Assembly (NCBI GenBank): GCA_944391885.1
Contig: CALXVE010000002.1
Span: 1-61,139 of the forward strand
DNA: 61,139 nt
Direction of reading: 5' to 3'
DNA from: an uncultured Clostridia bacterium
Lineage (GTDB): Bacteria; Bacillota; Clostridia; TANB77; CAG-508
Shown: in pieces, positions 1 to 61,139 of the stretch
How the letters are laid out: the number at the start of each line of letters is the position of its first letter
How positions within the stretch are numbered: position 1 is the first letter of the stretch
Made by a program: the position numbers and the translations under genes
The notes under the pieces: model-generated
What the model was told of the DNA's origin: nothing
What the model saw: the letters and a program-made list of their open reading frames with translations, nothing else
Database searches by the model: none

Positions 1-76
1 TTTTCTTTTTCTAAACCTTTAATCTTGCTTTTATATTTCCATTCTATATTAAATTCTTTTTCCTTATATTCTGTTT

Positions 77-472
77 TTAATACTCTTGTTCATCTCTATG
101 CACTTTGGCAGATATTATATATTGTTCTCCTAAATGTTTATATTCTGCTACAAATTTGTATGCAGTTTCAAAAAATCTTTTTGTTTCTTCTTCTCCTATT
201 CTTTCAAAAAAATCATGATCTGATGTTATTATATATTCACAAGCTATATTACTTACTTTTTTAATTTGTCCTTTTAAATTATATTTTTCTTTTATTCTGT
301 CAAATTCTTTTTCGTAACTATATTGTGGTGATTTTATTGAATAATTCAAATATGACTTTTCTTTATCTATATTATCATTTGAATAATTTTTATTTCTTCT
401 TTCATTGTGTCTAAATATTCCTTTCAAATTTTCTCTTTTGTATTTTGTGTTTCTTATTATCGCATAACTCAT
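77..472 (-). pseudogene. MobV/Pre-family relaxase, N-terminal fragment only
   Basis: ORF 77..505. From the ATG at 472 it reads MSYAIIRNTKYKRENLKGIFRHNERR, the typical MobV N-terminus with the HN.R motif. An RBS (aaggagggg) lies just upstream. The ORF stops at ...VHRDEQEY, inside the expected HxDE..PHxH region, so most of a normal relaxase is missing. An open coiled-coil-like frame continues to the window edge in another frame. Confidence 0.6.
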
Positions 473-498
473 TTTTCCCCTCCTTACTCGTGCTAAAA

Positions 499-555
499 AA
501 CACAACTAAATTTTTATATTATTGCTTATTCCTAACTTGTGTTGTAACACAACTA
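499..555. promoter_or_regulatory. oriT-like repeat cluster upstream of the mob fragment
   Basis: A 10-nt direct repeat AACACAACTA (499-508 and 546-555) and a 7-bp inverted repeat TTGTGTT-gt-AACACAA (537-552) sit immediately 5' of the relaxase start. MobV plasmids carry oriT in that position. The nick site is not identifiable. Confidence 0.3.
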
Positions 556-694
556 CAATACTTTTTTACGCTATTCGCTAAAAGTATTTGTTGTGGCAGG
601 GAAAAATAAACTTTTCCCCACACCCCATTTTTCAAAAAAATATTTCATAATATTTTTTTGATTTATCCTAAATTTGCTTTATTGCAATTTTAGG

Positions 695-741
695 ATAAAA
701 AATCAGCTCCAAAGTAGTTTTCTACTCTAGTAGCTGATTTT
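695..741 (-). terminator. intrinsic terminator after the HTH/Rep-like gene
   Basis: Minus strand reads AAATCAGCTACTAGAGTAG-aaaa-CTACTTTGGAGCTGATTT followed by TTTTT, directly after the stop at 758. Confidence 0.55.
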
Positions 742-757
742 ATATATGCAAATGTTG

Positions 758-1290
758 TTATTGTAAAAAAGCATCCGCATTTGCATATAATTTAGTAAAG
801 TCAAAGCCAGTATAATCTCGCTGTTCAAAGTTAGCTTTATTAATCTTTTTAATTGGTGATTCCTTATTATAATTATTTTTATTTTTTATATTATTTATTA
901 TATCTTTGTCGTTTTCACCTATAGGGTGTAGTTCTTTTTGACCACCTGAATAGTTATTTTTATCTATACCCTCTAGGTATTTTTCACTATACCTATTAGT
1001 CCTTTCTAAAATAGGTATAATTTGTCTTTCTTCAATTTCTTTAGTATCTATTTTATATTTTAAATTAACATCTACATATCCTTTATCTTTTAGTGAACTT
1101 ACTATTTTTGAAACTCTGTCGGAGGTTACATTTACAATACTTGCTATATATTTATTGCTTGCAAAACAACTTCCTGTTTCATCACTTAAATATAAAATCA
1201 TTGATAATATTATTTTTTCTTTGTCTGATAAATCATTGTTTATAAAATTTCTGCTGGAATCCATAATCCTTTTAATTTTTGTTTGCTCAT
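758..1290 (-). pseudogene. HTH replication-initiator/DnaD-like protein of a mobile element, frameshifted near the 5' end
   Basis: ORF 758..1264 (…NNDLSDKEKIILSMILYLSDETGSCFASNKYIASIVNVTSDRVSKIVSSLKDKGYV, a wHTH typical of plasmid/phage Rep-like proteins). A good RBS (ggagag) and the ATG at 1290 open MSKQKLKGLWIPAEIL*, which joins the main ORF only after a 1-nt frame correction in the A/T run at 1238-1251. Confidence 0.5.
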
Positions 1291-1372
1291 ATAACTCTCC
1301 TTTCTTTGACTTTTAATTGGCTTCACAATCAATTTCTAGGCTTTTTTATTTACTTCTAATATAAATTTAAGG

Positions 1373-1411
1373 CAAAAAAATAAACCCTAAGATTTTTCTC
1401 TTAAGGTTTAT
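1373..1411 (-). terminator. intrinsic terminator after the UPF0158 gene
   Basis: Minus strand: ATAAACCTTAAG-agaaaaat-CTTAGGGTTTAT followed by TTTTTTT. Confidence 0.55.
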
Positions 1412-1466
1412 CTCAAATGTGAGACTTTTTATTGTTTTTATATAATTTTGTTTCACATTTTAATAT

Positions 1467-1868
1467 TTACTTATATTCCAATTCATTTTGTTTACACCAA
1501 TCAATTGCTATTTCTTTATATCTTTTATCTCTATAATTATACCACTCTTGAATTATATTCATTTCAAAACAACAGTCCTTGAATCTTCTAAAAGCTCCTT
1601 TTCCTTGTATTAATCTTTGTAAATTATTCTTTATTTCTAGATTATCTATTGTTTCTATAAAATCAACCATAATTTGATATTCATTTATTTCATATTGTGT
1701 TGGAAGTATTATTGATTTCTCAAATAATCCGTCTATTTCATCTTCTGTTAATTCTTCATATTCTCCTATGTTTGATAGAAATATTTCGTCTTTTTCTGGA
1801 TTATAATAACAATCTGTAATGTTATCTACCATTTTTAATCCATCTATTATTTTGTCTAACTTTATCAT
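1467..1868 (-). CDS. UPF0158 family protein
   Basis: 133 aa. The C-terminal GKGAFRRFKD…W.N.R signature is characteristic of UPF0158 (PF03682). Last gene of a three-gene operon. Confidence 0.75.
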   Translation of the reverse strand: MIKLDKIIDGLKMVDNITDCYYNPEKDEIFLSNIGEYEELTEDEIDGLFEKSIILPTQYEINEYQIMVDFIETIDNLEIKNNLQRLIQGKGAFRRFKDCCFEMNIIQEWYNYRDKRYKEIAIDWCKQNELEYK

Positions 1869-1888
1869 GATATTTACTCCTTAAATTC

Positions 1889-3454
1889 TTATTCTTCCAT
1901 ATTCATTTTAGTAGCATATATTTTAACATTATCTTTATCATTTAATTCTTTATAAATATCCCATAATCTTTCTAAAACAGCATCTACTTCTTCTATTCCT
2001 TTTATATTCTCTGCCCTTAATAATATTTCTTTTGCCTTTTCTAAATTATAGTGTTTTTTGTCTCTTTTAAAATTATACCAGTCCGCCATTTCTATATATC
2101 CCCATGTCCATTCTGGTTTTATTTTTAGATAATCTTCAATTATTTTCGTTGCTTTTTCTTCATTTCCTAATCTAAACTCTGCGTTTGCTTTTGCTCTTAC
2201 TGAACTTTCTTTCCAATACACATTCTTTTCATTATTTATATCAAAAATCCCCTCTATTTTATTCCATAATTCAATTCTTTCATATAATTTTTCTTCTTCA
2301 TTGCTCATTTCTAGTATACTATCATAATCCTGAATCCAATTTAATAAACAATCATATCCTTTATATGTATCATCATATTCATCAATACTCTTTATATTAT
2401 ATGCTTTGCATATTTCTTGAACATCAAACCATGCAATTCTATATAATCTACTTGCTTTTTTGCTTTTACCCATGTTATATAACCATGTTGCTTTACACAC
2501 ATGTTCATCAATAGAATTTAATTGTTTTCTTAACAAGTCACTTTTTTTATTTATACAACATTTTTTATATTTTTTTCCACTTCCACAATAGCATAAATCA
2601 TTTCTTCCTATATTTATTTTCTTTTCTATCCAATTTTCTTCTCTTTTAAAAATTATGTAATCACATATTTTATAATCATCCGATTCTTCAAATTCTTCAT
2701 CTTCTTTATAGCAAAAACATTCCCATTCTTCCATTATCTCTATAGTATTATACATATATTCATAAAAATGTTTAATTGGATATATACTTTTATTTATTTC
2801 ACAGTCATCTTCTAATCTTTCTTTTAATTCTTGTTTTTCTTCTTCATTTTCAATTAAATAATATAAACTTTCAATATCATTTTTTAATTCTTTTAATTTT
2901 AAATCTGTTACTTCTCTAAGTATTTCTTCATATAAATATGTATTATCATTTTCTTCTTTTTCATTAAGCAATTTTTTAAAGTACTTTACAATAAAGTCTC
3001 TGCTTTTAATATTATTCAAATATAAAATTGCAAAAGTTTGTAATACACTACTTCTTATAAATTCATTACATTTATTATCTTCAATAATATCAAATAGTAG
3101 TTTATCATCTCCGTTATAGCAACTTGCAAGTAATCTATGCAAATAATCTGGGTAATCGTCCCCTATTATATATTCAACATATTCTTCACCTTTATTTATT
3201 AAATCTATTAAATATGGAAATGCTCTTTTTTCTCTAAACTCTGCTAGTAAGAAAAAAGCATAAATATAACCATAAAATTCATCTTTTTCATTAAAGATAT
3301 TTTCTAAATTTTCTTTTGTATATTCAAGCATCTTAAGTAATTCAGGAATCATCTCTTCTTTATATTCTATAGCTTTTTCTAATGCTTCCTTTGGCAATTC
3401 TTCGTTATAATATTCTAATTCTTTTACTATTTCTTTTATTTCCATAGATTTCAC
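1889..3454 (-). CDS. DUF1186 domain / SEC-C metal-binding motif protein
   Basis: 521 aa. N-terminal LPKEALEKAIEYKEEMIPELLKMLE… is DUF1186-like. An internal CYCGSGKKYKKCC is a SEC-C motif. The C-terminal part looks helical/TPR-like. Confidence 0.7.
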   Translation of the reverse strand: MKSMEIKEIVKELEYYNEELPKEALEKAIEYKEEMIPELLKMLEYTKENLENIFNEKDEFYGYIYAFFLLAEFREKRAFPYLIDLINKGEEYVEYIIGDDYPDYLHRLLASCYNGDDKLLFDIIEDNKCNEFIRSSVLQTFAILYLNNIKSRDFIVKYFKKLLNEKEENDNTYLYEEILREVTDLKLKELKNDIESLYYLIENEEEKQELKERLEDDCEINKSIYPIKHFYEYMYNTIEIMEEWECFCYKEDEEFEESDDYKICDYIIFKREENWIEKKINIGRNDLCYCGSGKKYKKCCINKKSDLLRKQLNSIDEHVCKATWLYNMGKSKKASRLYRIAWFDVQEICKAYNIKSIDEYDDTYKGYDCLLNWIQDYDSILEMSNEEEKLYERIELWNKIEGIFDINNEKNVYWKESSVRAKANAEFRLGNEEKATKIIEDYLKIKPEWTWGYIEMADWYNFKRDKKHYNLEKAKEILLRAENIKGIEEVDAVLERLWDIYKELNDKDNVKIYATKMNMEE

Positions 3455-3477
3455 TCCATTTCATACTATATATATTT

Positions 3478-4719
3478 CTATAAATCCATGCTATTAGGAT
3501 TTAACAAAAATTCTTTTAATCCCACTATTGATATTCCTTCTTCTGAAATCCATGATTTAATATCATCTTTAACAACAATTATTTTTTTAAAATTATCAGG
3601 TATATTCATTAGTGGTCTTTCTTCTTGTATTGTTTTTTCTCGTGTAGGAAGGCTTAATGCTGATTGAATATAATACCTTTTATTATATTGATTGCACACA
3701 AAATCTACTTCAACTTGTTTTTTATCATCACCTTCACGAATTTCTACAACGCCTACATCAACATTATATCCTCTATATAATAATTCATTAAAAATTATAT
3801 TTTCCATTATATGAGTTTCTTCTTGTTGCCTAAAATTCAATCTACAATTTCTTAAACCAATATCTGAAAAATAAAATTTGTATGGTGTCTGAATATATTT
3901 TTTCCCCTTAACATCATATCTCGTAGCTTTTTCTATTAAAAACGAGTCTTGTAAATAATTAATATATGATGTTATTGTATTTACTGAAACATCTTTAAAT
4001 CCACTACTTTCAAATGTATTTGATAGTTTGTTAGGATTAGTTAATGATCCAATAGATGATGCTAAAATATTAACAACTGCATCTAATACATCTACTCTTT
4101 GAACATTATTTCTTTCAACAATATCGTCTAAGTATGTTTTCTCAAATAAATTTTTTAAATATTCACTTTTTTCTACTTCGTTTTTAAATGAAAGTATTCT
4201 AGGTAATCCACCATATACAACATATTGTTCCCATGCTTCTTCTTTAGTTCCATTAAAAGCCGAATAAAATTCACTAAAACTAAGTGGATGTATTCTTACT
4301 TCATCTCCTCTGCCTCTAAATTCAGTTATTATATCTGAAGACAAAAACTTGGAGTTACTTCCTGTTACATATACATCTAAATTACGAATATGTAAAAAGC
4401 CATTAAGCACAGATTCAAAATCTTCAACTTTTTGTATTTCATCTAATATCAAAAAATATTGGTCATTATCTTTAATCAAATCTCTAATATATTGATCTAA
4501 TTGGTCTGGGTCTAAAAATTTATTATTTTTCCTTTCATCTAAGTCTAATTTTATTATATGGTCTTCCTTAACTCCACTTTCAAGTAAATAATTTTTAAAT
4601 AATGGATCTAATAAATATGATTTTCCGCATCTTCTTATACCTGTAATTATTTTTATTAAACCATTTTCTCTTTTCTCAATAATTTTATTTAGATATACAT
4701 CTCTTTTTATTTCTTTCAT
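3478..4719 (-). CDS. AAA+ ATPase (AAA_14) with C-terminal DUF4143 PD-(D/E)xK-like domain
   Basis: Walker A GIRRCGKSYLL, Walker B LILDEIQ, and a C-terminal …VEVDFV…YYIQS motif. The likely start is MKEIKRD (ATG 4719) behind AGGAGG. The track ORF begins 15 nt earlier. Confidence 0.8.
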   Translation of the reverse strand: MKEIKRDVYLNKIIEKRENGLIKIITGIRRCGKSYLLDPLFKNYLLESGVKEDHIIKLDLDERKNNKFLDPDQLDQYIRDLIKDNDQYFLILDEIQKVEDFESVLNGFLHIRNLDVYVTGSNSKFLSSDIITEFRGRGDEVRIHPLSFSEFYSAFNGTKEEAWEQYVVYGGLPRILSFKNEVEKSEYLKNLFEKTYLDDIVERNNVQRVDVLDAVVNILASSIGSLTNPNKLSNTFESSGFKDVSVNTITSYINYLQDSFLIEKATRYDVKGKKYIQTPYKFYFSDIGLRNCRLNFRQQEETHIMENIIFNELLYRGYNVDVGVVEIREGDDKKQVEVDFVCNQYNKRYYIQSALSLPTREKTIQEERPLMNIPDNFKKIIVVKDDIKSWISEEGISIVGLKEFLLNPNSMDL

Positions 4720-4733
4720 AGTCAGCCTCCTCA

Positions 4734-4845
4734 TTGAATATTTTTTCCGTTTACGGATTTTTTATTCAATACTATTATATTACAATTCAAACTTTTTTTC
4801 AACACTTCTACTGAATATTTTTTCCGTAACGGAAAAAATATTCAG
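4734..4845. repeat. two copies of a GAATATTTTTTCCGT-centred palindrome upstream of the ATPase gene
   Basis: 4734-4769 is an imperfect palindrome (TTGAATA…CCGTTTACGG…ATTCAA). 4811-4845 is a perfect 16-bp-arm palindrome CTGAATATTTTTTCCG-taa-CGGAAAAAATATTCAG. The 15-nt core is directly repeated 77 bp apart. Confidence 0.65.
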
Positions 4846-4914
4846 TGTACTTTTAATAATTTAATTTTTAAATATATATTTAGAGTATCAATATTTTCTT
4901 GGTATTCACTTTCT

Positions 4915-5035
4915 GCTCGCAAAGAATTGTGAATTTGGCTAGGCAAACGAGTGAGAAGAATCCGAGACGTACTTTTTGTACGTCGCAGGATTTTCGAATG
5001 AAGTCTAACAACGCCAAACGCAATTCTTTGTGAGC
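4915..5035. other. GC-enriched long imperfect hairpin at the mobile-element/glucan-synthase junction
   Basis: Outer arms are 4915-4939 (GCTCGCAAAGAATTGTGAATTTGGC) and 5013-5035 (GCCAAACGCAATTCTTTGTGAGC). The inner hairpin is GACGTAC-ttttt-GTACGTC (4966-4984). Base composition clearly differs from the flanks, and the ORF 4842..5213 loses all GH94 similarity here. Confidence 0.5.
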
Positions 5036-5066
5036 TATGTAAAAACTGTCCACAAGAACAACACAC

Positions 5067-5213
5067 ATGTGTGTATTGTCCGCCGTTTTCCCTTGTTCCT
5101 GGTACATATGCCTTTATATAACCTGGCTCTAATTTGCTTTTATCAAATGGTGGGTCTAGCAGTTTTATTATTCCATTTTCTTTGTCTACCAAGTGATTTT
5201 CTAAGCTTTGCAT
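5067..5213 (-). pseudogene. out-of-frame continuation of the glucan-synthase-like gene (GH94 catalytic-region fragment), truncated at 5067
   Basis: The first 49 aa of ORF 4842..5213 (…LVDKENGIIKLLDPPFDKSKLEPGYIKAYVPGTRENGGQYTH) match the GH94/cellobiose-phosphorylase RENGGQYTH region. Similarity ends abruptly after His (codon 5067-5069). It joins the upstream ORF through a 1-nt frame change near 5241-5250. Confidence 0.7.
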
Positions 5214-5235
5214 TGATATATATTTTTTATCATTA

Positions 5236-8200
5236 TCACCTGCTCCGCGAGATTACAGACCAGCTTTGTGCTATGCTATCTATTCTGCACTCTTCATTTT
5301 GTATGCTTCCTAAGATGTTTCCATCGTCCATGTATGCACGTTTGAACCATCTTCCATCCCAACCATTTGAGTTCAATGCTCTTTTTAACTTTTCCATTAC
5401 TTGTTCATATTTTTGTGCCAACTCTTCTTCATTTTTTAGTCTGCATATTGGCACAAATTTTTTTAAAATATCATATATAAAAAATCCAAGCCATACACTT
5501 TCGCCTTTTCCTTTATTTCCAACTGTGCTAAAGCTATCGTTCCAGTCTCCTGAGCCTATTTTAGGAAGTCCATTTTCTCCAAAATCAAGTGAAATTTCTA
5601 TTGCTTTTTTGCAATGCTCATATACTGAACCACTTTGTTCAGAATGCAAATATAAATCATATCTTTCATCTATTCCTTCTGCCAACGGTTCTCCTTTTAA
5701 ATATGGTACTTCTATATCTAAAATTGATGCATCACCTGTAAAATCTATATAATCTTCTGTTAAATATACAAGCCATAACCTGTCATCTGTAAATCTTGTT
5801 CTATTGCCTCTCATGGTTTCATCATGCCACCAGTGTTCCACATCTCCTTCTATAAATTGATGTGAGGCATGTTTAAGAATTTGTTCTTTTAAAAACTCAC
5901 TATCAATATATTTTAATGCTATGCAGTCTTGCAACTGGTCCCTAAATCCAAATGCTCCACCAGATTGATAATATCCAGTTCTCCCCCAAACTCTAGCTGC
6001 TAATGTCTGATATAATAGCCATCCATTTAATAATAAATTAACAGATTCAAGTGGTGTTGAAACTTGTATTGTTTGTAGCATATTCTTCCAATACTTTTTT
6101 GTTCTTTCATATTCTTCATATATTTTAGTTATATTTTGATATTGATATGCTAGGTCTTGGCACTCTAATAAGTCCTTTCCCACCCCAATTGTAAAAATTA
6201 TTTTTTTGTTTTCTAGTGCTTCTAATTCTACCTCACACTGTATTGCTATAATTCCTTCGTTCCATAAACTATTTTCTCTGTTTAATTTTATTTGATTTAT
6301 TGCCTCTGGGTGTGAAATTGTGCCCTTGCCCACAAAACTTGCTTTATTTCCTGTGTATGAAGTAATTTTTTCACTACTTGAGACAAATAGGCATTGTGGT
6401 TTTTCACCTGCAATATTATTCATGCAAATCATGTTTGAGTTTTCAAAAAAGTTCAAATCTAAAAATCCATTTGTTTTTAGTTCATCTTCTTCTAGTACGG
6501 GCTTAATATAGTATATTAATTTATATTTCTTTTTGTGTAATTCATTGTTTTCTAGGCTTAGTACTTGCACTTTTAGATTATCTTCCATTGGAACAAACAT
6601 ATCCAGCTTTTGCGTCATGCCTTTGCTATTATGCTTATATTTTGCATATCCAAAGCCATATGTCACATAATAATCATTTTCGTCCGGGCATGGATTCATA
6701 CCAATTGACCAATATTTTTTGCTTTCCTCATCTTGAATATATATAATTTCTGATGGGCAGTCATCAACTGGTGTATTATACCACGCAGTTAATCTATTTA
6801 ACTTACTGTTTTTATACCATGTGTACCCACCCATACTCTCTGTTACTAGTGTTCCAAAGTTTTTATTTACTAGCAAATGGCTCCATACTGTTGGCAATTT
6901 TTGCTCTTTATTAATTCTAATATTATATTCTGTTCCATCTTCTGAAAATCCGCCATATTCATTATTATATTTAAGTTCTTCTGGTAAATTTTCTCTAATT
7001 GGCGTGCTTTCTTCCACATATTTGGGCATTTCTTCTAATGGCATTTCTTTTATTTTTTCTAAATATTCTTCTTCATTTTCTTTTAAGCTTCTGTAAATAC
7101 TTCCGCTCTCACTTCCAAAGCTTAAGTTTGCCCTATATTCTAGCACCAAAATATCTTCCTTTGATAAGTTTTCTAAAACAAATATACCACCTTTTATATT
7201 TTGTAAATATCCTAGATTTTGATTTAATATACTTGCAAAAATTGCTTCTTTTACACTACTTTCATAACTATATTTTTCTTCATTTATAATAACTAAATCT
7301 GTCTCAATATTTTTAAGCCTAAAATATTCATGTGCTTTTATTGCTTCTTCTACTAATTCTATATCTTCTAAATCTTTGACTTTTACTAGTATTATTGGTA
7401 AATCACCAGAAATTCCATATTGCCATAATTTATTTATTGGAACTTCCAATGGCGAATTATATTTAATAGTTTTAAGTGGATTTTTTACTAATAAATATCC
7501 TGACATTTTTTGGTATAACTCAAGCTCTTTTGTTTGTATTCCCAAATATCTATTTTCCGCTTCCACCTTAGCTTTTGCAAGTTCTAAGTGATATTTAATT
7601 GTTTCCTGATTTCTAAATTTATTAAGTTCTTTTATTACTTGCTCTTTATCTTCCCCTACTGCTAATATAAGGCTTAAGGTCACTTTTTCTTCTGGTTCTA
7701 ATACCATTGTGCGCTTAAAACTAACAATTGGCTCTGTTGTTAAGTTGATTTTACTAGTTAATGGGCTAGAATTTTTAACTGCATCTGGAAGTTCTAAATT
7801 ATTCCTTCCGCAAAATTTTTCTTTATCAATCTCATATTCTATTTCTCCAACCGTTTCATTTTCTGTATATAAATTTACTCCTAAAAATATTGTTTTATCA
7901 CTTGCATTTCTAGCCCTTCTATTTACTATAATTGAATCAATATCTTCTAAATATTCATAACTTAAAAATAACTTATTAAATGCAGGGTGTGCATAATCCT
8001 GATTTTCATCTGATAATACTGGCTCCAAAAAACTTGTTATCTCAATTGTCTCTGCCTCTAGTCCTCTATTTATAAGTTCTATTGTTCTTAATTCCACAGG
8101 TTCATTTGGTGAAATTCCTATTTTTGTAATTGTTTCAATATTGCCATCTTCTCTACTTATTTTAGTTTGTGCAGGTGTAAATAAAACTGAATATTTATCA

Positions 8201-11200
8201 CTATCTGCTAAATATTGCATATGCTGTGCTGACCATATTCTATTTGTCTTTACATTTTTTAAAAAGAATAATATTCCCTGCTGTGTATCTCCTGTTTTTT
8301 TGTATCTATTAATTAATATTTTGCCATATTTACTATATCCCTGCCCTTTTGTATCTGTTACAACTGTATAATTTTCACTTGATAATATATTAATTTCTGG
8401 AAGTTTTGTAATTGGTTTTGTAAATTCTTTTTGCATATATGTTTGGTCATCTACATATTTTACTTTTTCTACTTTTTCCTTTTCTTCTTTGGTTATAATC
8501 ATATTTTCAGGCATTTTTTCTTGCAATAATATATCTACTGCTTGGATTTGTGGGTTTTCCATAAATCTTTTTTGCAAAATATTATTATTAAATAAATTAT
8601 TTATTGAAAGTAATATTAGTCCTTGGTGATGTGCCATATATGTTTTTACCAGTGCATATTCTTGACCTTTTTTTAGTCTTGTTGGCGTATAGTCAACAGA
8701 TTCGTAAAATCCATATTTTTGATAAAGCCCCATTTTCTTTAATTCTTGCAAGTTTTCTATTACATCTTTTGGCACTTCTGGAAGTGCTAATATACTTGCA
8801 TATGTTGCAACAACTATTTCATCAGCAAGCCCTCTTTTTAAGCCAAGCCAAGGTATTCCAAATGCTTTATATTGATAATTATTATGAAGGTCTTTTAAAT
8901 GAAAAGCAGATTCAGAAATTCCCCACGGAATATTTAATCTTTTTGCATATTCCCTTTGGCACATAAGCATAAATTCAGAAGATTCTGCAAGCAAACTTGC
9001 TTGGTATTTTGGAATATTTATATTTGGCATCCAATATTCAAATGCTGTTCCAGACCAAGATATAAGCCCTTTGTATTTATTTAGTATGGTAAGTGTTCTA
9101 CTTAAGTTATTCCAATGCTTTGCTGGCACATCCTTTTTAGCAATTGCAACTAAACTTGTTTGCCTTGCCTCAGATGCTAATAAATCATAATAAGAATCTG
9201 TTAATTTATTTTCTTCTATATTAAAGCCAATTGAAAACAGTCTTGTTTCTTCATCATATAAATATCTAAAATCCGTTTTTTGGATTATTGTATCTATATC
9301 TAGTATCATTTGCTCTATTTTATTTTTTTGTGTTTCATCCACATTTAAATTTTTCAAAAATTGTTTTAAAACAAATAAATATCCTATAAAATTACCACTA
9401 TCCACAGAAGATATATACCTAGGTTTTAACGGCTCTAATTTTTGAATATCATACCAGTTATATAAATGCCCATTCCACTTTGGAAGATTTGAAATTGTTT
9501 GTAGCATTTTTTCTAGTAAATTTATGGTATCATTTAAATTTTCATATTTTAAATCATAACTGGAAATTACAGCTAGCAAAGCAAGCCCAATATTTGTTGA
9601 TGATGTTCTTAAAACCACTTTAGGTTTTCTATCTTCTTGGTAATTGTCTGGTGGCAAGTAGTTTGTTTTTTCATTTAAATGATCTTTAAAATATTGCCAA
9701 GTACTTTTTCCTATTTCTAATAAAAATTGCTTATCTTCTTCTTTTAGTTCTGTTATTTTTTCTTTTTGTTTTATTTCTTTGCTAATATACCACATTACGC
9801 TAGGAGTTATTAGCCATAAAATAGAAATTAAAAAAACAAAAAGACTAGATATATTTGCAGGTAATATAAATAAAAGCACTAATCCCAAAACTCCAAGGAC
9901 TACATTTGGTAACATGTTTTTGTAATATGATAGTAAATCTTTTTTAGCACTTTTTTCAGCTTCTTCTGCTGTTGTCCACTCAAGAAAATGTTTTTTACTA
10001 ATAAATAAACGGTAGAGTGTTCTTATACATGCATCTATGCTAAAATATGCCTTATCTGGCAAAGTACCTAATGCTAATATTCCCCTTAGTAAAGTTGCTT
10101 TTACTAAAGATATATTTTTGCTAAAAGTTTTTTGTATTGTTTCTGCTTCTTTTTTGGAAATAATACGATTTATTAATTCTAATATTGTGGGCATTAGTGC
10201 TGAAATTATTAGTATTGCTATAATTGGTGCTATATTTATTTTATAAAATAGTTTTAATATCACACAATAAATTATTGTAAAAACAATTAATGTTTCTTGC
10301 AGGCTTCTTGCTAAATTATCAAATATTTTATATTTTGATAATAATGTTAATGGGTTCTTTTTTTTATCACCTTGCTTGTTATATATACTATTAAATAACC
10401 ATGGCACAATTTGCCAGTCACCACGTATCCAGCGGTGTAATCTTGTTTTAAAACTACTATAACTTGTTGGATAACCATCCATTAGCATAATATCTGTAGC
10501 AAGCCCGCATCTTAAATAATTTCCTTCTAATAAATCATGGCTTAGTACTGTATTTTCTGGAATCTCCTTTGCTAAAACCTGTGAAAAAATCTCTAAATCA
10601 TAAATTCCCTTGCCTGTAAATATTCCTTCATTAAAATTATCTTGATATACATCCGAAATTGCATTTGTGTAAGCATCTTTTCCACCAGAACCCGCATATA
10701 GTTTTGTAAATAAACTTTTACCTATATCTAATAATGAAATTCCAACTCTTGGCTGTATTATTCCATGCCCATCTATTACTAAATCTTTTCTTTCATTTAA
10801 AATTGGCTTATTTAAAATATGTGCCATACTTCCTATTAACTCTAAGCCAGTATTTAAGGTTAATTTTGTGTCTGAATCCAATGTTATTACATATTTTATT
10901 TTTGGCATTTCACTTAAGTTTTTAGCTTCTTCTATTGTATTTGCTAAAAAGCTATCTTCTTCTTTTTCCAAAATATATTCATTAAATTGATTTAATAATC
11001 CTCTTTTTCTTTCCCAACCTAAAAAGCACTCTTCTTTTGCGTTCCATTTTCTTTTTCTATATAAAAAATGGAATTTTGGAAACTTGCTATCTGGGTATAA
11101 ATTATTTAATCTTTTTGCTTCTTCTATTCCTGCATTTATTACCTCATCATCAAAGCTTTCCTTTTCGTTTTTTCCGGCTGTTACATCACCTAATAATGCA

Positions 11201-12651
11201 AAATATATATTATCACTTTTATTTGCCATATAATATACTTCTAGGCGTTTCATTAGGTCTTTTACTTTTTCTTTGGAATTTAATATTGTAGGTATTACTA
11301 CAAATGTGGCACTTTCTTCTGGAACACCATTTATATAGTCTAATTTTGGTATTACTCGTGGTTTTACTAATTTTCCTAGTATATATTGTCCTAATTGCAC
11401 AAAAATAATTTTAAGAGGAACTATTAGTAGTATTCCAAGTAAAATTGACCATAAGACTTGCCTTGTTTGATAATACAAATAAACTGAAAATGCTATACTA
11501 GTTAACAAAGTTAATGTATCCACAACTGCTAGCATATATATTAATTTAGTAGTGTTATTTATTGGCTTTGCTTTTTTGCCTGTTAGCTCTTCTAGCAATT
11601 CATGTTTTCCTTCTGCTAATAAATAATACCCTATATGGGCTCTTTTACTTGTCTTATCTGCTTTTTCACTTAGTTCTAAACATTTTTTACTAATATATAA
11701 TTCAGAAATTTTTGTTTTTTTAGAAATTTCCTTTATCTTATTTCTATATACAATTTTTGTTTCATAATCCATTTTTTCATATACATTTGCTGGATCTTTT
11801 TTTAGTATATCTTCTACGCCATTAATTTTTTCAAAAATTTCTGTCATGCTAATTCTATTTAAAGATTTGATACTTGTAATACAGTTTCCTATTATAATTT
11901 TACGCAGTGCAATATCAAAATGTTCCTTTGAGACCACTTCATGCGTTGTCATACCCATTTTGTTTACTTGCTCCTCTAATGCCATTAAAAAAGGATATGC
12001 TTTTTTTCCAAATTTTTTTAGTCTATATGATAAATGCTCAATAAATGGGTATTTCATTTCATAATTTGCTCTTAACTTTTCTTTGTAATTATTTAGATGA
12101 TTAAATTGCAATTCTTCCTTGTTTTTATTTTCCACTAATCTTTCTATAATATTTTCTGCTTTATATTTTTGTATTTGGCTAGAATATATTTTTTCGCAAA
12201 CTTCACGAATATTTTCTATTAATGCAATTTTTAAAAATATACCTATATTCCATATTTCTTCCATACTTAGGCTTTTTCTTTTTTGATATGCATTTATTAG
12301 CTGGCTTAAAGTTTTTGCATCAATCTTATTATTTGTATAATTCACAATTTCACTTGCAAGCACATAAATTCTTGCAAATCCCGCATAAGGTCCATTTGCA
12401 ATACCTAAAAAACTCTTGTATTTTTTTAATGTTAGGTCCTGTCTAATATTTTTTACTTCTTGGTCTATTACATAATAATTATCCAATATCCACTCACCTG
12501 CCGGATGAATTGGAATTTTTAGCTTTATATGTTCATTTAACAATTGGTATACTTCTGAGATTACCTCAAAATTTTCTCTTAAGCGTGGTATTGGGTATGT
12601 GTTTTTATCAGAAGTGCTTTTTATACTATAATCTACTGCTAATTTTTCCAA
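5236..12651 (-). CDS. cyclic beta-1,2-glucan synthase-like giant protein (membrane GT domain + GH94 phosphorylase domain); main ORF of a gene interrupted at both ends
   Basis: 2471-aa ORF with an NdvB/ChvB-like layout: N-terminal …AGEWILDNYYVI…, TM clusters, a central glycosyltransferase region, and a C-terminal GH94-like region. The real start appears to be the ATG at 12714 (MEYKTLSIKGTILTRE, RBS aaggag), separated from the ORF by a frameshift at about 12665-12676. Confidence 0.75.
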   Translation of the reverse strand: MEKLAVDYSIKSTSDKNTYPIPRLRENFEVISEVYQLLNEHIKLKIPIHPAGEWILDNYYVIDQEVKNIRQDLTLKKYKSFLGIANGPYAGFARIYVLASEIVNYTNNKIDAKTLSQLINAYQKRKSLSMEEIWNIGIFLKIALIENIREVCEKIYSSQIQKYKAENIIERLVENKNKEELQFNHLNNYKEKLRANYEMKYPFIEHLSYRLKKFGKKAYPFLMALEEQVNKMGMTTHEVVSKEHFDIALRKIIIGNCITSIKSLNRISMTEIFEKINGVEDILKKDPANVYEKMDYETKIVYRNKIKEISKKTKISELYISKKCLELSEKADKTSKRAHIGYYLLAEGKHELLEELTGKKAKPINNTTKLIYMLAVVDTLTLLTSIAFSVYLYYQTRQVLWSILLGILLIVPLKIIFVQLGQYILGKLVKPRVIPKLDYINGVPEESATFVVIPTILNSKEKVKDLMKRLEVYYMANKSDNIYFALLGDVTAGKNEKESFDDEVINAGIEEAKRLNNLYPDSKFPKFHFLYRKRKWNAKEECFLGWERKRGLLNQFNEYILEKEEDSFLANTIEEAKNLSEMPKIKYVITLDSDTKLTLNTGLELIGSMAHILNKPILNERKDLVIDGHGIIQPRVGISLLDIGKSLFTKLYAGSGGKDAYTNAISDVYQDNFNEGIFTGKGIYDLEIFSQVLAKEIPENTVLSHDLLEGNYLRCGLATDIMLMDGYPTSYSSFKTRLHRWIRGDWQIVPWLFNSIYNKQGDKKKNPLTLLSKYKIFDNLARSLQETLIVFTIIYCVILKLFYKINIAPIIAILIISALMPTILELINRIISKKEAETIQKTFSKNISLVKATLLRGILALGTLPDKAYFSIDACIRTLYRLFISKKHFLEWTTAEEAEKSAKKDLLSYYKNMLPNVVLGVLGLVLLFILPANISSLFVFLISILWLITPSVMWYISKEIKQKEKITELKEEDKQFLLEIGKSTWQYFKDHLNEKTNYLPPDNYQEDRKPKVVLRTSSTNIGLALLAVISSYDLKYENLNDTINLLEKMLQTISNLPKWNGHLYNWYDIQKLEPLKPRYISSVDSGNFIGYLFVLKQFLKNLNVDETQKNKIEQMILDIDTIIQKTDFRYLYDEETRLFSIGFNIEENKLTDSYYDLLASEARQTSLVAIAKKDVPAKHWNNLSRTLTILNKYKGLISWSGTAFEYWMPNINIPKYQASLLAESSEFMLMCQREYAKRLNIPWGISESAFHLKDLHNNYQYKAFGIPWLGLKRGLADEIVVATYASILALPEVPKDVIENLQELKKMGLYQKYGFYESVDYTPTRLKKGQEYALVKTYMAHHQGLILLSINNLFNNNILQKRFMENPQIQAVDILLQEKMPENMIITKEEKEKVEKVKYVDDQTYMQKEFTKPITKLPEINILSSENYTVVTDTKGQGYSKYGKILINRYKKTGDTQQGILFFLKNVKTNRIWSAQHMQYLADSDKYSVLFTPAQTKISREDGNIETITKIGISPNEPVELRTIELINRGLEAETIEITSFLEPVLSDENQDYAHPAFNKLFLSYEYLEDIDSIIVNRRARNASDKTIFLGVNLYTENETVGEIEYEIDKEKFCGRNNLELPDAVKNSSPLTSKINLTTEPIVSFKRTMVLEPEEKVTLSLILAVGEDKEQVIKELNKFRNQETIKYHLELAKAKVEAENRYLGIQTKELELYQKMSGYLLVKNPLKTIKYNSPLEVPINKLWQYGISGDLPIILVKVKDLEDIELVEEAIKAHEYFRLKNIETDLVIINEEKYSYESSVKEAIFASILNQNLGYLQNIKGGIFVLENLSKEDILVLEYRANLSFGSESGSIYRSLKENEEEYLEKIKEMPLEEMPKYVEESTPIRENLPEELKYNNEYGGFSEDGTEYNIRINKEQKLPTVWSHLLVNKNFGTLVTESMGGYTWYKNSKLNRLTAWYNTPVDDCPSEIIYIQDEESKKYWSIGMNPCPDENDYYVTYGFGYAKYKHNSKGMTQKLDMFVPMEDNLKVQVLSLENNELHKKKYKLIYYIKPVLEEDELKTNGFLDLNFFENSNMICMNNIAGEKPQCLFVSSSEKITSYTGNKASFVGKGTISHPEAINQIKLNRENSLWNEGIIAIQCEVELEALENKKIIFTIGVGKDLLECQDLAYQYQNITKIYEEYERTKKYWKNMLQTIQVSTPLESVNLLLNGWLLYQTLAARVWGRTGYYQSGGAFGFRDQLQDCIALKYIDSEFLKEQILKHASHQFIEGDVEHWWHDETMRGNRTRFTDDRLWLVYLTEDYIDFTGDASILDIEVPYLKGEPLAEGIDERYDLYLHSEQSGSVYEHCKKAIEISLDFGENGLPKIGSGDWNDSFSTVGNKGKGESVWLGFFIYDILKKFVPICRLKNEEELAQKYEQVMEKLKRALNSNGWDGRWFKRAYMDDGNILGSIQNEECRIDSIAQSWSVISRSR

Positions 12652-12787
12652 ATAATTTTCTAATTGGTTCCCGTGTTAAAATTGTTCCTTTTATTGATAA
12701 TGTTTTATATTCCATAAAAAATCCACTCCTTGTTTTGATAGATTTATTTCTATCTTCTCCAAAAAGTGGAATTTTTATACAGATTTT

Positions 12788-13498
12788 TTAATTATTAAAA
12801 TAATCCATAATTCCGTTGTAAATTCCCCATGCTAATTTATCCTGATATTCATCTGTTAACAAAAGCTGTTCTTCTTCTTTATTTGATAAAAAGCCACACT
12901 CTACAATTGATATAGGAATTTCTACATGCTTCATAATATATACACTTGTAAGTTGCATTGGCTCCCTTTTATTATCTTTTTGTATTGCATCATTTAAATT
13001 TTGTTGTAAGCTTTGTGCAAGTAATTTACTTTTTTCATCATTTTGTTTATAAAAACATTGCCAGCCCCAATACTGCTCCTGTGGAATTTTGTTTAAATGT
13101 ATTGATACAAATATATCTGCTTGTGATTCGTTACCTATTTTTACCCTATTTCTAACATCAGATACTTTCTTTTCTCTTAGTGTTGTTTTATCCAAATCAT
13201 ATATTCCATTTTCATCACTTCTTGTAAGAATTACCGTGCTTCCAGACTGCTCTAATAAAGACTGAACCTTTAGGGTTATTTTCAAATTTGTTTCAGCCTC
13301 TGTAGTTCCACTACTTGACTCCGCTCCTTCATCTGGTTTACCATGCCCAGCATCTAATATAATTACTTTGCCAGAAACAGGAAGTGTAACAGTTTGCACT
13401 GTTTCAGGCAAATTTGCTTTTTGAAATGTAAATACAAATACTGCAGAAAATACTAATAAGGCAATGAAGCCTAACCTTTTACCATTTAAAATAATCAT
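12788..13498 (-). CDS. cwlD: germination-specific N-acetylmuramoyl-L-alanine amidase
   Basis: 236 aa with signal anchor, then ILDAGHGKPDEGA…ETNLKI…IFVSIHLN…VECGFLSN, an Amidase_3 CwlD-type pattern. RBS gaggtg. Confidence 0.8.
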   Translation of the reverse strand: MIILNGKRLGFIALLVFSAVFVFTFQKANLPETVQTVTLPVSGKVIILDAGHGKPDEGAESSSGTTEAETNLKITLKVQSLLEQSGSTVILTRSDENGIYDLDKTTLREKKVSDVRNRVKIGNESQADIFVSIHLNKIPQEQYWGWQCFYKQNDEKSKLLAQSLQQNLNDAIQKDNKREPMQLTSVYIMKHVEIPISIVECGFLSNKEEEQLLLTDEYQDKLAWGIYNGIMDYFNN

Positions 13499-13540
13499 AA
13501 AAACACCTCATATATTACTATTCTATGAGGTGCTTTTTTA
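13499..13540 (-). terminator. intrinsic terminator whose 3' arm contains the cwlD Shine-Dalgarno
   Basis: Minus strand: AAAAAAGCACCTCATA-gaatagtaata-TATGAGGTG-TTTTT-ATG(cwlD). Stem + U-tract follows the stop at 13548. Confidence 0.5.
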
Positions 13541-13547
13541 ACTTATT

Positions 13548-14495
13548 CTATTTTTTTATTTTACAGTTCTCTGCTTTTCTTCTGTCTATAACATATGTGC
13601 TACCTGGTGTAATTTTAGCTAAATGCTTTACTTGTGCAGCTACTTCTCCAATTTCTAGTACATTGTGAAATCTGCCTTTATCTGCAATTACTACACCTAT
13701 TGAAATAGAAGTAAGTGGAAATTGCTCTAAAACGCATTTTCTATTTGGTACTTCCAAATATCCTTTTTCTATGTCATCCTCATTAAAGTACTGTAATACA
13801 CCTTGGTCAAATTCTAATATAATATCTTGGCAAATTTCTTCACAGTCTATATTTGAGGTTATTGCAACAAAATCATCTCCGCCTATATGCCCAACAAAAC
13901 TATCTTCTGTTTCTGTATCATGGATATGTTTTAAAATGCATCTTGAAGTAAATTTAATAATTTCATCACCATTTAAGAATCCATATATATCATTATATGC
14001 CTTAAAATTATCCAAATCCAGATATAAAATTGCAAAATCCTCTTTATTAAGTAGCCTTTTTTTCATTTCTGCCTGTATTTGTACATTACCTGGCAATCCT
14101 GTAAGTGGGCTAACTCTACGGTTTGTGTCTAGCAATCTTATTACATTTTTTATTGTATAATAAAGATATTCTTCATCAATAGGAGCTTTTATATAATGCT
14201 CCACACATGCCTGTAAAATCTCTATACGGTGTGCTTTTTCTTTGTTTGATGATATAACAATAATTGGGGTAATGCTATTATCCTCGTTTTCACGAATCTG
14301 ATTACATAGTTTTATTATATCTTCTTGTATACCATCTTCATTAATTATAATCAATGCCGGAATATTTTTTAAAACCGTTTCTATTTCCTTTGTTTTTGCC
14401 TTTTTAAATTTATAATCTTTTTCCTTTTTAAATAATTCAGTTAATTTTGATTTTAAATCTGTTCCATCATCAATTAAATAAATATCTTGTGCCAT
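13548..14495 (-). CDS. receiver domain + GGDEF-like domain protein (signature GGDDF)
   Basis: 315 aa. N-terminal CheY-like fold markers (IDDG…, IIVISS, IKAP). C-terminal LTGLPGN…LDLDNFKAYND…HIGGDDFVAI is a GGDEF-family domain with D in place of the fourth-position E. Confidence 0.7.
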   Translation of the reverse strand: MAQDIYLIDDGTDLKSKLTELFKKEKDYKFKKAKTKEIETVLKNIPALIIINEDGIQEDIIKLCNQIRENEDNSITPIIVISSNKEKAHRIEILQACVEHYIKAPIDEEYLYYTIKNVIRLLDTNRRVSPLTGLPGNVQIQAEMKKRLLNKEDFAILYLDLDNFKAYNDIYGFLNGDEIIKFTSRCILKHIHDTETEDSFVGHIGGDDFVAITSNIDCEEICQDIILEFDQGVLQYFNEDDIEKGYLEVPNRKCVLEQFPLTSISIGVVIADKGRFHNVLEIGEVAAQVKHLAKITPGSTYVIDRRKAENCKIKK

Positions 14496-14518
14496 ATTTC
14501 AAGTCTCCTTCATTTGTT

Positions 14519-15469
14519 TTATGGAGTATATTGAAGTTCTGTAGATGCTTTTTTAGTATATCCACTAACATTTGTTACTTCTACTAAAATAGTATTATTC
14601 CCTTCTTTTAGTCCTACTGGACCTAGTTTTATTTCCTTTTCTCCATTTAATTTATTAGCATATTGTTTGCCATTTAAGTTTAATTTTATTTCTGACAATC
14701 CATCTTCATCAGAAGCTTCTATAATGATTTGTCCTGCATTTTGAATTAACTGCATTTTTGGCTCTGAAGTAGTAGCAACAATTTCTTTTTCTATTTGTTC
14801 TACATTACCATTGACATCTTCTGCAATTATATTGATTTTTTTAGTACCTGGTGTTAAGTCAAGTTCTTCTATAATTTTAGTTTGTCCTGGCTCTGTTGCT
14901 TCAATTGTAACTGGTTCTTCATTTTCCCATTGATATGATAAATATGCAATTTCTGTATCATCTGTAGCAGTTATAGTCATTTTTTTGTTTCCATCTTCAA
15001 CTTCAACCTCTATAACTGGTTTTGCAATATCCATACCTTCTATATTATATTGTTTTTGATATTTAACTTTCTTTCCGTTCATATCTTCTATTGTAATATT
15101 CAATACACTATTTTGATTTGGAAGCAATATTGTTTCTTGGGCAGTTCTTCCTCCTTCAGGCAATACAGTTTCTTCTCCATTATTCCATGAATATATTATT
15201 TTAGAAATTTCTGTGCTATGTTCAACATAAATAACTGCTGTATCATTTAGTCTTCCTATTGTAACTACAGGCATTGTTTTTGGGTCTTTTTCTTCTGCTT
15301 CTTTATAAATGGCATAGGAGCCTTCCCCTATCAACGAGATGCCAAATATTGCTATTACAACTGCAAAAAAACGGACAATCCCCTTAATTTCTATTGGTCC
15401 ACTGCTCTTTTTTTCTTTTTTATTTTTATCTTTTTTCTTTTTATTTTCAGTCATAAGAATTTGATTCAT
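14519..15469 (-). CDS. membrane-anchored protein with repeated Ig-like beta-sandwich modules
   Basis: 316 aa with a Lys-rich N-terminus and one TM (FFAVVIAIFGISLIG). It then has about three ~80-aa repeats of similar pattern (…YSWNNGEE…, …YQWENEEP…, …LNLNGKQ…). RBS gggag. No family assignable by eye. Confidence 0.45.
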   Translation of the reverse strand: MNQILMTENKKKKDKNKKEKKSSGPIEIKGIVRFFAVVIAIFGISLIGEGSYAIYKEAEEKDPKTMPVVTIGRLNDTAVIYVEHSTEISKIIYSWNNGEETVLPEGGRTAQETILLPNQNSVLNITIEDMNGKKVKYQKQYNIEGMDIAKPVIEVEVEDGNKKMTITATDDTEIAYLSYQWENEEPVTIEATEPGQTKIIEELDLTPGTKKINIIAEDVNGNVEQIEKEIVATTSEPKMQLIQNAGQIIIEASDEDGLSEIKLNLNGKQYANKLNGEKEIKLGPVGLKEGNNTILVEVTNVSGYTKKASTELQYTP

Positions 15470-15541
15470 TTGTTTATCTCCCTAACTCTATATACAATAA
15501 AATTATATCACACGGTTTTTTTAAAGTAAATAAAAAACAAA

Positions 15542-15578
15542 GAAAAAAAATGGAAAAAGGTTCTTCGCCTTTTCCCAT
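15542..15578 (-). terminator. intrinsic terminator after the adhesin gene
   Basis: Minus strand: ATGGGAAAAGG-cgaagaa-CCTTTTTCCAT followed by TTTTTTTT. Confidence 0.6.
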
Positions 15579-15584
15579 TTTAAA

Positions 15585-18500
15585 TTATATTACAAATTTT
15601 TTAATTAAGATTAATCCTACAGCTAATATTGCAATACATGATAATGTTAATATTACATAACTTTCAGCTGCACCTGTCGAAGGCATCAATATTACTGGAG
15701 CTTCATCTATATCGTCTTCATCTTTTTCATTATTTCCTGGTGTTGAGTCAATATCTGGTGAATCATATTCGTTTTCATCTTGGCTAATTTCTGCCCAGTT
15801 TACTTTTTCTCCCATGTTGTCTTTTCCATTAATCCATTTAAGCACTATTTCTACTGTTGCACTTTCGCCTGGCTCTAATAGAGTATCTGCTAATTGTGTA
15901 GTTATTACTCTACCATCTTCTGTTACTTCCCATTCTGGGTTATCTTCTGGTACAAATTCTAAGCCTTCTGGAATATAGTCTATTAACTCTTTTGCATATC
16001 CTGCAATTTCGCCCTCGTTTGTTACTCTAATGCTAAATCTAAATTTAACTGTTGTTTTATCAATATTTGCTGCTGGAATTTCAACTTTCATTGGTGATTC
16101 TGGGTCATCTTCTGCTGTATGTCCAGATTTTGTTACTGTTGTTTTTCCATTAACTGTTACTATAGATTCTGTTACCCATTTTCTTAAGCTTAAATCAAAG
16201 TATTGTACTTTTACTTTTTCTATATCTATATCATCTTCTCCATCCTCATCATTATCAGGAGTTGAGTCAACGTCATCTATTGGTTCGCCATCTTCATCAG
16301 AATCATCTGTAATTTCTGCTGTATTAATTAAAATTCTGTCAGAAGTATCTGGCTCAGTTACTTTAAATGCAATTTTTAAATCTTTGTAATCAGGCATTGT
16401 CATAGTTTCTGGATTAAATGCTTGTATTAAGTTTGCACCTTCTTCTGTTTCGTTTTCTTTTGATAAGAAATCGGTTTTAATGTAATCTGCTTCTGCTACA
16501 TTTTCTGTTTCAGTTCCATCTGCAGTATACATTTTCCAGTCAAACGCTGTATTTATAGCATGTTCTGGTAAAAACTCTAATCCTTCTGGTAAGTCATCTT
16601 TAACTTCAGAAGCATAACCTGCAACATTGCCTTCATTAAAAATTCTTAATGTATAAATAACTATATTACCATTTGCTACTTGTACTGGTTCTTTTGTATG
16701 TTCATATACATACTCATTTTCTCCAACTTGTGTAAATATTGGAACACGGTTGGTTATTTCTGTTGTTGTACCTCCAAATTCTACACCTGTTATGAATTTT
16801 CTTAATGCCAAGTCAAATCTACGTAATACTAATTTTTCAAAATCATCATCATCTTGTTGTCCTGGTATGTATTCCATACCACTTTCAATCTCAGGGTCTT
16901 TATATTCTGGTAATGTTTCATCACTTGGAATTGTTGCATTATCTTCTTGTGAATCCCTATCTGTAATCCTTGTCCCTTCACTATCTGTAAAGCCTGAAAT
17001 TTCCGCAATATTTGTTATCTTTTCATATAAGTCAATATTTTCCTTTACTCTACATCTAATTTGAACATCAATATAGTCTAATTCTGAATCTTCAGTTCCA
17101 TCAAATGCCTTTAATAACACTTTATCTGTGGCACTTCCATTATCTCTATTTGCATAAATTGCATCTCTATTAGCAGAAAATTCTGTATTAGGCGAAGTGA
17201 TATCTGTTGTTACAGTTCTTCCATCTGTAGATACTTTCCAACCATATCTAGCATTTATCTCATCATCAACAATAAATTCTAATTGAGGTGGTAAATGGTC
17301 TGTAATTTCTGTTACATATCCATCTAAACTACCTTCATTATATACTCTTATTGTATATGTTACTATATCACCATTTGATACTCCAACTGGTTCTTTTGGA
17401 TGATTATATATAGCTGTTGTAGATGTTCCATCTTTTAATGGTGTTGTATCAACGACTGGTGCCCTATTAGATATATTTACTTTATTTCCATTTATATTCG
17501 TCACATCACTAATAAATTTCCTTAGGGCTAGGTCAAAATCTTTTCCCATAATAGTTAAATCTTCATAATCATCATCATCTTGCTCGCCCATACCTTTTGT
17601 TGGGTCTTGTGGATTATATTTTTCTGGGTCTGTTTCTACATTATCTGGCTCTGAATCACGGTCAATTGTGTTTCCATTAATATCTTTATGTTCTGTAATT
17701 TCTGCAATGTTTTTTAAGATTTTATCTTCTTCTCCTACTTTTGCAGTTACTTTACATTCAATTTGTAAATCTATGTAATCTAATTCCAATGTTTCTTTAT
17801 TAAATGCTAAAAGTTTATTTTCTTCACTTGCCAAATAATCTGTTACAACTGTTTTTCCATCTTCTGATGGATTTTTCCAACCAAACTTGGTATTAATTTC
17901 ACTATTTTCTACAAATTCTAAGCCTTCTGGTAAATAGTCGGTTATCTCTGTTGCCCAACCATCAAGTTCTCCTTCATTATATACACGAATTGTATAAACA
18001 ATCGTATCGCCTGTTTCTATTATTAATGGTGTTTTTGTATGTATTTTCTCAACAGTTAGCTTTCCACCTGTTGCCAAAGCTTGTAGTGCTTCGTCTGTTA
18101 TTACTGGTTCTCTACTATTTTCTCCTGTTAATTGGTTACCATTTACAGAATAAATAAATTTTCTTAGTGCTAGGTCAAAATATTTTCCTGGTAAAATTAA
18201 GTCTTCATAATCATCATCATCTTGCTCACCCATACCTTTTGTTGGGTCTTGTGGATTATATCTATCTGGGTCTGTTTCTACATTGCCTGGCTCTGAATCA
18301 CGGTCAATTGTGTTTCCAATAATGTCTTTATGTTCTGTAATTTCTGCAATGTTTTTTAAGATTTTATCTTCTTCTCCTACTTTTGCAGTTACTTTACATT
18401 CAATTTGTAAATCTATGTAATCTAATTCTAATGTTTCTTTATTAAATGCTAAAAGTTTATTTTCATCACTTGCTAAGTAATCTGTTAAAATTGTTTTTCC

Positions 18501-20057
18501 GTCGCCAGATGGATTTTTCCAACCATATTTAGTGTTTATTTCACTATCTTCCACAAATTCTAATCCTTCTGGCAAATAGTCTGTTACCTCTGTTGCCCAT
18601 CCATCAAGCTCTCCTTCGTTATATATACGAATTGTATAAACAATTGTATCTCCTGTTTCTATTAATAATGGAGTTTTTGTATGTGTTTTTTCAGCAGTTA
18701 GTGTTCCACCATTTGCTAGATTTTGAAGTGCTTCCTGTGTTATTACTGGCTCTCTGCTATTCTCACCTGTTAACTGTTCTCCATTTATAGAATAAATAAA
18801 TTTTCTTAATGCCAAATCAAATTTTGCATCTACTTTTTCATTCTCGTATTCAATGCTATCTTCAAAAGGGTTATTTATTTTTTCAATTTGCACTACTGGT
18901 TGGTCTGTTCCTGTTGGGTTATCTACTGACCAATAAATTACTTTTGTTGTAAAGTAGTTTCCACTAATTTTAAATGTAATTAAATCTGTATTTATATTTG
19001 AAGGAATAGAAATATAAAAATTCTCTCCAATTAGGTCTTTTATTGTTGTTTCTTCTTCTACTGGTTCTTTGTTAGCATTTAGATACTCAATATCTGTAAT
19101 TTCATTATTATCTCCATCTGTAAAAATAGCTTCTAATGAATAACTAACTTTCTTTAATTCCTCTAGTTTATATGGTCCAACAATAATTCTGTCTCCATCT
19201 GTTTCTGTTTTTATATCTGTATCTACTATTTCTACCGGGTTAGTACTACTACTTTCATTTCTATAATCATAGCTAAAATCTTCTGCTAATGGTGTTTGAG
19301 TTAAATATGCATATAAAGCATCCATAGCATGAATTCTTGCAGCATCTTCATCATCGCTCATATCAAGCGTTTGATAATTTCCATCAACATTTAATACAGC
19401 ATTTATCTTAATAGAAGGATTTCCCTCAACATGATATTCATCATCATTTGTAAAATACCAAATTGCTAATTGCTGAATTGCATCAATATCATCTTCTTTT
19501 AAATTATCTGTTAGTTTGTCATTTATCCAACTAGTATTTTCATACACCCCTGGGTACTTCGCTGCATATTCTTCTACTGCATTTAAAAGAGCTTGCTTAC
19601 TTTCCTCTGCTATCGATTTATCTTCATCTGAAGCATTTGTTTTAGGTTGTACATAGCATTGGTCTAAAACCCACATTAATCTTTCATAGTTTTTACTTTC
19701 TATATCTGGTAAAGCTGCTAGGTATTTTTTTGTTATTTCTTCAGGCTTCTTCATATCAAAATATTCTGTATAATCTGTTGGTACAATATCTTGTCCCATT
19801 TCAGTTGATCCAAATCCTGGTCCGCCTTTAATACAGTAAAATGTTTCGTTAAGATTATTATTTGTATTATATATTTTCCAAATGTATTTTTCTCCGTTAT
19901 TTACTACCTTGTACCCTTGTCCAGAGTTTCTTAATGGCTTTATACTAAGTGTTATTGGAGTAGTGGCTGTCGTAGCATGAACTTCCACAAAACAGCTAAC
20001 TATGGTAAATAATACAAATGTTAGTACAAATAATAAAATTCCCTTTTTAAGTTTCAT
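15585..20057 (-). CDS. cell-surface adhesin with N-terminal thioester (TQxA-type) domain, five DLALRK-type repeat domains and a C-terminal sorting-signal-like tail
   Basis: 1490 aa with a signal peptide. It has FYC(75)IKGG and IQQ(196)LAIWYF, matching the Cys…TQxA[IV]W thioester-domain pattern. There are five ~210-aa modules, each starting FDLALRKF/FDLSLRKW with …YTIR[IV]YNEG…DYLPEGLEF. The tail reads MPSTG + hydrophobic helix + KKFVI. Confidence 0.7.
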   Translation of the reverse strand: MKLKKGILLFVLTFVLFTIVSCFVEVHATTATTPITLSIKPLRNSGQGYKVVNNGEKYIWKIYNTNNNLNETFYCIKGGPGFGSTEMGQDIVPTDYTEYFDMKKPEEITKKYLAALPDIESKNYERLMWVLDQCYVQPKTNASDEDKSIAEESKQALLNAVEEYAAKYPGVYENTSWINDKLTDNLKEDDIDAIQQLAIWYFTNDDEYHVEGNPSIKINAVLNVDGNYQTLDMSDDEDAARIHAMDALYAYLTQTPLAEDFSYDYRNESSSTNPVEIVDTDIKTETDGDRIIVGPYKLEELKKVSYSLEAIFTDGDNNEITDIEYLNANKEPVEEETTIKDLIGENFYISIPSNINTDLITFKISGNYFTTKVIYWSVDNPTGTDQPVVQIEKINNPFEDSIEYENEKVDAKFDLALRKFIYSINGEQLTGENSREPVITQEALQNLANGGTLTAEKTHTKTPLLIETGDTIVYTIRIYNEGELDGWATEVTDYLPEGLEFVEDSEINTKYGWKNPSGDGKTILTDYLASDENKLLAFNKETLELDYIDLQIECKVTAKVGEEDKILKNIAEITEHKDIIGNTIDRDSEPGNVETDPDRYNPQDPTKGMGEQDDDDYEDLILPGKYFDLALRKFIYSVNGNQLTGENSREPVITDEALQALATGGKLTVEKIHTKTPLIIETGDTIVYTIRVYNEGELDGWATEITDYLPEGLEFVENSEINTKFGWKNPSEDGKTVVTDYLASEENKLLAFNKETLELDYIDLQIECKVTAKVGEEDKILKNIAEITEHKDINGNTIDRDSEPDNVETDPEKYNPQDPTKGMGEQDDDDYEDLTIMGKDFDLALRKFISDVTNINGNKVNISNRAPVVDTTPLKDGTSTTAIYNHPKEPVGVSNGDIVTYTIRVYNEGSLDGYVTEITDHLPPQLEFIVDDEINARYGWKVSTDGRTVTTDITSPNTEFSANRDAIYANRDNGSATDKVLLKAFDGTEDSELDYIDVQIRCRVKENIDLYEKITNIAEISGFTDSEGTRITDRDSQEDNATIPSDETLPEYKDPEIESGMEYIPGQQDDDDFEKLVLRRFDLALRKFITGVEFGGTTTEITNRVPIFTQVGENEYVYEHTKEPVQVANGNIVIYTLRIFNEGNVAGYASEVKDDLPEGLEFLPEHAINTAFDWKMYTADGTETENVAEADYIKTDFLSKENETEEGANLIQAFNPETMTMPDYKDLKIAFKVTEPDTSDRILINTAEITDDSDEDGEPIDDVDSTPDNDEDGEDDIDIEKVKVQYFDLSLRKWVTESIVTVNGKTTVTKSGHTAEDDPESPMKVEIPAANIDKTTVKFRFSIRVTNEGEIAGYAKELIDYIPEGLEFVPEDNPEWEVTEDGRVITTQLADTLLEPGESATVEIVLKWINGKDNMGEKVNWAEISQDENEYDSPDIDSTPGNNEKDEDDIDEAPVILMPSTGAAESYVILTLSCIAILAVGLILIKKFVI
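17538..18821 (-). repeat. 2 x 642-bp near-identical tandem duplication inside the adhesin gene
   Basis: Units 18821-18180 and 18179-17538 each encode a 214-aa FDLALRKFIYS…DDDDYEDL module. Long stretches are identical at nucleotide level. Confidence 0.85.
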
Positions 20058-20097
20058 AGTAATATCCTTCCTTTTTTACCTATTAATATTATTATAT

Positions 20098-20126
20098 ATT
20101 TTACTTTCGTTCTTTTCACTTGTCAA
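20098..20126 (-). promoter_or_regulatory. sigma-A type promoter of the 1490-aa adhesin gene
   Basis: Minus strand: TTGACA (20126-20121), 17 nt spacer, TAAAAT (20103-20098), about 40 nt before the ATG at 20057. Confidence 0.5.
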
Positions 20127-20350
20127 TAGCAGTATTTTCCTGTTTTTCTTATGTTTAAATTTATCAAATTTAGGGTATTACGGAAGTTTGGTTTTCAAGT
20201 TTTTGTTTTCCAAAATACCCATATATTACAATTATATTACATTTTTGTCACATTTTCAAGATTTTATAGGTATAAAAGTAAGTTTTCTCTTGTATCCCTA
20301 GGATTTTAAGTGTGTACTTTACATAAATTTGTCATATTTAATTATATAAA

Positions 20351-20516
20351 ACAATTGTCTATTTATATTATAACGTTGGTCCTTGCTGTCGCCTTCCATC
20401 CCCATGTCAAAAATATTTATAATATTTTGACTTAAGTTAAGTAGTTGGAAGGCTCTAGAACTACACTAACGCTCCGCCTGCGCGTATTGCACTTATATAA
20501 TATAAATAGACAATTT
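20351..20516 (-). mobile_element. MITE-like element, copy 1 (about 165 bp, terminal inverted repeats, no ORF)
   Basis: Termini are ACAATTGTCTATTTATATTATA … TATAATATAAATAGACAATT. The GC-richer core is about 90% identical to the reverse complement of 23585-23750 and includes the central palindrome GTCAAAAATATTTATAATATTTTGAC. Confidence 0.7.
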
Positions 20517-20543
20517 TAATAATATTTCATTATGAAATTGGGA

Positions 20544-20583
20544 TTTAAAAATAATGTGCACCTTGATAAAAGTGCACATTATT
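20544..20583 (-). terminator. intrinsic terminator after the histidine kinase gene
   Basis: Minus strand: AATAATGTGCAC-ttttatcaag-GTGCACATTATT followed by TTTAAAT. Confidence 0.5.
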
Positions 20584-20586
20584 TTA

Positions 20587-22653
20587 TTAGTTTTCGACTG
20601 ATCTATCTTCCAATAAGTAAAATCCCAATGTTACCTTAAATAAATCCCCATCTAAGTATATGTGGAATTTTCCGCCTTGAAGTTCTGTTAGGCTTGAAGC
20701 AATTGAAAGTCCAAGTCCGCTTCCTTCAGTGTTTCTAGCACTATCACCTCTCACAAATCTTTGCATTAATTCATCTGCTGAAATATTTAATTCTTCTTTA
20801 GAAATATTTTTCATTTGAATTACTACACTGTTTTTGTTTGATATAACATCAACATATACCCTTGTATTTTCTAAAGCATATTTTGAAGCATTGGAATATA
20901 GATTTTCTAAAACTCTATATATATACCTTCCATCTGCTTTAATATAAATTGGTTCTTCTGGTAATGTCATTACTTCCTCCAAGTTTCGTGCTTTAAATTT
21001 ATCTTCAAACTCGCCAGAAACTTGTTTTACTAATTCTTTAACCTCAATTTTTTCCATTTTAAGTTTTATATTTCCCGAAGACGCTTTAGAAGCTTCCACT
21101 AAATCTTCTGTTAGTTTTTTTAGTCTTTGAGATTTATTATCAAGTATCATTAAATATTCTGTTGCCTTCTCATTTGGCATTTTTTCCTTTTTTAATAAAT
21201 CCACATAATTAATAATAGAAGTAAGTGGTGTTTTAATATCATGTGATACATTTGTTATTAATTCTGTTTTCAATCTTTCACTTTTTAAGCTTTCATTTAC
21301 AGCATTTGATAGCCCACCTGCTATATCTTCAATATAGATTCCAAGCTGTTTTAGCACTCCTGTTAGTTCATTTTCATTAAGCTTTATATTTGTATTTCCT
21401 TCATAAATGGCCTTTATTGCATTTTGAATAGTGTTAAACTGTTTTATTTTTCTGAATAAAAAGCAAAATGTTGCTATTCCTAATGACACAAGTGCCACGA
21501 ACCAGAAAAGTGAACCACCTGCCGAATATGAACCTACTATACCAAATGTAGCTATAAATCCAACTGCACAAAATCCCCAATATGCAAGTGTTAATTTTGT
21601 AGCAATTTTTCTATTATCTATTAAAGTTTTAATTCCATGCCCTATCATATATAAAAGTGTAGTTTTCCATAGAGTATGTGTTTTCATCCTTTTTACTACA
21701 GTTTCTAATAACAGAATTGCTCCTAAATAGCTTATAATTGTCCCTATTGTAACACCACTAAATATAACTGCCCTAAGTTCTGATTTCAATGCCACAAAGA
21801 ATATCATGCTAAAACCAATTATACAAGATCCTATAAAAAAGGCAATTTCTAGTGGTATTTTATCAAATCCATTTAAGTGAATTCCTGGGCCTTTTCCTTT
21901 TTTACCAATACCATTTAATATAATTAACCCCAATGCTAATAGTGTAGCAATACATAGTGGTATTAAAATTGGTGCCAATGTATTTGCTCTCATAGATAAG
22001 TCATAAGCAAATTTTGACATTGCATAATCATCTCTATATGGCAAATCTTCTACTAATGATGTGTATATTTCTTTAATATTTGAACTGCTTATTTCTTCAT
22101 ATTGGCTGGTATATCTTATTTCTTCCATACTTAAATATGAAATATTGGTATCTATATTTCCGTTTTTAAAGTTCCAATATGTTGGATTTTCTGCTATAAT
22201 TCCCTTAATTTCATCTATTGTATCTGTTCTCATTGTATGCTCTAGGTTAGTAACAGCAATCCTATTTTCATAATCTATCATTAGATATTTAAAATTAGAA
22301 TTATTATCTGTTTTGTACCAAATAATCCCAGTGCCACCATTAATTTGCACATTTTCCTGTATGTCATATCCATATGAGCGCATATCTATCATATCACTTT
22401 GAGAATTGTTTTGCTCTTCGTTACCTTCCTCTTTTAAAAATGTTGGAATATATGTGTTTGCATATATTGACGATAGATAGTTATTTGAAAATATCTTGGT
22501 ATCATAATAATTGCTTGTATTTTCCAGCTCTATTTCTGTATCCATTATTATTAGTCCTGCTATGCATGCAATTAGGATAAGACCAAATATTGGTGCAATA
22601 AAATAGCATATATTTTTGCTTACCCTTGCTAAACTAATTTTACTTTCTTTCAT
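20587..22653 (-). CDS. sensor histidine kinase (HisKA + HATPase_c) with a large N-terminal extracytoplasmic domain and multi-TM region
   Basis: 688 aa. H-box VSHDIKTPLTSIINYVDLL and G-boxes …NTEGSGLGLSIA. It has one N-terminal TM, a ~190-aa external segment, then several TMs. The start overlaps the regulator gene by 4 nt. Confidence 0.8.
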   Translation of the reverse strand: MKESKISLARVSKNICYFIAPIFGLILIACIAGLIIMDTEIELENTSNYYDTKIFSNNYLSSIYANTYIPTFLKEEGNEEQNNSQSDMIDMRSYGYDIQENVQINGGTGIIWYKTDNNSNFKYLMIDYENRIAVTNLEHTMRTDTIDEIKGIIAENPTYWNFKNGNIDTNISYLSMEEIRYTSQYEEISSSNIKEIYTSLVEDLPYRDDYAMSKFAYDLSMRANTLAPILIPLCIATLLALGLIILNGIGKKGKGPGIHLNGFDKIPLEIAFFIGSCIIGFSMIFFVALKSELRAVIFSGVTIGTIISYLGAILLLETVVKRMKTHTLWKTTLLYMIGHGIKTLIDNRKIATKLTLAYWGFCAVGFIATFGIVGSYSAGGSLFWFVALVSLGIATFCFLFRKIKQFNTIQNAIKAIYEGNTNIKLNENELTGVLKQLGIYIEDIAGGLSNAVNESLKSERLKTELITNVSHDIKTPLTSIINYVDLLKKEKMPNEKATEYLMILDNKSQRLKKLTEDLVEASKASSGNIKLKMEKIEVKELVKQVSGEFEDKFKARNLEEVMTLPEEPIYIKADGRYIYRVLENLYSNASKYALENTRVYVDVISNKNSVVIQMKNISKEELNISADELMQRFVRGDSARNTEGSGLGLSIASSLTELQGGKFHIYLDGDLFKVTLGFYLLEDRSVEN

Positions 22654-23378
22654 TTAGCGCTTTTCTCCTTTTCATCTAAATTTTCAATTTTATAACCAAC
22701 TCCCCAAATTACTTTTAGGTATTTTGGCTCTCTTGGGTTTATTTCTATTTTTTCTCTAATGTGCCTTATATGTACAGCAATTATATTTTCTGCACCATAG
22801 CTTTCTTCTTCCCATACATTTTCATATATTTGTTCAATTGAATACACAATTCCTTTGTTCTTAGTCAAAAATTTTAAAATATTGTATTCTGTAGGGGTTA
22901 GTTTTATCTCTTTTCCCTCTACTTCTACTTGTTTTGTATTGTCATTAATTATTAAGTCACCTGAGTGATAAACATTGTTTCCTTTTTCCATTTTATCTGC
23001 AATTGAACCCAAAGAAGTATATCTACGAATTTGTGAGTTTACCCTTGCAATTAACTCTAATGGGTTAAATGGTTTTGTAATGTAGTCATCTGCACCATTA
23101 TTTAGTCCTGTGATTTTGTCATAATCTTCTGATTTAGCAGATAGCATTATAATTGGAACTTTTTTATCCTTTCTTATCAAGTTTGCTGTACTAATTCCAT
23201 CTAATTTTGGCATCATAATATCTAATAATATTAAGTGAATATCATCATTTTCCTTAACAATTTTAAGGGCTTCCATGCCATTATATGCTTTTAAAACATT
23301 ATAACCTTCCTTAGTTAAATAAATTTCAATTGCATTTACAATCTCCTTATCATCATCTACTACTAAAATGTTATACAT
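22650..23378 (-). CDS. OmpR/PhoB-family response regulator
   Basis: 242 aa. Receiver (VVDDD…LLDIMMPKLDG…SAK) plus a winged-helix C-terminus (…LTPTEYNILKFL…VWGVGYK). Confidence 0.85.
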   Translation of the reverse strand: MYNILVVDDDKEIVNAIEIYLTKEGYNVLKAYNGMEALKIVKENDDIHLILLDIMMPKLDGISTANLIRKDKKVPIIMLSAKSEDYDKITGLNNGADDYITKPFNPLELIARVNSQIRRYTSLGSIADKMEKGNNVYHSGDLIINDNTKQVEVEGKEIKLTPTEYNILKFLTKNKGIVYSIEQIYENVWEEESYGAENIIAVHIRHIREKIEINPREPKYLKVIWGVGYKIENLDEKEKSAK

Positions 23379-23584
23379 ATGCTACTCCTTTATTTTTTAA
23401 CTTCCCTTTTATTATATCATTTTTGACACAATTAGTATAGCATGAATTTATTAAGAAAAAAGTTATTAAATTATTAATATTTCCTTAAAATGAACAATAA
23501 GTTCTAAAAAGTCAAATGTGCTTATGATTTTTTAGAACTTATCAATCTCTTTGTCCTTATCTATATCTAATTATACAAAATAGA

Positions 23585-23750
23585 AATTCCCACAATTGTA
23601 TTATATAAGTGCAGGCCGCGCAGGCGGAGCGTTAGCGTAGTTCTAGAGCCTTCCAACCACTTAACCCAAGTCAAAAATATTTATAATATTTTTGACATTG
23701 GGATGGAAGGCGACAGCAAGGACAAACGTTATAATACAATTGTGGGAATT
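23585..23750 (+). mobile_element. MITE-like element, copy 2 (inverted relative to copy 1)
   Basis: Termini are AATTCCCACAATTGTATTATA … TATAATACAATTGTGGGAATT. The core contains GCAGGCGGAGCGTTAGCGTAGTTCTAGAGCCTTCCAACC…GGAAGGCGACAGCAAGGAC and the palindrome GTCAAAAATATTTATAATATTTTTGAC. Confidence 0.7.
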
Positions 23751-23812
23751 TTTCTGACCTGTCCCAAATTACCCTAAAATGGGTAAAAAGGGACTGTCCC
23801 TAATTTCGGGAA
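23751..23812. repeat. GTCCC/GGGAC hairpin module adjoining MITE copy 2
   Basis: Sequence: GTCCCaaaTTACCCtaaaatGGGTAAaaaGGGACTGTCCCtaat. The 11-mer GGGACTGTCCC lies at 23790-23800. The AI-2E gene's stop codon (23800-23802) lies inside it. Confidence 0.65.
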
Positions 23813-24915
23813 TCCACATATTCTTCTATTAATAATTTAATTACTGTGAATATTGGTACAGCTAGGAACATACCCAATACGCCAAAATATGCTCCACCAA
23901 TAGTTACTGCAAAGATTACCAAAAGTGGGCTAATTGATAATGAATTTCCTATAATTTTTGGATTTATAATATTTGCATCTATTTGTTGAAGTATGATTAC
24001 TATTACTGCCATTAGAATTGCTTGACCTAATCCGCCTGTAAATATTGTAACAATTATTGCAATTATTACCGCAATAATTGCACCAAAATATGGAATCAGG
24101 TTAAATAAGCCTATCATAAAGCCTAATAATACAGAATATTTTACACCTATAATTGACATTGCAATAGATGTTAAAACTCCAATCACAAATGCATCTAGCA
24201 CTTGCCCACCTATAAAGTTAAAAAATACTTCATTTGATTTATTAAAATATTTTGCCACCATTTTATATGTATCTTTAGTAAATATTGCGCGTGCTAATTT
24301 CTTAAAGAAAGCTAGTATTCTGCTTCTTCCTGCTAATAAATATATGGAAACTATGAAAGATACAAATATATTAAACACACTATTTACAACATTTATAGCA
24401 CCTTTTACATATTCTGTTAATCTTTCCATATTTAAATATTGTTTTAAATCAATATTTTGTATGCTTTGGATTAAATCTTTTATAACTTCATTTTTCCAAA
24501 CTGAATCCTCTGGCAAAGCATTATAGTTTTCCAATGTTGAGTTATAGTAACTTCCAAAATTATTAATAAAATCTGTAATACTTCTAGTTATATTTGGAAT
24601 AACAAAATTTAAAGCTATAATTACTAATAATATTGCAATAATATACACTGTAATAATAGACAATCCTCTTGCTCTTTTTGCTATTATTTTAGGTTTTTTT
24701 ACTTTTCTATATGCACTTTCAACTTTTCTACAAGGAATATAAAATAAATATGCAATTAACACACCCATAATAAATGGCATTAATACATTAAATAGATTAG
24801 AAAACCATTCACCAATTTCTGTAAAATTATCCAATAATTTATAAACTAGAATAATTGCTAAGCCTAGGCTAAACCAATAAAGCCATTTGCTAAAGCCTTT
24901 TTTCTTTTCTTCCAT
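23800..24915 (-). CDS. AI-2E family transporter (PerM/UPF0118)
   Basis: 371 aa, polytopic. The conserved C-terminal half …LIPYFGAIIAVI…NPKIIGNSL.ISPLLVIF… is typical of AI-2E/UPF0118 permeases. Confidence 0.75.
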   Translation of the reverse strand: MEEKKKGFSKWLYWFSLGLAIILVYKLLDNFTEIGEWFSNLFNVLMPFIMGVLIAYLFYIPCRKVESAYRKVKKPKIIAKRARGLSIITVYIIAILLVIIALNFVIPNITRSITDFINNFGSYYNSTLENYNALPEDSVWKNEVIKDLIQSIQNIDLKQYLNMERLTEYVKGAINVVNSVFNIFVSFIVSIYLLAGRSRILAFFKKLARAIFTKDTYKMVAKYFNKSNEVFFNFIGGQVLDAFVIGVLTSIAMSIIGVKYSVLLGFMIGLFNLIPYFGAIIAVIIAIIVTIFTGGLGQAILMAVIVIILQQIDANIINPKIIGNSLSISPLLVIFAVTIGGAYFGVLGMFLAVPIFTVIKLLIEEYVDSRN

Positions 24916-24933
24916 ATTTTTCTCCTTTTTTAG

Positions 24934-25695
24934 TTAAATTATTAAACCCACTGGGCAATGGTCACTACCTAATACTTTATCATATATTGTACTTTCTTTT
25001 ATTTCACCTTCAATTGATTTTGATACTATAAAATAATCAATTCTCCAACCAACATTTTTTTCTCTTGCATGGAACATGTATGACCACCAAGTGTAACAAT
25101 CTTCTTTTTCTGGGTATAAATATCTAAAACTATCTGTAAAACCTGCAGATAATAATTCTGTCATTTTTCTTCTTTCTTCATCTGTGAACCCTGCATTTCT
25201 ATGATTTGTTTTGGGATTTTTCAAATCTATTTCTTCGTGTGCCACATTAAAATCTCCACAATATATTACAGGCTTTATTTTGTCCAAAGATACTAAATAT
25301 TCTCGTATTTCATCTTCCCATTTCATACGATAATCCAATCTTTCTAACTCTCTTTTTGAATTTGGTGTATAGCAATTTACTAAATAAAATTTTTCAAATT
25401 CTAGTGTGATTATTCTTCCTTCTTGGTCGTGCTCTTCTTTGCCGATTCCATATGTTACATTAATTGGTTTTACTTTAGTAAATACTGCTGTTCCAGAATA
25501 TCCTTTTTTTACAGCACTATTCCAATAGCTGTAATAGCCACTAAAAACACTTTGTATTTCCAAATCTATTTGGTCTTCTTGCATTTTAGTTTCTTGTATG
25601 CAAAATATGTCACTATCAATTTCCTTAAAAAAATCTTTAAATCCTTTTTTTAATACTGCTCTTAATCCATTTACGTTCCAAGATATTAGTTTCAT
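24934..25695 (-). CDS. xth: exodeoxyribonuclease III
   Basis: 253 aa: MKLISWNVNGLRA…CIQETK…GDFNVAH…LGSDHCPV, the ExoIII/APE1 family signatures. Confidence 0.85.
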   Translation of the reverse strand: MKLISWNVNGLRAVLKKGFKDFFKEIDSDIFCIQETKMQEDQIDLEIQSVFSGYYSYWNSAVKKGYSGTAVFTKVKPINVTYGIGKEEHDQEGRIITLEFEKFYLVNCYTPNSKRELERLDYRMKWEDEIREYLVSLDKIKPVIYCGDFNVAHEEIDLKNPKTNHRNAGFTDEERRKMTELLSAGFTDSFRYLYPEKEDCYTWWSYMFHAREKNVGWRIDYFIVSKSIEGEIKESTIYDKVLGSDHCPVGLII

Positions 25696-25717
25696 TTTTT
25701 CCTCCGATTATATATTT

Positions 25718-25751
25718 TAAAAAAAAGCTTCCGATACCCGGAAGCTTTTTT
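25718..25751 (-). terminator. intrinsic terminator after the cell-wall hydrolase gene
   Basis: Minus strand: AAAAAGCTTCCG-ggtat-CGGAAGCTTTTTTTT. Confidence 0.65.
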
Positions 25752-25754
25752 ATA

Positions 25755-26759
25755 TTACATAGCATTAAAATATACGTTACCACCTATATTTACACCTGAT
25801 GCACAACCAGCAGCACGGAATGATAAGTAATTGTGGTTTCTTTTACCATTTAAAGCATCTATTACTGCTTGCTTAACAGCAGATGAATAATTTCCGTTTA
25901 ATCTCTTTTTCCAGTGTGTATCTATTGAATAACAGAACTGACCTTTTGCCATGTATTGGCTTAATGGGTCTTTACCATTATATGCCCATTTGCTACTTTC
26001 TGCCCTGTTACATGCACAAGTTATAACTGCTAATGCACCATTATAACTTGAGCCACACTCTTGAGCTGTAATAGCACATAATAAGTCTAATTCTTCATCT
26101 GAATAACTCCACTTTCCTGCATAAGTAATTCTTGTTGAACCTCTTGAAGTTACCTGTTGCTTATTTCTAACTTCTACAATTTTATCAACTGGTTTTTTAA
26201 TAATTTTAGAAGAAATTTCTGTTTTTTCTATTTCTTTATCATTTTGATATTTTACTTTATAAGTAACTTCTTTTAGACCATCTACACCATATTGTACAAT
26301 TCTATCTTGTTTTGCTCCAGAACCAGTTGCAACGTTTTTAGTAATTGTTTCATATGGGATTTTTACTTTTTCTACAACTATTTTTTCAACAATTGTATCA
26401 TAGCTTGCTAATATTTCTTCTGCTGTAATATCATCTGAAGTCTCAATTGTTTCTGCAACTTCAATTTCTTCTTCTGATAATTTTGAAATTTTAATTGTTT
26501 TATTATCTGGTAACTCAGATTCTAAATCTGGTACTACTTTTTCGTCATCTAATAAAATAATGTGGTTTTCATCAAGTATTTCTGAAATAGTTGTTTTGCT
26601 TGTTACAACGTTCATTTCATATCCACTAGCTAAAACTATTTTTACATTTTTAAATGTAACATTTCCGGCTGTTACTGTAGCCATCATAATGAAAATAAAA
26701 ATTAAGCTAATGCATAGAATTTTTTTCAGCGATATTGATGCTTTATCATCATTTTTCAT
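25755..26759 (-). CDS. secreted DUF348/G5-domain protein with C-terminal SleB/CwlJ-type cell-wall hydrolase domain
   Basis: The ORF track starts at 26837. The start MKNDDK (ATG 26759) follows aaggaggg. It has a TM anchor and a G5-like segment (…DRIVQYGVDGLKEVTYKVKYQNDKEIEK…). The C-terminus …AITAQECGSSYNGALAVITCACNR…GQFCYS is Hydrolase_2-like. Confidence 0.55.
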   Translation of the reverse strand: MKNDDKASISLKKILCISLIFIFIMMATVTAGNVTFKNVKIVLASGYEMNVVTSKTTISEILDENHIILLDDEKVVPDLESELPDNKTIKISKLSEEEIEVAETIETSDDITAEEILASYDTIVEKIVVEKVKIPYETITKNVATGSGAKQDRIVQYGVDGLKEVTYKVKYQNDKEIEKTEISSKIIKKPVDKIVEVRNKQQVTSRGSTRITYAGKWSYSDEELDLLCAITAQECGSSYNGALAVITCACNRAESSKWAYNGKDPLSQYMAKGQFCYSIDTHWKKRLNGNYSSAVKQAVIDALNGKRNHNYLSFRAAGCASGVNIGGNVYFNAM

Positions 26760-27007
26760 AAGATATTTGTTCCCTCCTTTAAAAGCAACAATTGTATTAT
26801 ACCATTTTTTAGAAGGTTTGTCAAATTTTTGTAACATTCTTGTAATGCTACGGCCAGTTGCTTTTCAAGATTTGGGTGTTTTTTTAAGCTTTTGTAAATC
26901 CCCATATTACATTATATGCGAGCTTGTACAAGAATATGCTTTTTTTGTTGTATTTTTTTCATAAATATGATATTATTGGATAAACTATTAACAAAGGAGT
27001 GAATAAT

Positions 27008-27565
27008 ATGTGGTGGATTATTCTTATAGCTATTGTTGTTGTTTTAATTATCGCAGTTATTGCTATTTACAATAATTTAGTAACATTAAGGCAACGTGTA
27101 AAAAATGGTTGGAGCCAAATTGATGTGCAACTTCAAAGAAGATTTGATTTAATTCCAAATTTAGTTGAAACTGTAAAAGGCTATATGACACATGAAAATG
27201 AAACTTTTGAAAAAATTGCTGAACTTCGTAGCGCTTGGGCAAATGCTAATTCTATAGATGAAAAGGCACTTTTAGATAATCAATTATCTGATACTTTAAA
27301 ATCTATTATGGCACTTGCTGAAAATTATCCAGATTTAAAGGCTAACCAAAACTTTATGGCATTACAACAAGAATTAAGCAATACTGAGGATAAAATCTCA
27401 TATTCCAGGCAATTTTACAATGATACTGTTACACGCTATAACACAAAATTAGAACTATTTCCTTCTAATTTTATAGCTTCTATTTTCCATTTTGAGGCAG
27501 AACCTCTATTTGAAGTAGAAGAAACGGCAGCTAGAAAAAATGTTAAAGTAGATTTTAATAAGTAA
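27008..27565 (+). CDS. lemA: LemA family protein
   Basis: N-terminal TM then [38 protein letters not shown]…, the classic LemA sequence. The ATG at 27008 follows aaaggag (track ORF starts at a GTG at 26999). Confidence 0.85.
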
Positions 27566-27569
27566 AGTA

Positions 27570-27604
27570 AAAAAATCCAACTCTTTTCGAGCTGGATTTT
27601 TTGT
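27570..27604. terminator. bidirectional terminator between lemA and the TatD-family gene
   Basis: AAAAATCCAACTC-tttt-GAGCTGGATTTTTT, with A-run and T-run on both sides. Confidence 0.6.
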
Positions 27605-27635
27605 TTCCTATTTTTCTTTTTCAGTACAGCCTTTT

Positions 27636-28418
27636 TTAATTTACAAATAATTTAAGTGCATTTTCATATGTTATTTTAGCAATTTCTTCTAATGGCATTT
27701 CTTTTACTTTTGCTATTTTTTCTGCCATATATTTTACATTTCTAGAGTCATTGCGTGTTCCCCTATGTGGCTCTGGGGCTAAATATGGGCTATCTGTTTC
27801 TATTAATATTCTATCTAGTGGCACAGCTTTTATGGCTTCATCTGCATTTTTGGAGTTTTTAAATGTAATTGGTCCTGCAAACGAAATATAGAATCCCAAC
27901 TTTAAACCTTCACGAATCAAGTCTAAATTTAGTGGACAACAGTGGAAAACCCCTTTTTTTATTGGTGTGATTTCATTTTTTAATATATCTAAAGTATCAT
28001 ATACTGCTTCTCTTGTGTGTATTATAATTGGCAAATTCAACTCATTTGCAAGTTCTATTTGCTTTTTAAAAGCATGCTTTTGTTCCCATTTATTTTCTTT
28101 ATTCCAGTAGTAGTCTAAGCCAATTTCGCCAATTCCTACTACTTTCTTATTTTTTGCTAGTTCCTTTATTTCATTTAATTCTTTTGATAATACTTCATTA
28201 AAGTTTTTGCCAGGTATGTCATTTGGCGAAATTCCAGCAGTTGCATATATATATTCATGTAAATTGGCAATATTTATAGCTTCTTTTGAAGAAGCTATAT
28301 CATATCCTGCACAAATTAATTTTGTTACACCACTATCATAAATACTTTTTAGTATTTCTTCCCTATCTTCACTAAATTTTTCATCATTATAATGTGCATG
28401 TGAATCAAAAAATTGCAT
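27636..28418 (-). CDS. TatD family metal-dependent hydrolase (YabD-like)
   Basis: 260 aa: FDSHAHYND…GEIGLDYYW…IIHTREA…ETDSPYLAP, the TatD signatures. Confidence 0.85.
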   Translation of the reverse strand: MQFFDSHAHYNDEKFSEDREEILKSIYDSGVTKLICAGYDIASSKEAINIANLHEYIYATAGISPNDIPGKNFNEVLSKELNEIKELAKNKKVVGIGEIGLDYYWNKENKWEQKHAFKKQIELANELNLPIIIHTREAVYDTLDILKNEITPIKKGVFHCCPLNLDLIREGLKLGFYISFAGPITFKNSKNADEAIKAVPLDRILIETDSPYLAPEPHRGTRNDSRNVKYMAEKIAKVKEMPLEEIAKITYENALKLFVN

Positions 28419-28430
28419 TTTTTCCTCCTG

Positions 28431-28805
28431 TTATTCTTTAAATATAATTGTAAAACTAGCAATTGCATATTCTGCTATATGTGAAAGGCTTAAATCCATG
28501 CTTTCTACATTTTGCAAATTTAATTCTTTCAAATCTGCTATAGGTTTTCCATTTTCGCCATTATAGATTTTTATTTTAGTCCACAAATCTTCTTTAATAG
28601 AGATTTCATCAGAAATAGCCTTGAATATTGCCTCTTTTGCAGCAAATCTAACTGCATAATGCTGATATTTCATTTTTCCTGTATTTTCACAAAATTCCGT
28701 TTCCTGCTCTGTATACACTTTATCTAAAAAGCTTTTCCCTTGCCTTTCTATTGCTTTTTTTATTCTTTCTACTTCTATTATGTCTATTCCAGTTTTAACT
28801 CTCAT
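28431..28805 (-). CDS. acpS: holo-[acyl-carrier-protein] synthase
   Basis: 124 aa: GIDIIEVERI…FAAKEAIFKA…LSLSH, the AcpS pattern. Confidence 0.8.
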   Translation of the reverse strand: MRVKTGIDIIEVERIKKAIERQGKSFLDKVYTEQETEFCENTGKMKYQHYAVRFAAKEAIFKAISDEISIKEDLWTKIKIYNGENGKPIADLKELNLQNVESMDLSLSHIAEYAIASFTIIFKE

Positions 28806-28814
28806 TTTGCACTC

Positions 28815-30047
28815 CTATTTACTAAATACTACAAAAAGATTTATTATATTTAAAATAACCATTATTGCTATAACAAGCACAAGCCAGGTATTCCCTCTTT
28901 TTGTTTTTTCTATTTCATAATCTTTATATAATAAATCATATTGCTGTTTTAGTTTATTAAAGGTTTCTTTCATATCTTGCTGCTCTGAATAGTGTTTGTC
29001 CAAAATTTCTCCAGTTTCATTTCCTGTTATTTCATAAATCCAATCTTTTTTAGCAAAATTCAAAAATTCATTTTTAATTGTTTTAAATTTTCTGTTTTGT
29101 TGTAATTTGTACATTAATTTTTTTAGATATATTTTTTTGTATAGGCTAAAAATGTAGTGGTATAAATGCTCATTTTCGTGTTCAAATGGCACTGTAGTAT
29201 AGTTTTTAATATTACTATCACATGTAAATAGCACAGCCGAATTACTAGTAAAGCCGTAATATAAATATTTTTCCTTATATACATTTTGTTCTTTTAATAT
29301 AATATCTGGCAATTGTTCTTCTGCAGGTCTTATTTGCCTATATTTTTCAAATTCTTTTTCTACAAACTTTATATCTGTTTCCTCGTTCCACTCATTTTGA
29401 TTTAAGCATACATAAGAATATGTAATAAGCCTATCAGTATCTAAATTAATTTGCTTTGCCTCTATATTTGGCCCTGCAATTTCTTGAATAAATTCTGAAA
29501 ATCTCTGCATATTGTCAAATTTTTTAGTCTGGATTTTTATTGCTTCATATTCTTTGCTGTGCTCTGCTTTTGAATTTATATCCCTAAATTTGTAATTAAA
29601 ATTTAGTAAATCAGAAAACTGCTGACCTTCTGTTAACGCGGTCTTAAACAATAAAAAGCATACTCCAGTATTAAAACATATAATTTCTACTTTTGTAATG
29701 TCAAAAAATATTCCATTTTTTTCGCCTATTTTACCTGGTATATCGCCACTTAATTCATATTCAAATATATTGCATTGCTTTTTGCTTAATAATGCAGCTT
29801 GCATTTTTTTGTCCATGCCTTCATAGTCTTTGAGCCCTTTTTTAGAAGTATCTAAAGACCAAAACATTTTATCTTTTATTTCAGGCAAAAAATATTTATC
29901 TATTCCCACATCTTTTTTTCTATCAAATAATTTCAATTTGCATTTTGGATTTTTTAGTAAAGTATAAATATATGGCTTATATTCATTTTCTTCTATCAAA
30001 TATGGATATATAAAGTATGTATATTGATATTTCATTTTAAAATCCAT
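28815..30047 (-). CDS. hypothetical protein with a C-terminal transmembrane anchor
   Basis: 410 aa. Good RBS (gagggaa). Single C-terminal TM (WLVLVIAIMVILNIINLFVVF). No family recognisable by eye. Confidence 0.4.
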   Translation of the reverse strand: MDFKMKYQYTYFIYPYLIEENEYKPYIYTLLKNPKCKLKLFDRKKDVGIDKYFLPEIKDKMFWSLDTSKKGLKDYEGMDKKMQAALLSKKQCNIFEYELSGDIPGKIGEKNGIFFDITKVEIICFNTGVCFLLFKTALTEGQQFSDLLNFNYKFRDINSKAEHSKEYEAIKIQTKKFDNMQRFSEFIQEIAGPNIEAKQINLDTDRLITYSYVCLNQNEWNEETDIKFVEKEFEKYRQIRPAEEQLPDIILKEQNVYKEKYLYYGFTSNSAVLFTCDSNIKNYTTVPFEHENEHLYHYIFSLYKKIYLKKLMYKLQQNRKFKTIKNEFLNFAKKDWIYEITGNETGEILDKHYSEQQDMKETFNKLKQQYDLLYKDYEIEKTKRGNTWLVLVIAIMVILNIINLFVVFSK

Positions 30048-30067
30048 CTTTTGTTTCCCTCTTTTCT

Positions 30068-31594
30068 TTATTTATTTGTGTAATAATTTAAGTTCAAATC
30101 TTCTCCTCTATGCCAATTATTTATAAACTCTATTAATGAGGCATTTTCTAGTGTATATGATGGTTCTACAGCAACTCTACCTCTTGAATCAATACATCCC
30201 CAAACTCCATCTTTTTTTACACTTGAATAGCCAAACTCATTTTGCTCTCTTGCATCATCATAAATATAATCTACAATAACAACCCCATCTTTATTTACAT
30301 AGCCGTATTTACCATCTTTTTTATCTAAAAATAGAGTATTGGTTGTTAATAATTCTCTATTTGTCTTTTCCTCAAATTTAAAATTGTAGTATTTATAATC
30401 ATCATCAACTCGTATTTTCATGTATCCATCTTGAGTATTAATTTCTGATAATATTCCACTTAATTTTACTGTAAAATCATTTCCTATAAAATCAGTATCT
30501 ACAGAGTCTGATTTATTACCTTCAAAAAATCCGCTATCAGCCCTATATATTAAGCTATCATAAGTTGGCTCAAGAACAATATCACCTGATAAATTTATAA
30601 CACCATACTTTTCTTTTTCTTTGAAAATATAGTTTTCATCAAATGTATATTCTAAATTTTGATATTTTGGAGCAATTTTTGTTTCACCTGATAATGTTAC
30701 AACTCCATATTTTTTATCTGAAACAATTACAACATTCTCACCATTTATAGATTTTATACTGTCAAATTTATTCTCTAAATAACTTTTTCCTTCACTATCT
30801 ACTATTTTCCATTTTCCATTTTCTTTTGCTACATAATTTCCATTGCCATAAATAGACTGAATATCTTGATATTTAACTTCTACTGCAACTGTTTTATCAC
30901 GATTAATTACTCCAACTTTATTATCATTATCTGTTACAATATATCCATTTTCATATCTATCTGAAATAGCTTCAATTTTTTTGTATTCTGGTTCTATAAT
31001 AATTGCTCCAATGTGGTCTACCAAACCATAATTATCGCCTTGCTCTATTAATATGCTGTTTGTAACGCCATTTAATGCTTTGATGCTATCATATTCACAT
31101 GCTAAAAGTTCTTTACCTTTAAAATCTGCTAATCCAAATTTTCCTTCTTTTGATACAATTAGCAAATCTTCCTCATACCATAAATTGTTGTTAGCATCAT
31201 GATTTTCAACAGCTTGGATGGTATCATAACCAGTTACTATTTCTTCATTTTTACTATTAATTACTTTTGATTTATAGGAACCAGTTTCATAATCTACGTC
31301 ATAGGTACAAATAAAAACATCTTTTGAATTGTCTGGAATTATAATTGCTTCATCATATTCTGGCTCTATAATAGTTTCACCTTTTGAATTGATTACTCCC
31401 CATTTGTCGTTTGTATATACTGCAAAATACTTATTTGCAACTGTTTTTTCATCTGTTTTTCCTGCGCCACTAATTAATTTGCTAATGCCAATTATTACCA
31501 TAATAATTACTGCAAGAGCAATAATAACGGCAAAAACTTTTTTAAGGTTAAGTTTTTTCTTTTCACCATTGTATCTTCTGGCTCGACTACTCAT
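30068..31594 (-). CDS. WG-repeat (KWG) containing membrane-anchored protein
   Basis: 508 aa with an N-terminal TM, then many repeats of the type KWGVINSKGETIIEPEYD / KFGLADFKGKELLACEYD / KYGYVNKDGVVIVDYIYD. RBS aaggagg. Confidence 0.7.
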   Translation of the reverse strand: MSSRARRYNGEKKKLNLKKVFAVIIALAVIIMVIIGISKLISGAGKTDEKTVANKYFAVYTNDKWGVINSKGETIIEPEYDEAIIIPDNSKDVFICTYDVDYETGSYKSKVINSKNEEIVTGYDTIQAVENHDANNNLWYEEDLLIVSKEGKFGLADFKGKELLACEYDSIKALNGVTNSILIEQGDNYGLVDHIGAIIIEPEYKKIEAISDRYENGYIVTDNDNKVGVINRDKTVAVEVKYQDIQSIYGNGNYVAKENGKWKIVDSEGKSYLENKFDSIKSINGENVVIVSDKKYGVVTLSGETKIAPKYQNLEYTFDENYIFKEKEKYGVINLSGDIVLEPTYDSLIYRADSGFFEGNKSDSVDTDFIGNDFTVKLSGILSEINTQDGYMKIRVDDDYKYYNFKFEEKTNRELLTTNTLFLDKKDGKYGYVNKDGVVIVDYIYDDAREQNEFGYSSVKKDGVWGCIDSRGRVAVEPSYTLENASLIEFINNWHRGEDLNLNYYTNK

Positions 31595-31789
31595 CTTAAT
31601 TCCTCCTTATGCTTAATACTATATCATATTTGTGTACATAATTACAAGGTGTTTTGAAAGATTTTATAAAGCAATAGTTATATATTATTTACAAAAATAA
31701 AATATTAGTTATTCATATATGATGATTAACATGACATAAAGTGTCGATTTATTTTGCCTATTATTTATGCCATAATTTGTCATAGTGAT

Positions 31790-32002
31790 ATGATGATAAA
31801 AGAAAAGAGAAATCAATTTGGTTATACTCAAGAAAAAATGGCAGAAATGCTTCAAATTAGTTTAAGACAATATGTTAGAATTGACAAAGAAACATGTTTG
31901 CCTAGAAGTGATATTTTAGATAGATTAATCAATACATTAGATTTAACAGATGAAGAAATTGGCATGTATGTAAAATCTGTGTTATTCAAAAAAAGTTCGT
32001 AG
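31790..32002 (+). CDS. XRE-family helix-turn-helix transcriptional regulator
   Basis: MMIKEKRNQFGYTQEKMAEMLQISLRQYVRIDKE… is an HTH_3 pattern. The ATG at 31790 is in frame within track ORF 31754..32002 (which begins at a TTG). Confidence 0.65.
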   Translation: MMIKEKRNQFGYTQEKMAEMLQISLRQYVRIDKETCLPRSDILDRLINTLDLTDEEIGMYVKSVLFKKSS

Positions 32003-32099
32003 TTATAAGATTTCAAATGTGGAACTTTAGTATCTTTACTTAATTTAAAAGTAGCACAATGTTGAATTATATCAACATTGTGCTCCCTATATATATTAA

Positions 32100-32214
32100 A
32101 AATTTCACACACTAATATTGACAAGCTCACTTAACCCATGTCAAAAATTTATTTTTGACATGCGGAAGGAAGGCGACAGCAAGGACAACCGTTATAATAC
32201 AATTGTGTGGAATT
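32100..32214 (+). mobile_element. MITE-like element, copy 3 (internally deleted)
   Basis: The right 100 nt (…CTCACTTAACCCATGTCAAAAATTTATTTTTGACATGCGGAAGGAAGGCGACAGCAAGGACAACCGTTATAATACAATTGTGTGGAATT) align with copy 2. The left terminus is degenerate (AAATTTCACACACTAATATT). The GC-rich left arm is missing. Confidence 0.6.
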
Positions 32215-32245
32215 GATAGATTTACTATTTTTATTGTATTAAGAG

Positions 32246-32358
32246 ATTCGTCCCTAGGTAAGACAAAAGTGGTAGATTTGGGACTGTCCCTAATTAAGAC
32301 ACTAGCAGAAGCGTCCCTAAGTCACCCTATTTAGGGTGACTGGGACCCGTCCCCAATT
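32246..32358. repeat. GTCCCTAA/GGGAC repeat-hairpin module adjoining MITE copy 3
   Basis: Contains GTCCCTAGGTAAGAC (32250-64), GGGACTGTCCC (32280-90), GTCCCTAATTAAGAC (32286-300), GTCCCTAA + hairpin GTCACCCT-attt-AGGGTGAC (32313-40), and GGGACCCGTCCCC (32342-54). The spoIIE stop codon (32331-33) is in the hairpin loop. Confidence 0.65.
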
Positions 32359-33350
32359 ACTCCCACTACTACTGTCATGTCGTCTTTTTGTCTGCCAAAG
32401 TCGTTATCTATTGCTTCTTCTAATATTAGGTTAGCTATTTGTTGGGCATCTTTTGTTTCTAAATCTTCTAGTAGATATTTTACCCACAATTCTTTGTTTA
32501 TGTATTCGTTGTTTGCTTCTATCACGCCATCACTGCACATTACTATGATGTCACCTTGTTGTAAGTCATAGTCATATACAACTAGGTCATTTTTTTCTAG
32601 CACTCCTGCTGGTAATGTGGTTGATTTTAGTAATTGTACTTCGCTTCCTCTTTTTACATATGTTGGGCATGCACCATTTTTTATAAATTCCATATTTCCA
32701 TTATATAAATCTAAAATCTGAATATCTAGTGTGGCATACATGTCTTCTTTGCTATTTGCAAGTAATATTGAGTTTATTAATTGTAGTGATGCTTCTTTTT
32801 CAAAACCTGCTTTTAATAGCCTTTCTAGCATTTTTACTGCTATTTTACTACTTTTCATTGCTTCTGGTCCTGAGCCCATACCGTCACTGATTGCTAACAA
32901 ATATTTGCCATCTTCTAGTTTTGTTTCTAAGTGGCTATCTCCTGATACTATTGAATCTGCTTTTGTACTAGAAGATACTCCTATTTGTAATTTGTATTTA
33001 TCTTTTGACATGTATTTAAATTGGCACTGCTCAGCATTTTCCCTTAGTCCACATACTTGTGATTGGATTAAGAATTTATCTCCTAATGATTTAGTTAAAA
33101 TTCTAGATATTTTTTTAATGTCACATTTTGTGCCTTCTATTTCATCACATAGTTTTGTGCATACTTCTACAAAGTACCTACCGGAATTTGCTCTTTTTAT
33201 TTTTAATCCTTCTATTTCAATATCTTTTTCTTTTAATAATGCTTTAATTTCTTGCCTTTTTTCTTCAAATGGGTCAATTTCTTTTTCTTCTTTCATTTCA
33301 TTTGCTAAGTTTGATATGGCATTTGACACTTCTTCCAAACCGAGTAGCAA
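32331..33350 (-). CDS. spoIIE: stage II sporulation protein E, C-terminal PP2C phosphatase part (separate ORF because of a frame break)
   Basis: Contains …GDSHLETKLEDGKYLLAISDGMGSGPEAMKSSKIAV…MCSDGV…DDMTVVV, the PP2C/SpoIIE domain. It overlaps the upstream ORF at 33298-33350 in a different frame. Confidence 0.8.
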   Translation of the reverse strand: MLLGLEEVSNAISNLANEMKEEKEIDPFEEKRQEIKALLKEKDIEIEGLKIKRANSGRYFVEVCTKLCDEIEGTKCDIKKISRILTKSLGDKFLIQSQVCGLRENAEQCQFKYMSKDKYKLQIGVSSSTKADSIVSGDSHLETKLEDGKYLLAISDGMGSGPEAMKSSKIAVKMLERLLKAGFEKEASLQLINSILLANSKEDMYATLDIQILDLYNGNMEFIKNGACPTYVKRGSEVQLLKSTTLPAGVLEKNDLVVYDYDLQQGDIIVMCSDGVIEANNEYINKELWVKYLLEDLETKDAQQIANLILEEAIDNDFGRQKDDMTVVVGVIGDGSQSP

Positions 33351-34848
33351 CAGTTCTTTTGCTTTCTTCCATTTTCTTTTTCCAGATGAAATTAATTTTG
33401 CTCATCCTATATGAAGAATTAATTGCTTTAATCATTTTAGATACATCTTGTATTACTTGCTCATTTTTTTCGTAAAATCCTACCAAGTAATTATTATGTT
33501 TTTCTAAAATTCCCACAAGCTGTTTTTCTGTTATTACATCTTCTTTTAATAAGAGATGAAAAATATCATCTATTATTCCATTTTGGTTTTCATATATTTC
33601 ATCATATAGCATGTTTTCTTCAAGTTCTTGCAAATTTATTCTCAATTCTTCTATAAAAATTTGCTCATTTGATAGTTCTTGTTGTCTTAGGTCTTCTTCA
33701 CTTATAACTGTGCTTGCCGCTTCACCATAGCTTTTTGCCATTTCACTTATTGCCTCTGACATGTTGTTTAGCTTAAATATTGCATCTTCATTTTCTGTTA
33801 AGCTTCTGCCTGCAAGTGTGGTTTCTGGTAATAGTTTTTCTTTTCCGAAAAAATCTTGTATGTCTATTTTTACTTTTTTAGGAACTGCTAACAATCCTAA
33901 AAATGCAATTAAAATTTCTTGAATAAGTATTACAGGCACTGTGTTGCCATTTGCAACATATGTTAATGCAATGTTACCTAGTATAAACCCAATTACTACA
34001 CCAATTTTGCCAAGCCTATTAAATAGCCCTGCTATCATACCAGATATGGCATATGAAGCAACTAAAATTGGCTCTGAGCCACTTATTATTCCAAGTGTAA
34101 CTCCTATTAGCACACCAGATGTTGCACCTATCAGCATGCCATTTTTCCAGCCTAAAATTAGTACAATTAAAATACTTAATATATTTTTTACGCTATAGCC
34201 AAAAATTGTAAAATTATCTAATGCACAAATTGCAATTGCAAGTAGTAAGCTTGTCCCCATTACTTCTTCTACTGAAAATACTGTTTTTTTGCCAAATTCT
34301 TTAATAATTGGTATACTGTTTGCAAATATTTTGTAAAATACAAAACTACTAATTGCTAGCATTATGCTTGTTAGCAAGTCATAAACATAAAAACTGGTAA
34401 AAAACATTGGTATTATTTGCACTACAAGTACTGATATAAAAAGCCTAGATCCAAGCCTTCTTTGTTCATTTACTATTTCTTCTTCTCTTGGTCTTTTAAA
34501 TAATACTAGTGCAAAAAATACAAGTGTTGTTATGAAATATGTAAAAAGGCTATTTGTACCAAATTTTAGCCATGTTCCTATTAATGTTAATATGTACACT
34601 ATTCCAACTGGTGAATAATTGCTAAGCATTGCTGCCAAAAAGCTAATTGCAAATGGGCTTATGCTAAGCATAAAATTTTCCGAACTAAATCCAACCATTG
34701 AAATTAAGAAACTTATGGTGTATAAAATAATATTTTGTATGTTAAAAAGATTTTTTAAAATCTCTTTTATTGATTTTCTACTTTTTATTTCTTCTTGCTC
34801 ATTTTCGTTATTTTGATTTGTAAAATCCTTTAATATATTTTGAAACAC
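33298..34848 (-). CDS. spoIIE: stage II sporulation protein E, N-terminal multi-TM and regulatory part
   Basis: 516 aa with about 10 TM segments followed by a cytoplasmic linker. It ends in 20 aa of out-of-frame sequence (…RFGRSVKCHIKLSK). Together with 32331..33350 it gives a normal-length SpoIIE. Confidence 0.8.
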   Translation of the reverse strand: MFQNILKDFTNQNNENEQEEIKSRKSIKEILKNLFNIQNIILYTISFLISMVGFSSENFMLSISPFAISFLAAMLSNYSPVGIVYILTLIGTWLKFGTNSLFTYFITTLVFFALVLFKRPREEEIVNEQRRLGSRLFISVLVVQIIPMFFTSFYVYDLLTSIMLAISSFVFYKIFANSIPIIKEFGKKTVFSVEEVMGTSLLLAIAICALDNFTIFGYSVKNILSILIVLILGWKNGMLIGATSGVLIGVTLGIISGSEPILVASYAISGMIAGLFNRLGKIGVVIGFILGNIALTYVANGNTVPVILIQEILIAFLGLLAVPKKVKIDIQDFFGKEKLLPETTLAGRSLTENEDAIFKLNNMSEAISEMAKSYGEAASTVISEEDLRQQELSNEQIFIEELRINLQELEENMLYDEIYENQNGIIDDIFHLLLKEDVITEKQLVGILEKHNNYLVGFYEKNEQVIQDVSKMIKAINSSYRMSKINFIWKKKMEESKRTVATRFGRSVKCHIKLSK

Positions 34849-35051
34849 TTTTTAATCACCCCTACTTTTTTAATTTGATATTTATTTTAGTACATGTTAT
34901 TTAAAATATTTGTCGTATTTAATACCAAATTTAAAAAAGTTTTTTATCTTTTTTGCCATCTTACGTGTTTATTTTACTTTTCTTTAGTTTTTACAAGTTA
35001 TATTTTAACTCAAAATAGCATAAAATTCAATATATTGTAGAAAAGTGCATT

Positions 35052-35088
35052 AAAAAAGAGTGAAATTTTTTTAATTTCACTCTTTTAA
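35052..35088. terminator. terminator after the surface-protein operon (bidirectional shape)
   Basis: AAAAGAGTGAAAT-tttttta-ATTTCACTCTTTT immediately after the stop at 35099. Confidence 0.6.
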
Positions 35089-35098
35089 ATTAGGCTAG

Positions 35099-38000
35099 CT
35101 AATTATTTGTTAGAACTTTCTTTTTAATAAAGATAATTCCTACTATTATTACAGCCAATACTGCTATTGATAATGCAATATATACTACTATTTCTCCAAC
35201 ACCAGTTGGCGGAATTACAATTATGTGTTCAGCTTTAGATGTATCAACTTCTGCTGGATTTTCTGCTTTAGGGTCTTGGTTAGCTTGAATTGAATATGCC
35301 ATCCTTCTACCAGCAGTATTTGAAACTGCACTGATTTCTGCAATATTGTCATATGCTTTGTCATCCTGTGAATTATTGGAAGACATTATTTGTGTTAATA
35401 TTAGGCTTACTGACTTACTTTCACCTGGTTGTAATTCTCCTGCTAAACCTTCTGTTTTTACAATATTTACATCTGTATTTGCTATTACATCAGCAACTTC
35501 TCCTGGCTCAAAGCTTTCAACTTCACTCCATCCAATATTATATTCTTCTTTATAACTCAAATTATTTGCCAAATAGTCTAGTACAGAATCAGCACTTGTT
35601 GTTACCATCTCAGATGCTCCAGTACCTTTATAATAGAAGTCTTGTCCTAGATAGTCTGTTTCACTAGCATTTGTAACTGTTAAATCATATGTAACACTAA
35701 TTGTTGCACCTTGCATTAATTCATTATCCATATTAAATTCAATTAAACCACTATTATTTATAGTCCCTTGTATTAAATTGTCTATTTCTGTTCTATAAGC
35801 ATACCTATGGCTTTGATTATAATACTCTTCATATTTTTTGTCTTCCATCTGGTTTATTAAATTATATGATTTTCCTTCTAGCCACTTTCTATCTGCTGCT
35901 GGAATATCTGCTGTAGTATCAAACAATGTACTACCATTAGCTAAAGTTATTTTTACATTACTTACTTTTTTATTTAATTCTAACTGTGCCTTTGGTCTTT
36001 CTACTAATCCAAAGTCTAAGTTATTTAATGTGTAGTTACCATTTACGTCATTTCCATGTAAGTATGTTCCCGCACCATTACTTACTTTTTCACCATCTGT
36101 TTTAGTTCTATTATATTCTCCCTCGAATACAATAATTGCTGTTTCTGCTGACATATTTGTATTTTCTATTAATTCGTTAATTAATGTCTCATTAATTTCA
36201 CTTGCATATGGTGATGCCAATACTTCAGCTTTATGATTTGTTACATTTGAAATACTATATCCATTAACTTCTTGTCTTCTTTCCCAACTATCTTTTGCAT
36301 CTGATATATTACTTTCAAAAGCATCTGCTGCTTGAATGTTATAATATTTTTCAGTGTAATTAGATAGTCCTTGTTGATATATAGTTGATTTAAAGTCTTG
36401 ACCGTTATATGACACTACGTTAGAACCACCATGACTATTAGTTAGAACTGTAGCATTATTATTACCATAGTAGAAACGTACAACATAATTTCCTGGTATG
36501 ATATATGCATTAGCATTTTCATCTGTTTTAAATTCATATTTTCCATTTGCACCAGTAGTTAATGTTTGCCATACATGTTCATTTCCATTTTCTAGTTTTT
36601 CTACTAATTCTACAGTAACACCTGCAATTCCTATTTCATCTTGTCTTATACCATCACCTATCATAGCATTCGAAGCATCCTGTGTCCTTTTGTCTTCCCA
36701 AACTGTACCATTAATACTTCTAATAGCATCATTATTTAATGTTACTTTAATTGATTTCGCACGGTCTGTATCATCCTCAAAGTTCTTTTCGTATTTTTCT
36801 CCTGATAAATCTTCTGCTTTTAAGTTACCTGGAGTAGAGTCAATATCTATTATACCTGCTGCATCTCCGCTTCCCTTTGTTTGACCGTTTGGAAGTGCTG
36901 TTCCATCTTTATAGTATGTTGTGTATCCATTAATTTCAACATAATTTTGTTTTAAGCTATTATCATCATCTAATATTACAGGACCATTACTATCAGATCT
37001 TACTTTAAATGTTAGATATATATATGCTTCTTCTCCGCTTTCTAGTTTTCTATCTTCTAATCCTCTAATATACACTGCATTATATTGTGCTTCCATTCCG
37101 GATTGTTCACTCTCTGTGCCATATTTGCTACTAGAGTTACTATTAATAGCTTTTGCATTTTGTACTTGTAATGAAAGACTATTAATTGTATTATAATAGG
37201 CATCTTCTGATACTGAAATCTCTGAAGTTCCACCATACATTACCCAAGATAAATTGTCAATATATTCATAATCTTTATCATAATAGTCTACAACTTCGGT
37301 AATTTGGCTTACTATGCTTGTAGAACTGTTTCTAACTGTTATTTTGTATGTTACATATAATTCTAGTTCTTTACTTGCATCAGCACCATTCATTTCAGCA
37401 CGATATGTGTAATCTGCTGGATAAAGGTCTCTTTCATATACTCCTGCATAGTAGTTATTGTAATCTCTCATTCTTAATTGGATTTCCCAATAATCGCTCT
37501 CTTGATTTCTTTTATTATATTTATATACTTCTGTTTTACCATTAATTCTTGTTGCAGCATATGCCACATCTTTTCTTAATGCTAAATCTGTTTCCTGTCT
37601 TCTCCATAAACCTTGATTTATAAAGAATTGTCCTTCATAAATTGGTTTATATGTTTTGCCATTATAACTTATTTCTGTTTGATCATAGCTATCATTTCTT
37701 TTTTCTTCAATTGATTCATATTCCTTCTCTGAATTTTCTGTTCCATCTTCTGATGAATTTTCCATTATATTATTAATATAAAAATCATCAAAAACTGGGT
37801 ATAAGTCTTTTTCTCCACTTGTATTTTGTGTGTATGAAGTTATTTTACAATCCTCTATAAATTGCAATTTTCTCCATGTTTGTTCATCACCACCAGCAAT
37901 TTCAGAATATACTTCATCAATCATTTCATCATAATCTGGAACTATATTCATTTTCTCAATGCTTTCTAGTCTTTTATTGTTCTGCTTTTCTAATTTCGCT

Positions 38001-40159
38001 AATCCATTTGCTCTTTGTTCTTCTAAATCTTCAATGTCAGGATTTCCTACATAAGAATTTACTGTTGAGTTCCAATCACTAACTTTTTGATTATATTCTT
38101 CTTCAGCTTCAGCTCTTAATTTTTCTTTTTCTTCTTCTTCATACTCTTCCATATATTGTTCAATTAACTCAGAAATTCTTCCCTTTTGAAATTCACTTGT
38201 TTCAGTAATATTTCCACCTTCTGCAGTATAAAATCCATCAATTAAAGATAAATTTGAATCTTTGCTGTAATTTCCTTCTCCATCTAATACAAATCCCATT
38301 AGTTCATACTGAGAAAAAGCTTCGTTCTTGCCACCAGCAACTAATTGTCCTGAGCCTAAAGAATCACTTGAAGTGTAGTTCGCAGGTGATGAACCAATTT
38401 CAACAAAAGTTTGATTTAATGCTTCTCTTTCTGATTCTGTTTCTGTACCTTTTGAAGTTGTATGCCATTCATCTGATCCATTATATGCTCCGGATTCTGC
38501 CATTTCTTTTGCTGAGCCATGTGCATTTTTTAAGTAATCTGTTGGTAAGTATTGCTGACCATTATACTCAAATGCTACATAATATTTTAGTAATGGATTT
38601 AAGTTTTCAAATAGATAATTTCCATCTTCATCTGTATATGTATATGTTACAAACTCTCCTTCACTTGAATTACTATCAGATGCATATAAGCTAACCTTAA
38701 TATTGCTAAGTGGCTTATCTACTCCTTCACCAGATGTAGTATATACTCCATCTGCTATAGATTCTTTTGTGGCTACTCCATCTTCCCATACAGTGCCAGC
38801 CAAATCCATTGTAATGTCAAATCCATCGATTACAACAGTTGTAGTAAATAATTCCCTTACACCGCCATAGTAATTTAATACTTCTTGTAATGGATCTTCT
38901 AATAGTCTAGATACATATCTGCAAAGCCCCAAATCAAAAGTTTCAGGTTCTCCCAACATTATGTGTTCATGGTTATACCAATCAACTGTATATTGATATG
39001 CTTTTAAAGTACTTGCTAAAGCATCATTTATAGTCATCCATTTAAATCCAATACATAATGAAAGTTCAGAAATAAAATCTTCATCAGCAGAAGTTTTTCC
39101 ACTATTTGGATTTTTTATTGATACATAAAATTCTCCCTCTCCATCTGGATATGATTGTTCATTATGATCAACAAAGCTATCTTCTTCTGGGGTAAAAAAT
39201 TTTAAATCATGTTCATTGCCTTCACTATCAAAATATTTTTCTATTTCAATATTATCTTCTATTTTTTCTCCAGATAAGCTATAACCTCTAAAATACATAG
39301 AGGAAATACCTCCAAATGCGACATCATCATTGTTTTTATTTATATATGTTAGATTTATTGGTCCAATTATTATTGTACCTTCATCGCCTTCTGCATAGTG
39401 TACCATTGTTTTTATATCATCAACTGAACCTTGTATATTAAGGTCTGGTAAATCCGTACTGCCACGTTCAACTTGTGTAGCTTGATAATATTCTTTGTAT
39501 TGCTCTGCTTCCTTATATAAATCATTTGCTGCTACTTGACCTTCTCTTGCCCATACAGCAATTTGTTTTTCATCATTATATTGACCTATTTCTGGAGAAG
39601 TAAGTATATATGCCAAGTCAATGTATTCATCTGTTAGCATATCAAGTTCTCCATCTTTTATTAACCATGGGTATGTTACATCACCATCATGTTCAGTTTC
39701 AACATGCTCCTCATATTTATAATCATAGAGACGAGCCCATGTTATAGATGTATTTGGGTTGGGTATACTATATCTTGTTATAGAACCATATTTTATTAGA
39801 GTTTCTACCGAATATTTTGGATTTTCTGAAGTCCAAAAATCAGTTCCAAAATCCAAACAATATAATTGTGTTCCTTCATAAACAGGTATATTTTGACCTT
39901 CTACTTCTTTGTAGTCTGTTATCTCTTGTTCTGTAAAGTCTTCTCCTTCCCATTCAATAAGTTCCCTTGTATTTCCATATATAATTCCAATTGATTCTGG
40001 ATCTCCAAATGAAAGACTCATTGCTGATAGCTTTTCTTTTATTGTTTCATTATCCATCAATACAATTATTAAATTTGGAACCATAACAAATGCAATTGTC
40101 AAAATCAATAATATAATACCTAGCATTGTTCCAATTTTCTTTAATTTTATTTTATCCAT
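35099..40159 (-). CDS. giant surface protein with N-terminal thioester-type domain, SdrD/Cna-B-like modules and a sorting-signal-like tail
   Basis: 1686 aa with an N-terminal TM/signal anchor. It has LYC(101)LDFG and EKQ(199)IAVWA (Cys…[TK]QxA[IV]W). There are two GTVWED…DG.Y.F.NL modules (B-type fold). The tail reads IPPTG + hydrophobic helix + KKKVLTNN. Confidence 0.65.
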   Translation of the reverse strand: MDKIKLKKIGTMLGIILLILTIAFVMVPNLIIVLMDNETIKEKLSAMSLSFGDPESIGIIYGNTRELIEWEGEDFTEQEITDYKEVEGQNIPVYEGTQLYCLDFGTDFWTSENPKYSVETLIKYGSITRYSIPNPNTSITWARLYDYKYEEHVETEHDGDVTYPWLIKDGELDMLTDEYIDLAYILTSPEIGQYNDEKQIAVWAREGQVAANDLYKEAEQYKEYYQATQVERGSTDLPDLNIQGSVDDIKTMVHYAEGDEGTIIIGPINLTYINKNNDDVAFGGISSMYFRGYSLSGEKIEDNIEIEKYFDSEGNEHDLKFFTPEEDSFVDHNEQSYPDGEGEFYVSIKNPNSGKTSADEDFISELSLCIGFKWMTINDALASTLKAYQYTVDWYNHEHIMLGEPETFDLGLCRYVSRLLEDPLQEVLNYYGGVRELFTTTVVIDGFDITMDLAGTVWEDGVATKESIADGVYTTSGEGVDKPLSNIKVSLYASDSNSSEGEFVTYTYTDEDGNYLFENLNPLLKYYVAFEYNGQQYLPTDYLKNAHGSAKEMAESGAYNGSDEWHTTSKGTETESEREALNQTFVEIGSSPANYTSSDSLGSGQLVAGGKNEAFSQYELMGFVLDGEGNYSKDSNLSLIDGFYTAEGGNITETSEFQKGRISELIEQYMEEYEEEEKEKLRAEAEEEYNQKVSDWNSTVNSYVGNPDIEDLEEQRANGLAKLEKQNNKRLESIEKMNIVPDYDEMIDEVYSEIAGGDEQTWRKLQFIEDCKITSYTQNTSGEKDLYPVFDDFYINNIMENSSEDGTENSEKEYESIEEKRNDSYDQTEISYNGKTYKPIYEGQFFINQGLWRRQETDLALRKDVAYAATRINGKTEVYKYNKRNQESDYWEIQLRMRDYNNYYAGVYERDLYPADYTYRAEMNGADASKELELYVTYKITVRNSSTSIVSQITEVVDYYDKDYEYIDNLSWVMYGGTSEISVSEDAYYNTINSLSLQVQNAKAINSNSSSKYGTESEQSGMEAQYNAVYIRGLEDRKLESGEEAYIYLTFKVRSDSNGPVILDDDNSLKQNYVEINGYTTYYKDGTALPNGQTKGSGDAAGIIDIDSTPGNLKAEDLSGEKYEKNFEDDTDRAKSIKVTLNNDAIRSINGTVWEDKRTQDASNAMIGDGIRQDEIGIAGVTVELVEKLENGNEHVWQTLTTGANGKYEFKTDENANAYIIPGNYVVRFYYGNNNATVLTNSHGGSNVVSYNGQDFKSTIYQQGLSNYTEKYYNIQAADAFESNISDAKDSWERRQEVNGYSISNVTNHKAEVLASPYASEINETLINELIENTNMSAETAIIVFEGEYNRTKTDGEKVSNGAGTYLHGNDVNGNYTLNNLDFGLVERPKAQLELNKKVSNVKITLANGSTLFDTTADIPAADRKWLEGKSYNLINQMEDKKYEEYYNQSHRYAYRTEIDNLIQGTINNSGLIEFNMDNELMQGATISVTYDLTVTNASETDYLGQDFYYKGTGASEMVTTSADSVLDYLANNLSYKEEYNIGWSEVESFEPGEVADVIANTDVNIVKTEGLAGELQPGESKSVSLILTQIMSSNNSQDDKAYDNIAEISAVSNTAGRRMAYSIQANQDPKAENPAEVDTSKAEHIIVIPPTGVGEIVVYIALSIAVLAVIIVGIIFIKKKVLTNN

Positions 40160-40178
40160 ATCTTTTACCTCCTTTCTT

Positions 40179-43100
40179 TTATTTTTTATTTAAAACTCTT
40201 TTTTTAATTTCATAAATTCCAAATGCTAACAATACAATTATTGCAATCGCAAGTGTAATATATAATATAACTTTACCTGTTGCTAAAGAAATCATAATAT
40301 CTGCATTTGAAATATCATCTTCTGTTTCTAATTTATTTGCCTCAATTGAATCAAAGTCCTTTAATCCTTGTTCGTTATAGCTTTCATATATTTCTGCATT
40401 GTTGTTAATAATTTTTCCTATATTCTTGTCTGTAATATTTATGCTTAATACTAATGTGACCTCTTTGCTTTGTCCTGGTTCAAGTTTTTCGTTTTCTAAA
40501 GCAGTATTGTATACAACCCCATTATCGTTTGATATATACCAATCTTTATTTAATTCACTACTAAATTTTACATCTTCTGGCAAATAATCAATTATTTTTT
40601 TAACATATCCTGGTACCTGTCCTTCATTTGTAACCACTATTCTGTATTCAACTATCATACTACTATTATTTATATCTCTTTCGTAAAAATCCATTTTAGT
40701 TAACTTTGAATTATCATAATAGTATACTTTTGTTCCAGCTGATGGCTTTGTTAATGTTAGTTTACTGATATATTTATCTAACCTTAAATCAAATTTTTCT
40801 GATACATAAAGTCCAATGTCAATATCTCTTTCATTATCATCACTTATTGTTATTGTATCTGTAACACCCGCATATGTTTGCTTTCCATCCAACACAATTC
40901 TCATACTCATAGCATCTGAATTATAATTTTCACTTACTTCATTTTTTTGATAATCTGTAATATCATATCTTCCTGCATCATATAAAAATACTACTAAATA
41001 TTCATCTGGTAATAAATTATTAAATTCATATGCTCCTTCTTCATTTGTTGTGGTAATCTTTCTTTCTCCACTATTCACATCTGTTACTATATTACTATTT
41101 GATTTATAAATTAACATTACTTCTATTCCAGATAGTAGTTCTTCCCCTTCATCTCTTTTGCCATCTTTATTGGCATCTAACCATGCTGTTCCTGTTATTT
41201 TATAATGTTTTTTTACATTAGTAGTATTTCCTCCAGTTCCTTGATTCTTGTGTGCATCTTCGTCATATTCAATAATTGCTCTTACTTCATTTGAATTAAT
41301 TTCCTCAAATCCTTTTGCTGACAATGTTGCAATAGTTTTAACTTCTTTATCATTTTTATCTGGTAATAATTCAGCTTTTACTGTAACTATAATATCTAGT
41401 GTTTCTCCTGGTGCTAATTCATAAAATTTTATTGTAAATGTTCCATCATCATTACTGTAAGTAATAGTTTCTTTTTCCCCATTAAGTTCATACTCTGCTT
41501 TTACTAGACTTAGTCCGTCTGGAAGCGTCATTTTCATTTCATTTAAGATAGAACTAATAGTTCCTATATTTTTTACAACAAAATGATAAGTATATTCTGT
41601 TCCTTCTTTAATATACATTTGAGTTAATTGTTTTTGTTCAAATGATAATTGTATTTTTTCAGCTATTAATTTTTGTACATTTGAATAATGTGTTTCTATA
41701 TTATCTGCTGTTGCTGTTATAATACAATCATATTCATCTTGAAAATCAGTAATTGTAAAGTTTATATATATTTCAGCTACAGAACATATATTTATTTCTT
41801 GTGGTTCAGATGTATTTATATTGCCATTATTTAATTCATTGTCAAGATATACTTGTAGACTGTCTAATTCTTCAATCTTTATTGACACTGTATTTTGATT
41901 TGTAGTAATATTATCCCTAACTTTTTCTGATGAACCTGCTAATATATAATATACGTCTTCAACTTCAGTTCCTTCTGGAAGTGGCACATTTATAATTATG
42001 TTTTTCAAGTTTTTATCATAAGAAATATTTTCAACTTTTACTCTATATTCAATTTTATCGCCTCTTCTTAAAATTGTATTTTCACTATTTTTAGAAGTAT
42101 TTGTTATAGATAAATCTCCTTTAAGTACATTTAGCATAAAGCTTTCAGACTTCACTTCATTGTTAATATTATCTGCAGAAACTCTTACAATATTTTCAAT
42201 TTGCTTATCTCCAGGATATTTATTTTCTTCTACAGTTATTGTTTCTGTCTCCCCAGTTTCTTTATTCTCTACTTGAATTTCTTTTAAGGAAGTACCTTTT
42301 TCTATTTTTAAATCATATTCTTTTTTTATAGTAGCACCTGGCTTTATGTTTCCTAACTCAATTACTTTTTCTTTCTCCTTACTATCTCTAAAATATGTAG
42401 TTCCTTTTTTCATTTCAGTATGTACAGTTCCCTCAGGTGCCTCTATCAATAATTTCGCGTTTTCAACTTCAATGTCTCCTGTATTTTTTATTTCTACTTT
42501 CATTCTAACAATTTGCCCTTCTCTTGCTGTATCATTGGCCGAATTAAGAGTTAACTCTACATTTGGTCCATTACCTGTAGACATACCTATAACTGGCGAT
42601 ACTTTAGTCTCCGATATAGTACCATCTGATGAAATATTATTATAATATATTGTATACATCTCATAAGAATTATTATTATAAGATAAATTTTCTGGTATTT
42701 CTATTTGATAATTAAAATCTATAGCTTCACCACTTTGCATTTCATAATCTTTTGTAACAACCATATATGATTTTGAGTTTTTTGTAGGTTTAGTTACCCA
42801 ATTATTATTACTATCATCTAATTCTTTGCCGGCATTTATTTTGTCAGAATAGTATACTTCATAATTATTTTCATCTATTCCTGTTAATTTAAGTTCTTTG
42901 TTTAATAATGCATCAAATGTTGATTGTAAATTTTGGTTACTTCCTAGTTGTATATTAGCTTTTGCTGGAATTCTACCTAAAATAATTATATCTCCTATTT
43001 TATTATCATAATTGTTAATCATTTTTCCTGTAATTGTTGCTATTCTTTTTTCTGTATATGTTTCTATTTCCGAGTTCATCACTCCATCTGATATTGTCAA

Positions 43101-45398
43101 AATTTCTTCTCCATCTTCTGAGTAATTTGAAATACCATTAGCAACTACCACTCCGGTTTGAGCTATTATCTCTACTTCTGTAGTTGTCATGCCTATTACC
43201 TGATTTTTATATTTATTTGAAGGTAGTTCATATGTTTCTTCATAAAGATTTGTATTTTCATTAATATAATACATCAAGATTTTTTCTGTGCCACTCGTTG
43301 CCAATTGATCTAATGTAATATCTGCATTTAATACAATATTTGCTCCTTTTGTAATTATATTTGAATTTTCTGTGTTTTCATCTCCATAATACTTAGTTTG
43401 TGTACCACTTAATGAAATTTTAATTATTTGCTGATTATTTCTTGTTAAAATTTTTGTTTCCTTAATTTTTAATTCATCTTCTAATAATAAATTAATTGAA
43501 TTAATATCTATCTTTTTTACTTGTTTTGGCATTCTTATTTCAATTACCGGATTTTTGTATAATGCTTTTTCTACACTTGAAGTATCTAACACAATTTTAA
43601 TATTTACATCTTTGTTTTCTAATACTGTTGATAGATTTTTCTTGTTTTCTTCAATACTAATTTCTGCTTTAGTAATTGGTTCTGTTAATTCTATTTCAGT
43701 ATTTTTTTCAGCGCCTCCAATTACTCCTAGAGTAATTTTTTTAAAGTCTTGCATATTTTCCTTTGAATATCCCTGCTCTGCTGAAATTGCTTTTTCTACT
43801 GAAACTGTTATTCTTCCTTCTGTAATTGGTTTAGTTGTTTTAATAATAATTTCATTTACTTTTGCTTCTTCTATATTTGCTGTATAATTTTCTGTATCTT
43901 TTGTAATTTCTGCTAATTTTTCTCCTTTTTTATTGGTTATTTCAATTTTGCCTTCTTCTCCTAGCATTTTGTTAAATATCTCTTTTGATATACTTACACT
44001 TTTGCTATAAATAGTATCTTTATTATTTACCTTGCTACTATATTCTTCTTCATTGCCATCAATATATTTTTCTGCTACTGTTTCTAATGTTATGCCATCT
44101 GTTAATGATTTATCATATACTTGTACCGTATAATTTACGTCAAATGAAGTATCTTTTTTAGGCTCTTCATTTTCTTCTTTAGTTTCTTTTGCATAATTTG
44201 CATATATGTAACCTTTGCTAATTGATTCTGTACTATTAATTGATGTCTCTAATATTTCTCCACTTTGTCTTTCTAAGTTATAATTAATTTTTTCTGTTTT
44301 TGAAATCTCAGGTGTTTTTGCTCCATGTACTCCTACGTTTGCAGTTAATTCTATTTCACCTGTTATTGCATTTTCATTAACTTCTCCTGCTTTTATTTGT
44401 TCTTCTGTTTTTATTGTTTCTTCAGCTTTTTCTAATTGCTCTCTAATATAATTATATATTTCTTCACCTGCATAAACATATGTTATTACATATTCATCTT
44501 CTGCACTTTTTGCCCATGAAATTTTTCCATCTTGTTCAGCATTTTCCACATTTATCTCTATTTTGTTAGTTTCTGCATTATATGTATAATTTGCCTCTGT
44601 AAATTCTGTGCTACCTTTTCCATTTGTTCCCTTTGTAGAATTAGCTACTACTGTTGCTCTTGTAGGAGTCACTTCTACTTCTTCACCAGCTTCATTTTCT
44701 ATTTTTAATTCTGGCATTGTAACTTCTAATCTTGTTTTTGTTACAGGTAATGTATTATCTTTTATACCAGTTTTAACTACTGCTTGTAATAGCACTCCCT
44801 TTTCTTCAGCCATTTCATATAATTTTATTTTATTCAAATTTCCACTTAAATTTAGCTCTGCTTCTCCTTGCCAAATTAACTCATTGCTAATTTCTTTTTT
44901 AACTGAGTTCTCTTTTCCATTTTCATCTATATATGTTCCTGTAAAGGTTACTTTGTTTACTTTTGAGAAGAAATCACTTTCAATTTCTTCACCATTTTTC
45001 ATAACAACTGGAATTTCTATAATAGTTGGGTTAGAATTATTATTTATTTGTTTTAATTTAATTTCTGTTTTGCTACTACTTTGTATATTGGTATTATCTA
45101 GTTTTTCTGTATCAATTTCAAAATTTGCATTAGAAAATTGAACTACTCCATTTTTTAAATAGCCCGCTTTCTTTACTTTGATTTCCAAATACAACTTAGC
45201 TTCTTTGCCAATTTCAAATATCTTGCTATGCTCTCCTCCTTCAAAATAGCTATTAAATTCTATACTTGAATTATTGGTTTTGCTATTTTGAGTGCTTAGA
45301 CTTTCACTTGCTGCTATAGCAACATTTCCTAATGTTATTAAATATGTTCCCATCATTGTTAGTGTTAAAATTAGTGCTATTAATTTTTGTTTTAACAT
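40179..45398 (-). CDS. giant surface protein with many Ig-like/CARDB-DUF11-like repeats, one SdrD B-like module and a sorting-signal-like tail
   Basis: 1739 aa with a signal peptide (…NVAIAASE). It has repeated beta-sandwich modules (…VEIKNTGDIEVENAKLLIEAPEGT…), GTAWLDANKDGKRDEGEELLSGIEV…GAYEFNNLLPDEY, and a terminal DLRLDKYISK…VVTNEGQVPGYVKKIIDYLPEDVKF module like those of the other two proteins. The tail reads SLATG + TM + KKRVLNKK. Confidence 0.65.
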   Translation of the reverse strand: MLKQKLIALILTLTMMGTYLITLGNVAIAASESLSTQNSKTNNSSIEFNSYFEGGEHSKIFEIGKEAKLYLEIKVKKAGYLKNGVVQFSNANFEIDTEKLDNTNIQSSSKTEIKLKQINNNSNPTIIEIPVVMKNGEEIESDFFSKVNKVTFTGTYIDENGKENSVKKEISNELIWQGEAELNLSGNLNKIKLYEMAEEKGVLLQAVVKTGIKDNTLPVTKTRLEVTMPELKIENEAGEEVEVTPTRATVVANSTKGTNGKGSTEFTEANYTYNAETNKIEINVENAEQDGKISWAKSAEDEYVITYVYAGEEIYNYIREQLEKAEETIKTEEQIKAGEVNENAITGEIELTANVGVHGAKTPEISKTEKINYNLERQSGEILETSINSTESISKGYIYANYAKETKEENEEPKKDTSFDVNYTVQVYDKSLTDGITLETVAEKYIDGNEEEYSSKVNNKDTIYSKSVSISKEIFNKMLGEEGKIEITNKKGEKLAEITKDTENYTANIEEAKVNEIIIKTTKPITEGRITVSVEKAISAEQGYSKENMQDFKKITLGVIGGAEKNTEIELTEPITKAEISIEENKKNLSTVLENKDVNIKIVLDTSSVEKALYKNPVIEIRMPKQVKKIDINSINLLLEDELKIKETKILTRNNQQIIKISLSGTQTKYYGDENTENSNIITKGANIVLNADITLDQLATSGTEKILMYYINENTNLYEETYELPSNKYKNQVIGMTTTEVEIIAQTGVVVANGISNYSEDGEEILTISDGVMNSEIETYTEKRIATITGKMINNYDNKIGDIIILGRIPAKANIQLGSNQNLQSTFDALLNKELKLTGIDENNYEVYYSDKINAGKELDDSNNNWVTKPTKNSKSYMVVTKDYEMQSGEAIDFNYQIEIPENLSYNNNSYEMYTIYYNNISSDGTISETKVSPVIGMSTGNGPNVELTLNSANDTAREGQIVRMKVEIKNTGDIEVENAKLLIEAPEGTVHTEMKKGTTYFRDSKEKEKVIELGNIKPGATIKKEYDLKIEKGTSLKEIQVENKETGETETITVEENKYPGDKQIENIVRVSADNINNEVKSESFMLNVLKGDLSITNTSKNSENTILRRGDKIEYRVKVENISYDKNLKNIIINVPLPEGTEVEDVYYILAGSSEKVRDNITTNQNTVSIKIEELDSLQVYLDNELNNGNINTSEPQEINICSVAEIYINFTITDFQDEYDCIITATADNIETHYSNVQKLIAEKIQLSFEQKQLTQMYIKEGTEYTYHFVVKNIGTISSILNEMKMTLPDGLSLVKAEYELNGEKETITYSNDDGTFTIKFYELAPGETLDIIVTVKAELLPDKNDKEVKTIATLSAKGFEEINSNEVRAIIEYDEDAHKNQGTGGNTTNVKKHYKITGTAWLDANKDGKRDEGEELLSGIEVMLIYKSNSNIVTDVNSGERKITTTNEEGAYEFNNLLPDEYLVVFLYDAGRYDITDYQKNEVSENYNSDAMSMRIVLDGKQTYAGVTDTITISDDNERDIDIGLYVSEKFDLRLDKYISKLTLTKPSAGTKVYYYDNSKLTKMDFYERDINNSSMIVEYRIVVTNEGQVPGYVKKIIDYLPEDVKFSSELNKDWYISNDNGVVYNTALENEKLEPGQSKEVTLVLSINITDKNIGKIINNNAEIYESYNEQGLKDFDSIEANKLETEDDISNADIMISLATGKVILYITLAIAIIVLLAFGIYEIKKRVLNKK

Positions 45399-45461
45399 TA
45401 TAGTAACCTCCTATTTTTTATAAATTATTTTTTCAGTTATGTATACTTCCATACATTATAT

Positions 45462-45490
45462 ATTATACGACTTTTTTGCCCATTTTTCAA
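45462..45490 (-). promoter_or_regulatory. sigma-A type promoter of the two-gene giant surface-protein operon
   Basis: Minus strand: TTGAAA (45490-45485), 17 nt spacer, TATAAT (45467-45462), about 60 nt before the ATG at 45398. Confidence 0.5.
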
Positions 45491-45562
45491 TGCTTTTATA
45501 GCTTTTTTTTATTTTTTTTATATATTTTATGTAGATTTTTGCTACGGATACTTGAATTTTAG

Positions 45563-45569
45563 TGTCGAA
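45563..45569 (+). promoter_or_regulatory. Spo0A-box-like heptamer TGTCGAA in the divergent intergenic region
   Basis: Exact match to the 0A-box consensus TGNCGAA. It is a single 7-mer, so chance occurrence is possible. Confidence 0.2.
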
Positions 45570-45716
45570 TATTAAGTTTTTGTGACATTTTAGTAATATT
45601 GTTACATTTAAGTTTCAAAATTGCTTTTTTATGCATTATGTTTACAAATAAAATAATTGTCACATTTTTTATTAAGCTGAATATATTATATAAGAATAAA
45701 AAAGGAGTGAATTTTT

Positions 45717-45875
45717 ATGGGACAAATGAGCAATATGGATATGGGAAAGCTAATGGAAATGCTTTCTAAAATGGATAAAAGTCAAATAGAGCAAGGCTTG
45801 GCAAAAGCAAGCCAAATATTAAGTACTGAGGATAAAAATAAAATTATTGATATGCTAAATAAAAATAAGAAATAA
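45717..45875 (+). CDS. small hypothetical protein (52 aa), not in the ORF track
   Basis: ATG at 45717 is 8 nt after aaaaggag. It encodes MGQMSNMDMGKLMEMLSKMDKSQIEQGLAKASQILSTEDKNKIIDMLNKNKK with stop at 45873-75. The N-terminus resembles that of the next gene (…MMKKMSEMLKNNE…). Confidence 0.5.
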   Translation: MGQMSNMDMGKLMEMLSKMDKSQIEQGLAKASQILSTEDKNKIIDMLNKNKK

Positions 45876-45898
45876 AATACAAAGGGGGTTACTATATT

Positions 45899-46291
45899 AT
45901 GAGTGATGATATTTCAGAAATGATGAAAAAAATGAGTGAAATGCTAAAAAATAATGAAATACCTGATAATGTAAAATCCATTATTAGTAATTTATCTTCC
46001 AAAAGTTCTGAAGCAAATACTTCCTCTGAAAATAGTAATTCTTCTAGCGAAAATGCAAATAATTCGGATTTTCCAGACATTGATTTAAATACTATGTTAA
46101 AAATGAAATCTATTATAGATTCAATGAACAAACAGCAAAATGACCCAAGGGCTAATCTTTTAAGGTCTTTAAAACCATATTTAAAACCAAGCAGAAAAGA
46201 AAAAGTAGACCAATATATAAAATTATTTAGCATGGGTAAAGTATTTGAAACTTTAAATCCATTAGGTGGTGAAAATAAAAATGATGTATAA
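45899..46291 (+). CDS. hypothetical Ser/Asn-rich small protein
   Basis: 130 aa. RBS aaaggggg. Conserved-looking C-terminus DPRANLLRSLKPYLKPSRKEKVDQYIKLFSMGKVFE. The mirror ORF on the minus strand has no RBS. Confidence 0.55.
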   Translation: MSDDISEMMKKMSEMLKNNEIPDNVKSIISNLSSKSSEANTSSENSNSSSENANNSDFPDIDLNTMLKMKSIIDSMNKQQNDPRANLLRSLKPYLKPSRKEKVDQYIKLFSMGKVFETLNPLGGENKNDV

Positions 46292-46451
46292 CTATCCATT
46301 TTTTAGTTTTCCTCACCTAAGAAGATACCCAAGCCAATACATACCGCGTACTCCATATATAAAACCTAATATAAAAAAAGAAGAACCTAAAATTTTTAAA
46401 GAAGAAAAGTCAAAGGAAGCTTACTACGGAAACAATGCTTTCCGGGTTTAA
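46281..46451 (+). CDS. hypothetical small protein (possibly the 5' half of a frameshifted gene continuing in 46435..46632)
   Basis: MMYNYPFFSFPHLRRYPSQYIPRTPYIKP… starts behind GGTGGTGA. It overlaps the next ORF by 17 nt, and that ORF lacks its own RBS. Confidence 0.4.
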   Translation: MMYNYPFFSFPHLRRYPSQYIPRTPYIKPNIKKEEPKIFKEEKSKEAYYGNNAFRV

Positions 46452-46632
46452 CTTTTTAAATAATTTTTTAAATCAAAAAGATAGAGGTGCAGATGAAGAG
46501 TATTTTGAATTATTTGGACTTAAATTATATTATGATGACATTTTACTAATAGGACTTATTTTCTTTTTATACAAGGAAGACGTAAAAGACCAGTACCTAT
46601 TCTTCGCATTAGTATTATTATTACTAAGCTAA
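46435..46632 (+). CDS. hypothetical small membrane protein (C-terminal hydrophobic LLIGLIFFLY…ALVLLLLS)
   Basis: 65-aa ORF with one TM near the C-terminus. No RBS, so it is probably fused to 46281..46451 in the intact gene. Confidence 0.4.
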   Translation: MLSGFNFLNNFLNQKDRGADEEYFELFGLKLYYDDILLIGLIFFLYKEDVKDQYLFFALVLLLLS

Positions 46633-46825
46633 AAATTGCCTCTTAAAATATAACTAAAGCATTAGAACTGTCTTTTTCGATTTTTAAAACCTTTCCCCTT
46701 TTGGACATCTGTAACTCGGCATAAATGCCTCGAACAGCTGTCACAATGGTCGCCCACGTAAGGCCTTAAAAATCTCAAAAGAAAGTGTCTAATGCTTTAT
46801 AGTTCACTTTAATTAAAGGCAATTT
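46633..46825. other. 193-nt nested-hairpin element filling the whole convergent intergenic gap (structured RNA of 6S-like shape, or a MITE)
   Basis: Outer arms are AAATTGCCTCTTAAAATATAACTAAAGCATTAGA / TCTAATGCTTTATAGTTCACTTTAATTAAAGGCAATTT. The second tier is CGATTTTTAAAACCTT / AAGGCCTTAAAAATC. There is an asymmetric internal loop. The apical hairpin is GACATCTGTAACTCGGCAT-aa-ATGCCTCGAACAGCTGTC. The core is GC-richer than its surroundings. Confidence 0.5.
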
Positions 46826-46830
46826 CTAGC

Positions 46831-47442
46831 TTATTCTAATACTACTGTCTCATCATCCACATACGCATAGGTCTTTAAGTCTTCCTTAACCTCAGCCCTT
46901 TCTATTTCCTTTACAATGTTTGCTATACGAATTTGTGGTGATTCTATAGAAGCTGCAGCAATTATTGCTTCTTTATTTCCCTTTGCTCCCGCATGTGCCA
47001 TACCTCTTAAAATGCCAAGCACAACAATATTTTCACCTGCTAGCACTTCTGCACCTGCATTTACATCACCTAAAATTACCAAGCTTCCCTCATATTCAAT
47101 TTTTTGTCCAGAACGTAATGAGCCCCTATGAAATTGCGTTTCTGAAGTTGCTATATCTTTATTAAATGTCTTTTTTATTCCATGTAATCCCAAAATTCTT
47201 GGACTATCAAATTCTATTTCTACTTGTAATGTACCTTGTATAATTTCTTTAATTTCATCCATTTCATCATTTTTAATTATTTTTCCCGTAATTAAAATAG
47301 GTGTTGTATCATCCTTATACAATTTTTTTAATTCTGGAAGTTTGTTTTTTAAATCTTTTAATATTTCTTCTTGTGTAGCTTCTTCACTAATTTTAATTGT
47401 TACACTGTCTTTTTTTGTTTGAATAGTAATACAATTTTTCAT
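46831..47442 (-). CDS. minC: septum site-determining protein MinC
   Basis: 203 aa. The C-terminal beta-helix motif …GSLVILGDVNAGAEVLAGENIVVLGILRGMAHAGAKGN… is typical of MinC. Confidence 0.8.
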   Translation of the reverse strand: MKNCITIQTKKDSVTIKISEEATQEEILKDLKNKLPELKKLYKDDTTPILITGKIIKNDEMDEIKEIIQGTLQVEIEFDSPRILGLHGIKKTFNKDIATSETQFHRGSLRSGQKIEYEGSLVILGDVNAGAEVLAGENIVVLGILRGMAHAGAKGNKEAIIAAASIESPQIRIANIVKEIERAEVKEDLKTYAYVDDETVVLE

Positions 47443-47460
47443 TTTTTAATACTTCCTTTC

Positions 47461-49563
47461 TTAGTTATTTGTTTGTGTACTTGGTATTGCAGTTGTATCT
47501 TCATTTAATTTTTTTGAATTCATCCCAAAGTATTTTTGTATAATCTCTTTTCCTGCAGGTGCTACATTTCCACCTGCTCCTGCATTTTCTATAACAACTA
47601 CCACTGCTATTTCCGGGTTATCATATGGTGCAAACCCTGCAAACCAGCCATTTACCTCATCATCAACGCCCGTTTCTGCAGAACCAGTCTTTCCACCAAT
47701 GTCCATACCTAAATCATGGAAAACATAGTATGCAGTACCGCCAGACTCACTTGTAACCCCTTTCATACCTTTTCTTATGGCATCAAGAGTTTCCTCTTTA
47801 ATGTTTAAGTCTGGTACATTTGCGCTATCATCAATACCTAATTTTGCATTTACTTTTTGCTCTATTTCTTCTTTTGATACTGTATTTCCATTTGCATCTG
47901 TTACAGATTTTATGATTGATACATCAATTGCTTTTCCGCCATTTGCTATCATGCTTATATATCTTGCAACTTGAATTGGAGTATAGCTATTATAGCTTTG
48001 ACCTATTGCAGATGATAATGTCTCACCCAATTGCCACTCTTCCCCTGTTTGCTCCTTTTTATATTCTTTTGTTGCTACAATTCCAGGTGATTCGCCAGAT
48101 AATTCTATTCCAGTTTTTTTACCTAATCCATATTTATATGCATAATCTGCAATTGTGTCAATTCCTAGTCTATATCCCGCTTCATAGAAATAATAGTTAC
48201 ATGAATATTTAATTGCTTCTATTATATTTATGTTTCCATGCCCATAATGCCTATCTGTGTAAATCCAACAAACCGGATGATGCCCTAATGGATATGGTCC
48301 ATTATCATTTACCAATGTTGAAGTTGTAAATTTCCCTGTTTCAAGTGCAGCTGTTGCAACAACCATTTTAAAAGTAGAGCCTGGTGCATATCTGCTAGAA
48401 ATTGCCCTATTATACAAATTGCTACCTTTTTCATATTCTTTTAGCTTTGCTTCACTAATTCCTTCAAAAAACAATTCTGGCTCATAACTTGGATAGCTTG
48501 CTAATGCCAAAACCTCACCAGTTTTTATATTCATTACTACAGCAGCCCCTGCTTTGCAGTCATATTTTGTATTATCATATGCTCCATTTGCAATTTCTTT
48601 TATATTTTTTTTAAGCGCGCTTTCTACCTCTTTTTGCAAATTAGCATCAATTGTTAAAGCAACATTATCACCTGCTATGGCATCTTGTGCAATTGCTTCT
48701 TCTGTTATAGTTCCATCAACCGCCATATCAATTTGTTTTACTCCATCTTGCCCTTTTAAATATTCCTCTAATGTATACTGAATTCCAGACCTTCCTATTA
48801 CATCATTCATTTTGTATATTTCTTTGTTCTCGTTATATTCTTGCTCATTAATGCTTCCAACATATCCTAACAAATGTGCAGCCAAACTGCCATATGGATA
48901 TTCAATAACAGGACTTGTTTCTATTGAAGTTCCTGGGAATTTGTCGCTTTGCTCTTTTATTTGGTTCGCACTTTCCCTGCTTATGTTTTTAGAAATTGTA
49001 ATTGATTTAATATTGCTAAACCCACCAATTGTAGCCTCATAGCGTACAGTCATTATTTTTAAAGCATCTTCATCATTATCACTATTAATTTCATATCTTT
49101 CCTTTAAGATATTAAAAACTTGCTCTGGTGTAGCATTTTCATCAATTTCATTATTTATCTTCCACGCTTTTTGTTCTTCTTCAGTTTCTTGTTCAAATTC
49201 TATTGGGTTTACTTTTAAAGGCAAATTATCTATATACTTGTCCTTATTTTTTTCTAATAAATTAATTAAATTTAATATTGTATTATTTAATGTTTGATTA
49301 TCTATCTTAGTTTTAAATAACTCTAAACTAAATCCCATCTCTGTAGTTACTAGTTTATTTCCACTGCTATCTGTAATATCTCCCCTTGCAGCCTTTATGG
49401 TTGATTCTCTTGTTAACCTTGTATTTGAAGTTTCTAAATATTCTTTTCCATGAATAACTTGGAGATTAAATAATTGTGCAAGCAAAATAATACCCACTAT
49501 AATAACAATAATGGAAAGTATGTTATACCTTATTTTTCCCCCATAACTTTCTCTTGCTCGCAT
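47461..49563 (-). CDS. penicillin-binding protein 2 (class B transpeptidase, elongation type)
   Basis: 700 aa with an N-terminal TM and a PBP dimerisation region. Transpeptidase motifs: STFK (GSTFKMV), SCN (KYSCNYY), KTGS (GGKTGSAE). Located in the mre cluster. Confidence 0.8.
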   Translation of the reverse strand: MRARESYGGKIRYNILSIIVIIVGIILLAQLFNLQVIHGKEYLETSNTRLTRESTIKAARGDITDSSGNKLVTTEMGFSLELFKTKIDNQTLNNTILNLINLLEKNKDKYIDNLPLKVNPIEFEQETEEEQKAWKINNEIDENATPEQVFNILKERYEINSDNDEDALKIMTVRYEATIGGFSNIKSITISKNISRESANQIKEQSDKFPGTSIETSPVIEYPYGSLAAHLLGYVGSINEQEYNENKEIYKMNDVIGRSGIQYTLEEYLKGQDGVKQIDMAVDGTITEEAIAQDAIAGDNVALTIDANLQKEVESALKKNIKEIANGAYDNTKYDCKAGAAVVMNIKTGEVLALASYPSYEPELFFEGISEAKLKEYEKGSNLYNRAISSRYAPGSTFKMVVATAALETGKFTTSTLVNDNGPYPLGHHPVCWIYTDRHYGHGNINIIEAIKYSCNYYFYEAGYRLGIDTIADYAYKYGLGKKTGIELSGESPGIVATKEYKKEQTGEEWQLGETLSSAIGQSYNSYTPIQVARYISMIANGGKAIDVSIIKSVTDANGNTVSKEEIEQKVNAKLGIDDSANVPDLNIKEETLDAIRKGMKGVTSESGGTAYYVFHDLGMDIGGKTGSAETGVDDEVNGWFAGFAPYDNPEIAVVVVIENAGAGGNVAPAGKEIIQKYFGMNSKKLNEDTTAIPSTQTNN

Positions 49564-49578
49564 TTATTCCTCCAAACT

Positions 49579-50133
49579 TTAAAAATATCTAGTAAGTACT
49601 TCTTTTTTCTTAAACAAGTTTTCTACGTAATTTCCAACCCTTTGAATAATTGGATATAATATAATTACTAGGGCAATATTGAAAATAATTTCTAATGCTA
49701 ATATTTTTAAAAATGGCAATATTTCAATTAAAGCCCCCCACCTTATAACCTGAAAAAGATAAGAACCAATTTCATAAAAAGCGGTGCTTCCTATCACCAT
49801 TAAAATTATAGTAACTCTGCTATCTTTTGAAAAATTTTTATCCAAGTATTCGCCTATTAATCCAACAAGCCCAAGCATTATTCCAGAAATACCAACCGCT
49901 TTACCTAGCATTAAGTCTAAGTAAATACCAAATATCAAACCAAATACAAAACCCAATTTTCTGCCTATAAAAAGCCCTATAAATAGCACCAATACTATAA
50001 ACAGATTAGGCATTACTCCAGATATGGTGAACCATGTAAAAAAATTTGCTTGCAAAAAATATATAACAAAAAATGTTAAAATTAAACATATAATTGTAAG
50101 AAATTTTTTCAAACTTTCACCACCTCTCATCAC
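49579..50133 (-). CDS. mreD: rod shape-determining protein MreD
   Basis: Polytopic small membrane protein directly after mreC. The start is uncertain: the ATG pair at 50133/50130 lies inside the heptamer array, and the TTG at 50112 has GAGGTGG 6 nt upstream. Confidence 0.65.
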   Translation of the reverse strand: MMRGGESLKKFLTIICLILTFFVIYFLQANFFTWFTISGVMPNLFIVLVLFIGLFIGRKLGFVFGLIFGIYLDLMLGKAVGISGIMLGLVGLIGEYLDKNFSKDSRVTIILMVIGSTAFYEIGSYLFQVIRWGALIEILPFLKILALEIIFNIALVIILYPIIQRVGNYVENLFKKKEVLTRYF

Positions 50134-50179
50134 TCACCTCTCACCTCTCATCACTCACCTCTCACCTCTCATCACTCAA
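50117..50179 (-). repeat. heptamer array (8 clean + 1 degenerate units; 21-nt superperiod x3) between mreC and mreD
   Basis: Minus strand: TTGAGTG ATGAGAG GTGAGAG GTGAGTG ATGAGAG GTGAGAG GTGAGTG ATGAGAG GTGGTGA. The mreC stop TGA (50172-74) is part of the first unit. Confidence 0.9.
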
Positions 50180-50987
50180 TTATCACCAACACCGTCTCTA
50201 TTTTTTTAAAGTCAACTGCTGTTTCTACATATGCATATCTGTCTGTAATATTTTTTGTATCTACAATTTCTTTAATCGTTCCAATTGTAATTCCCTTTGG
50301 GTATATACCACCAATTCCAGAAGTTTCAACCTTATCATTTTCAAGCACTTTAGCTTCTGTTGGTATATATGTAGCCTTTAGGGTAGAGGCTTTTTCCAAT
50401 GTACCTGTAACAATTATTGCCTCATCAGAAGTACTCATTGTAGCACTTACAGAACTTGCAGTATCTATAATTGTTTGAACCTTTGCAGTAGTTTGAGTAG
50501 TAGAAATTACATGTCCTACTAGCCCTTGGTCTGCAATAACCGTCATATTAGGCTTAACACCATCTTTTTCACCAATATTTATCACAATTGTATTATTATA
50601 ATTTGTAATATCTTTGTTAATAACATATGCTGGGATTGTCTCATATTCATTATATTTATCTTTTAAATTCACATATTCTTTTAATGTTTCATTTTCTGCT
50701 TTTAATATTTCAAGTTCTCTTAATGATTGCTCAAGCTGACTGTTTTTTGTTTTAAGTTCCTCATTTTCCTTTTGCAAATTGCTAATATCATCAAAAAAAC
50801 TGTTATTTCCTTCCACCTTATTTTTTAGATATGTTAAACCATTTTGAATCGGCATTACAAGGCTATTAAAGGCATTTTCTATATAGGACATATTTTTAAT
50901 ATCTATATTAGATAAAATAACTACTAAAATTAAAATAATAATAGTTATAATAATCCCAATAATTCCTGTTTTTTTGTTTCGGTACAT
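50172..50987 (-). CDS. mreC: rod shape-determining protein MreC
   Basis: 271 aa with an N-terminal TM, a coiled coil (LQKENEELKTKNSQLEQSLRELEILKAENETLK), and a C-terminal beta domain …GLVGHV…SGIGGIYPKGI.IG. Confidence 0.85.
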   Translation of the reverse strand: MYRNKKTGIIGIIITIIILILVVILSNIDIKNMSYIENAFNSLVMPIQNGLTYLKNKVEGNNSFFDDISNLQKENEELKTKNSQLEQSLRELEILKAENETLKEYVNLKDKYNEYETIPAYVINKDITNYNNTIVINIGEKDGVKPNMTVIADQGLVGHVISTTQTTAKVQTIIDTASSVSATMSTSDEAIIVTGTLEKASTLKATYIPTEAKVLENDKVETSGIGGIYPKGITIGTIKEIVDTKNITDRYAYVETAVDFKKIETVLVIIE

Positions 50988-51007
50988 TAAAATTCTCCCT
51001 TTTTAAT

Positions 51008-52036
51008 TTATCTCCTTCTAGAGTTTATTAAAACATCCCTTAATTTTTCTAAATCTTCCAAAGTTTTTTCTGCACCCCTTGCTACACACTCTAGTGGATT
51101 TTCAGCAATATATACAGGCATTTCAGTTTCTTGTGCTAGCAATGTATCAATTCCTTGAATTAGTGCTCCACCGCCAGATAAAACAATTCCTCTTTCCATA
51201 ATATCAGATGCAAGCTCTGGTGGAGTTCTTTCTAAAGTTTGCTTAACAATATCTACAATCTTTTGAATTGATTCGTTCATTGCCATATACACTTGTGTAG
51301 AAGTTATTGTTAATGTTTGTGGGTATCCAGTAAGTAAATCCCTGCCACTAATTTGCATACTAGTTTCTGTTACTGGCAAAATTGCACAGCCTATTTGCTT
51401 TTTTATTTGCTCTGCAGTGGTTTCGCCTATAGCAAGGTTCATTTCCCTTTTTACATAGTTTATGATGTCTTCATCAATTTCATCACCTGCTATTCTCAAA
51501 GAATTACTTACAACAATTCCACCTAGTGAAATAACGGCAACTTCTGTAGTTCCACCACCAATATCAACTATTATATTTCCACTTGGCTCAGAAACCTCTA
51601 AATTTGCACCTATTGCAGCTGCCATTGGTTCTTCTATTAAATACACCTCTTTAGCACCTGCTTGCATTACAGATTCTTCCACAGCCCTTTCTTCAACCTC
51701 TGTAATCCCAGATGGTACACCAACCACAACCCTAGGTTTACCCGCATTATACCTTTGGCAAACTCTTTGCAACATGCTTTTAAGCATTATTTGTGTTGCA
51801 GTATAATCTGCAATTACACCATCTTGTAATGGTCTAATAGCTTTTATATCTTTAGGTGTTCTTCCTAGCATTTCCTTTGCTTCTGAACCAGTTGCCAAAA
51901 TTCCACCTGTTTTTTTATCAATTGCAACAACAGAAGGCTCATTTAACACAATACCTTTTCCCTTAAGTGTTATAATAATATTTGCAGTTCCTAAATCCAC
52001 ACCAATATCTTTTGTATTAAAACCTAAAAACCCCAT
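51008..52036 (-). CDS. mreB: rod shape-determining protein MreB
   Basis: 342 aa: DIGVDLGTANI…NEPSVVA…DGVIAD…IDIGGGTTEVAVISLGG…, an actin-like MreB. Confidence 0.95.
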   Translation of the reverse strand: MGFLGFNTKDIGVDLGTANIIITLKGKGIVLNEPSVVAIDKKTGGILATGSEAKEMLGRTPKDIKAIRPLQDGVIADYTATQIMLKSMLQRVCQRYNAGKPRVVVGVPSGITEVEERAVEESVMQAGAKEVYLIEEPMAAAIGANLEVSEPSGNIIVDIGGGTTEVAVISLGGIVVSNSLRIAGDEIDEDIINYVKREMNLAIGETTAEQIKKQIGCAILPVTETSMQISGRDLLTGYPQTLTITSTQVYMAMNESIQKIVDIVKQTLERTPPELASDIMERGIVLSGGGALIQGIDTLLAQETEMPVYIAENPLECVARGAEKTLEDLEKLRDVLINSRRR

Positions 52037-52114
52037 TGTTTCATTTCCTTTCTTTGTATTTAGACAGTATCAAAATTTTCATGTGAGAAACCAGTAGTTG
52101 CCATCTATGCTTAG

Positions 52115-52170
52115 CCTTCAAACTCTAACTTTCAATTTCTAACCTCTGACCTCTAATTTCTAACTTCTAA
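52115..52170 (-). repeat. heptamer array (8 units, TTAGA type) between radC and mreB
   Basis: Minus strand: TTAGAAG TTAGAAA TTAGAGG TCAGAGG TTAGAAA TTGAAAG TTAGAGT TTGAAGG. The radC stop TAG (52153-55) and its last codons lie inside the array. Confidence 0.9.
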
Positions 52171-52860
52171 ACACGATTTTATACTTGTATATTGATTATA
52201 CCCAATTACAATATGATCTAGTAATAAAACTCCTAAAATTTCAGCTGCTTTTTCCAATCTTTTAGTAAAAGTAATATCTTCAATGCTTGGTTTTGCATTT
52301 CCACTTGGATGATTATGAATAACAATAATTTTAGGTGCACCAATTTTTACCGCTTCCATCAATATATCTTTTGTATTCACTTGTACTGAACTAGTTCCTC
52401 CTTGTGATATGGTTTGTATTTTAAGGATAACATTTTGAGAATTCATAATTACTACTTTCACTATTTCCCTTTTTTCTGTTTTTAATTCATCCATAAACAA
52501 ATTTGCAATATCTTCTGGTGTTTTAATTTTAATTTTTATTTCTTTAATCGGTTTTGAAATACGCTTTGCCAATTCACAAGTAGCTTTTAATTGAATAGCT
52601 TTCACTTTTCCTATTCCTTTAATTTGCATAAACTCCTCTATGGACAACTCTTGCAAAAACTTTAAATTATCTTCTTTGCAATTTTTACTTTTACTTAGTG
52701 AAAGTATTTTTTGTGCTAGAGTAACTGAACTTTCATCCTTTGTTCCACTCTTAATAATTATCGCTAGTAACTCTGCATTAGATAATGTATTTGCACCATA
52801 CATTTCTAGTTTTTCGTAAGGTCTTTCTGAAATAGGGAGTTCTTTCATTTTAACTGACAT
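52153..52860 (-). CDS. radC: RadC-family JAB/MPN domain protein (UPF0758)
   Basis: The ELPISERPYEKL…LSNAELLAIII N-terminus, HhH region and JAMM motif VIHNHPSGNAKPS identify the family. The start MSVKMKEL (ATG 52860) follows aaagga. Confidence 0.8.
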   Translation of the reverse strand: MSVKMKELPISERPYEKLEMYGANTLSNAELLAIIIKSGTKDESSVTLAQKILSLSKSKNCKEDNLKFLQELSIEEFMQIKGIGKVKAIQLKATCELAKRISKPIKEIKIKIKTPEDIANLFMDELKTEKREIVKVVIMNSQNVILKIQTISQGGTSSVQVNTKDILMEAVKIGAPKIIVIHNHPSGNAKPSIEDITFTKRLEKAAEILGVLLLDHIVIGYNQYTSIKSCLEVRN

Positions 52861-52926
52861 AAAAATCAATCCTTTCTATATAAAATTGCCCCCTATTAAA
52901 TTTTTTGAATTAAATATATAAGATAG

Positions 52927-53184
52927 TTAAATTTTCTTATAAACAAATATTGCTAAAACAATTCCTAATATACTTGCTATGTTTATTTTAAACATTAATG
53001 CAAAAGTAACTTTAATTACATTTAAATCTAGTTCTATTGGTGAGGTTAAGCCAAATTCTTCTCCATATGATAGCCATGATAAAAAGCTAACATTTGAAGC
53101 CAATTCTCCAAGTAATCCCCCTACCACTATTCCTGATAATATAAATAAAATTAAAATCCATATACTTTTTTCTCTAACTGCCAT
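52927..53184 (-). CDS. DUF4321 family small membrane protein
   Basis: 85 aa with two TMs. The sequence …GIVVGGLLGEL…LSYGEEFGL.SPIELDL.VIK.TF… and the position upstream of radC-mreB are typical for DUF4321. Confidence 0.6.
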   Translation of the reverse strand: MAVREKSIWILILFILSGIVVGGLLGELASNVSFLSWLSYGEEFGLTSPIELDLNVIKVTFALMFKINIASILGIVLAIFVYKKI

Positions 53185-53234
53185 CTTTCGTTTCTCCTTT
53201 TTTTATTATGGCAGTAGAGATTAATAATATAAAC

Positions 53235-53262
53235 ATCTCACTGCTCACATCTCGTTACTCAG
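53235..53262 (-). repeat. heptamer array (4 units) at the start of the DUF4321-radC-mre leader
   Basis: Minus strand: CTGAGTA ACGAGAT GTGAGCA GTGAGAT, beginning 3 nt after the -10 box. Confidence 0.75.
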
Positions 53263-53264
53263 AT

Positions 53265-53293
53265 ATTATATATGCAAATAGCTTTTTTTTCAA
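53265..53293 (-). promoter_or_regulatory. sigma-A type promoter of the DUF4321-radC-mreBCD operon
   Basis: Minus strand: TTGAAA (53293-53288), 17 nt spacer, TATAAT (53270-53265). Confidence 0.5.
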
Positions 53294-53462
53294 GATATTA
53301 AATTATTATTTCATATATTTTTTTAAAACTATTCACTTTTTATTTTAATTGTGCTATATTATGAATACAAAATCAATAATTTTCCATAAATTGTTGGTTT
53401 CATTTATTAAGCAAAAGTAGTATAATATTAATATACTAGGAAAATATATGGAGGCAATTTTA

Positions 53463-54092
53463 ATGAAGTTTGAGAAACTAAGTGAAAATAAAATAAGAAT
53501 TACCCTTACAATTCAAGATTTAGTTGAAAAGGAAATTGATTTTCATGTTTTTATGTCTAACTCAATTGAGTCACAGGATATTTTATTAGATATGCTCGAA
53601 CAAGCAAAAAAAGAAACAGGTTTTGACCCAGAAAATTATAATCTAAAAATAGAAGCTTTGGCTATGGCAGATAAAAGTTTTATTTTTACAATAACTAAGG
53701 ACGTTCCTGAAGAAAAAGTTAAGGCTCCAAAGAAAAAATTTGTTGTTAAAAGAAAAACTTTAAGTCCTTCTTCGACACAAGCAATTTACTCTTTTAATAG
53801 TTTTGATGATTACTGTAATTTTCTTCAGTTTTTAAAAGATAGTAATTTGTTTGATAACATTCAAGCTATAGCAGATTCAGTTACACTTTATGAATATAAA
53901 GAAAAATATTATTTATTATTAGATTCAATACATACCGATATTGTTAGTAAATTAAAATTTTATTCTACTATTACAGAATTTGCCAAATATGTTACAAATT
54001 CAAAATTATTTTATTGTAAATTAACAGAATTCGGAAATTTAATAATGAAAAATAATGCACTACAAATTGGTTTTGAGCATTTTGTTAATTAG
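53463..54092 (+). CDS. mecA: adaptor protein MecA
   Basis: MKFEKLSENKIRITLTIQDLVEKEIDFH… is a MecA-type N-terminus (M.IE…TI.V.L..DL.ERG), and the length is about 210 aa. The ATG at 53463 follows ggagg (the track starts 15 nt earlier). Confidence 0.6.
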   Translation: MKFEKLSENKIRITLTIQDLVEKEIDFHVFMSNSIESQDILLDMLEQAKKETGFDPENYNLKIEALAMADKSFIFTITKDVPEEKVKAPKKKFVVKRKTLSPSSTQAIYSFNSFDDYCNFLQFLKDSNLFDNIQAIADSVTLYEYKEKYYLLLDSIHTDIVSKLKFYSTITEFAKYVTNSKLFYCKLTEFGNLIMKNNALQIGFEHFVN

Positions 54093-54140
54093 AGGTTAGA
54101 AGTTGTACGCTAATACTATAAATAATATTTTTACATCATT

Positions 54141-54187
54141 AAAAATAGAGTATTTTACTAATCAAATTGTAAAATACTCTATTTTTC
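54141..54187. terminator. bidirectional terminator between mecA and the M23 peptidase gene
   Basis: AAAATAGAGTATTTTA-ctaatcaaattg-TAAAATACTCTATTTT: a 16-bp stem with A/T runs on both sides. Confidence 0.6.
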
Positions 54188-54204
54188 TTAATTATTCATT
54201 GCAC

Positions 54205-54274
54205 TTCTCACTACTCACATCTCACCACTCACATCTCGCTGTTCACTTCTCACCACTCACATCTCACCACTCAA
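54205..54274 (-). repeat. heptamer array (10 units) in the 3' UTR of the M23 peptidase gene
   Basis: Minus strand: TTGAGTG GTGAGAT GTGAGTG GTGAGAA GTGAACA GCGAGAT GTGAGTG GTGAGAT GTGAGTA GTGAGAA. It starts at the base after the TAA stop (54275-77). Confidence 0.9.
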
Positions 54275-55273
54275 TTAATATATATAATTTTGTGGATTTT
54301 GTAATACACCATTTACTCTTATCTCTAAATGTAAATGTGGTCCTGTTGAATTACCTGTAGAACCAACTTTTGCAATTACTTGCCCTTGTGATACTTTTTG
54401 ACCTTTTTTTGCTATTAGTTGACTACAATGACCATAAACAGTTTGCACACCATTTCCATGTGAAATTATAATCATATATCCATATGAGCTATTCCAACCG
54501 GCTGTAGTTACTGTACCCCCTGCGGCAGCTTTTATAGGTGTTCCCGTAGGTGCCGAAATATCAAGCCCTCTATGCCCTGTTGGGCTTGTGCTTCCTCTAC
54601 TTCCAAAACGGCAAGTTATTATTCCAGATATTGGTTTTATCAAACTAATGCCAAGATTTACTTTTTTGGTAGATGCACCAGTTACATTACCAGAAGAAAT
54701 TGAAGCCATATATGTTACTTTTGGTTTTGGTGCCTCATATAATTTTGATACACATTTTTCAACAGAAGTAAATTTTTTAGTTTCTGTATCATATTTTTCT
54801 ACAATACCAATTTCATTTTTATTTTGGCTATTTTTCTTTTTAAGTTGTGCAACTACCTTTTCTGCTTCATCAAAGGTTTCTACATATACTTTTTCCTTTT
54901 TATCATCTGTAATAGCATAGTATTTATAGTATTTAGTGCCATTTTCAGTTACTTTTGCATATATTTCATCATCATTTGGTGTAATATCCTTTTTTAGTAA
55001 GCAAAGTGTATAATCTGGTACACTATCAATTTGTGCAAAAGCAATTCCTTCTTCTGTTTCGCCTTCCATGTATTGATTAATTTTTGTTTGCAATTCAGCC
55101 TTATTTTCTGTATACCCAATAACCTCGCCATTTAATGATACGGCATAAGTTGGCTTATAAAATACTGCTACTGCAGTAATAATTAAAAATAAAGAAATAA
55201 GGACTAAAAAGATATATTTAATTGTTGCTCTAAAGTACATTGCGCACTTTTTTAAGGTTTTAATTTTAAACAA
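54275..55273 (-). CDS. M23 family metallopeptidase with N-terminal membrane anchor
   Basis: HRGLDISAPTGTPIKAAAGG…YGHCS…GSTGNSTGPHLHLEI are M23/LytM signatures. The start is uncertain (TTG at 55273 abuts the RBS; an internal ATG lies 33 nt downstream). Confidence 0.8.
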   Translation of the reverse strand: MFKIKTLKKCAMYFRATIKYIFLVLISLFLIITAVAVFYKPTYAVSLNGEVIGYTENKAELQTKINQYMEGETEEGIAFAQIDSVPDYTLCLLKKDITPNDDEIYAKVTENGTKYYKYYAITDDKKEKVYVETFDEAEKVVAQLKKKNSQNKNEIGIVEKYDTETKKFTSVEKCVSKLYEAPKPKVTYMASISSGNVTGASTKKVNLGISLIKPISGIITCRFGSRGSTSPTGHRGLDISAPTGTPIKAAAGGTVTTAGWNSSYGYMIIISHGNGVQTVYGHCSQLIAKKGQKVSQGQVIAKVGSTGNSTGPHLHLEIRVNGVLQNPQNYIY

Positions 55274-55371
55274 CTCCTTACTTTTTTAATTTACTATATT
55301 ATTTTATATCAAATTAAAAAAATAAGCAAGAGATTTTAAAATATTCTTACAACTTTTGAAGCATGTCACTA

Positions 55372-55420
55372 TTAAAGACAAAAGTGCCGCTTTAGGGACT
55401 GTCCCCAAAAGCGACACTTT
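55372..55420. terminator. long hairpin terminator carrying GGGACTGTCCC at its tip
   Basis: AAAGTGCCGCTTTAGGGAC-t-GTCCCCAAAAGCGACACTTT, with T-runs on both strands, directly after the cotF-like stop at 55426. Confidence 0.6.
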
Positions 55421-55425
55421 TTATT

Positions 55426-55671
55426 TTATTGCTCTAATTCTGTTTTTACAGTTTGTATTTCTGTAATTGTTGCTTTTTGTGCTGGTTGATAATATCCTTT
55501 TGTTTGTGCAACTTTAAATAATTCATACTGAAAACTTTCATCATTATTACGTATTTGTTGCAAAGTTTGTCTTAATTGCATATTTTCCGCTTCTGAAATT
55601 GCAGTTTGATATGCTGTTAAATCAGATTTAACATTGCTTAAAATATCATTTACCATTGTTTTCTCGTCCAT
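55426..55671 (-). CDS. spore coat protein, CotF family
   Basis: 81 aa: …NDILSNVKS.L..YQTAISEAEN.QLRQTLQQIRNNDE.FQYELFKVAQTKGYY.PA, the Coat_F domain pattern. Confidence 0.7.
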   Translation of the reverse strand: MDEKTMVNDILSNVKSDLTAYQTAISEAENMQLRQTLQQIRNNDESFQYELFKVAQTKGYYQPAQKATITEIQTVKTELEQ

Positions 55672-55684
55672 GGTATACCTCCTT

Positions 55685-55873
55685 TTAATTATTTAAAAAT
55701 GATAATAATTTCTGTTTTGTGTTAAGTGCATCCTGTGCAGATTTTGCAAACATTTGCTTAATTTGTGGGTCAACCGCCTGTGAAGAAAATGTATTTAGCT
55801 TTTGGTATGCAGTCTCATGTGCTCCTATTAAATGTCTTAAATGTTGTAATTCTAATTGATTTAAATTTGGCAT
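55685..55873 (-). CDS. small hypothetical protein co-located with the CotF-family gene (likely spore coat associated)
   Basis: 62 aa, helical (…LELQHLRHLIGAHETAYQKL…). The gap to the downstream cotF-like gene is 13 nt. Confidence 0.45.
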   Translation of the reverse strand: MPNLNQLELQHLRHLIGAHETAYQKLNTFSSQAVDPQIKQMFAKSAQDALNTKQKLLSFLNN

Positions 55874-55935
55874 AATTATCCTTCCTTTCTTTCAAATAAT
55901 CTAATAACATTATTATCAATTTGTATTTTTTTATA

Positions 55936-55969
55936 CAAAAAAATGCAAACAAAAATATTTGCATTTTTT
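55936..55969 (-). terminator. intrinsic terminator after pcrA
   Basis: Minus strand: AAAAATGCAAA-tatttttg-TTTGCATTTTTTT. Confidence 0.6.
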
Positions 55970-55976
55970 AAGTAAT

Positions 55977-58265
55977 TTATTCTATTATTTCTAATCCTGC
56001 GAATTTTGCCATTAGCCTTTTATGCCCTGCTTTATCAAATTGTATATCTAATTTGTAATCTTCGCCTTCTTCTTCCATTTTTTGTATTGTGCCTTCTCCG
56101 AATTTTTTGTGGTATATTCTCATGCCTTCTTTGTATTTGCTAACATCTACTTCACTTGCACTTTGCTTTTGTTTTAATGAATTTAAAAAGCTTTCTGCAG
56201 TTCTATAATTATATGTATTTGTTTTTATTTTGCTTGCTTCTTGCTCAGATTTATATGTTTTAACTTTTCCAAAGTTCGAAGCTTTTCCATATTCCCAATT
56301 ATATGACATATCATTAAATTTTTCTTCTTCATCATTATTCACAATTCCATCTAATAAATTATCTGGAATTTCTTTAACAAATCTAGAAATTGCATTATAG
56401 CTTGTAGAGCCAAAAATTGTTCTATGTTTTGCGCATGTTAGGTATAAAAATTGTTTTGCTCTTGTAATTCCTACATAGAACAAGCGCCTTTCTTCTTCCA
56501 ATTCTTTTGGTTCTCCAATAGATTTATAACCAGGAAAAATTCCTTCTTCCATTCCAACTAAGAACACAACTGGAAACTCTAATCCCTTTGCACTATGTAA
56601 TGTCATAAGTGTTACTGAATTATCCTCATCTTGCATTTCATCTATATCACTTGATAATGTAATACTTTCCAAAAATTCTGCTAAACTATTTTCTGCTGAT
56701 TCTTCCTCAAATTCAATTGCTACTGTTAAAAATTCATCTATGTTTTGTATTCTTGTTTCTGCTTCTACAGTATTTTCTAATTCTAAGCTTTTAGAATAAC
56801 CTGATTTTTTTAATACTTCTGTTATTAACTCAGATATACTTAACTCATCTTTTTTAGCTCTAAATTCTTCTATTAGCCCTATAAACTCATCTGCACTTGC
56901 TTTTATTCTATTAAAGCCATATTGTTCTGCATGTTTTATAATTTCGTATGCCGGCATACCTGTCTCGTCAGAAATTTTTTGTATATTATCTAAACTTGTT
57001 TTTCCAATTCCACGTTTTGGCTCATTTATAATTCTTCTTAATGATATATTATCAGCTGGATTTTGTATTAATCTTAAATATGCTATAACATCTTTAATTT
57101 CTTTTCTTTCATAGAATTTTACGCCACCAACAATTTTATATGGTATGTTTTCTCTCCTTAAAATATCCTCTATTGCCCTTGATTGTGCATTCATGCGGTA
57201 TAATATGGCAAAATCCTTTGGTTTTAAATATTCCTCTGTTTTTAAATGTTCTATTTGCTCTACTATGTAATTTGCCTCATCATATTCGTCTTCAGCCTGG
57301 TATAAGCATGGCAAACTTCCTTCTTCATTTTCAGTCCACAATTTTTTCTCATATTTATTTTCATTATGCTTAATTACTGCATTTGCAGCCTTTAGTATAT
57401 TGCCTGTGCAACGGTAATTTTGCTCTAGCTTTATAATTCTGGTGCCAGGAAAATCCTTTTCAAAATTTAAAATATTTGAAATATCTGCACCTCTAAAACT
57501 ATATATTCCTTGGTCATTATCACCAACTACAGTTATATTTCCATAACGTGAAGCTAAAATTGTAACTAGTGTAAATTGTGCCTTGTTTGTATCTTGATAC
57601 TCATCTACTAAAACATAGTGAAATTTATCTGTGTAATATTGCAAAACATCTGCATTACTTGATAAAATTTCGATTGCATAATTTATGATGTCATCAAAAT
57701 CAACTGCGTTATTTTCTTTTAGCCTTTTTTGATATAATTCATATGCTTGTCCTATTTTTCCTTTGCGGTAATCTCCTGAATATTTTTCCAGATATTCGCT
57801 TGGTGTTAACATCTCATTTTTTGCATTACTAATTTCGGCTAAAACGCTTCTATCCGTAAATAATTTGTCATCCATATTTAATGTTTTTAGGCACTCTTTT
57901 ACAACTGTTCTTTGGTCAGATGTATCAAAAATTAAAAATGATGTATCAAAGCCAATTCTATCTATAAATCTTCTTAAAATTTTCACACAAATAGAGTGAA
58001 ATGTACCCATCCACATTTCACCTGCTGCATCTCCAATTAAGTTTTCAATTCTTTGTTTCATTTCTGTTGCAGCTTTATTTGTAAATGTAATTGCTAGTAT
58101 ATTCCATGGCTTTACATTTTTTTCTGATATTAAATATGCTATTTTATGTGTTAATACCTTTGTTTTTCCAGAACCAGCACCAGCTATTACCAAGCATGGT
58201 CCTTCTGTATTTAGCACCGCTTCTTTTTGTTTATCATTTAATCCATCTATTAAATTTTGCATCAT
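55977..58265 (-). CDS. pcrA: ATP-dependent DNA helicase PcrA (UvrD family)
   Basis: 762 aa: LNDKQKEAV…AGAGSGKT…, VDEYQDTN, …TLHSAKGLEFPVVF…, plus the C-terminal …GEGTI… tail typical of PcrA. Confidence 0.9.
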   Translation of the reverse strand: MMQNLIDGLNDKQKEAVLNTEGPCLVIAGAGSGKTKVLTHKIAYLISEKNVKPWNILAITFTNKAATEMKQRIENLIGDAAGEMWMGTFHSICVKILRRFIDRIGFDTSFLIFDTSDQRTVVKECLKTLNMDDKLFTDRSVLAEISNAKNEMLTPSEYLEKYSGDYRKGKIGQAYELYQKRLKENNAVDFDDIINYAIEILSSNADVLQYYTDKFHYVLVDEYQDTNKAQFTLVTILASRYGNITVVGDNDQGIYSFRGADISNILNFEKDFPGTRIIKLEQNYRCTGNILKAANAVIKHNENKYEKKLWTENEEGSLPCLYQAEDEYDEANYIVEQIEHLKTEEYLKPKDFAILYRMNAQSRAIEDILRRENIPYKIVGGVKFYERKEIKDVIAYLRLIQNPADNISLRRIINEPKRGIGKTSLDNIQKISDETGMPAYEIIKHAEQYGFNRIKASADEFIGLIEEFRAKKDELSISELITEVLKKSGYSKSLELENTVEAETRIQNIDEFLTVAIEFEEESAENSLAEFLESITLSSDIDEMQDEDNSVTLMTLHSAKGLEFPVVFLVGMEEGIFPGYKSIGEPKELEEERRLFYVGITRAKQFLYLTCAKHRTIFGSTSYNAISRFVKEIPDNLLDGIVNNDEEEKFNDMSYNWEYGKASNFGKVKTYKSEQEASKIKTNTYNYRTAESFLNSLKQKQSASEVDVSKYKEGMRIYHKKFGEGTIQKMEEEGEDYKLDIQFDKAGHKRLMAKFAGLEIIE

Positions 58266-58300
58266 TTTCTCCTCTTTTCGTGTGTTTTATATATTTTTTC

Positions 58301-59500
58301 TTATACTTCTAATAGCCAGTCTATTATATTTATTTTTCTTATTCCATTATAGTCTGCTTCTAAATCCCTATCCATTGTTAATAAATATTTAGGATAAAAA
58401 TCTCCCGTCTTTTGTAATGGTTTTAGTTCTCTTTCTAAGGTCACTTCTTCTCTTGTGGTTAATGATACCTGGTAATATTCCAAACCATTTTTATTTTCTG
58501 CTATAAAATCTATTTCCAAGTCGTCTACCTTTCCTGCATATACTTTATATCCTCGTCTTAACAATTCTAAATAAACTATATTTTCCAGTATATGTCCCAT
58601 ATCTTGTCCCGCTTTTTTTCCAAGCAGATGTGCTCTAAATCCCATATCAACTACATAATATTTATACCCACTCGCAAGGACATTTTTTCCTTTTGCATCA
58701 AATTTATCAACTTTATATAATAAAAAAGCATCTATTAATGCAGAAATATAATTTTCTACTGTATGATTACTTGTGGCTCTATTCATGCTTGTTAAAGTAT
58801 CACTTATTTTTTTAGTACTTATTGAACTACCTATATTATTAAAAATATATTTTATAATACTTTCTAGTAACATTTGATTATTTATATTATTTCTTTGCAT
58901 TACATCCTTGTATATAACAGTAGTAAATACTCCATCTATATAGTTTTCTATTAAATCTGGATTTGATTTAAATAATTCTACTGTTAGTGGTAATGAGCCA
59001 TATTTTAAATAATCTAATAATTTTTCTTGTTTATCTATATTTTGTTCAAATGCAGACATATATTCTTTGAAAGATAATGGCAACATTTTTATTTCTACAT
59101 ACCTACCTGAAATTAAAGTTGCTAGTTCACCAGACAGAAGATATGCATTTGAGCCTGTTATATATAAATCAATATTTTTATCTATATATAAACTGTCAAT
59201 AGCTTTTTGAAATTCTTCCACACGCTGAACTTCATCTATAAAAACATAGTTTTTTTTGTCATTAACTAATCTTTCTTTTATATAATTATATAACTCTGTA
59301 TAATCTTTAAAACTATAGTCTTGACTTTCTAGATTTAGTTTTATTATTTGTTCATCTTGTATTCCTTGCTCTTTTAAATAATTAATATATATGTCAAATA
59401 AAGTAGATTTACCACATCTTCTAATTCCAGTTATAATTTTAATTAAATCTTTGTCTTTGAAGTCTATCAGCTTTTTCAAATAAAAATCTCTTGCTATCAT
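58301..59500 (-). CDS. AAA+ ATPase (AAA_14) with DUF4143 domain, second copy
   Basis: GIRRCGKSTLF, VFIDEVQ, and C-terminal …LEIDFIAE…YYQVS. The start MIARDFYL (ATG 59500) follows gaggtga. Same architecture as 3478..4719 but a diverged sequence. Confidence 0.8.
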   Translation of the reverse strand: MIARDFYLKKLIDFKDKDLIKIITGIRRCGKSTLFDIYINYLKEQGIQDEQIIKLNLESQDYSFKDYTELYNYIKERLVNDKKNYVFIDEVQRVEEFQKAIDSLYIDKNIDLYITGSNAYLLSGELATLISGRYVEIKMLPLSFKEYMSAFEQNIDKQEKLLDYLKYGSLPLTVELFKSNPDLIENYIDGVFTTVIYKDVMQRNNINNQMLLESIIKYIFNNIGSSISTKKISDTLTSMNRATSNHTVENYISALIDAFLLYKVDKFDAKGKNVLASGYKYYVVDMGFRAHLLGKKAGQDMGHILENIVYLELLRRGYKVYAGKVDDLEIDFIAENKNGLEYYQVSLTTREEVTLERELKPLQKTGDFYPKYLLTMDRDLEADYNGIRKINIIDWLLEV

Positions 59501-59546
59501 AGTTTTCACCTCATATATAGTATACAATTATAATGTTGTTATGTCA

Positions 59547-59612
59547 ATAAGTATTGGAAATATTTTTCCAATACTTATTATTTTTTAGAACTATTGGAAA
59601 TATTTTTCCAAA
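59547..59612. repeat. two copies of the palindrome TATTGGAAATATTTTTCCAA upstream of the second ATPase gene
   Basis: 59547-59578: AATAAGTATTGGAA-atattt-TTCCAATACTTATT (14-bp arms). 59592-59612 repeats the 20-nt core 40 bp away. Confidence 0.65.
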
Positions 59613-59614
59613 AT

Positions 59615-60358
59615 TCAAAGCATCATTGCAAAAATTCCAATCAATAATCCTGCTATATTGCCCATGGCAGTTATTCTTCCATGGTATAAGCTATTAGCTT
59701 CTGGTATAAGTTCACCAGAAACAATATATATCATTGCACCACCTGCAAAAGCCAAACACATGGCTATAACGCTTTGTGAAATTCTACCAACCAATGCTCC
59801 CAAAAGTGCTCCAATACCTGTAGTTACTCCAGATAAAATAACATAAAAAATCACTTTAGATGTTTTCATACCACCATTTTTCATTGGTACTGCCATGGAT
59901 ATTCCTTCTGGTATGTCATGCAAGCAAATTGCAATTGCTAATGATAAGCCCAACTTCAAAGAAGCTTCAAACCCAGAGCCTATTGCCAAACCTTCTGGAA
60001 AATTATGTAGTGCAAGCCCTATGCTAACAACTATTCCAGTTTTTAATAATGTATTTTTGCTAGATTTTAAATTTTTGCTTGAATTAAATTTTTTATCAAC
60101 TAACATATCACAAATCATCATTAATATTATTCCCAATATTATACCTAAAAATACTGTTGGTAATGTGCTTAAATTAAAAGCTTCTGGCAATAAATCAAAA
60201 CATACAATTGCAATCATAAGCCCTGATGCAAATGCTAATACAAAACTTAATAATTTATTTGATGAGTGTTTGAATTTTGTTCCGATAATTCCACCAATTG
60301 TAGTTCCAAATGTGCCAAAAAATAGACCTATTAATGTAGTTTTTACAATTTCGTTCAA
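59615..60358 (-). CDS. ZIP family metal (zinc) transporter
   Basis: 247 aa, polytopic, with HNFPEGLAIG and HDIPEGI motifs. TTG start at 60358 is 8 nt after aaggag. Confidence 0.8.
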   Translation of the reverse strand: MNEIVKTTLIGLFFGTFGTTIGGIIGTKFKHSSNKLLSFVLAFASGLMIAIVCFDLLPEAFNLSTLPTVFLGIILGIILMMICDMLVDKKFNSSKNLKSSKNTLLKTGIVVSIGLALHNFPEGLAIGSGFEASLKLGLSLAIAICLHDIPEGISMAVPMKNGGMKTSKVIFYVILSGVTTGIGALLGALVGRISQSVIAMCLAFAGGAMIYIVSGELIPEANSLYHGRITAMGNIAGLLIGIFAMML

Positions 60359-60423
60359 AACAAATACTCCTTTTAAACAAAATATTTTTTTAATATTTTA
60401 TTTTAAAAGGAGTATTTTTATTC

Positions 60424-61139
60424 TTATTCTTCCTCGTTTCCTTTTAATTTCTCAGCCGTATCTGCCGTAATTAGATTATCAATCATTTCGTCCAAATCAC
60501 CATTTAAAAAATTATCCATTTGATATATGCTCATACCTATTCTATGGTCTGTAATACGCCCTTGTGGGTAATTATATGTCCTTATTTTTTCACTTCTATC
60601 TCCACTTCCCACTTGGCTTTTTCTGGCATTTGCAACTTCTTCGTCTTGTTTTTGTTTTTCTATTTCATATAATCTTGAGCGTAATAATTTCATAGCATAA
60701 TCCCTATTTTGGAACTGTGACCTTTCTGTTTGGCACTCTGCTACCATTCCTGTTGGAATATGTATTAAACGAACTGCTGAAGATGTTTTGTTTATGTGCT
60801 GTCCACCAGCACCCGAAGCTCTAAAAACTTCCATTTTTATATCTGCTGGGTTTATTTCAATATCTACATCCTCTACCTCTGGCAAAACTACAACAGTTGC
60901 AGTAGAAGTATGTATTCTACCACTTGCTTCTGTATCTGGCACTCTTTGAACACGGTGAACTCCGCTTTCAAATTTTAGCCTGCTATATGCACCTTTACCT
61001 GTAATCATAAAAGAAATTTCCTTATATCCGCCAAGCCCTGTTTCATTTTCATTTAAAATTTCTAATTTCCAATGTTTTTTTTTTTTTTTTTTTGAATACA
61101 TCCTAAATAATGTACTTGCAAATAGTGCTGCTTCTTCTC
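60424..61139 (-). CDS. prfA: peptide chain release factor 1 (5' end outside the window)
   Basis: …[15 protein letters not shown]…GGYKE…[33 protein letters not shown]…[17 protein letters not shown]…ERSQ…[22 protein letters not shown] is the RF1 pattern (not RF2). The frame stays open upstream of the ATG at 61101 to the window edge. Confidence 0.85.
61075..61093 (-). repeat. 19-nt homopolymeric A run (sense strand) inside prfA encoding KKKKKK
   Basis: The plus strand shows T x19 (61075-61093). Sense codons read TCA AAA AAA AAA AAA AAA AAA CAT. Confidence 0.95.

Follow-up and report, generated by a model that had tools for sequence, protein, structure and literature searches.

A dispersed family of nested palindromes around and beyond a two-component system in an uncultured small-genome Clostridia bacterium, with a RAYT-like transposase as candidate mobiliser

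Background

The BIMEs of Escherichia coli include the RIB/RIP elements, whose layout is REP-IHF site-REP. Palindromic MITEs of bacteria, namely Correia/NEMIS in Neisseria, RUP in Streptococcus pneumoniae, bcr1 in the Bacillus cereus group and ERIC/IRU, have conserved termini and defined target duplications (TA for Correia), are tied to DDE transposases, and some of them are co-transcribed with their neighbours. The insertion sequences IS1397 and ISKpn1 insert into the loops of REP (PU) palindromes. Work in the laboratory on reporter genes that contain short quasi-palindromes has described template-switch mutagenesis at such sites (Ripley; Lovett laboratory). Most known REPIN populations go with RAYTs of groups 2 and 3 of Gammaproteobacteria (Bertels & Rainey 2011, PMC3116915; Bertels et al. 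2017, PMC5581495); for Clostridia, the later study mentions RAYTs of group 1 only, with few associated repeats (PMC5581495).

Here we analyse a window of 61,139 nucleotides from the small (1.13 Mb, 29% G+C) genome of an uncultured Clostridia bacterium of chicken gut (G000), using relatives that include a sister species (G003), whose histidine kinase (HK) at this locus is 98% identical. We refer to the family of the 165-bp units found in the window as R1 and to the GGGAC-type REP-like units, which comprise R2a and R2b, as R2.

Results

Repeat copies at the two-component locus

The features of the window that bear on the analysis are the following.

20351..20516, plus strand: R1 copy 1, subfamily B, with inner arms AATTGTCTATTTATATTATA only and without outer arms
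20548..20585, minus strand: terminator-like hairpin directly 3' of the HK stop codon, outside the repeat
20587-22653, minus strand: HK, 688 aa; the operon with the regulator spans 20587..23378
22650-23378, minus strand: OmpR-type response regulator (RR), in the same operon as HK
23497..23542, no strand: AT-rich hairpin with 18-nt arms, between the RR promoter region and copy 2
23584..23751, minus strand: R1 copy 2, subfamily A, with inner arms AAATTCCCACAATTGTATTATA and its core on the minus strand
23759..23800, minus strand: R2b REP-like unit GGGACAGTCCCTTTTTACCCATTTTAGGGTAATTTGGGACAG, which adjoins copy 2, is oriented towards it and extends to the AI-2E stop codon
26875..27002, no strand: R1-empty site, where G003 holds a 258-nt R1 copy
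32128..32214, minus strand: half copy of R1, comprising the left arm and the core up to the central palindrome
32228..32352, minus strand: several R2 units (GGGACAGTCCC.., GGGACGGGTCCC..) clustered immediately beyond the half copy

A sequence-only reading of the window had described inverted ~165-bp copies, ~90% identical, at 20351-20516 and 23585-23750. These are real: the two share 89.6% identity over 144 nt by BLASTN, and a repeat search pairs 20425-20505 with 23596-23676 (81 nt, 90%) and 20363-20428 with 23674-23739 (66 nt, 91%). As that reading also held, each copy has terminal inverted repeats of its own, perfect over 20 nt in copy 1 (20353-20372/20496-20515) and over 22 nt in copy 2 (23584-23605/23730-23751), and both contain the central palindrome GTCAAAAATATTTATAATATTTT(T)GAC. 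The core of copy 1 (~20373-20495) runs on the plus strand from the 5' box GTCCTTGCTGTC to the 3' box GCGCG(T)A, and an orthologue at the same site in G003 differs from it by 3 substitutions in the 122-nt core. Copy 2 has a discernible outer arm on one side only and is missing at the G003 locus in the sister-species comparison; in the metagenome X3, positions 23491-23752 are replaced by 1432 other letters. The mirrored 6-nt change noticed in both termini (CAATTGTCTATTTATATTATA vs CAATTGTATTATA) exists as well, but it is a subfamily trait, with the same arms seen in the copy at C56:4834-4970 and in the G003 orthologue.

The sequences assigned as promoter and terminator of the operon are both there. 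TGATATAAT lies at ~23411-23419 on the minus strand, and the hairpin at 20548-20585, which is kept in G003, has 17-nt arms (94%). A consensus scanner reported neither of them, as there is no -35 box at the promoter and the loop of the hairpin measures 10 nt. The hairpin at 23497..23542 has a homologue in G003 upstream of an extra ATPase gene, and at the site orthologous to the half copy 32128..32214 G003 holds a full R1 copy.

Anatomy and distribution of the R1 family

BLASTN on the genome finds about 30 R1 copies (33 matches) in 1.13 Mb, intergenic and non-coding, in agreement with the multi-copy repeat bounded by terminal inverted repeats that had been proposed. Several lie at contig ends, and metagenome depth over R1 units is 36-56 times that of their flanks; assemblies of this lineage are interrupted at the repeats, which can also mislead intergenic annotation. 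Most copies are nested palindromes of 260-330 bp, in which an outer arm pair (GGACGGAGATTTTTGACAA, of the form (T)GTCA(C/A)TnnGGACGGAGATTTTTGACAA) holds within its loop a ~165-nt module of inner arms CACAATTGTATTATA and an asymmetric core. The unit is longer than the ~165 bp read from the window, as most family members have this second, outer arm pair. The core, 99-106 nt long with ~55% G+C, contains the boxes ACGTTTGTCCTTGCTGTC and CYTGCGYGGACTGCACTT, both invariant, as well as a hairpin at its centre that co-varies. We regard a tmRNA-tag-like string in it, AACTACGCT, as a coincidence.

R1 is held by G000 and G003 only (31 relatives screened), with differences in the presence and absence of copies between the two. 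A core pattern run against 185,579 species genomes occurs in only one other MAG, viral contigs contain no match to it, and the seven matches in a pattern scan of JGI metagenomes are all chance ones in GC-rich coding DNA. Diverged relatives with the same two boxes are found in G010 and G272, which belong to the same bacterial family. Outer arms alone, as short palindromes, are present in 7 other species of the genus (n=11 in G012), and G003 has a core-less outer-arm copy too. Arms-only motifs are essentially absent from G000, where essentially every outer palindrome is occupied; since the empty sites also lack arms, we rejected the possibilities that the arms come from the target or that the core inserted into older host palindromes of this genome. 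Some copies form a subgroup in which the spacers specific to the left and to the right side follow the orientation of the core, which shows that the composite was copied as a unit.

Arm co-variation, palindrome dynamics and core conservation

Across the whole family, mirrored deviations from the consensus in the inner 22 nt number 70, compared with 18.3±5.1 (max 35) in 1000 permutations. The earlier observation that both ends changed together therefore extends to the family, but one of the two causes it suggested, a single protein reading both ends, fits less well than concerted evolution at the DNA level: flips, fold-backs and template switching better explain the mirrored changes than does one transposase. 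RNA-level selection on the arms was rejected because the arm mismatches (27 G.T-type vs 20 A.C-type) have no strand bias.

At the DNA level the palindrome changes in several ways. Inversion affects the segment between the arms, with the core flipped in 2 of the 12 orthologous G000/G003 pairs and breakpoints in the inner or in the outer arm; half-elements are deleted, as seen in half-deleted R1 alleles; and an arm can fold back and take the place of the core, as a fold-back at ACAATTGT has done in G003. Logan contigs break inside the repeat, and those that can be read contain one half-deleted allele and one replaced segment. Inversion, half-deletion and fold-back, together with templated quasi-palindrome correction, keep the arms of each copy complementary, which is what had been read as compensatory changes in copies 1 and 2. 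With its mirrored arm changes, in-place flips, fold-back loss and core exchange, R1 constitutes a natural data set for such dynamics.

The core itself is conserved in place. Substitutions per site between orthologous copies are 0.024 in the core, 0.052 in the outer arms and 0.052 in the flanks (Fisher p=1e-6), that is, the core evolves at less than half the flank rate, and in 9 of the 12 pairs no other copy matches better than the positional orthologue.

R2 units and a RAYT-like gene

One gene of contig C23 encodes a RAYT-like transposase, and it is bracketed by R2 units as follows.

10104-10150 (C23), plus strand: R2a unit, inward-facing
10167-10946 (C23): RAYT-like Y1 transposase ORF, 259 aa, single in the genome, with Y1_Tnp and NCBIfam matches
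11120-11168 (C23), minus strand: R2a unit, inward-facing

The ORF scores 49.7 bits against Pfam Y1_Tnp (cut-off 23), and its best NCBIfam match is the REP-associated tyrosine transposase model NF047646 (E 3e-18, 66 bits, below the curated cut-off of 80). The HUH (HIH) and YIHRNP motifs are visible in its sequence, an extra C-terminal helix-turn-helix is present, and no solved structure matches the protein by sequence. R2 thus shows two properties of REP/REPIN-RAYT systems, a low-copy RAYT-type Y1/HUH gene between inverted repeats and extragenic abundance, with GGGACAGTCCC occurring 42 times in 1.13 Mb. A two-motif R2 pattern is found 32 times in G000, 14 times in G003 and 5 times in G016, and is confined to these genomes with a RAYT homologue; the 28 other relatives and controls with the pattern reversed give 0 matches. 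R2 units lie outside R1 arms in 10 of the 58 arm windows, and all 10 point inward. An argument from enrichment of R2 next to R1 becomes weak once restricted to intergenic space, and we rely on the orientation instead.

Three filled/empty site pairs revealed no clean target-site duplication, which fits a Y1-type insertion; the junctions are AT-rich and could for that reason conceal a short duplication, the filled and empty states may reflect either insertion or deletion, and at least one R1 'absence' is a deletion. Our preferred reading, to which we give a probability of roughly 0.55, is that copies 1 and 2 are independent members of a dispersed nested-palindrome family of REP/BIME/MITE-like character, with the RAYT-like transposase as candidate mobiliser in trans. 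The R1 elements would be non-autonomous and would move as single-stranded hairpins without target duplication, and the single HUH/Y1 protein, by its putative activity, would mobilise them; it is the likely candidate, and its gene is bracketed by inward R2 units like many R1 copies. The conserved unpaired boxes of the core most likely form a putative sequence-specific protein recognition module. The link to the RAYT-like protein is circumstantial; its NCBIfam score is sub-threshold, and no solved structure matches it. Arms-only palindromes exist in three species without a RAYT match (G004, G006, G015), and six RAYT-positive species have no arms-only palindromes. The R1 outer arm CACTAAGGACGGAG resembles R2 ACTTAGGGACAGG, and fused copies carry the R2 GGGAC in the outer arm's place, but the R2 profile gives no significant alignment to the outer-arm motif and the ACTAAGGACGGAG/ACTTAGGGACAGG resemblance is short. 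Scarce intergenic space may also be part of the reason why R1 and R2 are neighbours.

Discussion

Alternative explanations

R1 might instead be a classical MITE that arose by internal deletion from a DDE-type insertion sequence. A transposase recognising the terminal inverted repeats would move it, and the autonomous partner would be missing from the fragmented MAGs. The units are indeed small, non-coding and multi-copy with terminal inverted repeats, they are polymorphic between sister species, the ~165-nt unit of subfamily B has the textbook MITE look, and insertion sequences are often lost in MAG assemblies. However, it is the arms that vary between copies and species and the sub-terminal boxes that stay the same, opposite to the prediction for a transposase binding the termini, and target duplications are not visible in the three site pairs. 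Self-comparison of G000 yielded no multi-copy transposase-like gene, Rpn/PD-(D/E)XK-like paralogues (named by eye) apart, and no viral or metagenome contig has the core beside a transposase gene. The autonomous element with the same termini that the sequence-only reading had asked for was found neither in this self-comparison nor by the core pattern in the 185,579 species genomes, viral contigs and JGI metagenomes, a search made among incomplete MAGs. We consider a classical MITE unlikely.

Also counting against our preferred reading, in-place conservation of the core beyond that of the neighbouring genes is unexpected for a purely selfish, decaying repeat; this makes the core a candidate functional site. 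A bolder version, which we hold to be a long shot, is that the ~100-nt core is a host-relevant protein-binding DNA or RNA structure carried in REPIN-like hairpins, under purifying selection at ~30 loci, exchangeable between loci and invertible in place. If so, the cores would be sites spread over the whole of a reduced (1.1 Mb) Clostridia genome whose orientation can be switched, and a RAYT with a fused helix-turn-helix domain might service them.

Somewhat more doubtful still is a reading of the core as structured non-coding RNA with a role in trans or in cis, embedded by chance in palindromic DNA, in which case the arms would co-vary under selection on RNA pairing. The core's GC-rich composition in a 29% G+C genome and its low substitution rate would suit such an RNA, as would central helices that co-vary among G000-, G010- and G272-type copies and three G010 copies in sense orientation between fab operon genes. 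Folding of each unit is also much stronger than that of shuffled sequence (z -8.2 to -9.5), but this holds as DNA and as RNA on either strand, both strands folding equally well, and the arm mismatches lack the G.U-type strand bias noted above. Rfam cmscan of 19500-24500 with E up to 1 returned 0 matches to a structured RNA family, the check that the sequence-only reading had proposed, and ARAGORN returned 0 tRNA/tmRNA. Orientation to neighbouring genes is mixed (8 same, 4 opposite), as are the contexts, so that a terminator or cis-RNA role tied to gene direction is not supported, and between sister species the core is found flipped at the same site. The outer arms contain TTGACA boxes that could belong to inward promoters, but their spacing to a -10 box is not conserved. 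Runs labelled as RNA-Seq behave like DNA, with a depth ratio of 75 vs 36-56 in DNA runs and one low-depth run without enrichment, and hence no clear excess over DNA copy number.

We find it very improbable that R1 elements are programmed invertons, in which a site-specific recombinase flips the asymmetric core between the arms to alter the expression of neighbours. Conserved inverted arms do surround an asymmetric segment, and both core orientations exist at orthologous loci, between species only; Logan contigs cannot show mixed orientations within a sample. However, the two flips break in different arms, one inner and one outer, and are accompanied by half-deletions and fold-backs, which indicates events driven by homology or by replication, in place of crossover at one fixed site, and the core has no outward promoter of proper, consistent spacing.

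The proposal that copies 1 and 2 and the operon form one composite mobile cassette, prompted by two inverted copies with exactly one operon between them, can be dismissed, since HK and RR stand at the same place genus-wide, the copies come from different subfamilies and the ~30 other copies adjoin unrelated genes. HK is kept across the genus at 56-98% identity, and the gene order adhesin-HK-RR-AI-2E-ExoIII-G5 is identical in G003, G008, G010 and G012. No R1 core occurs at this locus in G008 or G012: G008 has nothing at all there, and the RR/AI-2E spacer of G012 contains an arms-only outer-arm palindrome. The same spacer holds one diverged R1-like element in G010, and G003, with copy 1 only, has at the copy 2 site an AAA_14/DUF4143 ATPase gene in place of the repeat. 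Neither copy encodes a protein, the flanks are not copies of one transposition-competent element, and gain or loss of the operon together with flanking elements was not observed in the relatives. The operon being in the same place without the repeat pair is the very outcome that the sequence-only reading had named as speaking against its cassette. The HK/RR operon is vertically inherited rather than cargo, and the copies flank it by chance, in two of many occupied intergenic spacers, which removes a false lead about the mobility of this two-component system.

Comparison with known systems

Palindromic MITEs resemble R1 in being dispersed and intergenic, 100-300 bp long, bounded by terminal inverted repeats and strongly prone to form hairpins, but R1 termini vary while the interior is conserved, and target duplication is not seen. 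As in template-switch mutagenesis, mirrored substitutions and indels, fold-back and inversion can be explained in R1 without selection on structure; in contrast to the reporter genes, the R1 case is inferred from natural variation, with arms of 20-100 nt. IS1397 and ISKpn1 provide a parallel for one repeat family at the exact hairpin apex of another, giving a nested palindrome, except that the inner partner here is non-coding, nearly every outer palindrome of this genome is occupied and the composite was then copied as a unit. BIMEs are likewise mosaics of REP-type palindromes and other conserved motifs in fixed relative orientation, with a conserved non-palindromic central motif between inverted REPs, although their sequences are unrelated to R1 and the central module of R1 is far longer.

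With REP/REPIN-RAYT systems (PMC3116915, PMC5581495), the repeats described here share abundant short GC-rich extragenic palindromes, inverted doublets that form long hairpins, a single-copy Y1/HUH transposase gene flanked by repeats, largely vertical inheritance with many orthologous copies in sister species, paired changes that preserve hairpins, and no visible target duplication. They differ in that the doublet encloses an inner module of 165 nt whose asymmetric core is conserved, and in that the protein has an extra C-terminal helix-turn-helix and falls below the NCBIfam RAYT cut-off, its link to R1 being a candidate one. A REP/BIME-like repeat system with a candidate RAYT is thereby described in an uncultured, small-genome Clostridia lineage of the chicken gut, where such systems have hardly been described.

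Two repeat units at the histidine kinase locus

We designate as R1 a dispersed family of nested-palindrome repeats, two copies of which flank the operon of the histidine kinase (HK) and the OmpR-type response regulator (RR), and as R2 a second family of GGGAC-type, REP-like repeats. The features in the window are:

20351-20516: R1 copy 1
20548-20585: putative terminator hairpin, from a repeat search of the window
~23411-23419, minus strand: putative extended -10 promoter TGATATAAT, followed by an AAAGGAG ribosome-binding site; identical in the sister species
23584-23751: R1 copy 2
23759-23800: R2 site
32128-32214: R1 half copy; the sister species holds a full copy at the same site
32228-32352: R2 site
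55395: R2 site

The repeat search recovered inverted segments of 81 nt and 66 nt shared by copies 1 and 2 at 90-91% identity, and BLASTN aligned the copies at 89.6% identity over 144 nt, which bears out the sequence-only reading that they are reverse-complement copies. Both contain the central palindrome and terminal inverted repeats of their own, as that reading also described; these repeats are perfect, spanning 20 nt in copy 1 and 22 nt in copy 2. Either unit forms a much stronger fold than shuffled sequence does, whether taken as DNA or as RNA of either strand (z -8.2 to -9.5). An Rfam scan of 19500-24500 at E-values up to 1 matched no known structured RNA family and an ARAGORN scan had no match. 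The promoter near 23411-23419 and the terminator after the kinase, formerly placed at 20544-20583, are both plausible, and a simple consensus scanner flagged neither.

The same reading likened the two copies and the two-component system to a composite, MITE-bounded cassette. The cassette idea is refuted, because the gene order adhesin-HK-RR-AI-2E-ExoIII-G5 is kept in four relatives (G003, the sister species, and G008, G010 and G012 of the same genus) and the sister species has the operon without the repeat pair. HK orthologues are 56-98% identical across the genus, that of the sister species being 98% identical to the one in the source genome. The sister species has copy 1 at the corresponding site, its core differing by three substitutions, and copy 2 is missing together with the adjoining R2 unit; at its position, between RR and AI-2E, lies a gene for a 430-aa AAA_14/DUF4143 ATPase (locus L015, 9042-10334), of which we found no homologue anywhere in the source genome. 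A contig from a chicken-gut metagenome run (X3) carries 1432 other nucleotides instead of window 23491-23752.

The neighbouring DUF11/thioester-domain adhesin is a fast-evolving surface protein: it has 1490 aa in the source genome (window 15585-20057) versus 1276 aa in the sister species (L015 1741-5571), and only residues 627-1490 can be aligned, at 88% identity, versus 97-99% for the neighbouring genes.

Copy number and architecture of the R1 family

BLASTN of the unit against the source genome (a MAG of 1.13 Mb, 29% G+C and 84 contigs, of which the window is contig C2) gave 33 matches of at least 60 nt, of which 25 are complete copies with both flanks, several lie at contig ends and one is the half copy at window 32128-32214; the MITE-like part of the earlier reading holds. 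Measured as summed contig depth in the chicken-gut metagenomes holding the organism, R1 units against their flanks gave 36-56x. All copies are intergenic, in co-directional, convergent and divergent contexts, the core in co-directional ones having the same orientation as the genes in eight cases and the opposite in four. The core pattern of the source genome had a single match among 185,579 species genomes, CALXUZ01, which appears to be the sister species, and none in viral contigs; in JGI metagenomes all matches of the two-box pattern fell by chance within GC-rich coding DNA, and runs labelled RNA gave no usable sign of core transcription.

In an alignment of all R1 copies and their flanks, most exceed 165 nt in length. 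The core of 99-106 nt consists of ACGTTTGTCCTTGCTGTC, then GCCTTCC..CATGTCAAAAAT/ATTTTTGACATG..GGAAGGC, then CTCTAGAACTACGCTAACGCTCCGCCTGCGCGGACTGCACTT. It is adjoined by inner arms (consensus ..TCCCCACAATTGTATTATA), from which outer arms, (T)GTCA(C/A)TnnGGACGGAGATTTTTGACAA, are set off by spacers of 15-25 nt. One subgroup of copies (C10, C13, C14, C16, C56, C67 and C74) shares the same difference between left and right spacer, which goes with the orientation of the core; copying therefore involved the whole composite. A subfamily B, with arms AATTGTCTATTTATATTATA and without outer arms, comprises copy 1 and C56:4834-4970, with C11:2875-3012 related. The 6-nt difference mirrored at the two ends, earlier noted between copies 1 and 2, is real; it is a trait of the subfamily that spread with its copies and did not arise in copy 1 alone.

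In other species of the genus, the outer arms occur without a core, as short palindromic doublets with loops of 10-60 nt (11 in G012, four each in G004 and G015, three in G014, two in G013, and one each in G006 and G011), and a reversed-pattern control gave none. In the source genome the outer-arm motif surrounds cores in 15 of 16 occurrences, and short-loop arms-only doublets are lacking. Diverged inner modules, which share the two boxes and have arms of their own and another co-varying hairpin at the centre, occur in G010 and in G272, a member of the same bacterial family. In G010, a fatty-acid synthesis (fab) operon (locus L003) has three such elements in successive spacers between its genes, all in sense orientation and lying upstream of accB-like, fabZ-like and accC-like genes. 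The RR/AI-2E spacer is a rearrangement hot spot, holding one diverged R1-like element in G010, one arms-only palindrome in G012, the ATPase gene in the sister species and the 1432 nt in at least one chicken-gut strain (run X3).

Concerted change of the arms and palindrome dynamics

The co-variation of the two ends extends to the whole family: over the inner 22 nt, the partner arm shows the mirror change for 70 departures from the consensus, and permuting the partners gives 18.3±5.1 (maximum 35). Arm mismatches of the G.U type are balanced between strands (27 versus 20), so pairing of a single RNA strand is not what maintains the arms. Comparing 12 orthologous pairs between the source genome and the sister species, we found the core flipped in two: at the C1 locus the breakpoints lie in the outer arms, core and spacers being inverted together, and at the C5 locus they lie within the inner arms. 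At the C25 locus the sister species has lost the core, and an inner arm and spacer, folded back at the palindromic ACAATTGT, now form both arms. Half-deleted alleles stop at the central palindrome, for example at window 32128-32214 and, in run X3, at the C1 locus. Such flips, fold-back and half-deletions are the marks that template switching and recombination leave inside palindromes, and they are sufficient to account for the 'compensatory' arm changes. The X3 contig with the half-deleted copy also carries a 1254-nt insertion relative to the source genome beside the C1 copy (locus L048, 617/618; C1:39816).

Four sites are filled with R1 in the sister species and empty or half-filled in the source genome, which alone has copy 2 and the core at the C25 locus. 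In three filled/empty comparisons, the whole palindrome is present or absent, R2 units included in one case, with AT-rich junctions and no clean direct repeat seen. One or more of the absences came about by deletion, and with such junctions an empty site may stand for an insertion in the other genome or for a loss. Polymorphic sites are window 26875-27002 and 23491-23752, C6:24899-24926 and C17:6752-6837.

Conservation and exchange of the core

Across the 12 orthologous pairs, substitutions per site were 0.024 in the core, 0.034 in the inner arms, and 0.052 both in outer arms with spacers and in the 300-nt, largely coding flanks (core versus flanks, Fisher p=1e-6). The core is thus constrained. 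Evolution slower than that of neighbouring genes is unexpected for a selfish repeat decaying in place, and we consider it the most puzzling feature of R1. In 9/12 pairs no core matches better than the positional orthologue; in the other three, the core of the sister species is nearer a different copy in the source genome. At the locus of C6:19849-20006, for instance, it shares 99% identity with the C13:9183 type, and the arms there have hardly changed. Therefore, cores are now and then exchanged between loci. Paralogous cores are on average 92% identical, and their arms have diverged far more.

A RAYT-like gene and the R2 repeats

A Pfam Y1_Tnp search found one gene in the source genome (C23:10167-10946, 259 aa) and two in the sister species. 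The top NCBIfam model for the 259-aa protein is the REP-associated tyrosine transposase (RAYT; E 3e-18, 66 bits, against a curated cut-off of 80), and the IS200 transposase model reached only E 0.01. The protein has HIH and RYIHRNP motifs and a C-terminal helix-turn-helix domain, and matched no solved structure by sequence. In a self-comparison of the source genome, judged by eye, the only transposase-like multi-copy sequences were Rpn/PD-(D/E)XK-like paralogues; a multi-copy gene family on C8, C35, C81, C82 and C83, with 70-93% identity between copies, resembles by eye the Rpn/YhgA-like PD-(D/E)XK 'putative transposase' proteins. A further nested hairpin with a GC-rich centre, at window 46633-46825, is unrelated to R1 in sequence; about six weakly similar copies exist in the genome, and it probably represents a third family of palindromic repeats.

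The R2 unit is TTAGGGACAGTCCCCAATCTACCACTTTTGTCTTACTTAGGGACAGG and variants, built of GGGAC(A/G)G units in three types: R2a GGGACAGTCCCCAATCTACCACTTTTGTCTTACTTAGGGACAGG, R2b GGGACAGTCCCTTTTTACCCATTTGTGGGTAATTTGGGACAGG, and R2c with GTCACCCTATTTAGGGTGAC. There are 42 occurrences of GGGACAGTCCC in the source genome, and the two-motif pattern occurs 32 times there, 14 times in the sister species, five times in G016 and never in other relatives; all three R2-bearing genomes have a RAYT homologue. Of 58 arm windows, 10 have R2 immediately beyond the R1 outer arm, pointing inward in every case (chance ~0.002), and in fused copies the second GGGAC of R2 stands where the GGAC of the outer arm would be; the R2 profile does not match the outer-arm motif itself. 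Three species in which no RAYT was matched have arms-only palindromes, and six RAYT-positive species lack them. The RAYT-like protein is a candidate mobiliser of R1.

Comparison with known repeat systems

Among the bacterial palindromic repeats of the REP/BIME/REPIN/MITE group, R1 forms a new family, peculiar in its nested build and in having a core, conserved in place, that flips and is now and then swapped between loci. The RAYT-like gene is bracketed by two inward-facing R2a units (C23:10100-11170), as has been described for RAYT genes with REPINs (PMC3116915). RAYT group 1 has been noted in Clostridia, with few associated repeats (PMC5581495); in this uncultured lineage of Clostridia, R2 and the Y1 transposase gene together look like a REP-RAYT system.

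Follow-up and report, generated by a model that had tools for sequence, protein, structure and literature searches.

Why should the gene ends of a cell-shape cluster in an uncultured gut Clostridia bacterium carry tandem heptamers, and do these repeats form a conserved regulatory element? Five such tracts share a 4.2-kb part of the window, the whole 61,139-nt stretch of DNA considered here; the analysis covered ~82 kb of this species' genome. Gene coordinates are based on ORF calls, and Pfam families were taken from the called genes of identical contigs. Together these place, in the region considered (49579..55273, minus strand), an M23 peptidase gene (54275-55240), a DUF4321 gene (52927-53184), radC (52153-52860), mreB (51008-52036), mreC (50172-50987) and mreD (49579-50113, the MreD start inferred by alignment with relatives) on the minus strand, with mecA (53463-54092) as the sole plus-strand gene of the cluster. 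A promoter-like site on the minus strand (TTGAAA-17-TATAAT, 53265..53293, 11/12 consensus matches) is the best promoter match in the 9.7 kb scanned and would set a transcription start ahead of DUF4321-radC-mreBCD; it is kept in L132, which is without the array. Between the convergent M23 peptidase gene and mecA, fold and sequence predict an intrinsic terminator acting on both strands (54141..54186, an 18-bp stem with T-runs on either side), and the other haplotype has a homologous hairpin.

The five tracts (A1 to A5) were found where the first-pass annotation had placed them and with the unit numbers it gave, its coordinates for A1, A3 and A5 being 1 nt off the T[G/T]AG register. A1 fills the mreC-mreD spacer (50116..50178, minus strand) with eight clean units and a degenerate TGGTGAA. 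On the gene strand it reads TGAGTGA TGAGAGG TGAGAGG, repeated 2.67 times, a perfect 21-nt period (TRF score 116). The mreC stop TGA (50174-50172) falls in its first unit, and its last units supply the Shine-Dalgarno (SD) sequence of mreD, which starts with TTG at 50113. A2, in the radC-mreB spacer (52115..52170, minus strand), has eight units (TTAGAAG TTAGAAA TTAGAGG TCAGAGG TTAGAAA TTGAAAG TTAGAGT TTGAAGG), five of them with the T[GT]AG core. The radC stop TAG (52155-52153) is supplied by its third unit, which puts its first letter 15 nt ahead of that stop, and ~78 nt of non-repeat sequence separate it from the mreB ATG at 52036. A3 opens the DUF4321-radC-mreBCD leader (53234..53261, minus strand) 3 nt past the -10 hexamer, with four units (TGAGTAA CGAGATG TGAGCAG TGAGATG; core in 3/4). 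A4 (54089..54109) is a stub, TTAGAGG TTAGAAG TTGTACG, whose first unit contains the mecA stop TAG (54090-54092); it is the sole plus-strand array and stands behind the sole plus-strand gene. A5 (54204..54273, minus strand) belongs to the M23 peptidase 3' UTR. Its ten units (core in 8/10) follow a 14-nt superunit, TGAGTGG TGAGATG, and run from 1 nt past the stop TAA (54277-54275) to ~17 nt short of the terminator hairpin.

These arrays are real and far beyond chance, and each lies on the sense strand of its adjacent gene. The pattern (TKAGNNN)x2+TKAG has 11 matches against 0.14 expected, all of them on the minus strand in A1, A2 or A5, and a six-unit pattern has 3 against 0.00. The arrays are nearly free of C (5 C in 217 nt, compared with 11.2% C on that strand; P = 9e-7). 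The strict 7-nt period holds throughout. The formula T-(G/T)-A-G-N-N-R, proposed for all five tracts, fits 23/31 minus-strand units (T[GT]AG alone, 24/31). Apart from T-rich low-complexity runs, a lag-7 self-match scan and TRF turned up nothing else in the 61 kb to compare with these arrays, as had been claimed for the window; the genome has more, 9-10 kb past the window's right end. No Rfam family matched, even at E <= 1, and RNA folding predicted no structure common to the arrays.

Unrelated junctions carry the unit family as well. The same strain and species has two or more further arrays beyond the window, at the 3' ends of ddl and murF, and in two other lineages of this gut Clostridia family such units stand at different loci, mreB-mreC and sbcD-sbcC. 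Units of the form TTAGARG occur at radC, mecA, ddl, murF, the M23 gene of the other haplotype and in both other lineages. The proposed separation of GTGAG-type from TTAGA-type arrays is wrong, since one array of a related strain (L298 9851-9922) mixes TGAGAAG/TGAGAGG with TTAGAGG/TTAGAAG units; all arrays belong to one heptamer family, TTAGARG / TGAGNRG. Ten of 11 arrays either begin no more than 4 nt from the upstream stop codon or overlap it, and the sense orientation together with this anchoring at gene ends indicates that they are not randomly placed. They are clustered as well: five share 4.2 kb and two share 1.3 kb.

Comparison among strains revealed how these arrays change. A1 has five length alleles (59/66/73/94/101 nt) separated by 7-nt steps, corresponding to 8-14 units, in strains whose radC-to-minC flanks are mostly 98.5-100% identical. 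The degenerate A2, A3, A4 and A5 are invariant in all window-haplotype strain contigs carrying them (A2 in 13/13). In the other haplotype the A3 site has six TTAGAAG-type units and the A5 site three, four or five TTAGAGR-type units, and the other mecA haplotype lacks A4. When the window haplotype is aligned with other strains, the blocks end exactly at A5/A4 and at A3, with identity passing from 97% to 89% and then to 99.1-99.9%, which marks a mosaic segment bounded by arrays. Elsewhere, two strains have ddl arrays one unit apart in length, and L157 and L238 likewise differ by one unit.

Strict register had been read as a sign of constraint; absence or instability in close relatives, which the first-pass annotation had named as evidence against its reading, is largely what the comparison shows. 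At 93-96% nucleotide identity, L131 retains just 2-3 units at three of the sites (two at A2, three at A5), L132 and L133 have none at the A2 site, and the next species has no arrays at the orthologous positions; its spacers, and those of the nearest outgroups, measure 18-36 nt. The 160 mre loci of the family (2.4 Mb) hold arrays in no lineage but the window species and one other. The sbcD-sbcC junction shows what may precede an array: in the window species it reads GGAT-TAG-AAG-AAAGGAG...TTG, a single proto-unit TTAGAAG (T+TAG+AAG), and in a sister species it holds seven units (GGA-TAG-AGG TTAGAAT TTGGAAG TTAGAAG TTAGAAT TTGGAGG TTAGAA). At murF-ddl, all that remains in the sister species is TGAAGTAGAGGCTGGAAAC.

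We consider it probable that the arrays are lineage-specific heptanucleotide long simple-sequence repeats, seeded on a stop codon and the SD purines behind it and grown by slippage. Each would have nucleated on a short purine-rich sequence at an operon junction or gene end, a TAG or TGA stop followed by SD-like purines, then expanded and contracted in 7-nt steps through slipped-strand mispairing at replication, while point mutation and local homogenisation altered its units. Since the stop codon is part of such a seed and the seed is on the coding strand, the array is expected on the sense strand, starting at the stop, purine-rich, nearly C-free and with a stop triplet in most units, without any selected function. 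Stops in all three frames follow from this, and they are present in A1, A2, A3 and A5 as first described, but A4 has no stop in one frame. Both the stop triplets and the XAG every 7 nt are best read as by-products of the seed. The arrays would be transcribed within mRNAs, as intercistronic spacer, 5' leader or 3' UTR, and probably tolerated as nearly neutral since they are unstructured, cannot give rise to long spurious ORFs and do not disturb the SD and start codon downstream. We also count in favour that instability scales with repeat purity, the 100% pure 21-mer of A1 being variable and the degenerate A2-A5 invariant.

Several observations fit slippage less well. The same positions (M23 3' end, leader, radC-mreB and mreC-mreD) are occupied in haplotypes 88-97% identical, which could reflect selection for an array rather than shared ancestry. 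Clustering is not predicted by independent seeding and needs local spread or a local cause. A3, in a leader, and A4 and A5, in 3' UTRs, have no downstream SD, so that a stop+SD seed suits them less. Sense orientation in all arrays is unexpected under pure slippage; it could instead reflect the replication strand, nearly all genes lying on one strand, and the two-unit A4 is the sole array that separates these explanations.

Repeats of this kind have precedents. Heptanucleotides are reported to be the most abundant class of long simple-sequence repeats in prokaryotes, with polymerase slippage given as the cause (Mrazek 2007, cited in PMC4679880 and PMC4692102). The GGGAATC heptamers of Xanthomonas, the GGGGA(T/C)T heptamers of Nostoc and the cyanobacterial STRR (Rehm et al. 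2015, PMC4692102) are likewise tandem 7-nt units, far longer than chance, intergenic, close behind the upstream ORF (mean 28 nt in Xanthomonas) and also found inside operons (pecE-pecF). There too a single unit family is spread over many loci, the same gene pairs are occupied with length and sequence differing between close relatives, some arrays form inverted pairs, and slippage is the proposed origin (PMC4692102). Unlike these, the present arrays are composed of A, G and T only, do not form G4 structures and sit in a 29% GC Clostridia genome; all those seen are sense-strand, whereas Xanthomonas heptamers show no strand preference (PMC4692102), and they are anchored on the stop codon itself. 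The direct TAACTGA repeats found in marine Beggiatoaceae, cyanobacteria and Bacteroidetes (MacGregor 2015, PMC4679880) also contain stop triplets (TAA, TGA), are intergenic and mostly forward relative to the adjacent gene, occur beside essential genes and inside operons, and are sporadically distributed; for them a role as RNA-binding-protein or ribosome site is only proposed (PMC4679880). They differ in forming short sets (2-6 copies) immediately upstream of start codons in place of an SD, whereas the present ones have their anchor at the upstream stop, a normal SD downstream and heterogeneous units.

Copy number might alternatively make the arrays tunable cis-acting mRNA elements that set translation or stability of the downstream cistron, through spacer length, decoy SD sites, mini-ORF content or a hairpin with a downstream complementary arm. 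We regard this as unlikely. In its favour, A1 stands right before the mreD SD and is truly polymorphic. Only 0.7% of composition-matched shuffles reach its mean anti-SD duplex energy of -8.7 kcal/mol, and two in every three units give a match of -11.7 kcal/mol. The SD-likeness noted for many units holds for A1 alone; that of A2-A5 does not exceed that of shuffles, which have stronger best sites. The mreC stop and an ATG overlap (UGAUG), and each A1 allele encodes a chain of 4-12 codon mini-ORFs, the last ATG lying in frame with mreD; a C-free T/G/A sequence full of start and stop codons is, however, expected to contain mini-ORFs. The model would be (ATCTTTC)n in the 5' UTR of Haemophilus influenzae hmw1A/hmw2A, a transcribed heptamer repeat with strain-variable copy number that forms a hairpin cut by RNase III (PMC12721329). 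Its repeat arm can pair with a complementary downstream arm, and comparable pairing is predicted between 53207-53221 and the 3' half of A3 (-15.1 kcal/mol, z = -2.3) and for L157/L238 and L299, in which an inverted C-rich array follows the array, so that a hairpin, long but imperfect, can form (z = -2.0 in L157). But no predicted structure is common to the arrays, most of which, including A1 (MFE -2.2 kcal/mol, z = 0.08) and A5, are unstructured, and variation in the sample is limited to A1. Moreover, hmw is a surface adhesin contingency gene, processed by RNase III, with expression inverse to repeat number (PMC12721329), whereas mre, ddl and murF are housekeeping rather than typical contingency genes, and related species get by on their short spacers.

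A platform for an oligomeric RNA-binding protein that co-regulates the transcripts bearing arrays, such as a HutP-like XAG reader or a KhpA/B-, CsrA- or S1-like protein, appears improbable. TRAP, to which the arrays had been likened, also reads repeated XAG on single-stranded RNA; its sites in the trp leader need 2-3 nt spacers, and spacing thus excludes it. The likeness to HutP of the Bacillus hut leader does hold in geometry, as XAG recurs at 7-nt intervals in the sense direction and the arrays are single-stranded and C-free: HutP binds three XAG at this spacing per face and recognises the A and G (PMC2425495). Its target comprises two sets of three XAG joined by a 12-17 nt linker and flanking a terminator stem, site II lying in the stem, in the hut operon with hutP upstream (PMC2425495); none of this context is present at the arrays, which have 2-14 units varying between strains. 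A5 ends close before its terminator, the unit family is common to many loci in three lineages, and many flanking genes serve the cell envelope (murF, ddl, M23 peptidase, mreBCD), but the sister-species array at sbcD-sbcC belongs to a DNA-repair operon, most units of L153 (TTGGAGG, TCGGATG, TCAGATG) have no XAG/stop core, and the next species has not conserved the arrays. No RNA-binding-protein family had a Pfam match among the scanned window ORFs of at least 110 aa or the precomputed cluster-gene hits. The comparative data support neither this platform nor the stop/re-initiation pad that the first-pass annotation had suggested beside it.

Least probable of all is a DNA-level role as recombination junctions or sites for DNA-binding or nucleoid proteins, in line with speculation on cyanobacterial STRR and on long TAACTGA arrays: the array-bounded mosaic segment and the 21-bp superperiod of A1, equal to two helical turns, would suit it, but only two boundaries are known, any intergenic region would resemble a breakpoint because the arrays themselves do not align, no candidate protein is known, and orientation relative to transcription is left unexplained.

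Slippage-grown repeats seeded at stop codons, comparable to the cyanobacterial STRR or the heptamers of Xanthomonas or Beggiatoa, remain our preferred reading. In this lineage of gut Clostridia the arrays behave not as a conserved regulatory element but as fast-evolving, strain-variable minisatellites of a kind known in other bacteria.

Five period-7 heptamer arrays, A1 to A5, lie where the first-pass annotation had placed them; all are present in the sequence and reported by TRF, although the coordinates given for three were shifted by 1 nt. Nearly all genes of the region are encoded on the minus strand, on which A1 (50116-50178) reads (TGAGTGA TGAGAGG TGAGAGG) x2.67 followed by TGGTGAA, a perfect 21-nt repeat with a TRF score of 116. 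A2 (52115-52170) holds eight units of the TTAGAAG type, A3 (53234-53261) four units, and A5 (54204-54273) ten, in which the 14-mer TGAGTGG TGAGATG is the underlying repeat, all three on the same strand. A4 (54089-54109) is a two-unit stub on the plus strand, TTAGAGG TTAGAAG and then TTGTACG, at the stop of mecA, the sole plus-strand gene. Detection relied on TRF and a regular expression, as lag-7 autocorrelation at strict thresholds missed degenerate arrays. TRF periods were 7, 14 and 21, and T[GT]AG is present in 24 of the 31 minus-strand units. Across the 61-kb window, whose GC content is 29%, the pattern (TKAGNNN)2TKAG matches 11 times against 0.14 expected, exclusively in the arrays and on the minus strand, and the six-unit T[GT]AG form 3 times against 0.00 expected; as had been proposed, no other comparable period-7 array occurs there. 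C is rare in the arrays: it makes up 11.2% of the minus strand but only 5 of 217 array nucleotides (P ~9e-7). The stop triplets said to fall in all three frames do so in A1, A2, A3 and A5.

According to Pfam matches on the called genes of identical contigs, the gene order is PcrA/UvrD, a 62-aa ORF, CoatF, an M23 peptidase, mecA (convergent), DUF4321, radC, mreB, mreC, mreD, PBP2 and minC. A1 spans the interval from the mreC stop, a TGA inside unit 1, to the mreD start. Alignment with relatives supports a TTG at 50113 (MKKF...) as this start, giving a protein of 177 aa, and the last units of A1 thus supply the Shine-Dalgarno (SD) sequence of mreD. The gene is also found mis-called from an ATG or GTG inside A1 (window 50113-50133), at 183-184 aa. 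A2 starts 15 nt before the radC stop, and the TAG of radC is that of the third unit. A5 starts 1 nt after the M23 stop and ends ~17 nt before a bidirectional terminator hairpin with an 18-bp stem (54141-54186). A3 starts 3 nt past the -10 hexamer of a promoter-like site, TTGAAA-17-TATAAT (53293-53265, minus strand), the best in the region and kept in a related species without the array; from its position right after this hexamer, A3 probably forms the 5' end of a transcript. The RNAs of A1 and A5 are predicted to be unstructured, and for A3 a pairing is predicted between its 3' half and complementary sequence further downstream (-15.1 kcal/mol, z = -2.3). Rfam 15 covariance models gave no match at gathering score in the whole window and none at E <= 1 in 49400-55500. 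An RNA structure common to the arrays was rejected, since none is predicted and no Rfam model matches.

The arrays are best read as long simple-sequence repeats (LSSRs) with a heptanucleotide unit, forming a family specific to this lineage. As in LSSRs and the heptamer repeats of cyanobacteria (STRRs), in which a unit of 5-11 nt is repeated head to tail for longer than chance allows, the unit here is 7 nt. The arrays occupy non-coding positions, namely spacers, a leader or 3' UTRs, and coding sequence extends into their first units only at the ends of radC and ddl, by no more than 2-5 codons, and with the stop of mecA. They also vary between strains by whole units, which is the signature of slippage. 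Heptamers are described as the most abundant prokaryotic long-SSR class and ascribed to polymerase slippage (Mrazek 2007, as related in PMC4679880 and PMC4692102). In Xanthomonas and Nostoc they are intergenic, close behind the upstream ORF, also within operons such as pecE-pecF, and they occupy the same gene pairs with lengths that differ between relatives (PMC4692102). The TAACTGA repeats of Beggiatoaceae, cyanobacteria and Bacteroidetes likewise carry stop triplets, lie in forward orientation and have no agreed function (PMC4679880).

Metagenome contigs of the window species, retrieved by exact-protein look-ups, show how the arrays differ among strains. A1 has five length alleles of 59, 66, 73, 94 and 101 nt (8-14 units), and most of the strains that carry them share 98.5-100% identity from radC through minC; the alleles differ by whole units and a few substitutions, and the 3'-most units and the SD are constant. 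A2, A3, A4 and A5 are invariant in all contigs of the window haplotype that carry them. An assembly artefact was rejected, given that identical alleles come from independent samples and assemblers and that all length differences are multiples of 7. A scaffold of another strain (L006) has a run of N at ~6060-6160, in the DUF4321 leader, exactly where other strains have the leader array, an example of how short-read assemblies break at the arrays.

In other strains, the segment from M23 through mecA to the leader is present as a diverged haplotype (96% identity for M23, 88% for mecA) and is joined to an mre part that is 99-100% identical. Window 53263-54276 and its flanks form a recombination mosaic: in alignment with these strains, identity is 97% on the M23 side, 89% in the mecA block and 99.1-99.9% from DUF4321 onward, and the limits of the blocks coincide exactly with A5/A4 and A3. 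In the diverged haplotype, a TTAG-type array of three, four or five units (CTAGAGG TTAGAGA TTAGAAA...) follows the M23 stop, and another of six units stands right after the -10 box. Rapid switching between TGAG and TTAG units at one site was rejected, as the two types sit on diverged haplotypes, that is, on a recombinant segment. In the GTDB representative of the species (L131, 93-96% nucleotide identity in genes), there are 3 units after M23, 2 at radC-mreB and ~3 degenerate ones at mreC-mreD. The comparison with close relatives, proposed in the first-pass annotation as a refuting check, goes largely against a conserved functional element: A1 changes length in 7-nt steps among near-identical strains, L131 has 2-3 units and the nearest outgroups have no array.

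The family extends past the window, with seven loci in the ~82 kb read from the species. A sixth array lies on the same contig of the same strain, ~9.3 kb beyond the right end of the window (L294 709-763), at the ddl stop and in the ddl-HD spacer. Its units are TAGAGG TTAGAAG TTAGAGG TTAGAGG TTAGAAG TTGGAAT TTGGAAT TTAGATG, and the Ddl of this strain is two residues longer at the array than in relatives (357 vs 355 aa). Another strain of the species (L298) has one unit more in its ddl array (11058-11117) and carries a seventh array (9851-9922), directly after the stop of a murF-like gene, in which TGAGAAG/TGAGAGG and TTAGAGG/TTAGAAG units are mixed. The first-pass annotation had set GTGAG-type arrays apart from TTAGA-type ones, a division that this array contradicts; with both units in one array, the two types belong to one family.

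We surveyed 160 mre loci of the taxonomic family, half of them from species representatives (80 loci, 1.44 Mb) and half from metagenome contigs of the human gut (80 loci, 0.95 Mb). The closest MreB match in the genome collection was the MAG CALXUZ01 'BRZ_DN bin3' (99% identity), and the MreB-anchored loci assign the window to an uncultured lineage of gut Clostridia, with 'Clostridium sp. CAG:567/508/575/389' and Candidatus Merdicola among its relatives. Among the 160 loci, heptamer arrays of this type were present only in the window species and in one further lineage (L153, L157 and L238), where they are found after the mreB stop and ahead of the mreC SD. L153 has 12 units, many of which (TTGGAGG, TCGGATG) contain neither a stop triplet nor an XAG core, the triplet read by HutP; in L157 and L238, which differ by one unit, an inverted C-rich array comes after 6-7 units. 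The MreB proteins of the three loci are 97% identical to each other, hence a single extra event, and an mre-specific association drawn from these arrays after mreB was rejected as resting on one lineage. The nearest outgroups of both array lineages have compact spacers of 18-36 nt and no array. A species with 90% identical MreB (L132) has in its mreC-mreD spacer, instead of a heptamer array, a 254-nt insertion (11918-12171) with a long inverted repeat (AAGCCTTTATACTATTATCTTTT ... AAAAGATAATAGTATAAAGGCT), and a relative (L186) contains ~ten AT-rich arrays of a different heptamer family (AATGAAT / ATTCATT), in both orientations, within 2 kb (15676-17740). A six-unit T[GT]AG scan of viral contigs returned at least 120 matches; among the matches listed these were mainly unrelated heptamer microsatellites, including plant-type TTTAGGG telomere repeats and apparent cyanobacterial TTAGTGA/TTAGGGG arrays, and the low-GC ones listed were intergenic and in both orientations.

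A probable origin of the arrays is illustrated by a sister species (L299 and L303) whose Ddl is 83% identical. Its murF-ddl junction shows only TGAAGTAGAGGCTGGAAAC in place of an array, and an array is also absent from ddl-HD. At its sbcD-sbcC junction, it has seven TTAGARG-type units followed by inverted CTAAT-type units (L299 17631-17677, L303 11364-11410). The orthologous junction of the window species reads GGAT-TAG-AAG-AAAGGAG-N11-TTG, with one TTAGAAG at the stop, composed of T, the stop codon and the first purines of the SD. This single proto-unit against seven units, together with the graded alleles, supports stop/SD seeding followed by slippage. Arrays would be seeded on a stop codon and purine-rich SD sequence at gene ends, would grow and shrink by replication slippage, fastest in the purest array, and would later degenerate and homogenise. 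Ten of the 11 arrays overlap the upstream stop codon or begin <=4 nt from it, and all lie on the sense strand of the upstream gene, the exceptions being the secondary inverted arrays of L157/L238 and L299. Given such a seed, each unit would contain a stop triplet, an XAG would recur every 7 nt, stops would fall in all three frames, and the arrays would be sense-oriented and anchored at stop codons, with no function invoked.

Seeding does not fully explain why the arrays cluster locally (five lie in 4.2 kb and two in 1.3 kb) or why diverged haplotypes keep them at the same four positions. Nor does it fully account for arrays in a leader or 3' UTR, where no SD follows, or for the repeated occurrence of an inverted arm downstream with which an array can pair (A3, L157/L238, L299). 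This last feature recalls the heptamer hairpin in the hmw 5' UTR of Haemophilus influenzae, processed by RNase III (PMC12721329). Clustering, persistent positions, SD-less arrays and inverted-arm pairing keep two functional readings alive. That the arrays act in cis as a 'rheostat' is unlikely, and that they are a platform for an RNA-binding protein is distinctly improbable. Phase variation of the contingency type, in which a repeat inside an ORF or between -35 and -10 turns expression on or off as its unit number changes, differs from the present case, as no array reaches into a reading frame by more than the last codons and A3 lies downstream of the -10 and not between the hexamers.

The platform reading draws on the likeness to HutP, which holds for the geometry: the arrays present three XAG at 7-nt spacing and are predicted to be single-stranded, and HutP binds three XAG at 7-nt spacing per face, recognising the A and the G (PMC2425495). 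The arrays differ from the two-site form of HutP targets, in which two XAG sites separated by a 12-17 nt linker flank or enter a terminator stem that precedes the regulated genes. A terminator is close to A5 alone; it stands at the end of a gene, its stem contains no XAG set spaced by 7 nt, and no regulated gene directly follows it. The hut context is missing as well. Pfam scans of 30 window ORFs and the precomputed Pfam matches of the cluster genes contained no RNA-binding-protein family, HutP included. A TRAP site has 9-11 (G/U)AG triplets with spacers of 2-3 nt, and the suggested likeness to it does not survive the strict period of 7, with a spacer of 4 nt throughout. In a more elaborate proposal, a ring-shaped or multimeric RNA-binding protein with the 7-nt geometry of HutP would bind the sense-strand XAG arrays multivalently and couple cell-envelope operons post-transcriptionally, with array length as the dose. 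We regard it as highly speculative; if true, it would tie together murF-ddl, the M23 peptidase and radC-mreBCD in these gut Clostridia lineages. A cell-envelope theme is visible among the array genes (murF, ddl, M23, mreBCD), and a cell-wall regulon was considered, but it is weakened by the sister-species array in sbcD-sbcC, a DNA-repair operon, and by the grouping of the arrays in two tight physical clusters.

A role as SD mimic or ribosome decoy was rejected for all arrays except A1: with the canonical Firmicute 16S 3' tail assumed as anti-SD and composition-matched shuffles as control, the claim that many units are SD-like stands only for A1, where complementarity is strong and exceeds that of shuffles. 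The others are on average level with their shuffles, and their best sites fall short of those in shuffles. In A1, the mreC stop also overlaps a start codon (UGAUG), and mini-ORFs of 4-12 codons follow one another in a chain; this is expected by composition, given a C-free T/G/A sequence dense in start and stop codons.

The window holds further features. A GC-rich intergenic repeat with the palindrome GGGACTGTCCC occurs at 23790-23800, 32280-32290 and 55395-55405 (3 copies vs 0.06 expected), and also in L294 5516-5600, L298 6705-6760 and L131 5786-6092; some copies have a conserved neighbour, CACTTTTGTCTT...TAGGGAC. In a genome of 29% GC, the repeat is a candidate REP/MITE-like element or small-RNA family. 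Two overlapping minus-strand ORFs (32331-33350 and 33298-34848) together make up SpoIIE, one with the N-terminal membrane part and the other with the PP2C phosphatase domain, a split that could reflect a frameshift, a pseudogene or an assembly error. A giant GH94-family protein of 2471 aa (5236-12651, minus strand) is followed by a 123-aa ORF (4842-5213, minus strand) matching the next part of the GH94 catalytic domain, an apparent frameshift near the 3' end. At the left end, a truncated Mob_Pre plasmid-recombination enzyme and an HTH_36 protein (77-505 and 758-1264, minus strand) suggest a mobile-element remnant, and two AAA_14/DUF4143 paralogues lie at 3478-4734 and 58301-59527.

For decades, dispersed heptamer repeats have been known in cyanobacteria, Xanthomonas, Beggiatoaceae and Bacteroidetes, with no agreement on their origin and function, and in the literature we found no earlier description of such arrays for Firmicutes. 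The arrays are sites where gene callers mis-set starts, as in mreD, and VNTR markers for strain typing of this uncultured species. The locus adds a low-GC lineage of gut Clostridia to the known carriers of heptamer repeats, and its most useful aspect is a clear birth-and-growth series at orthologous junctions.
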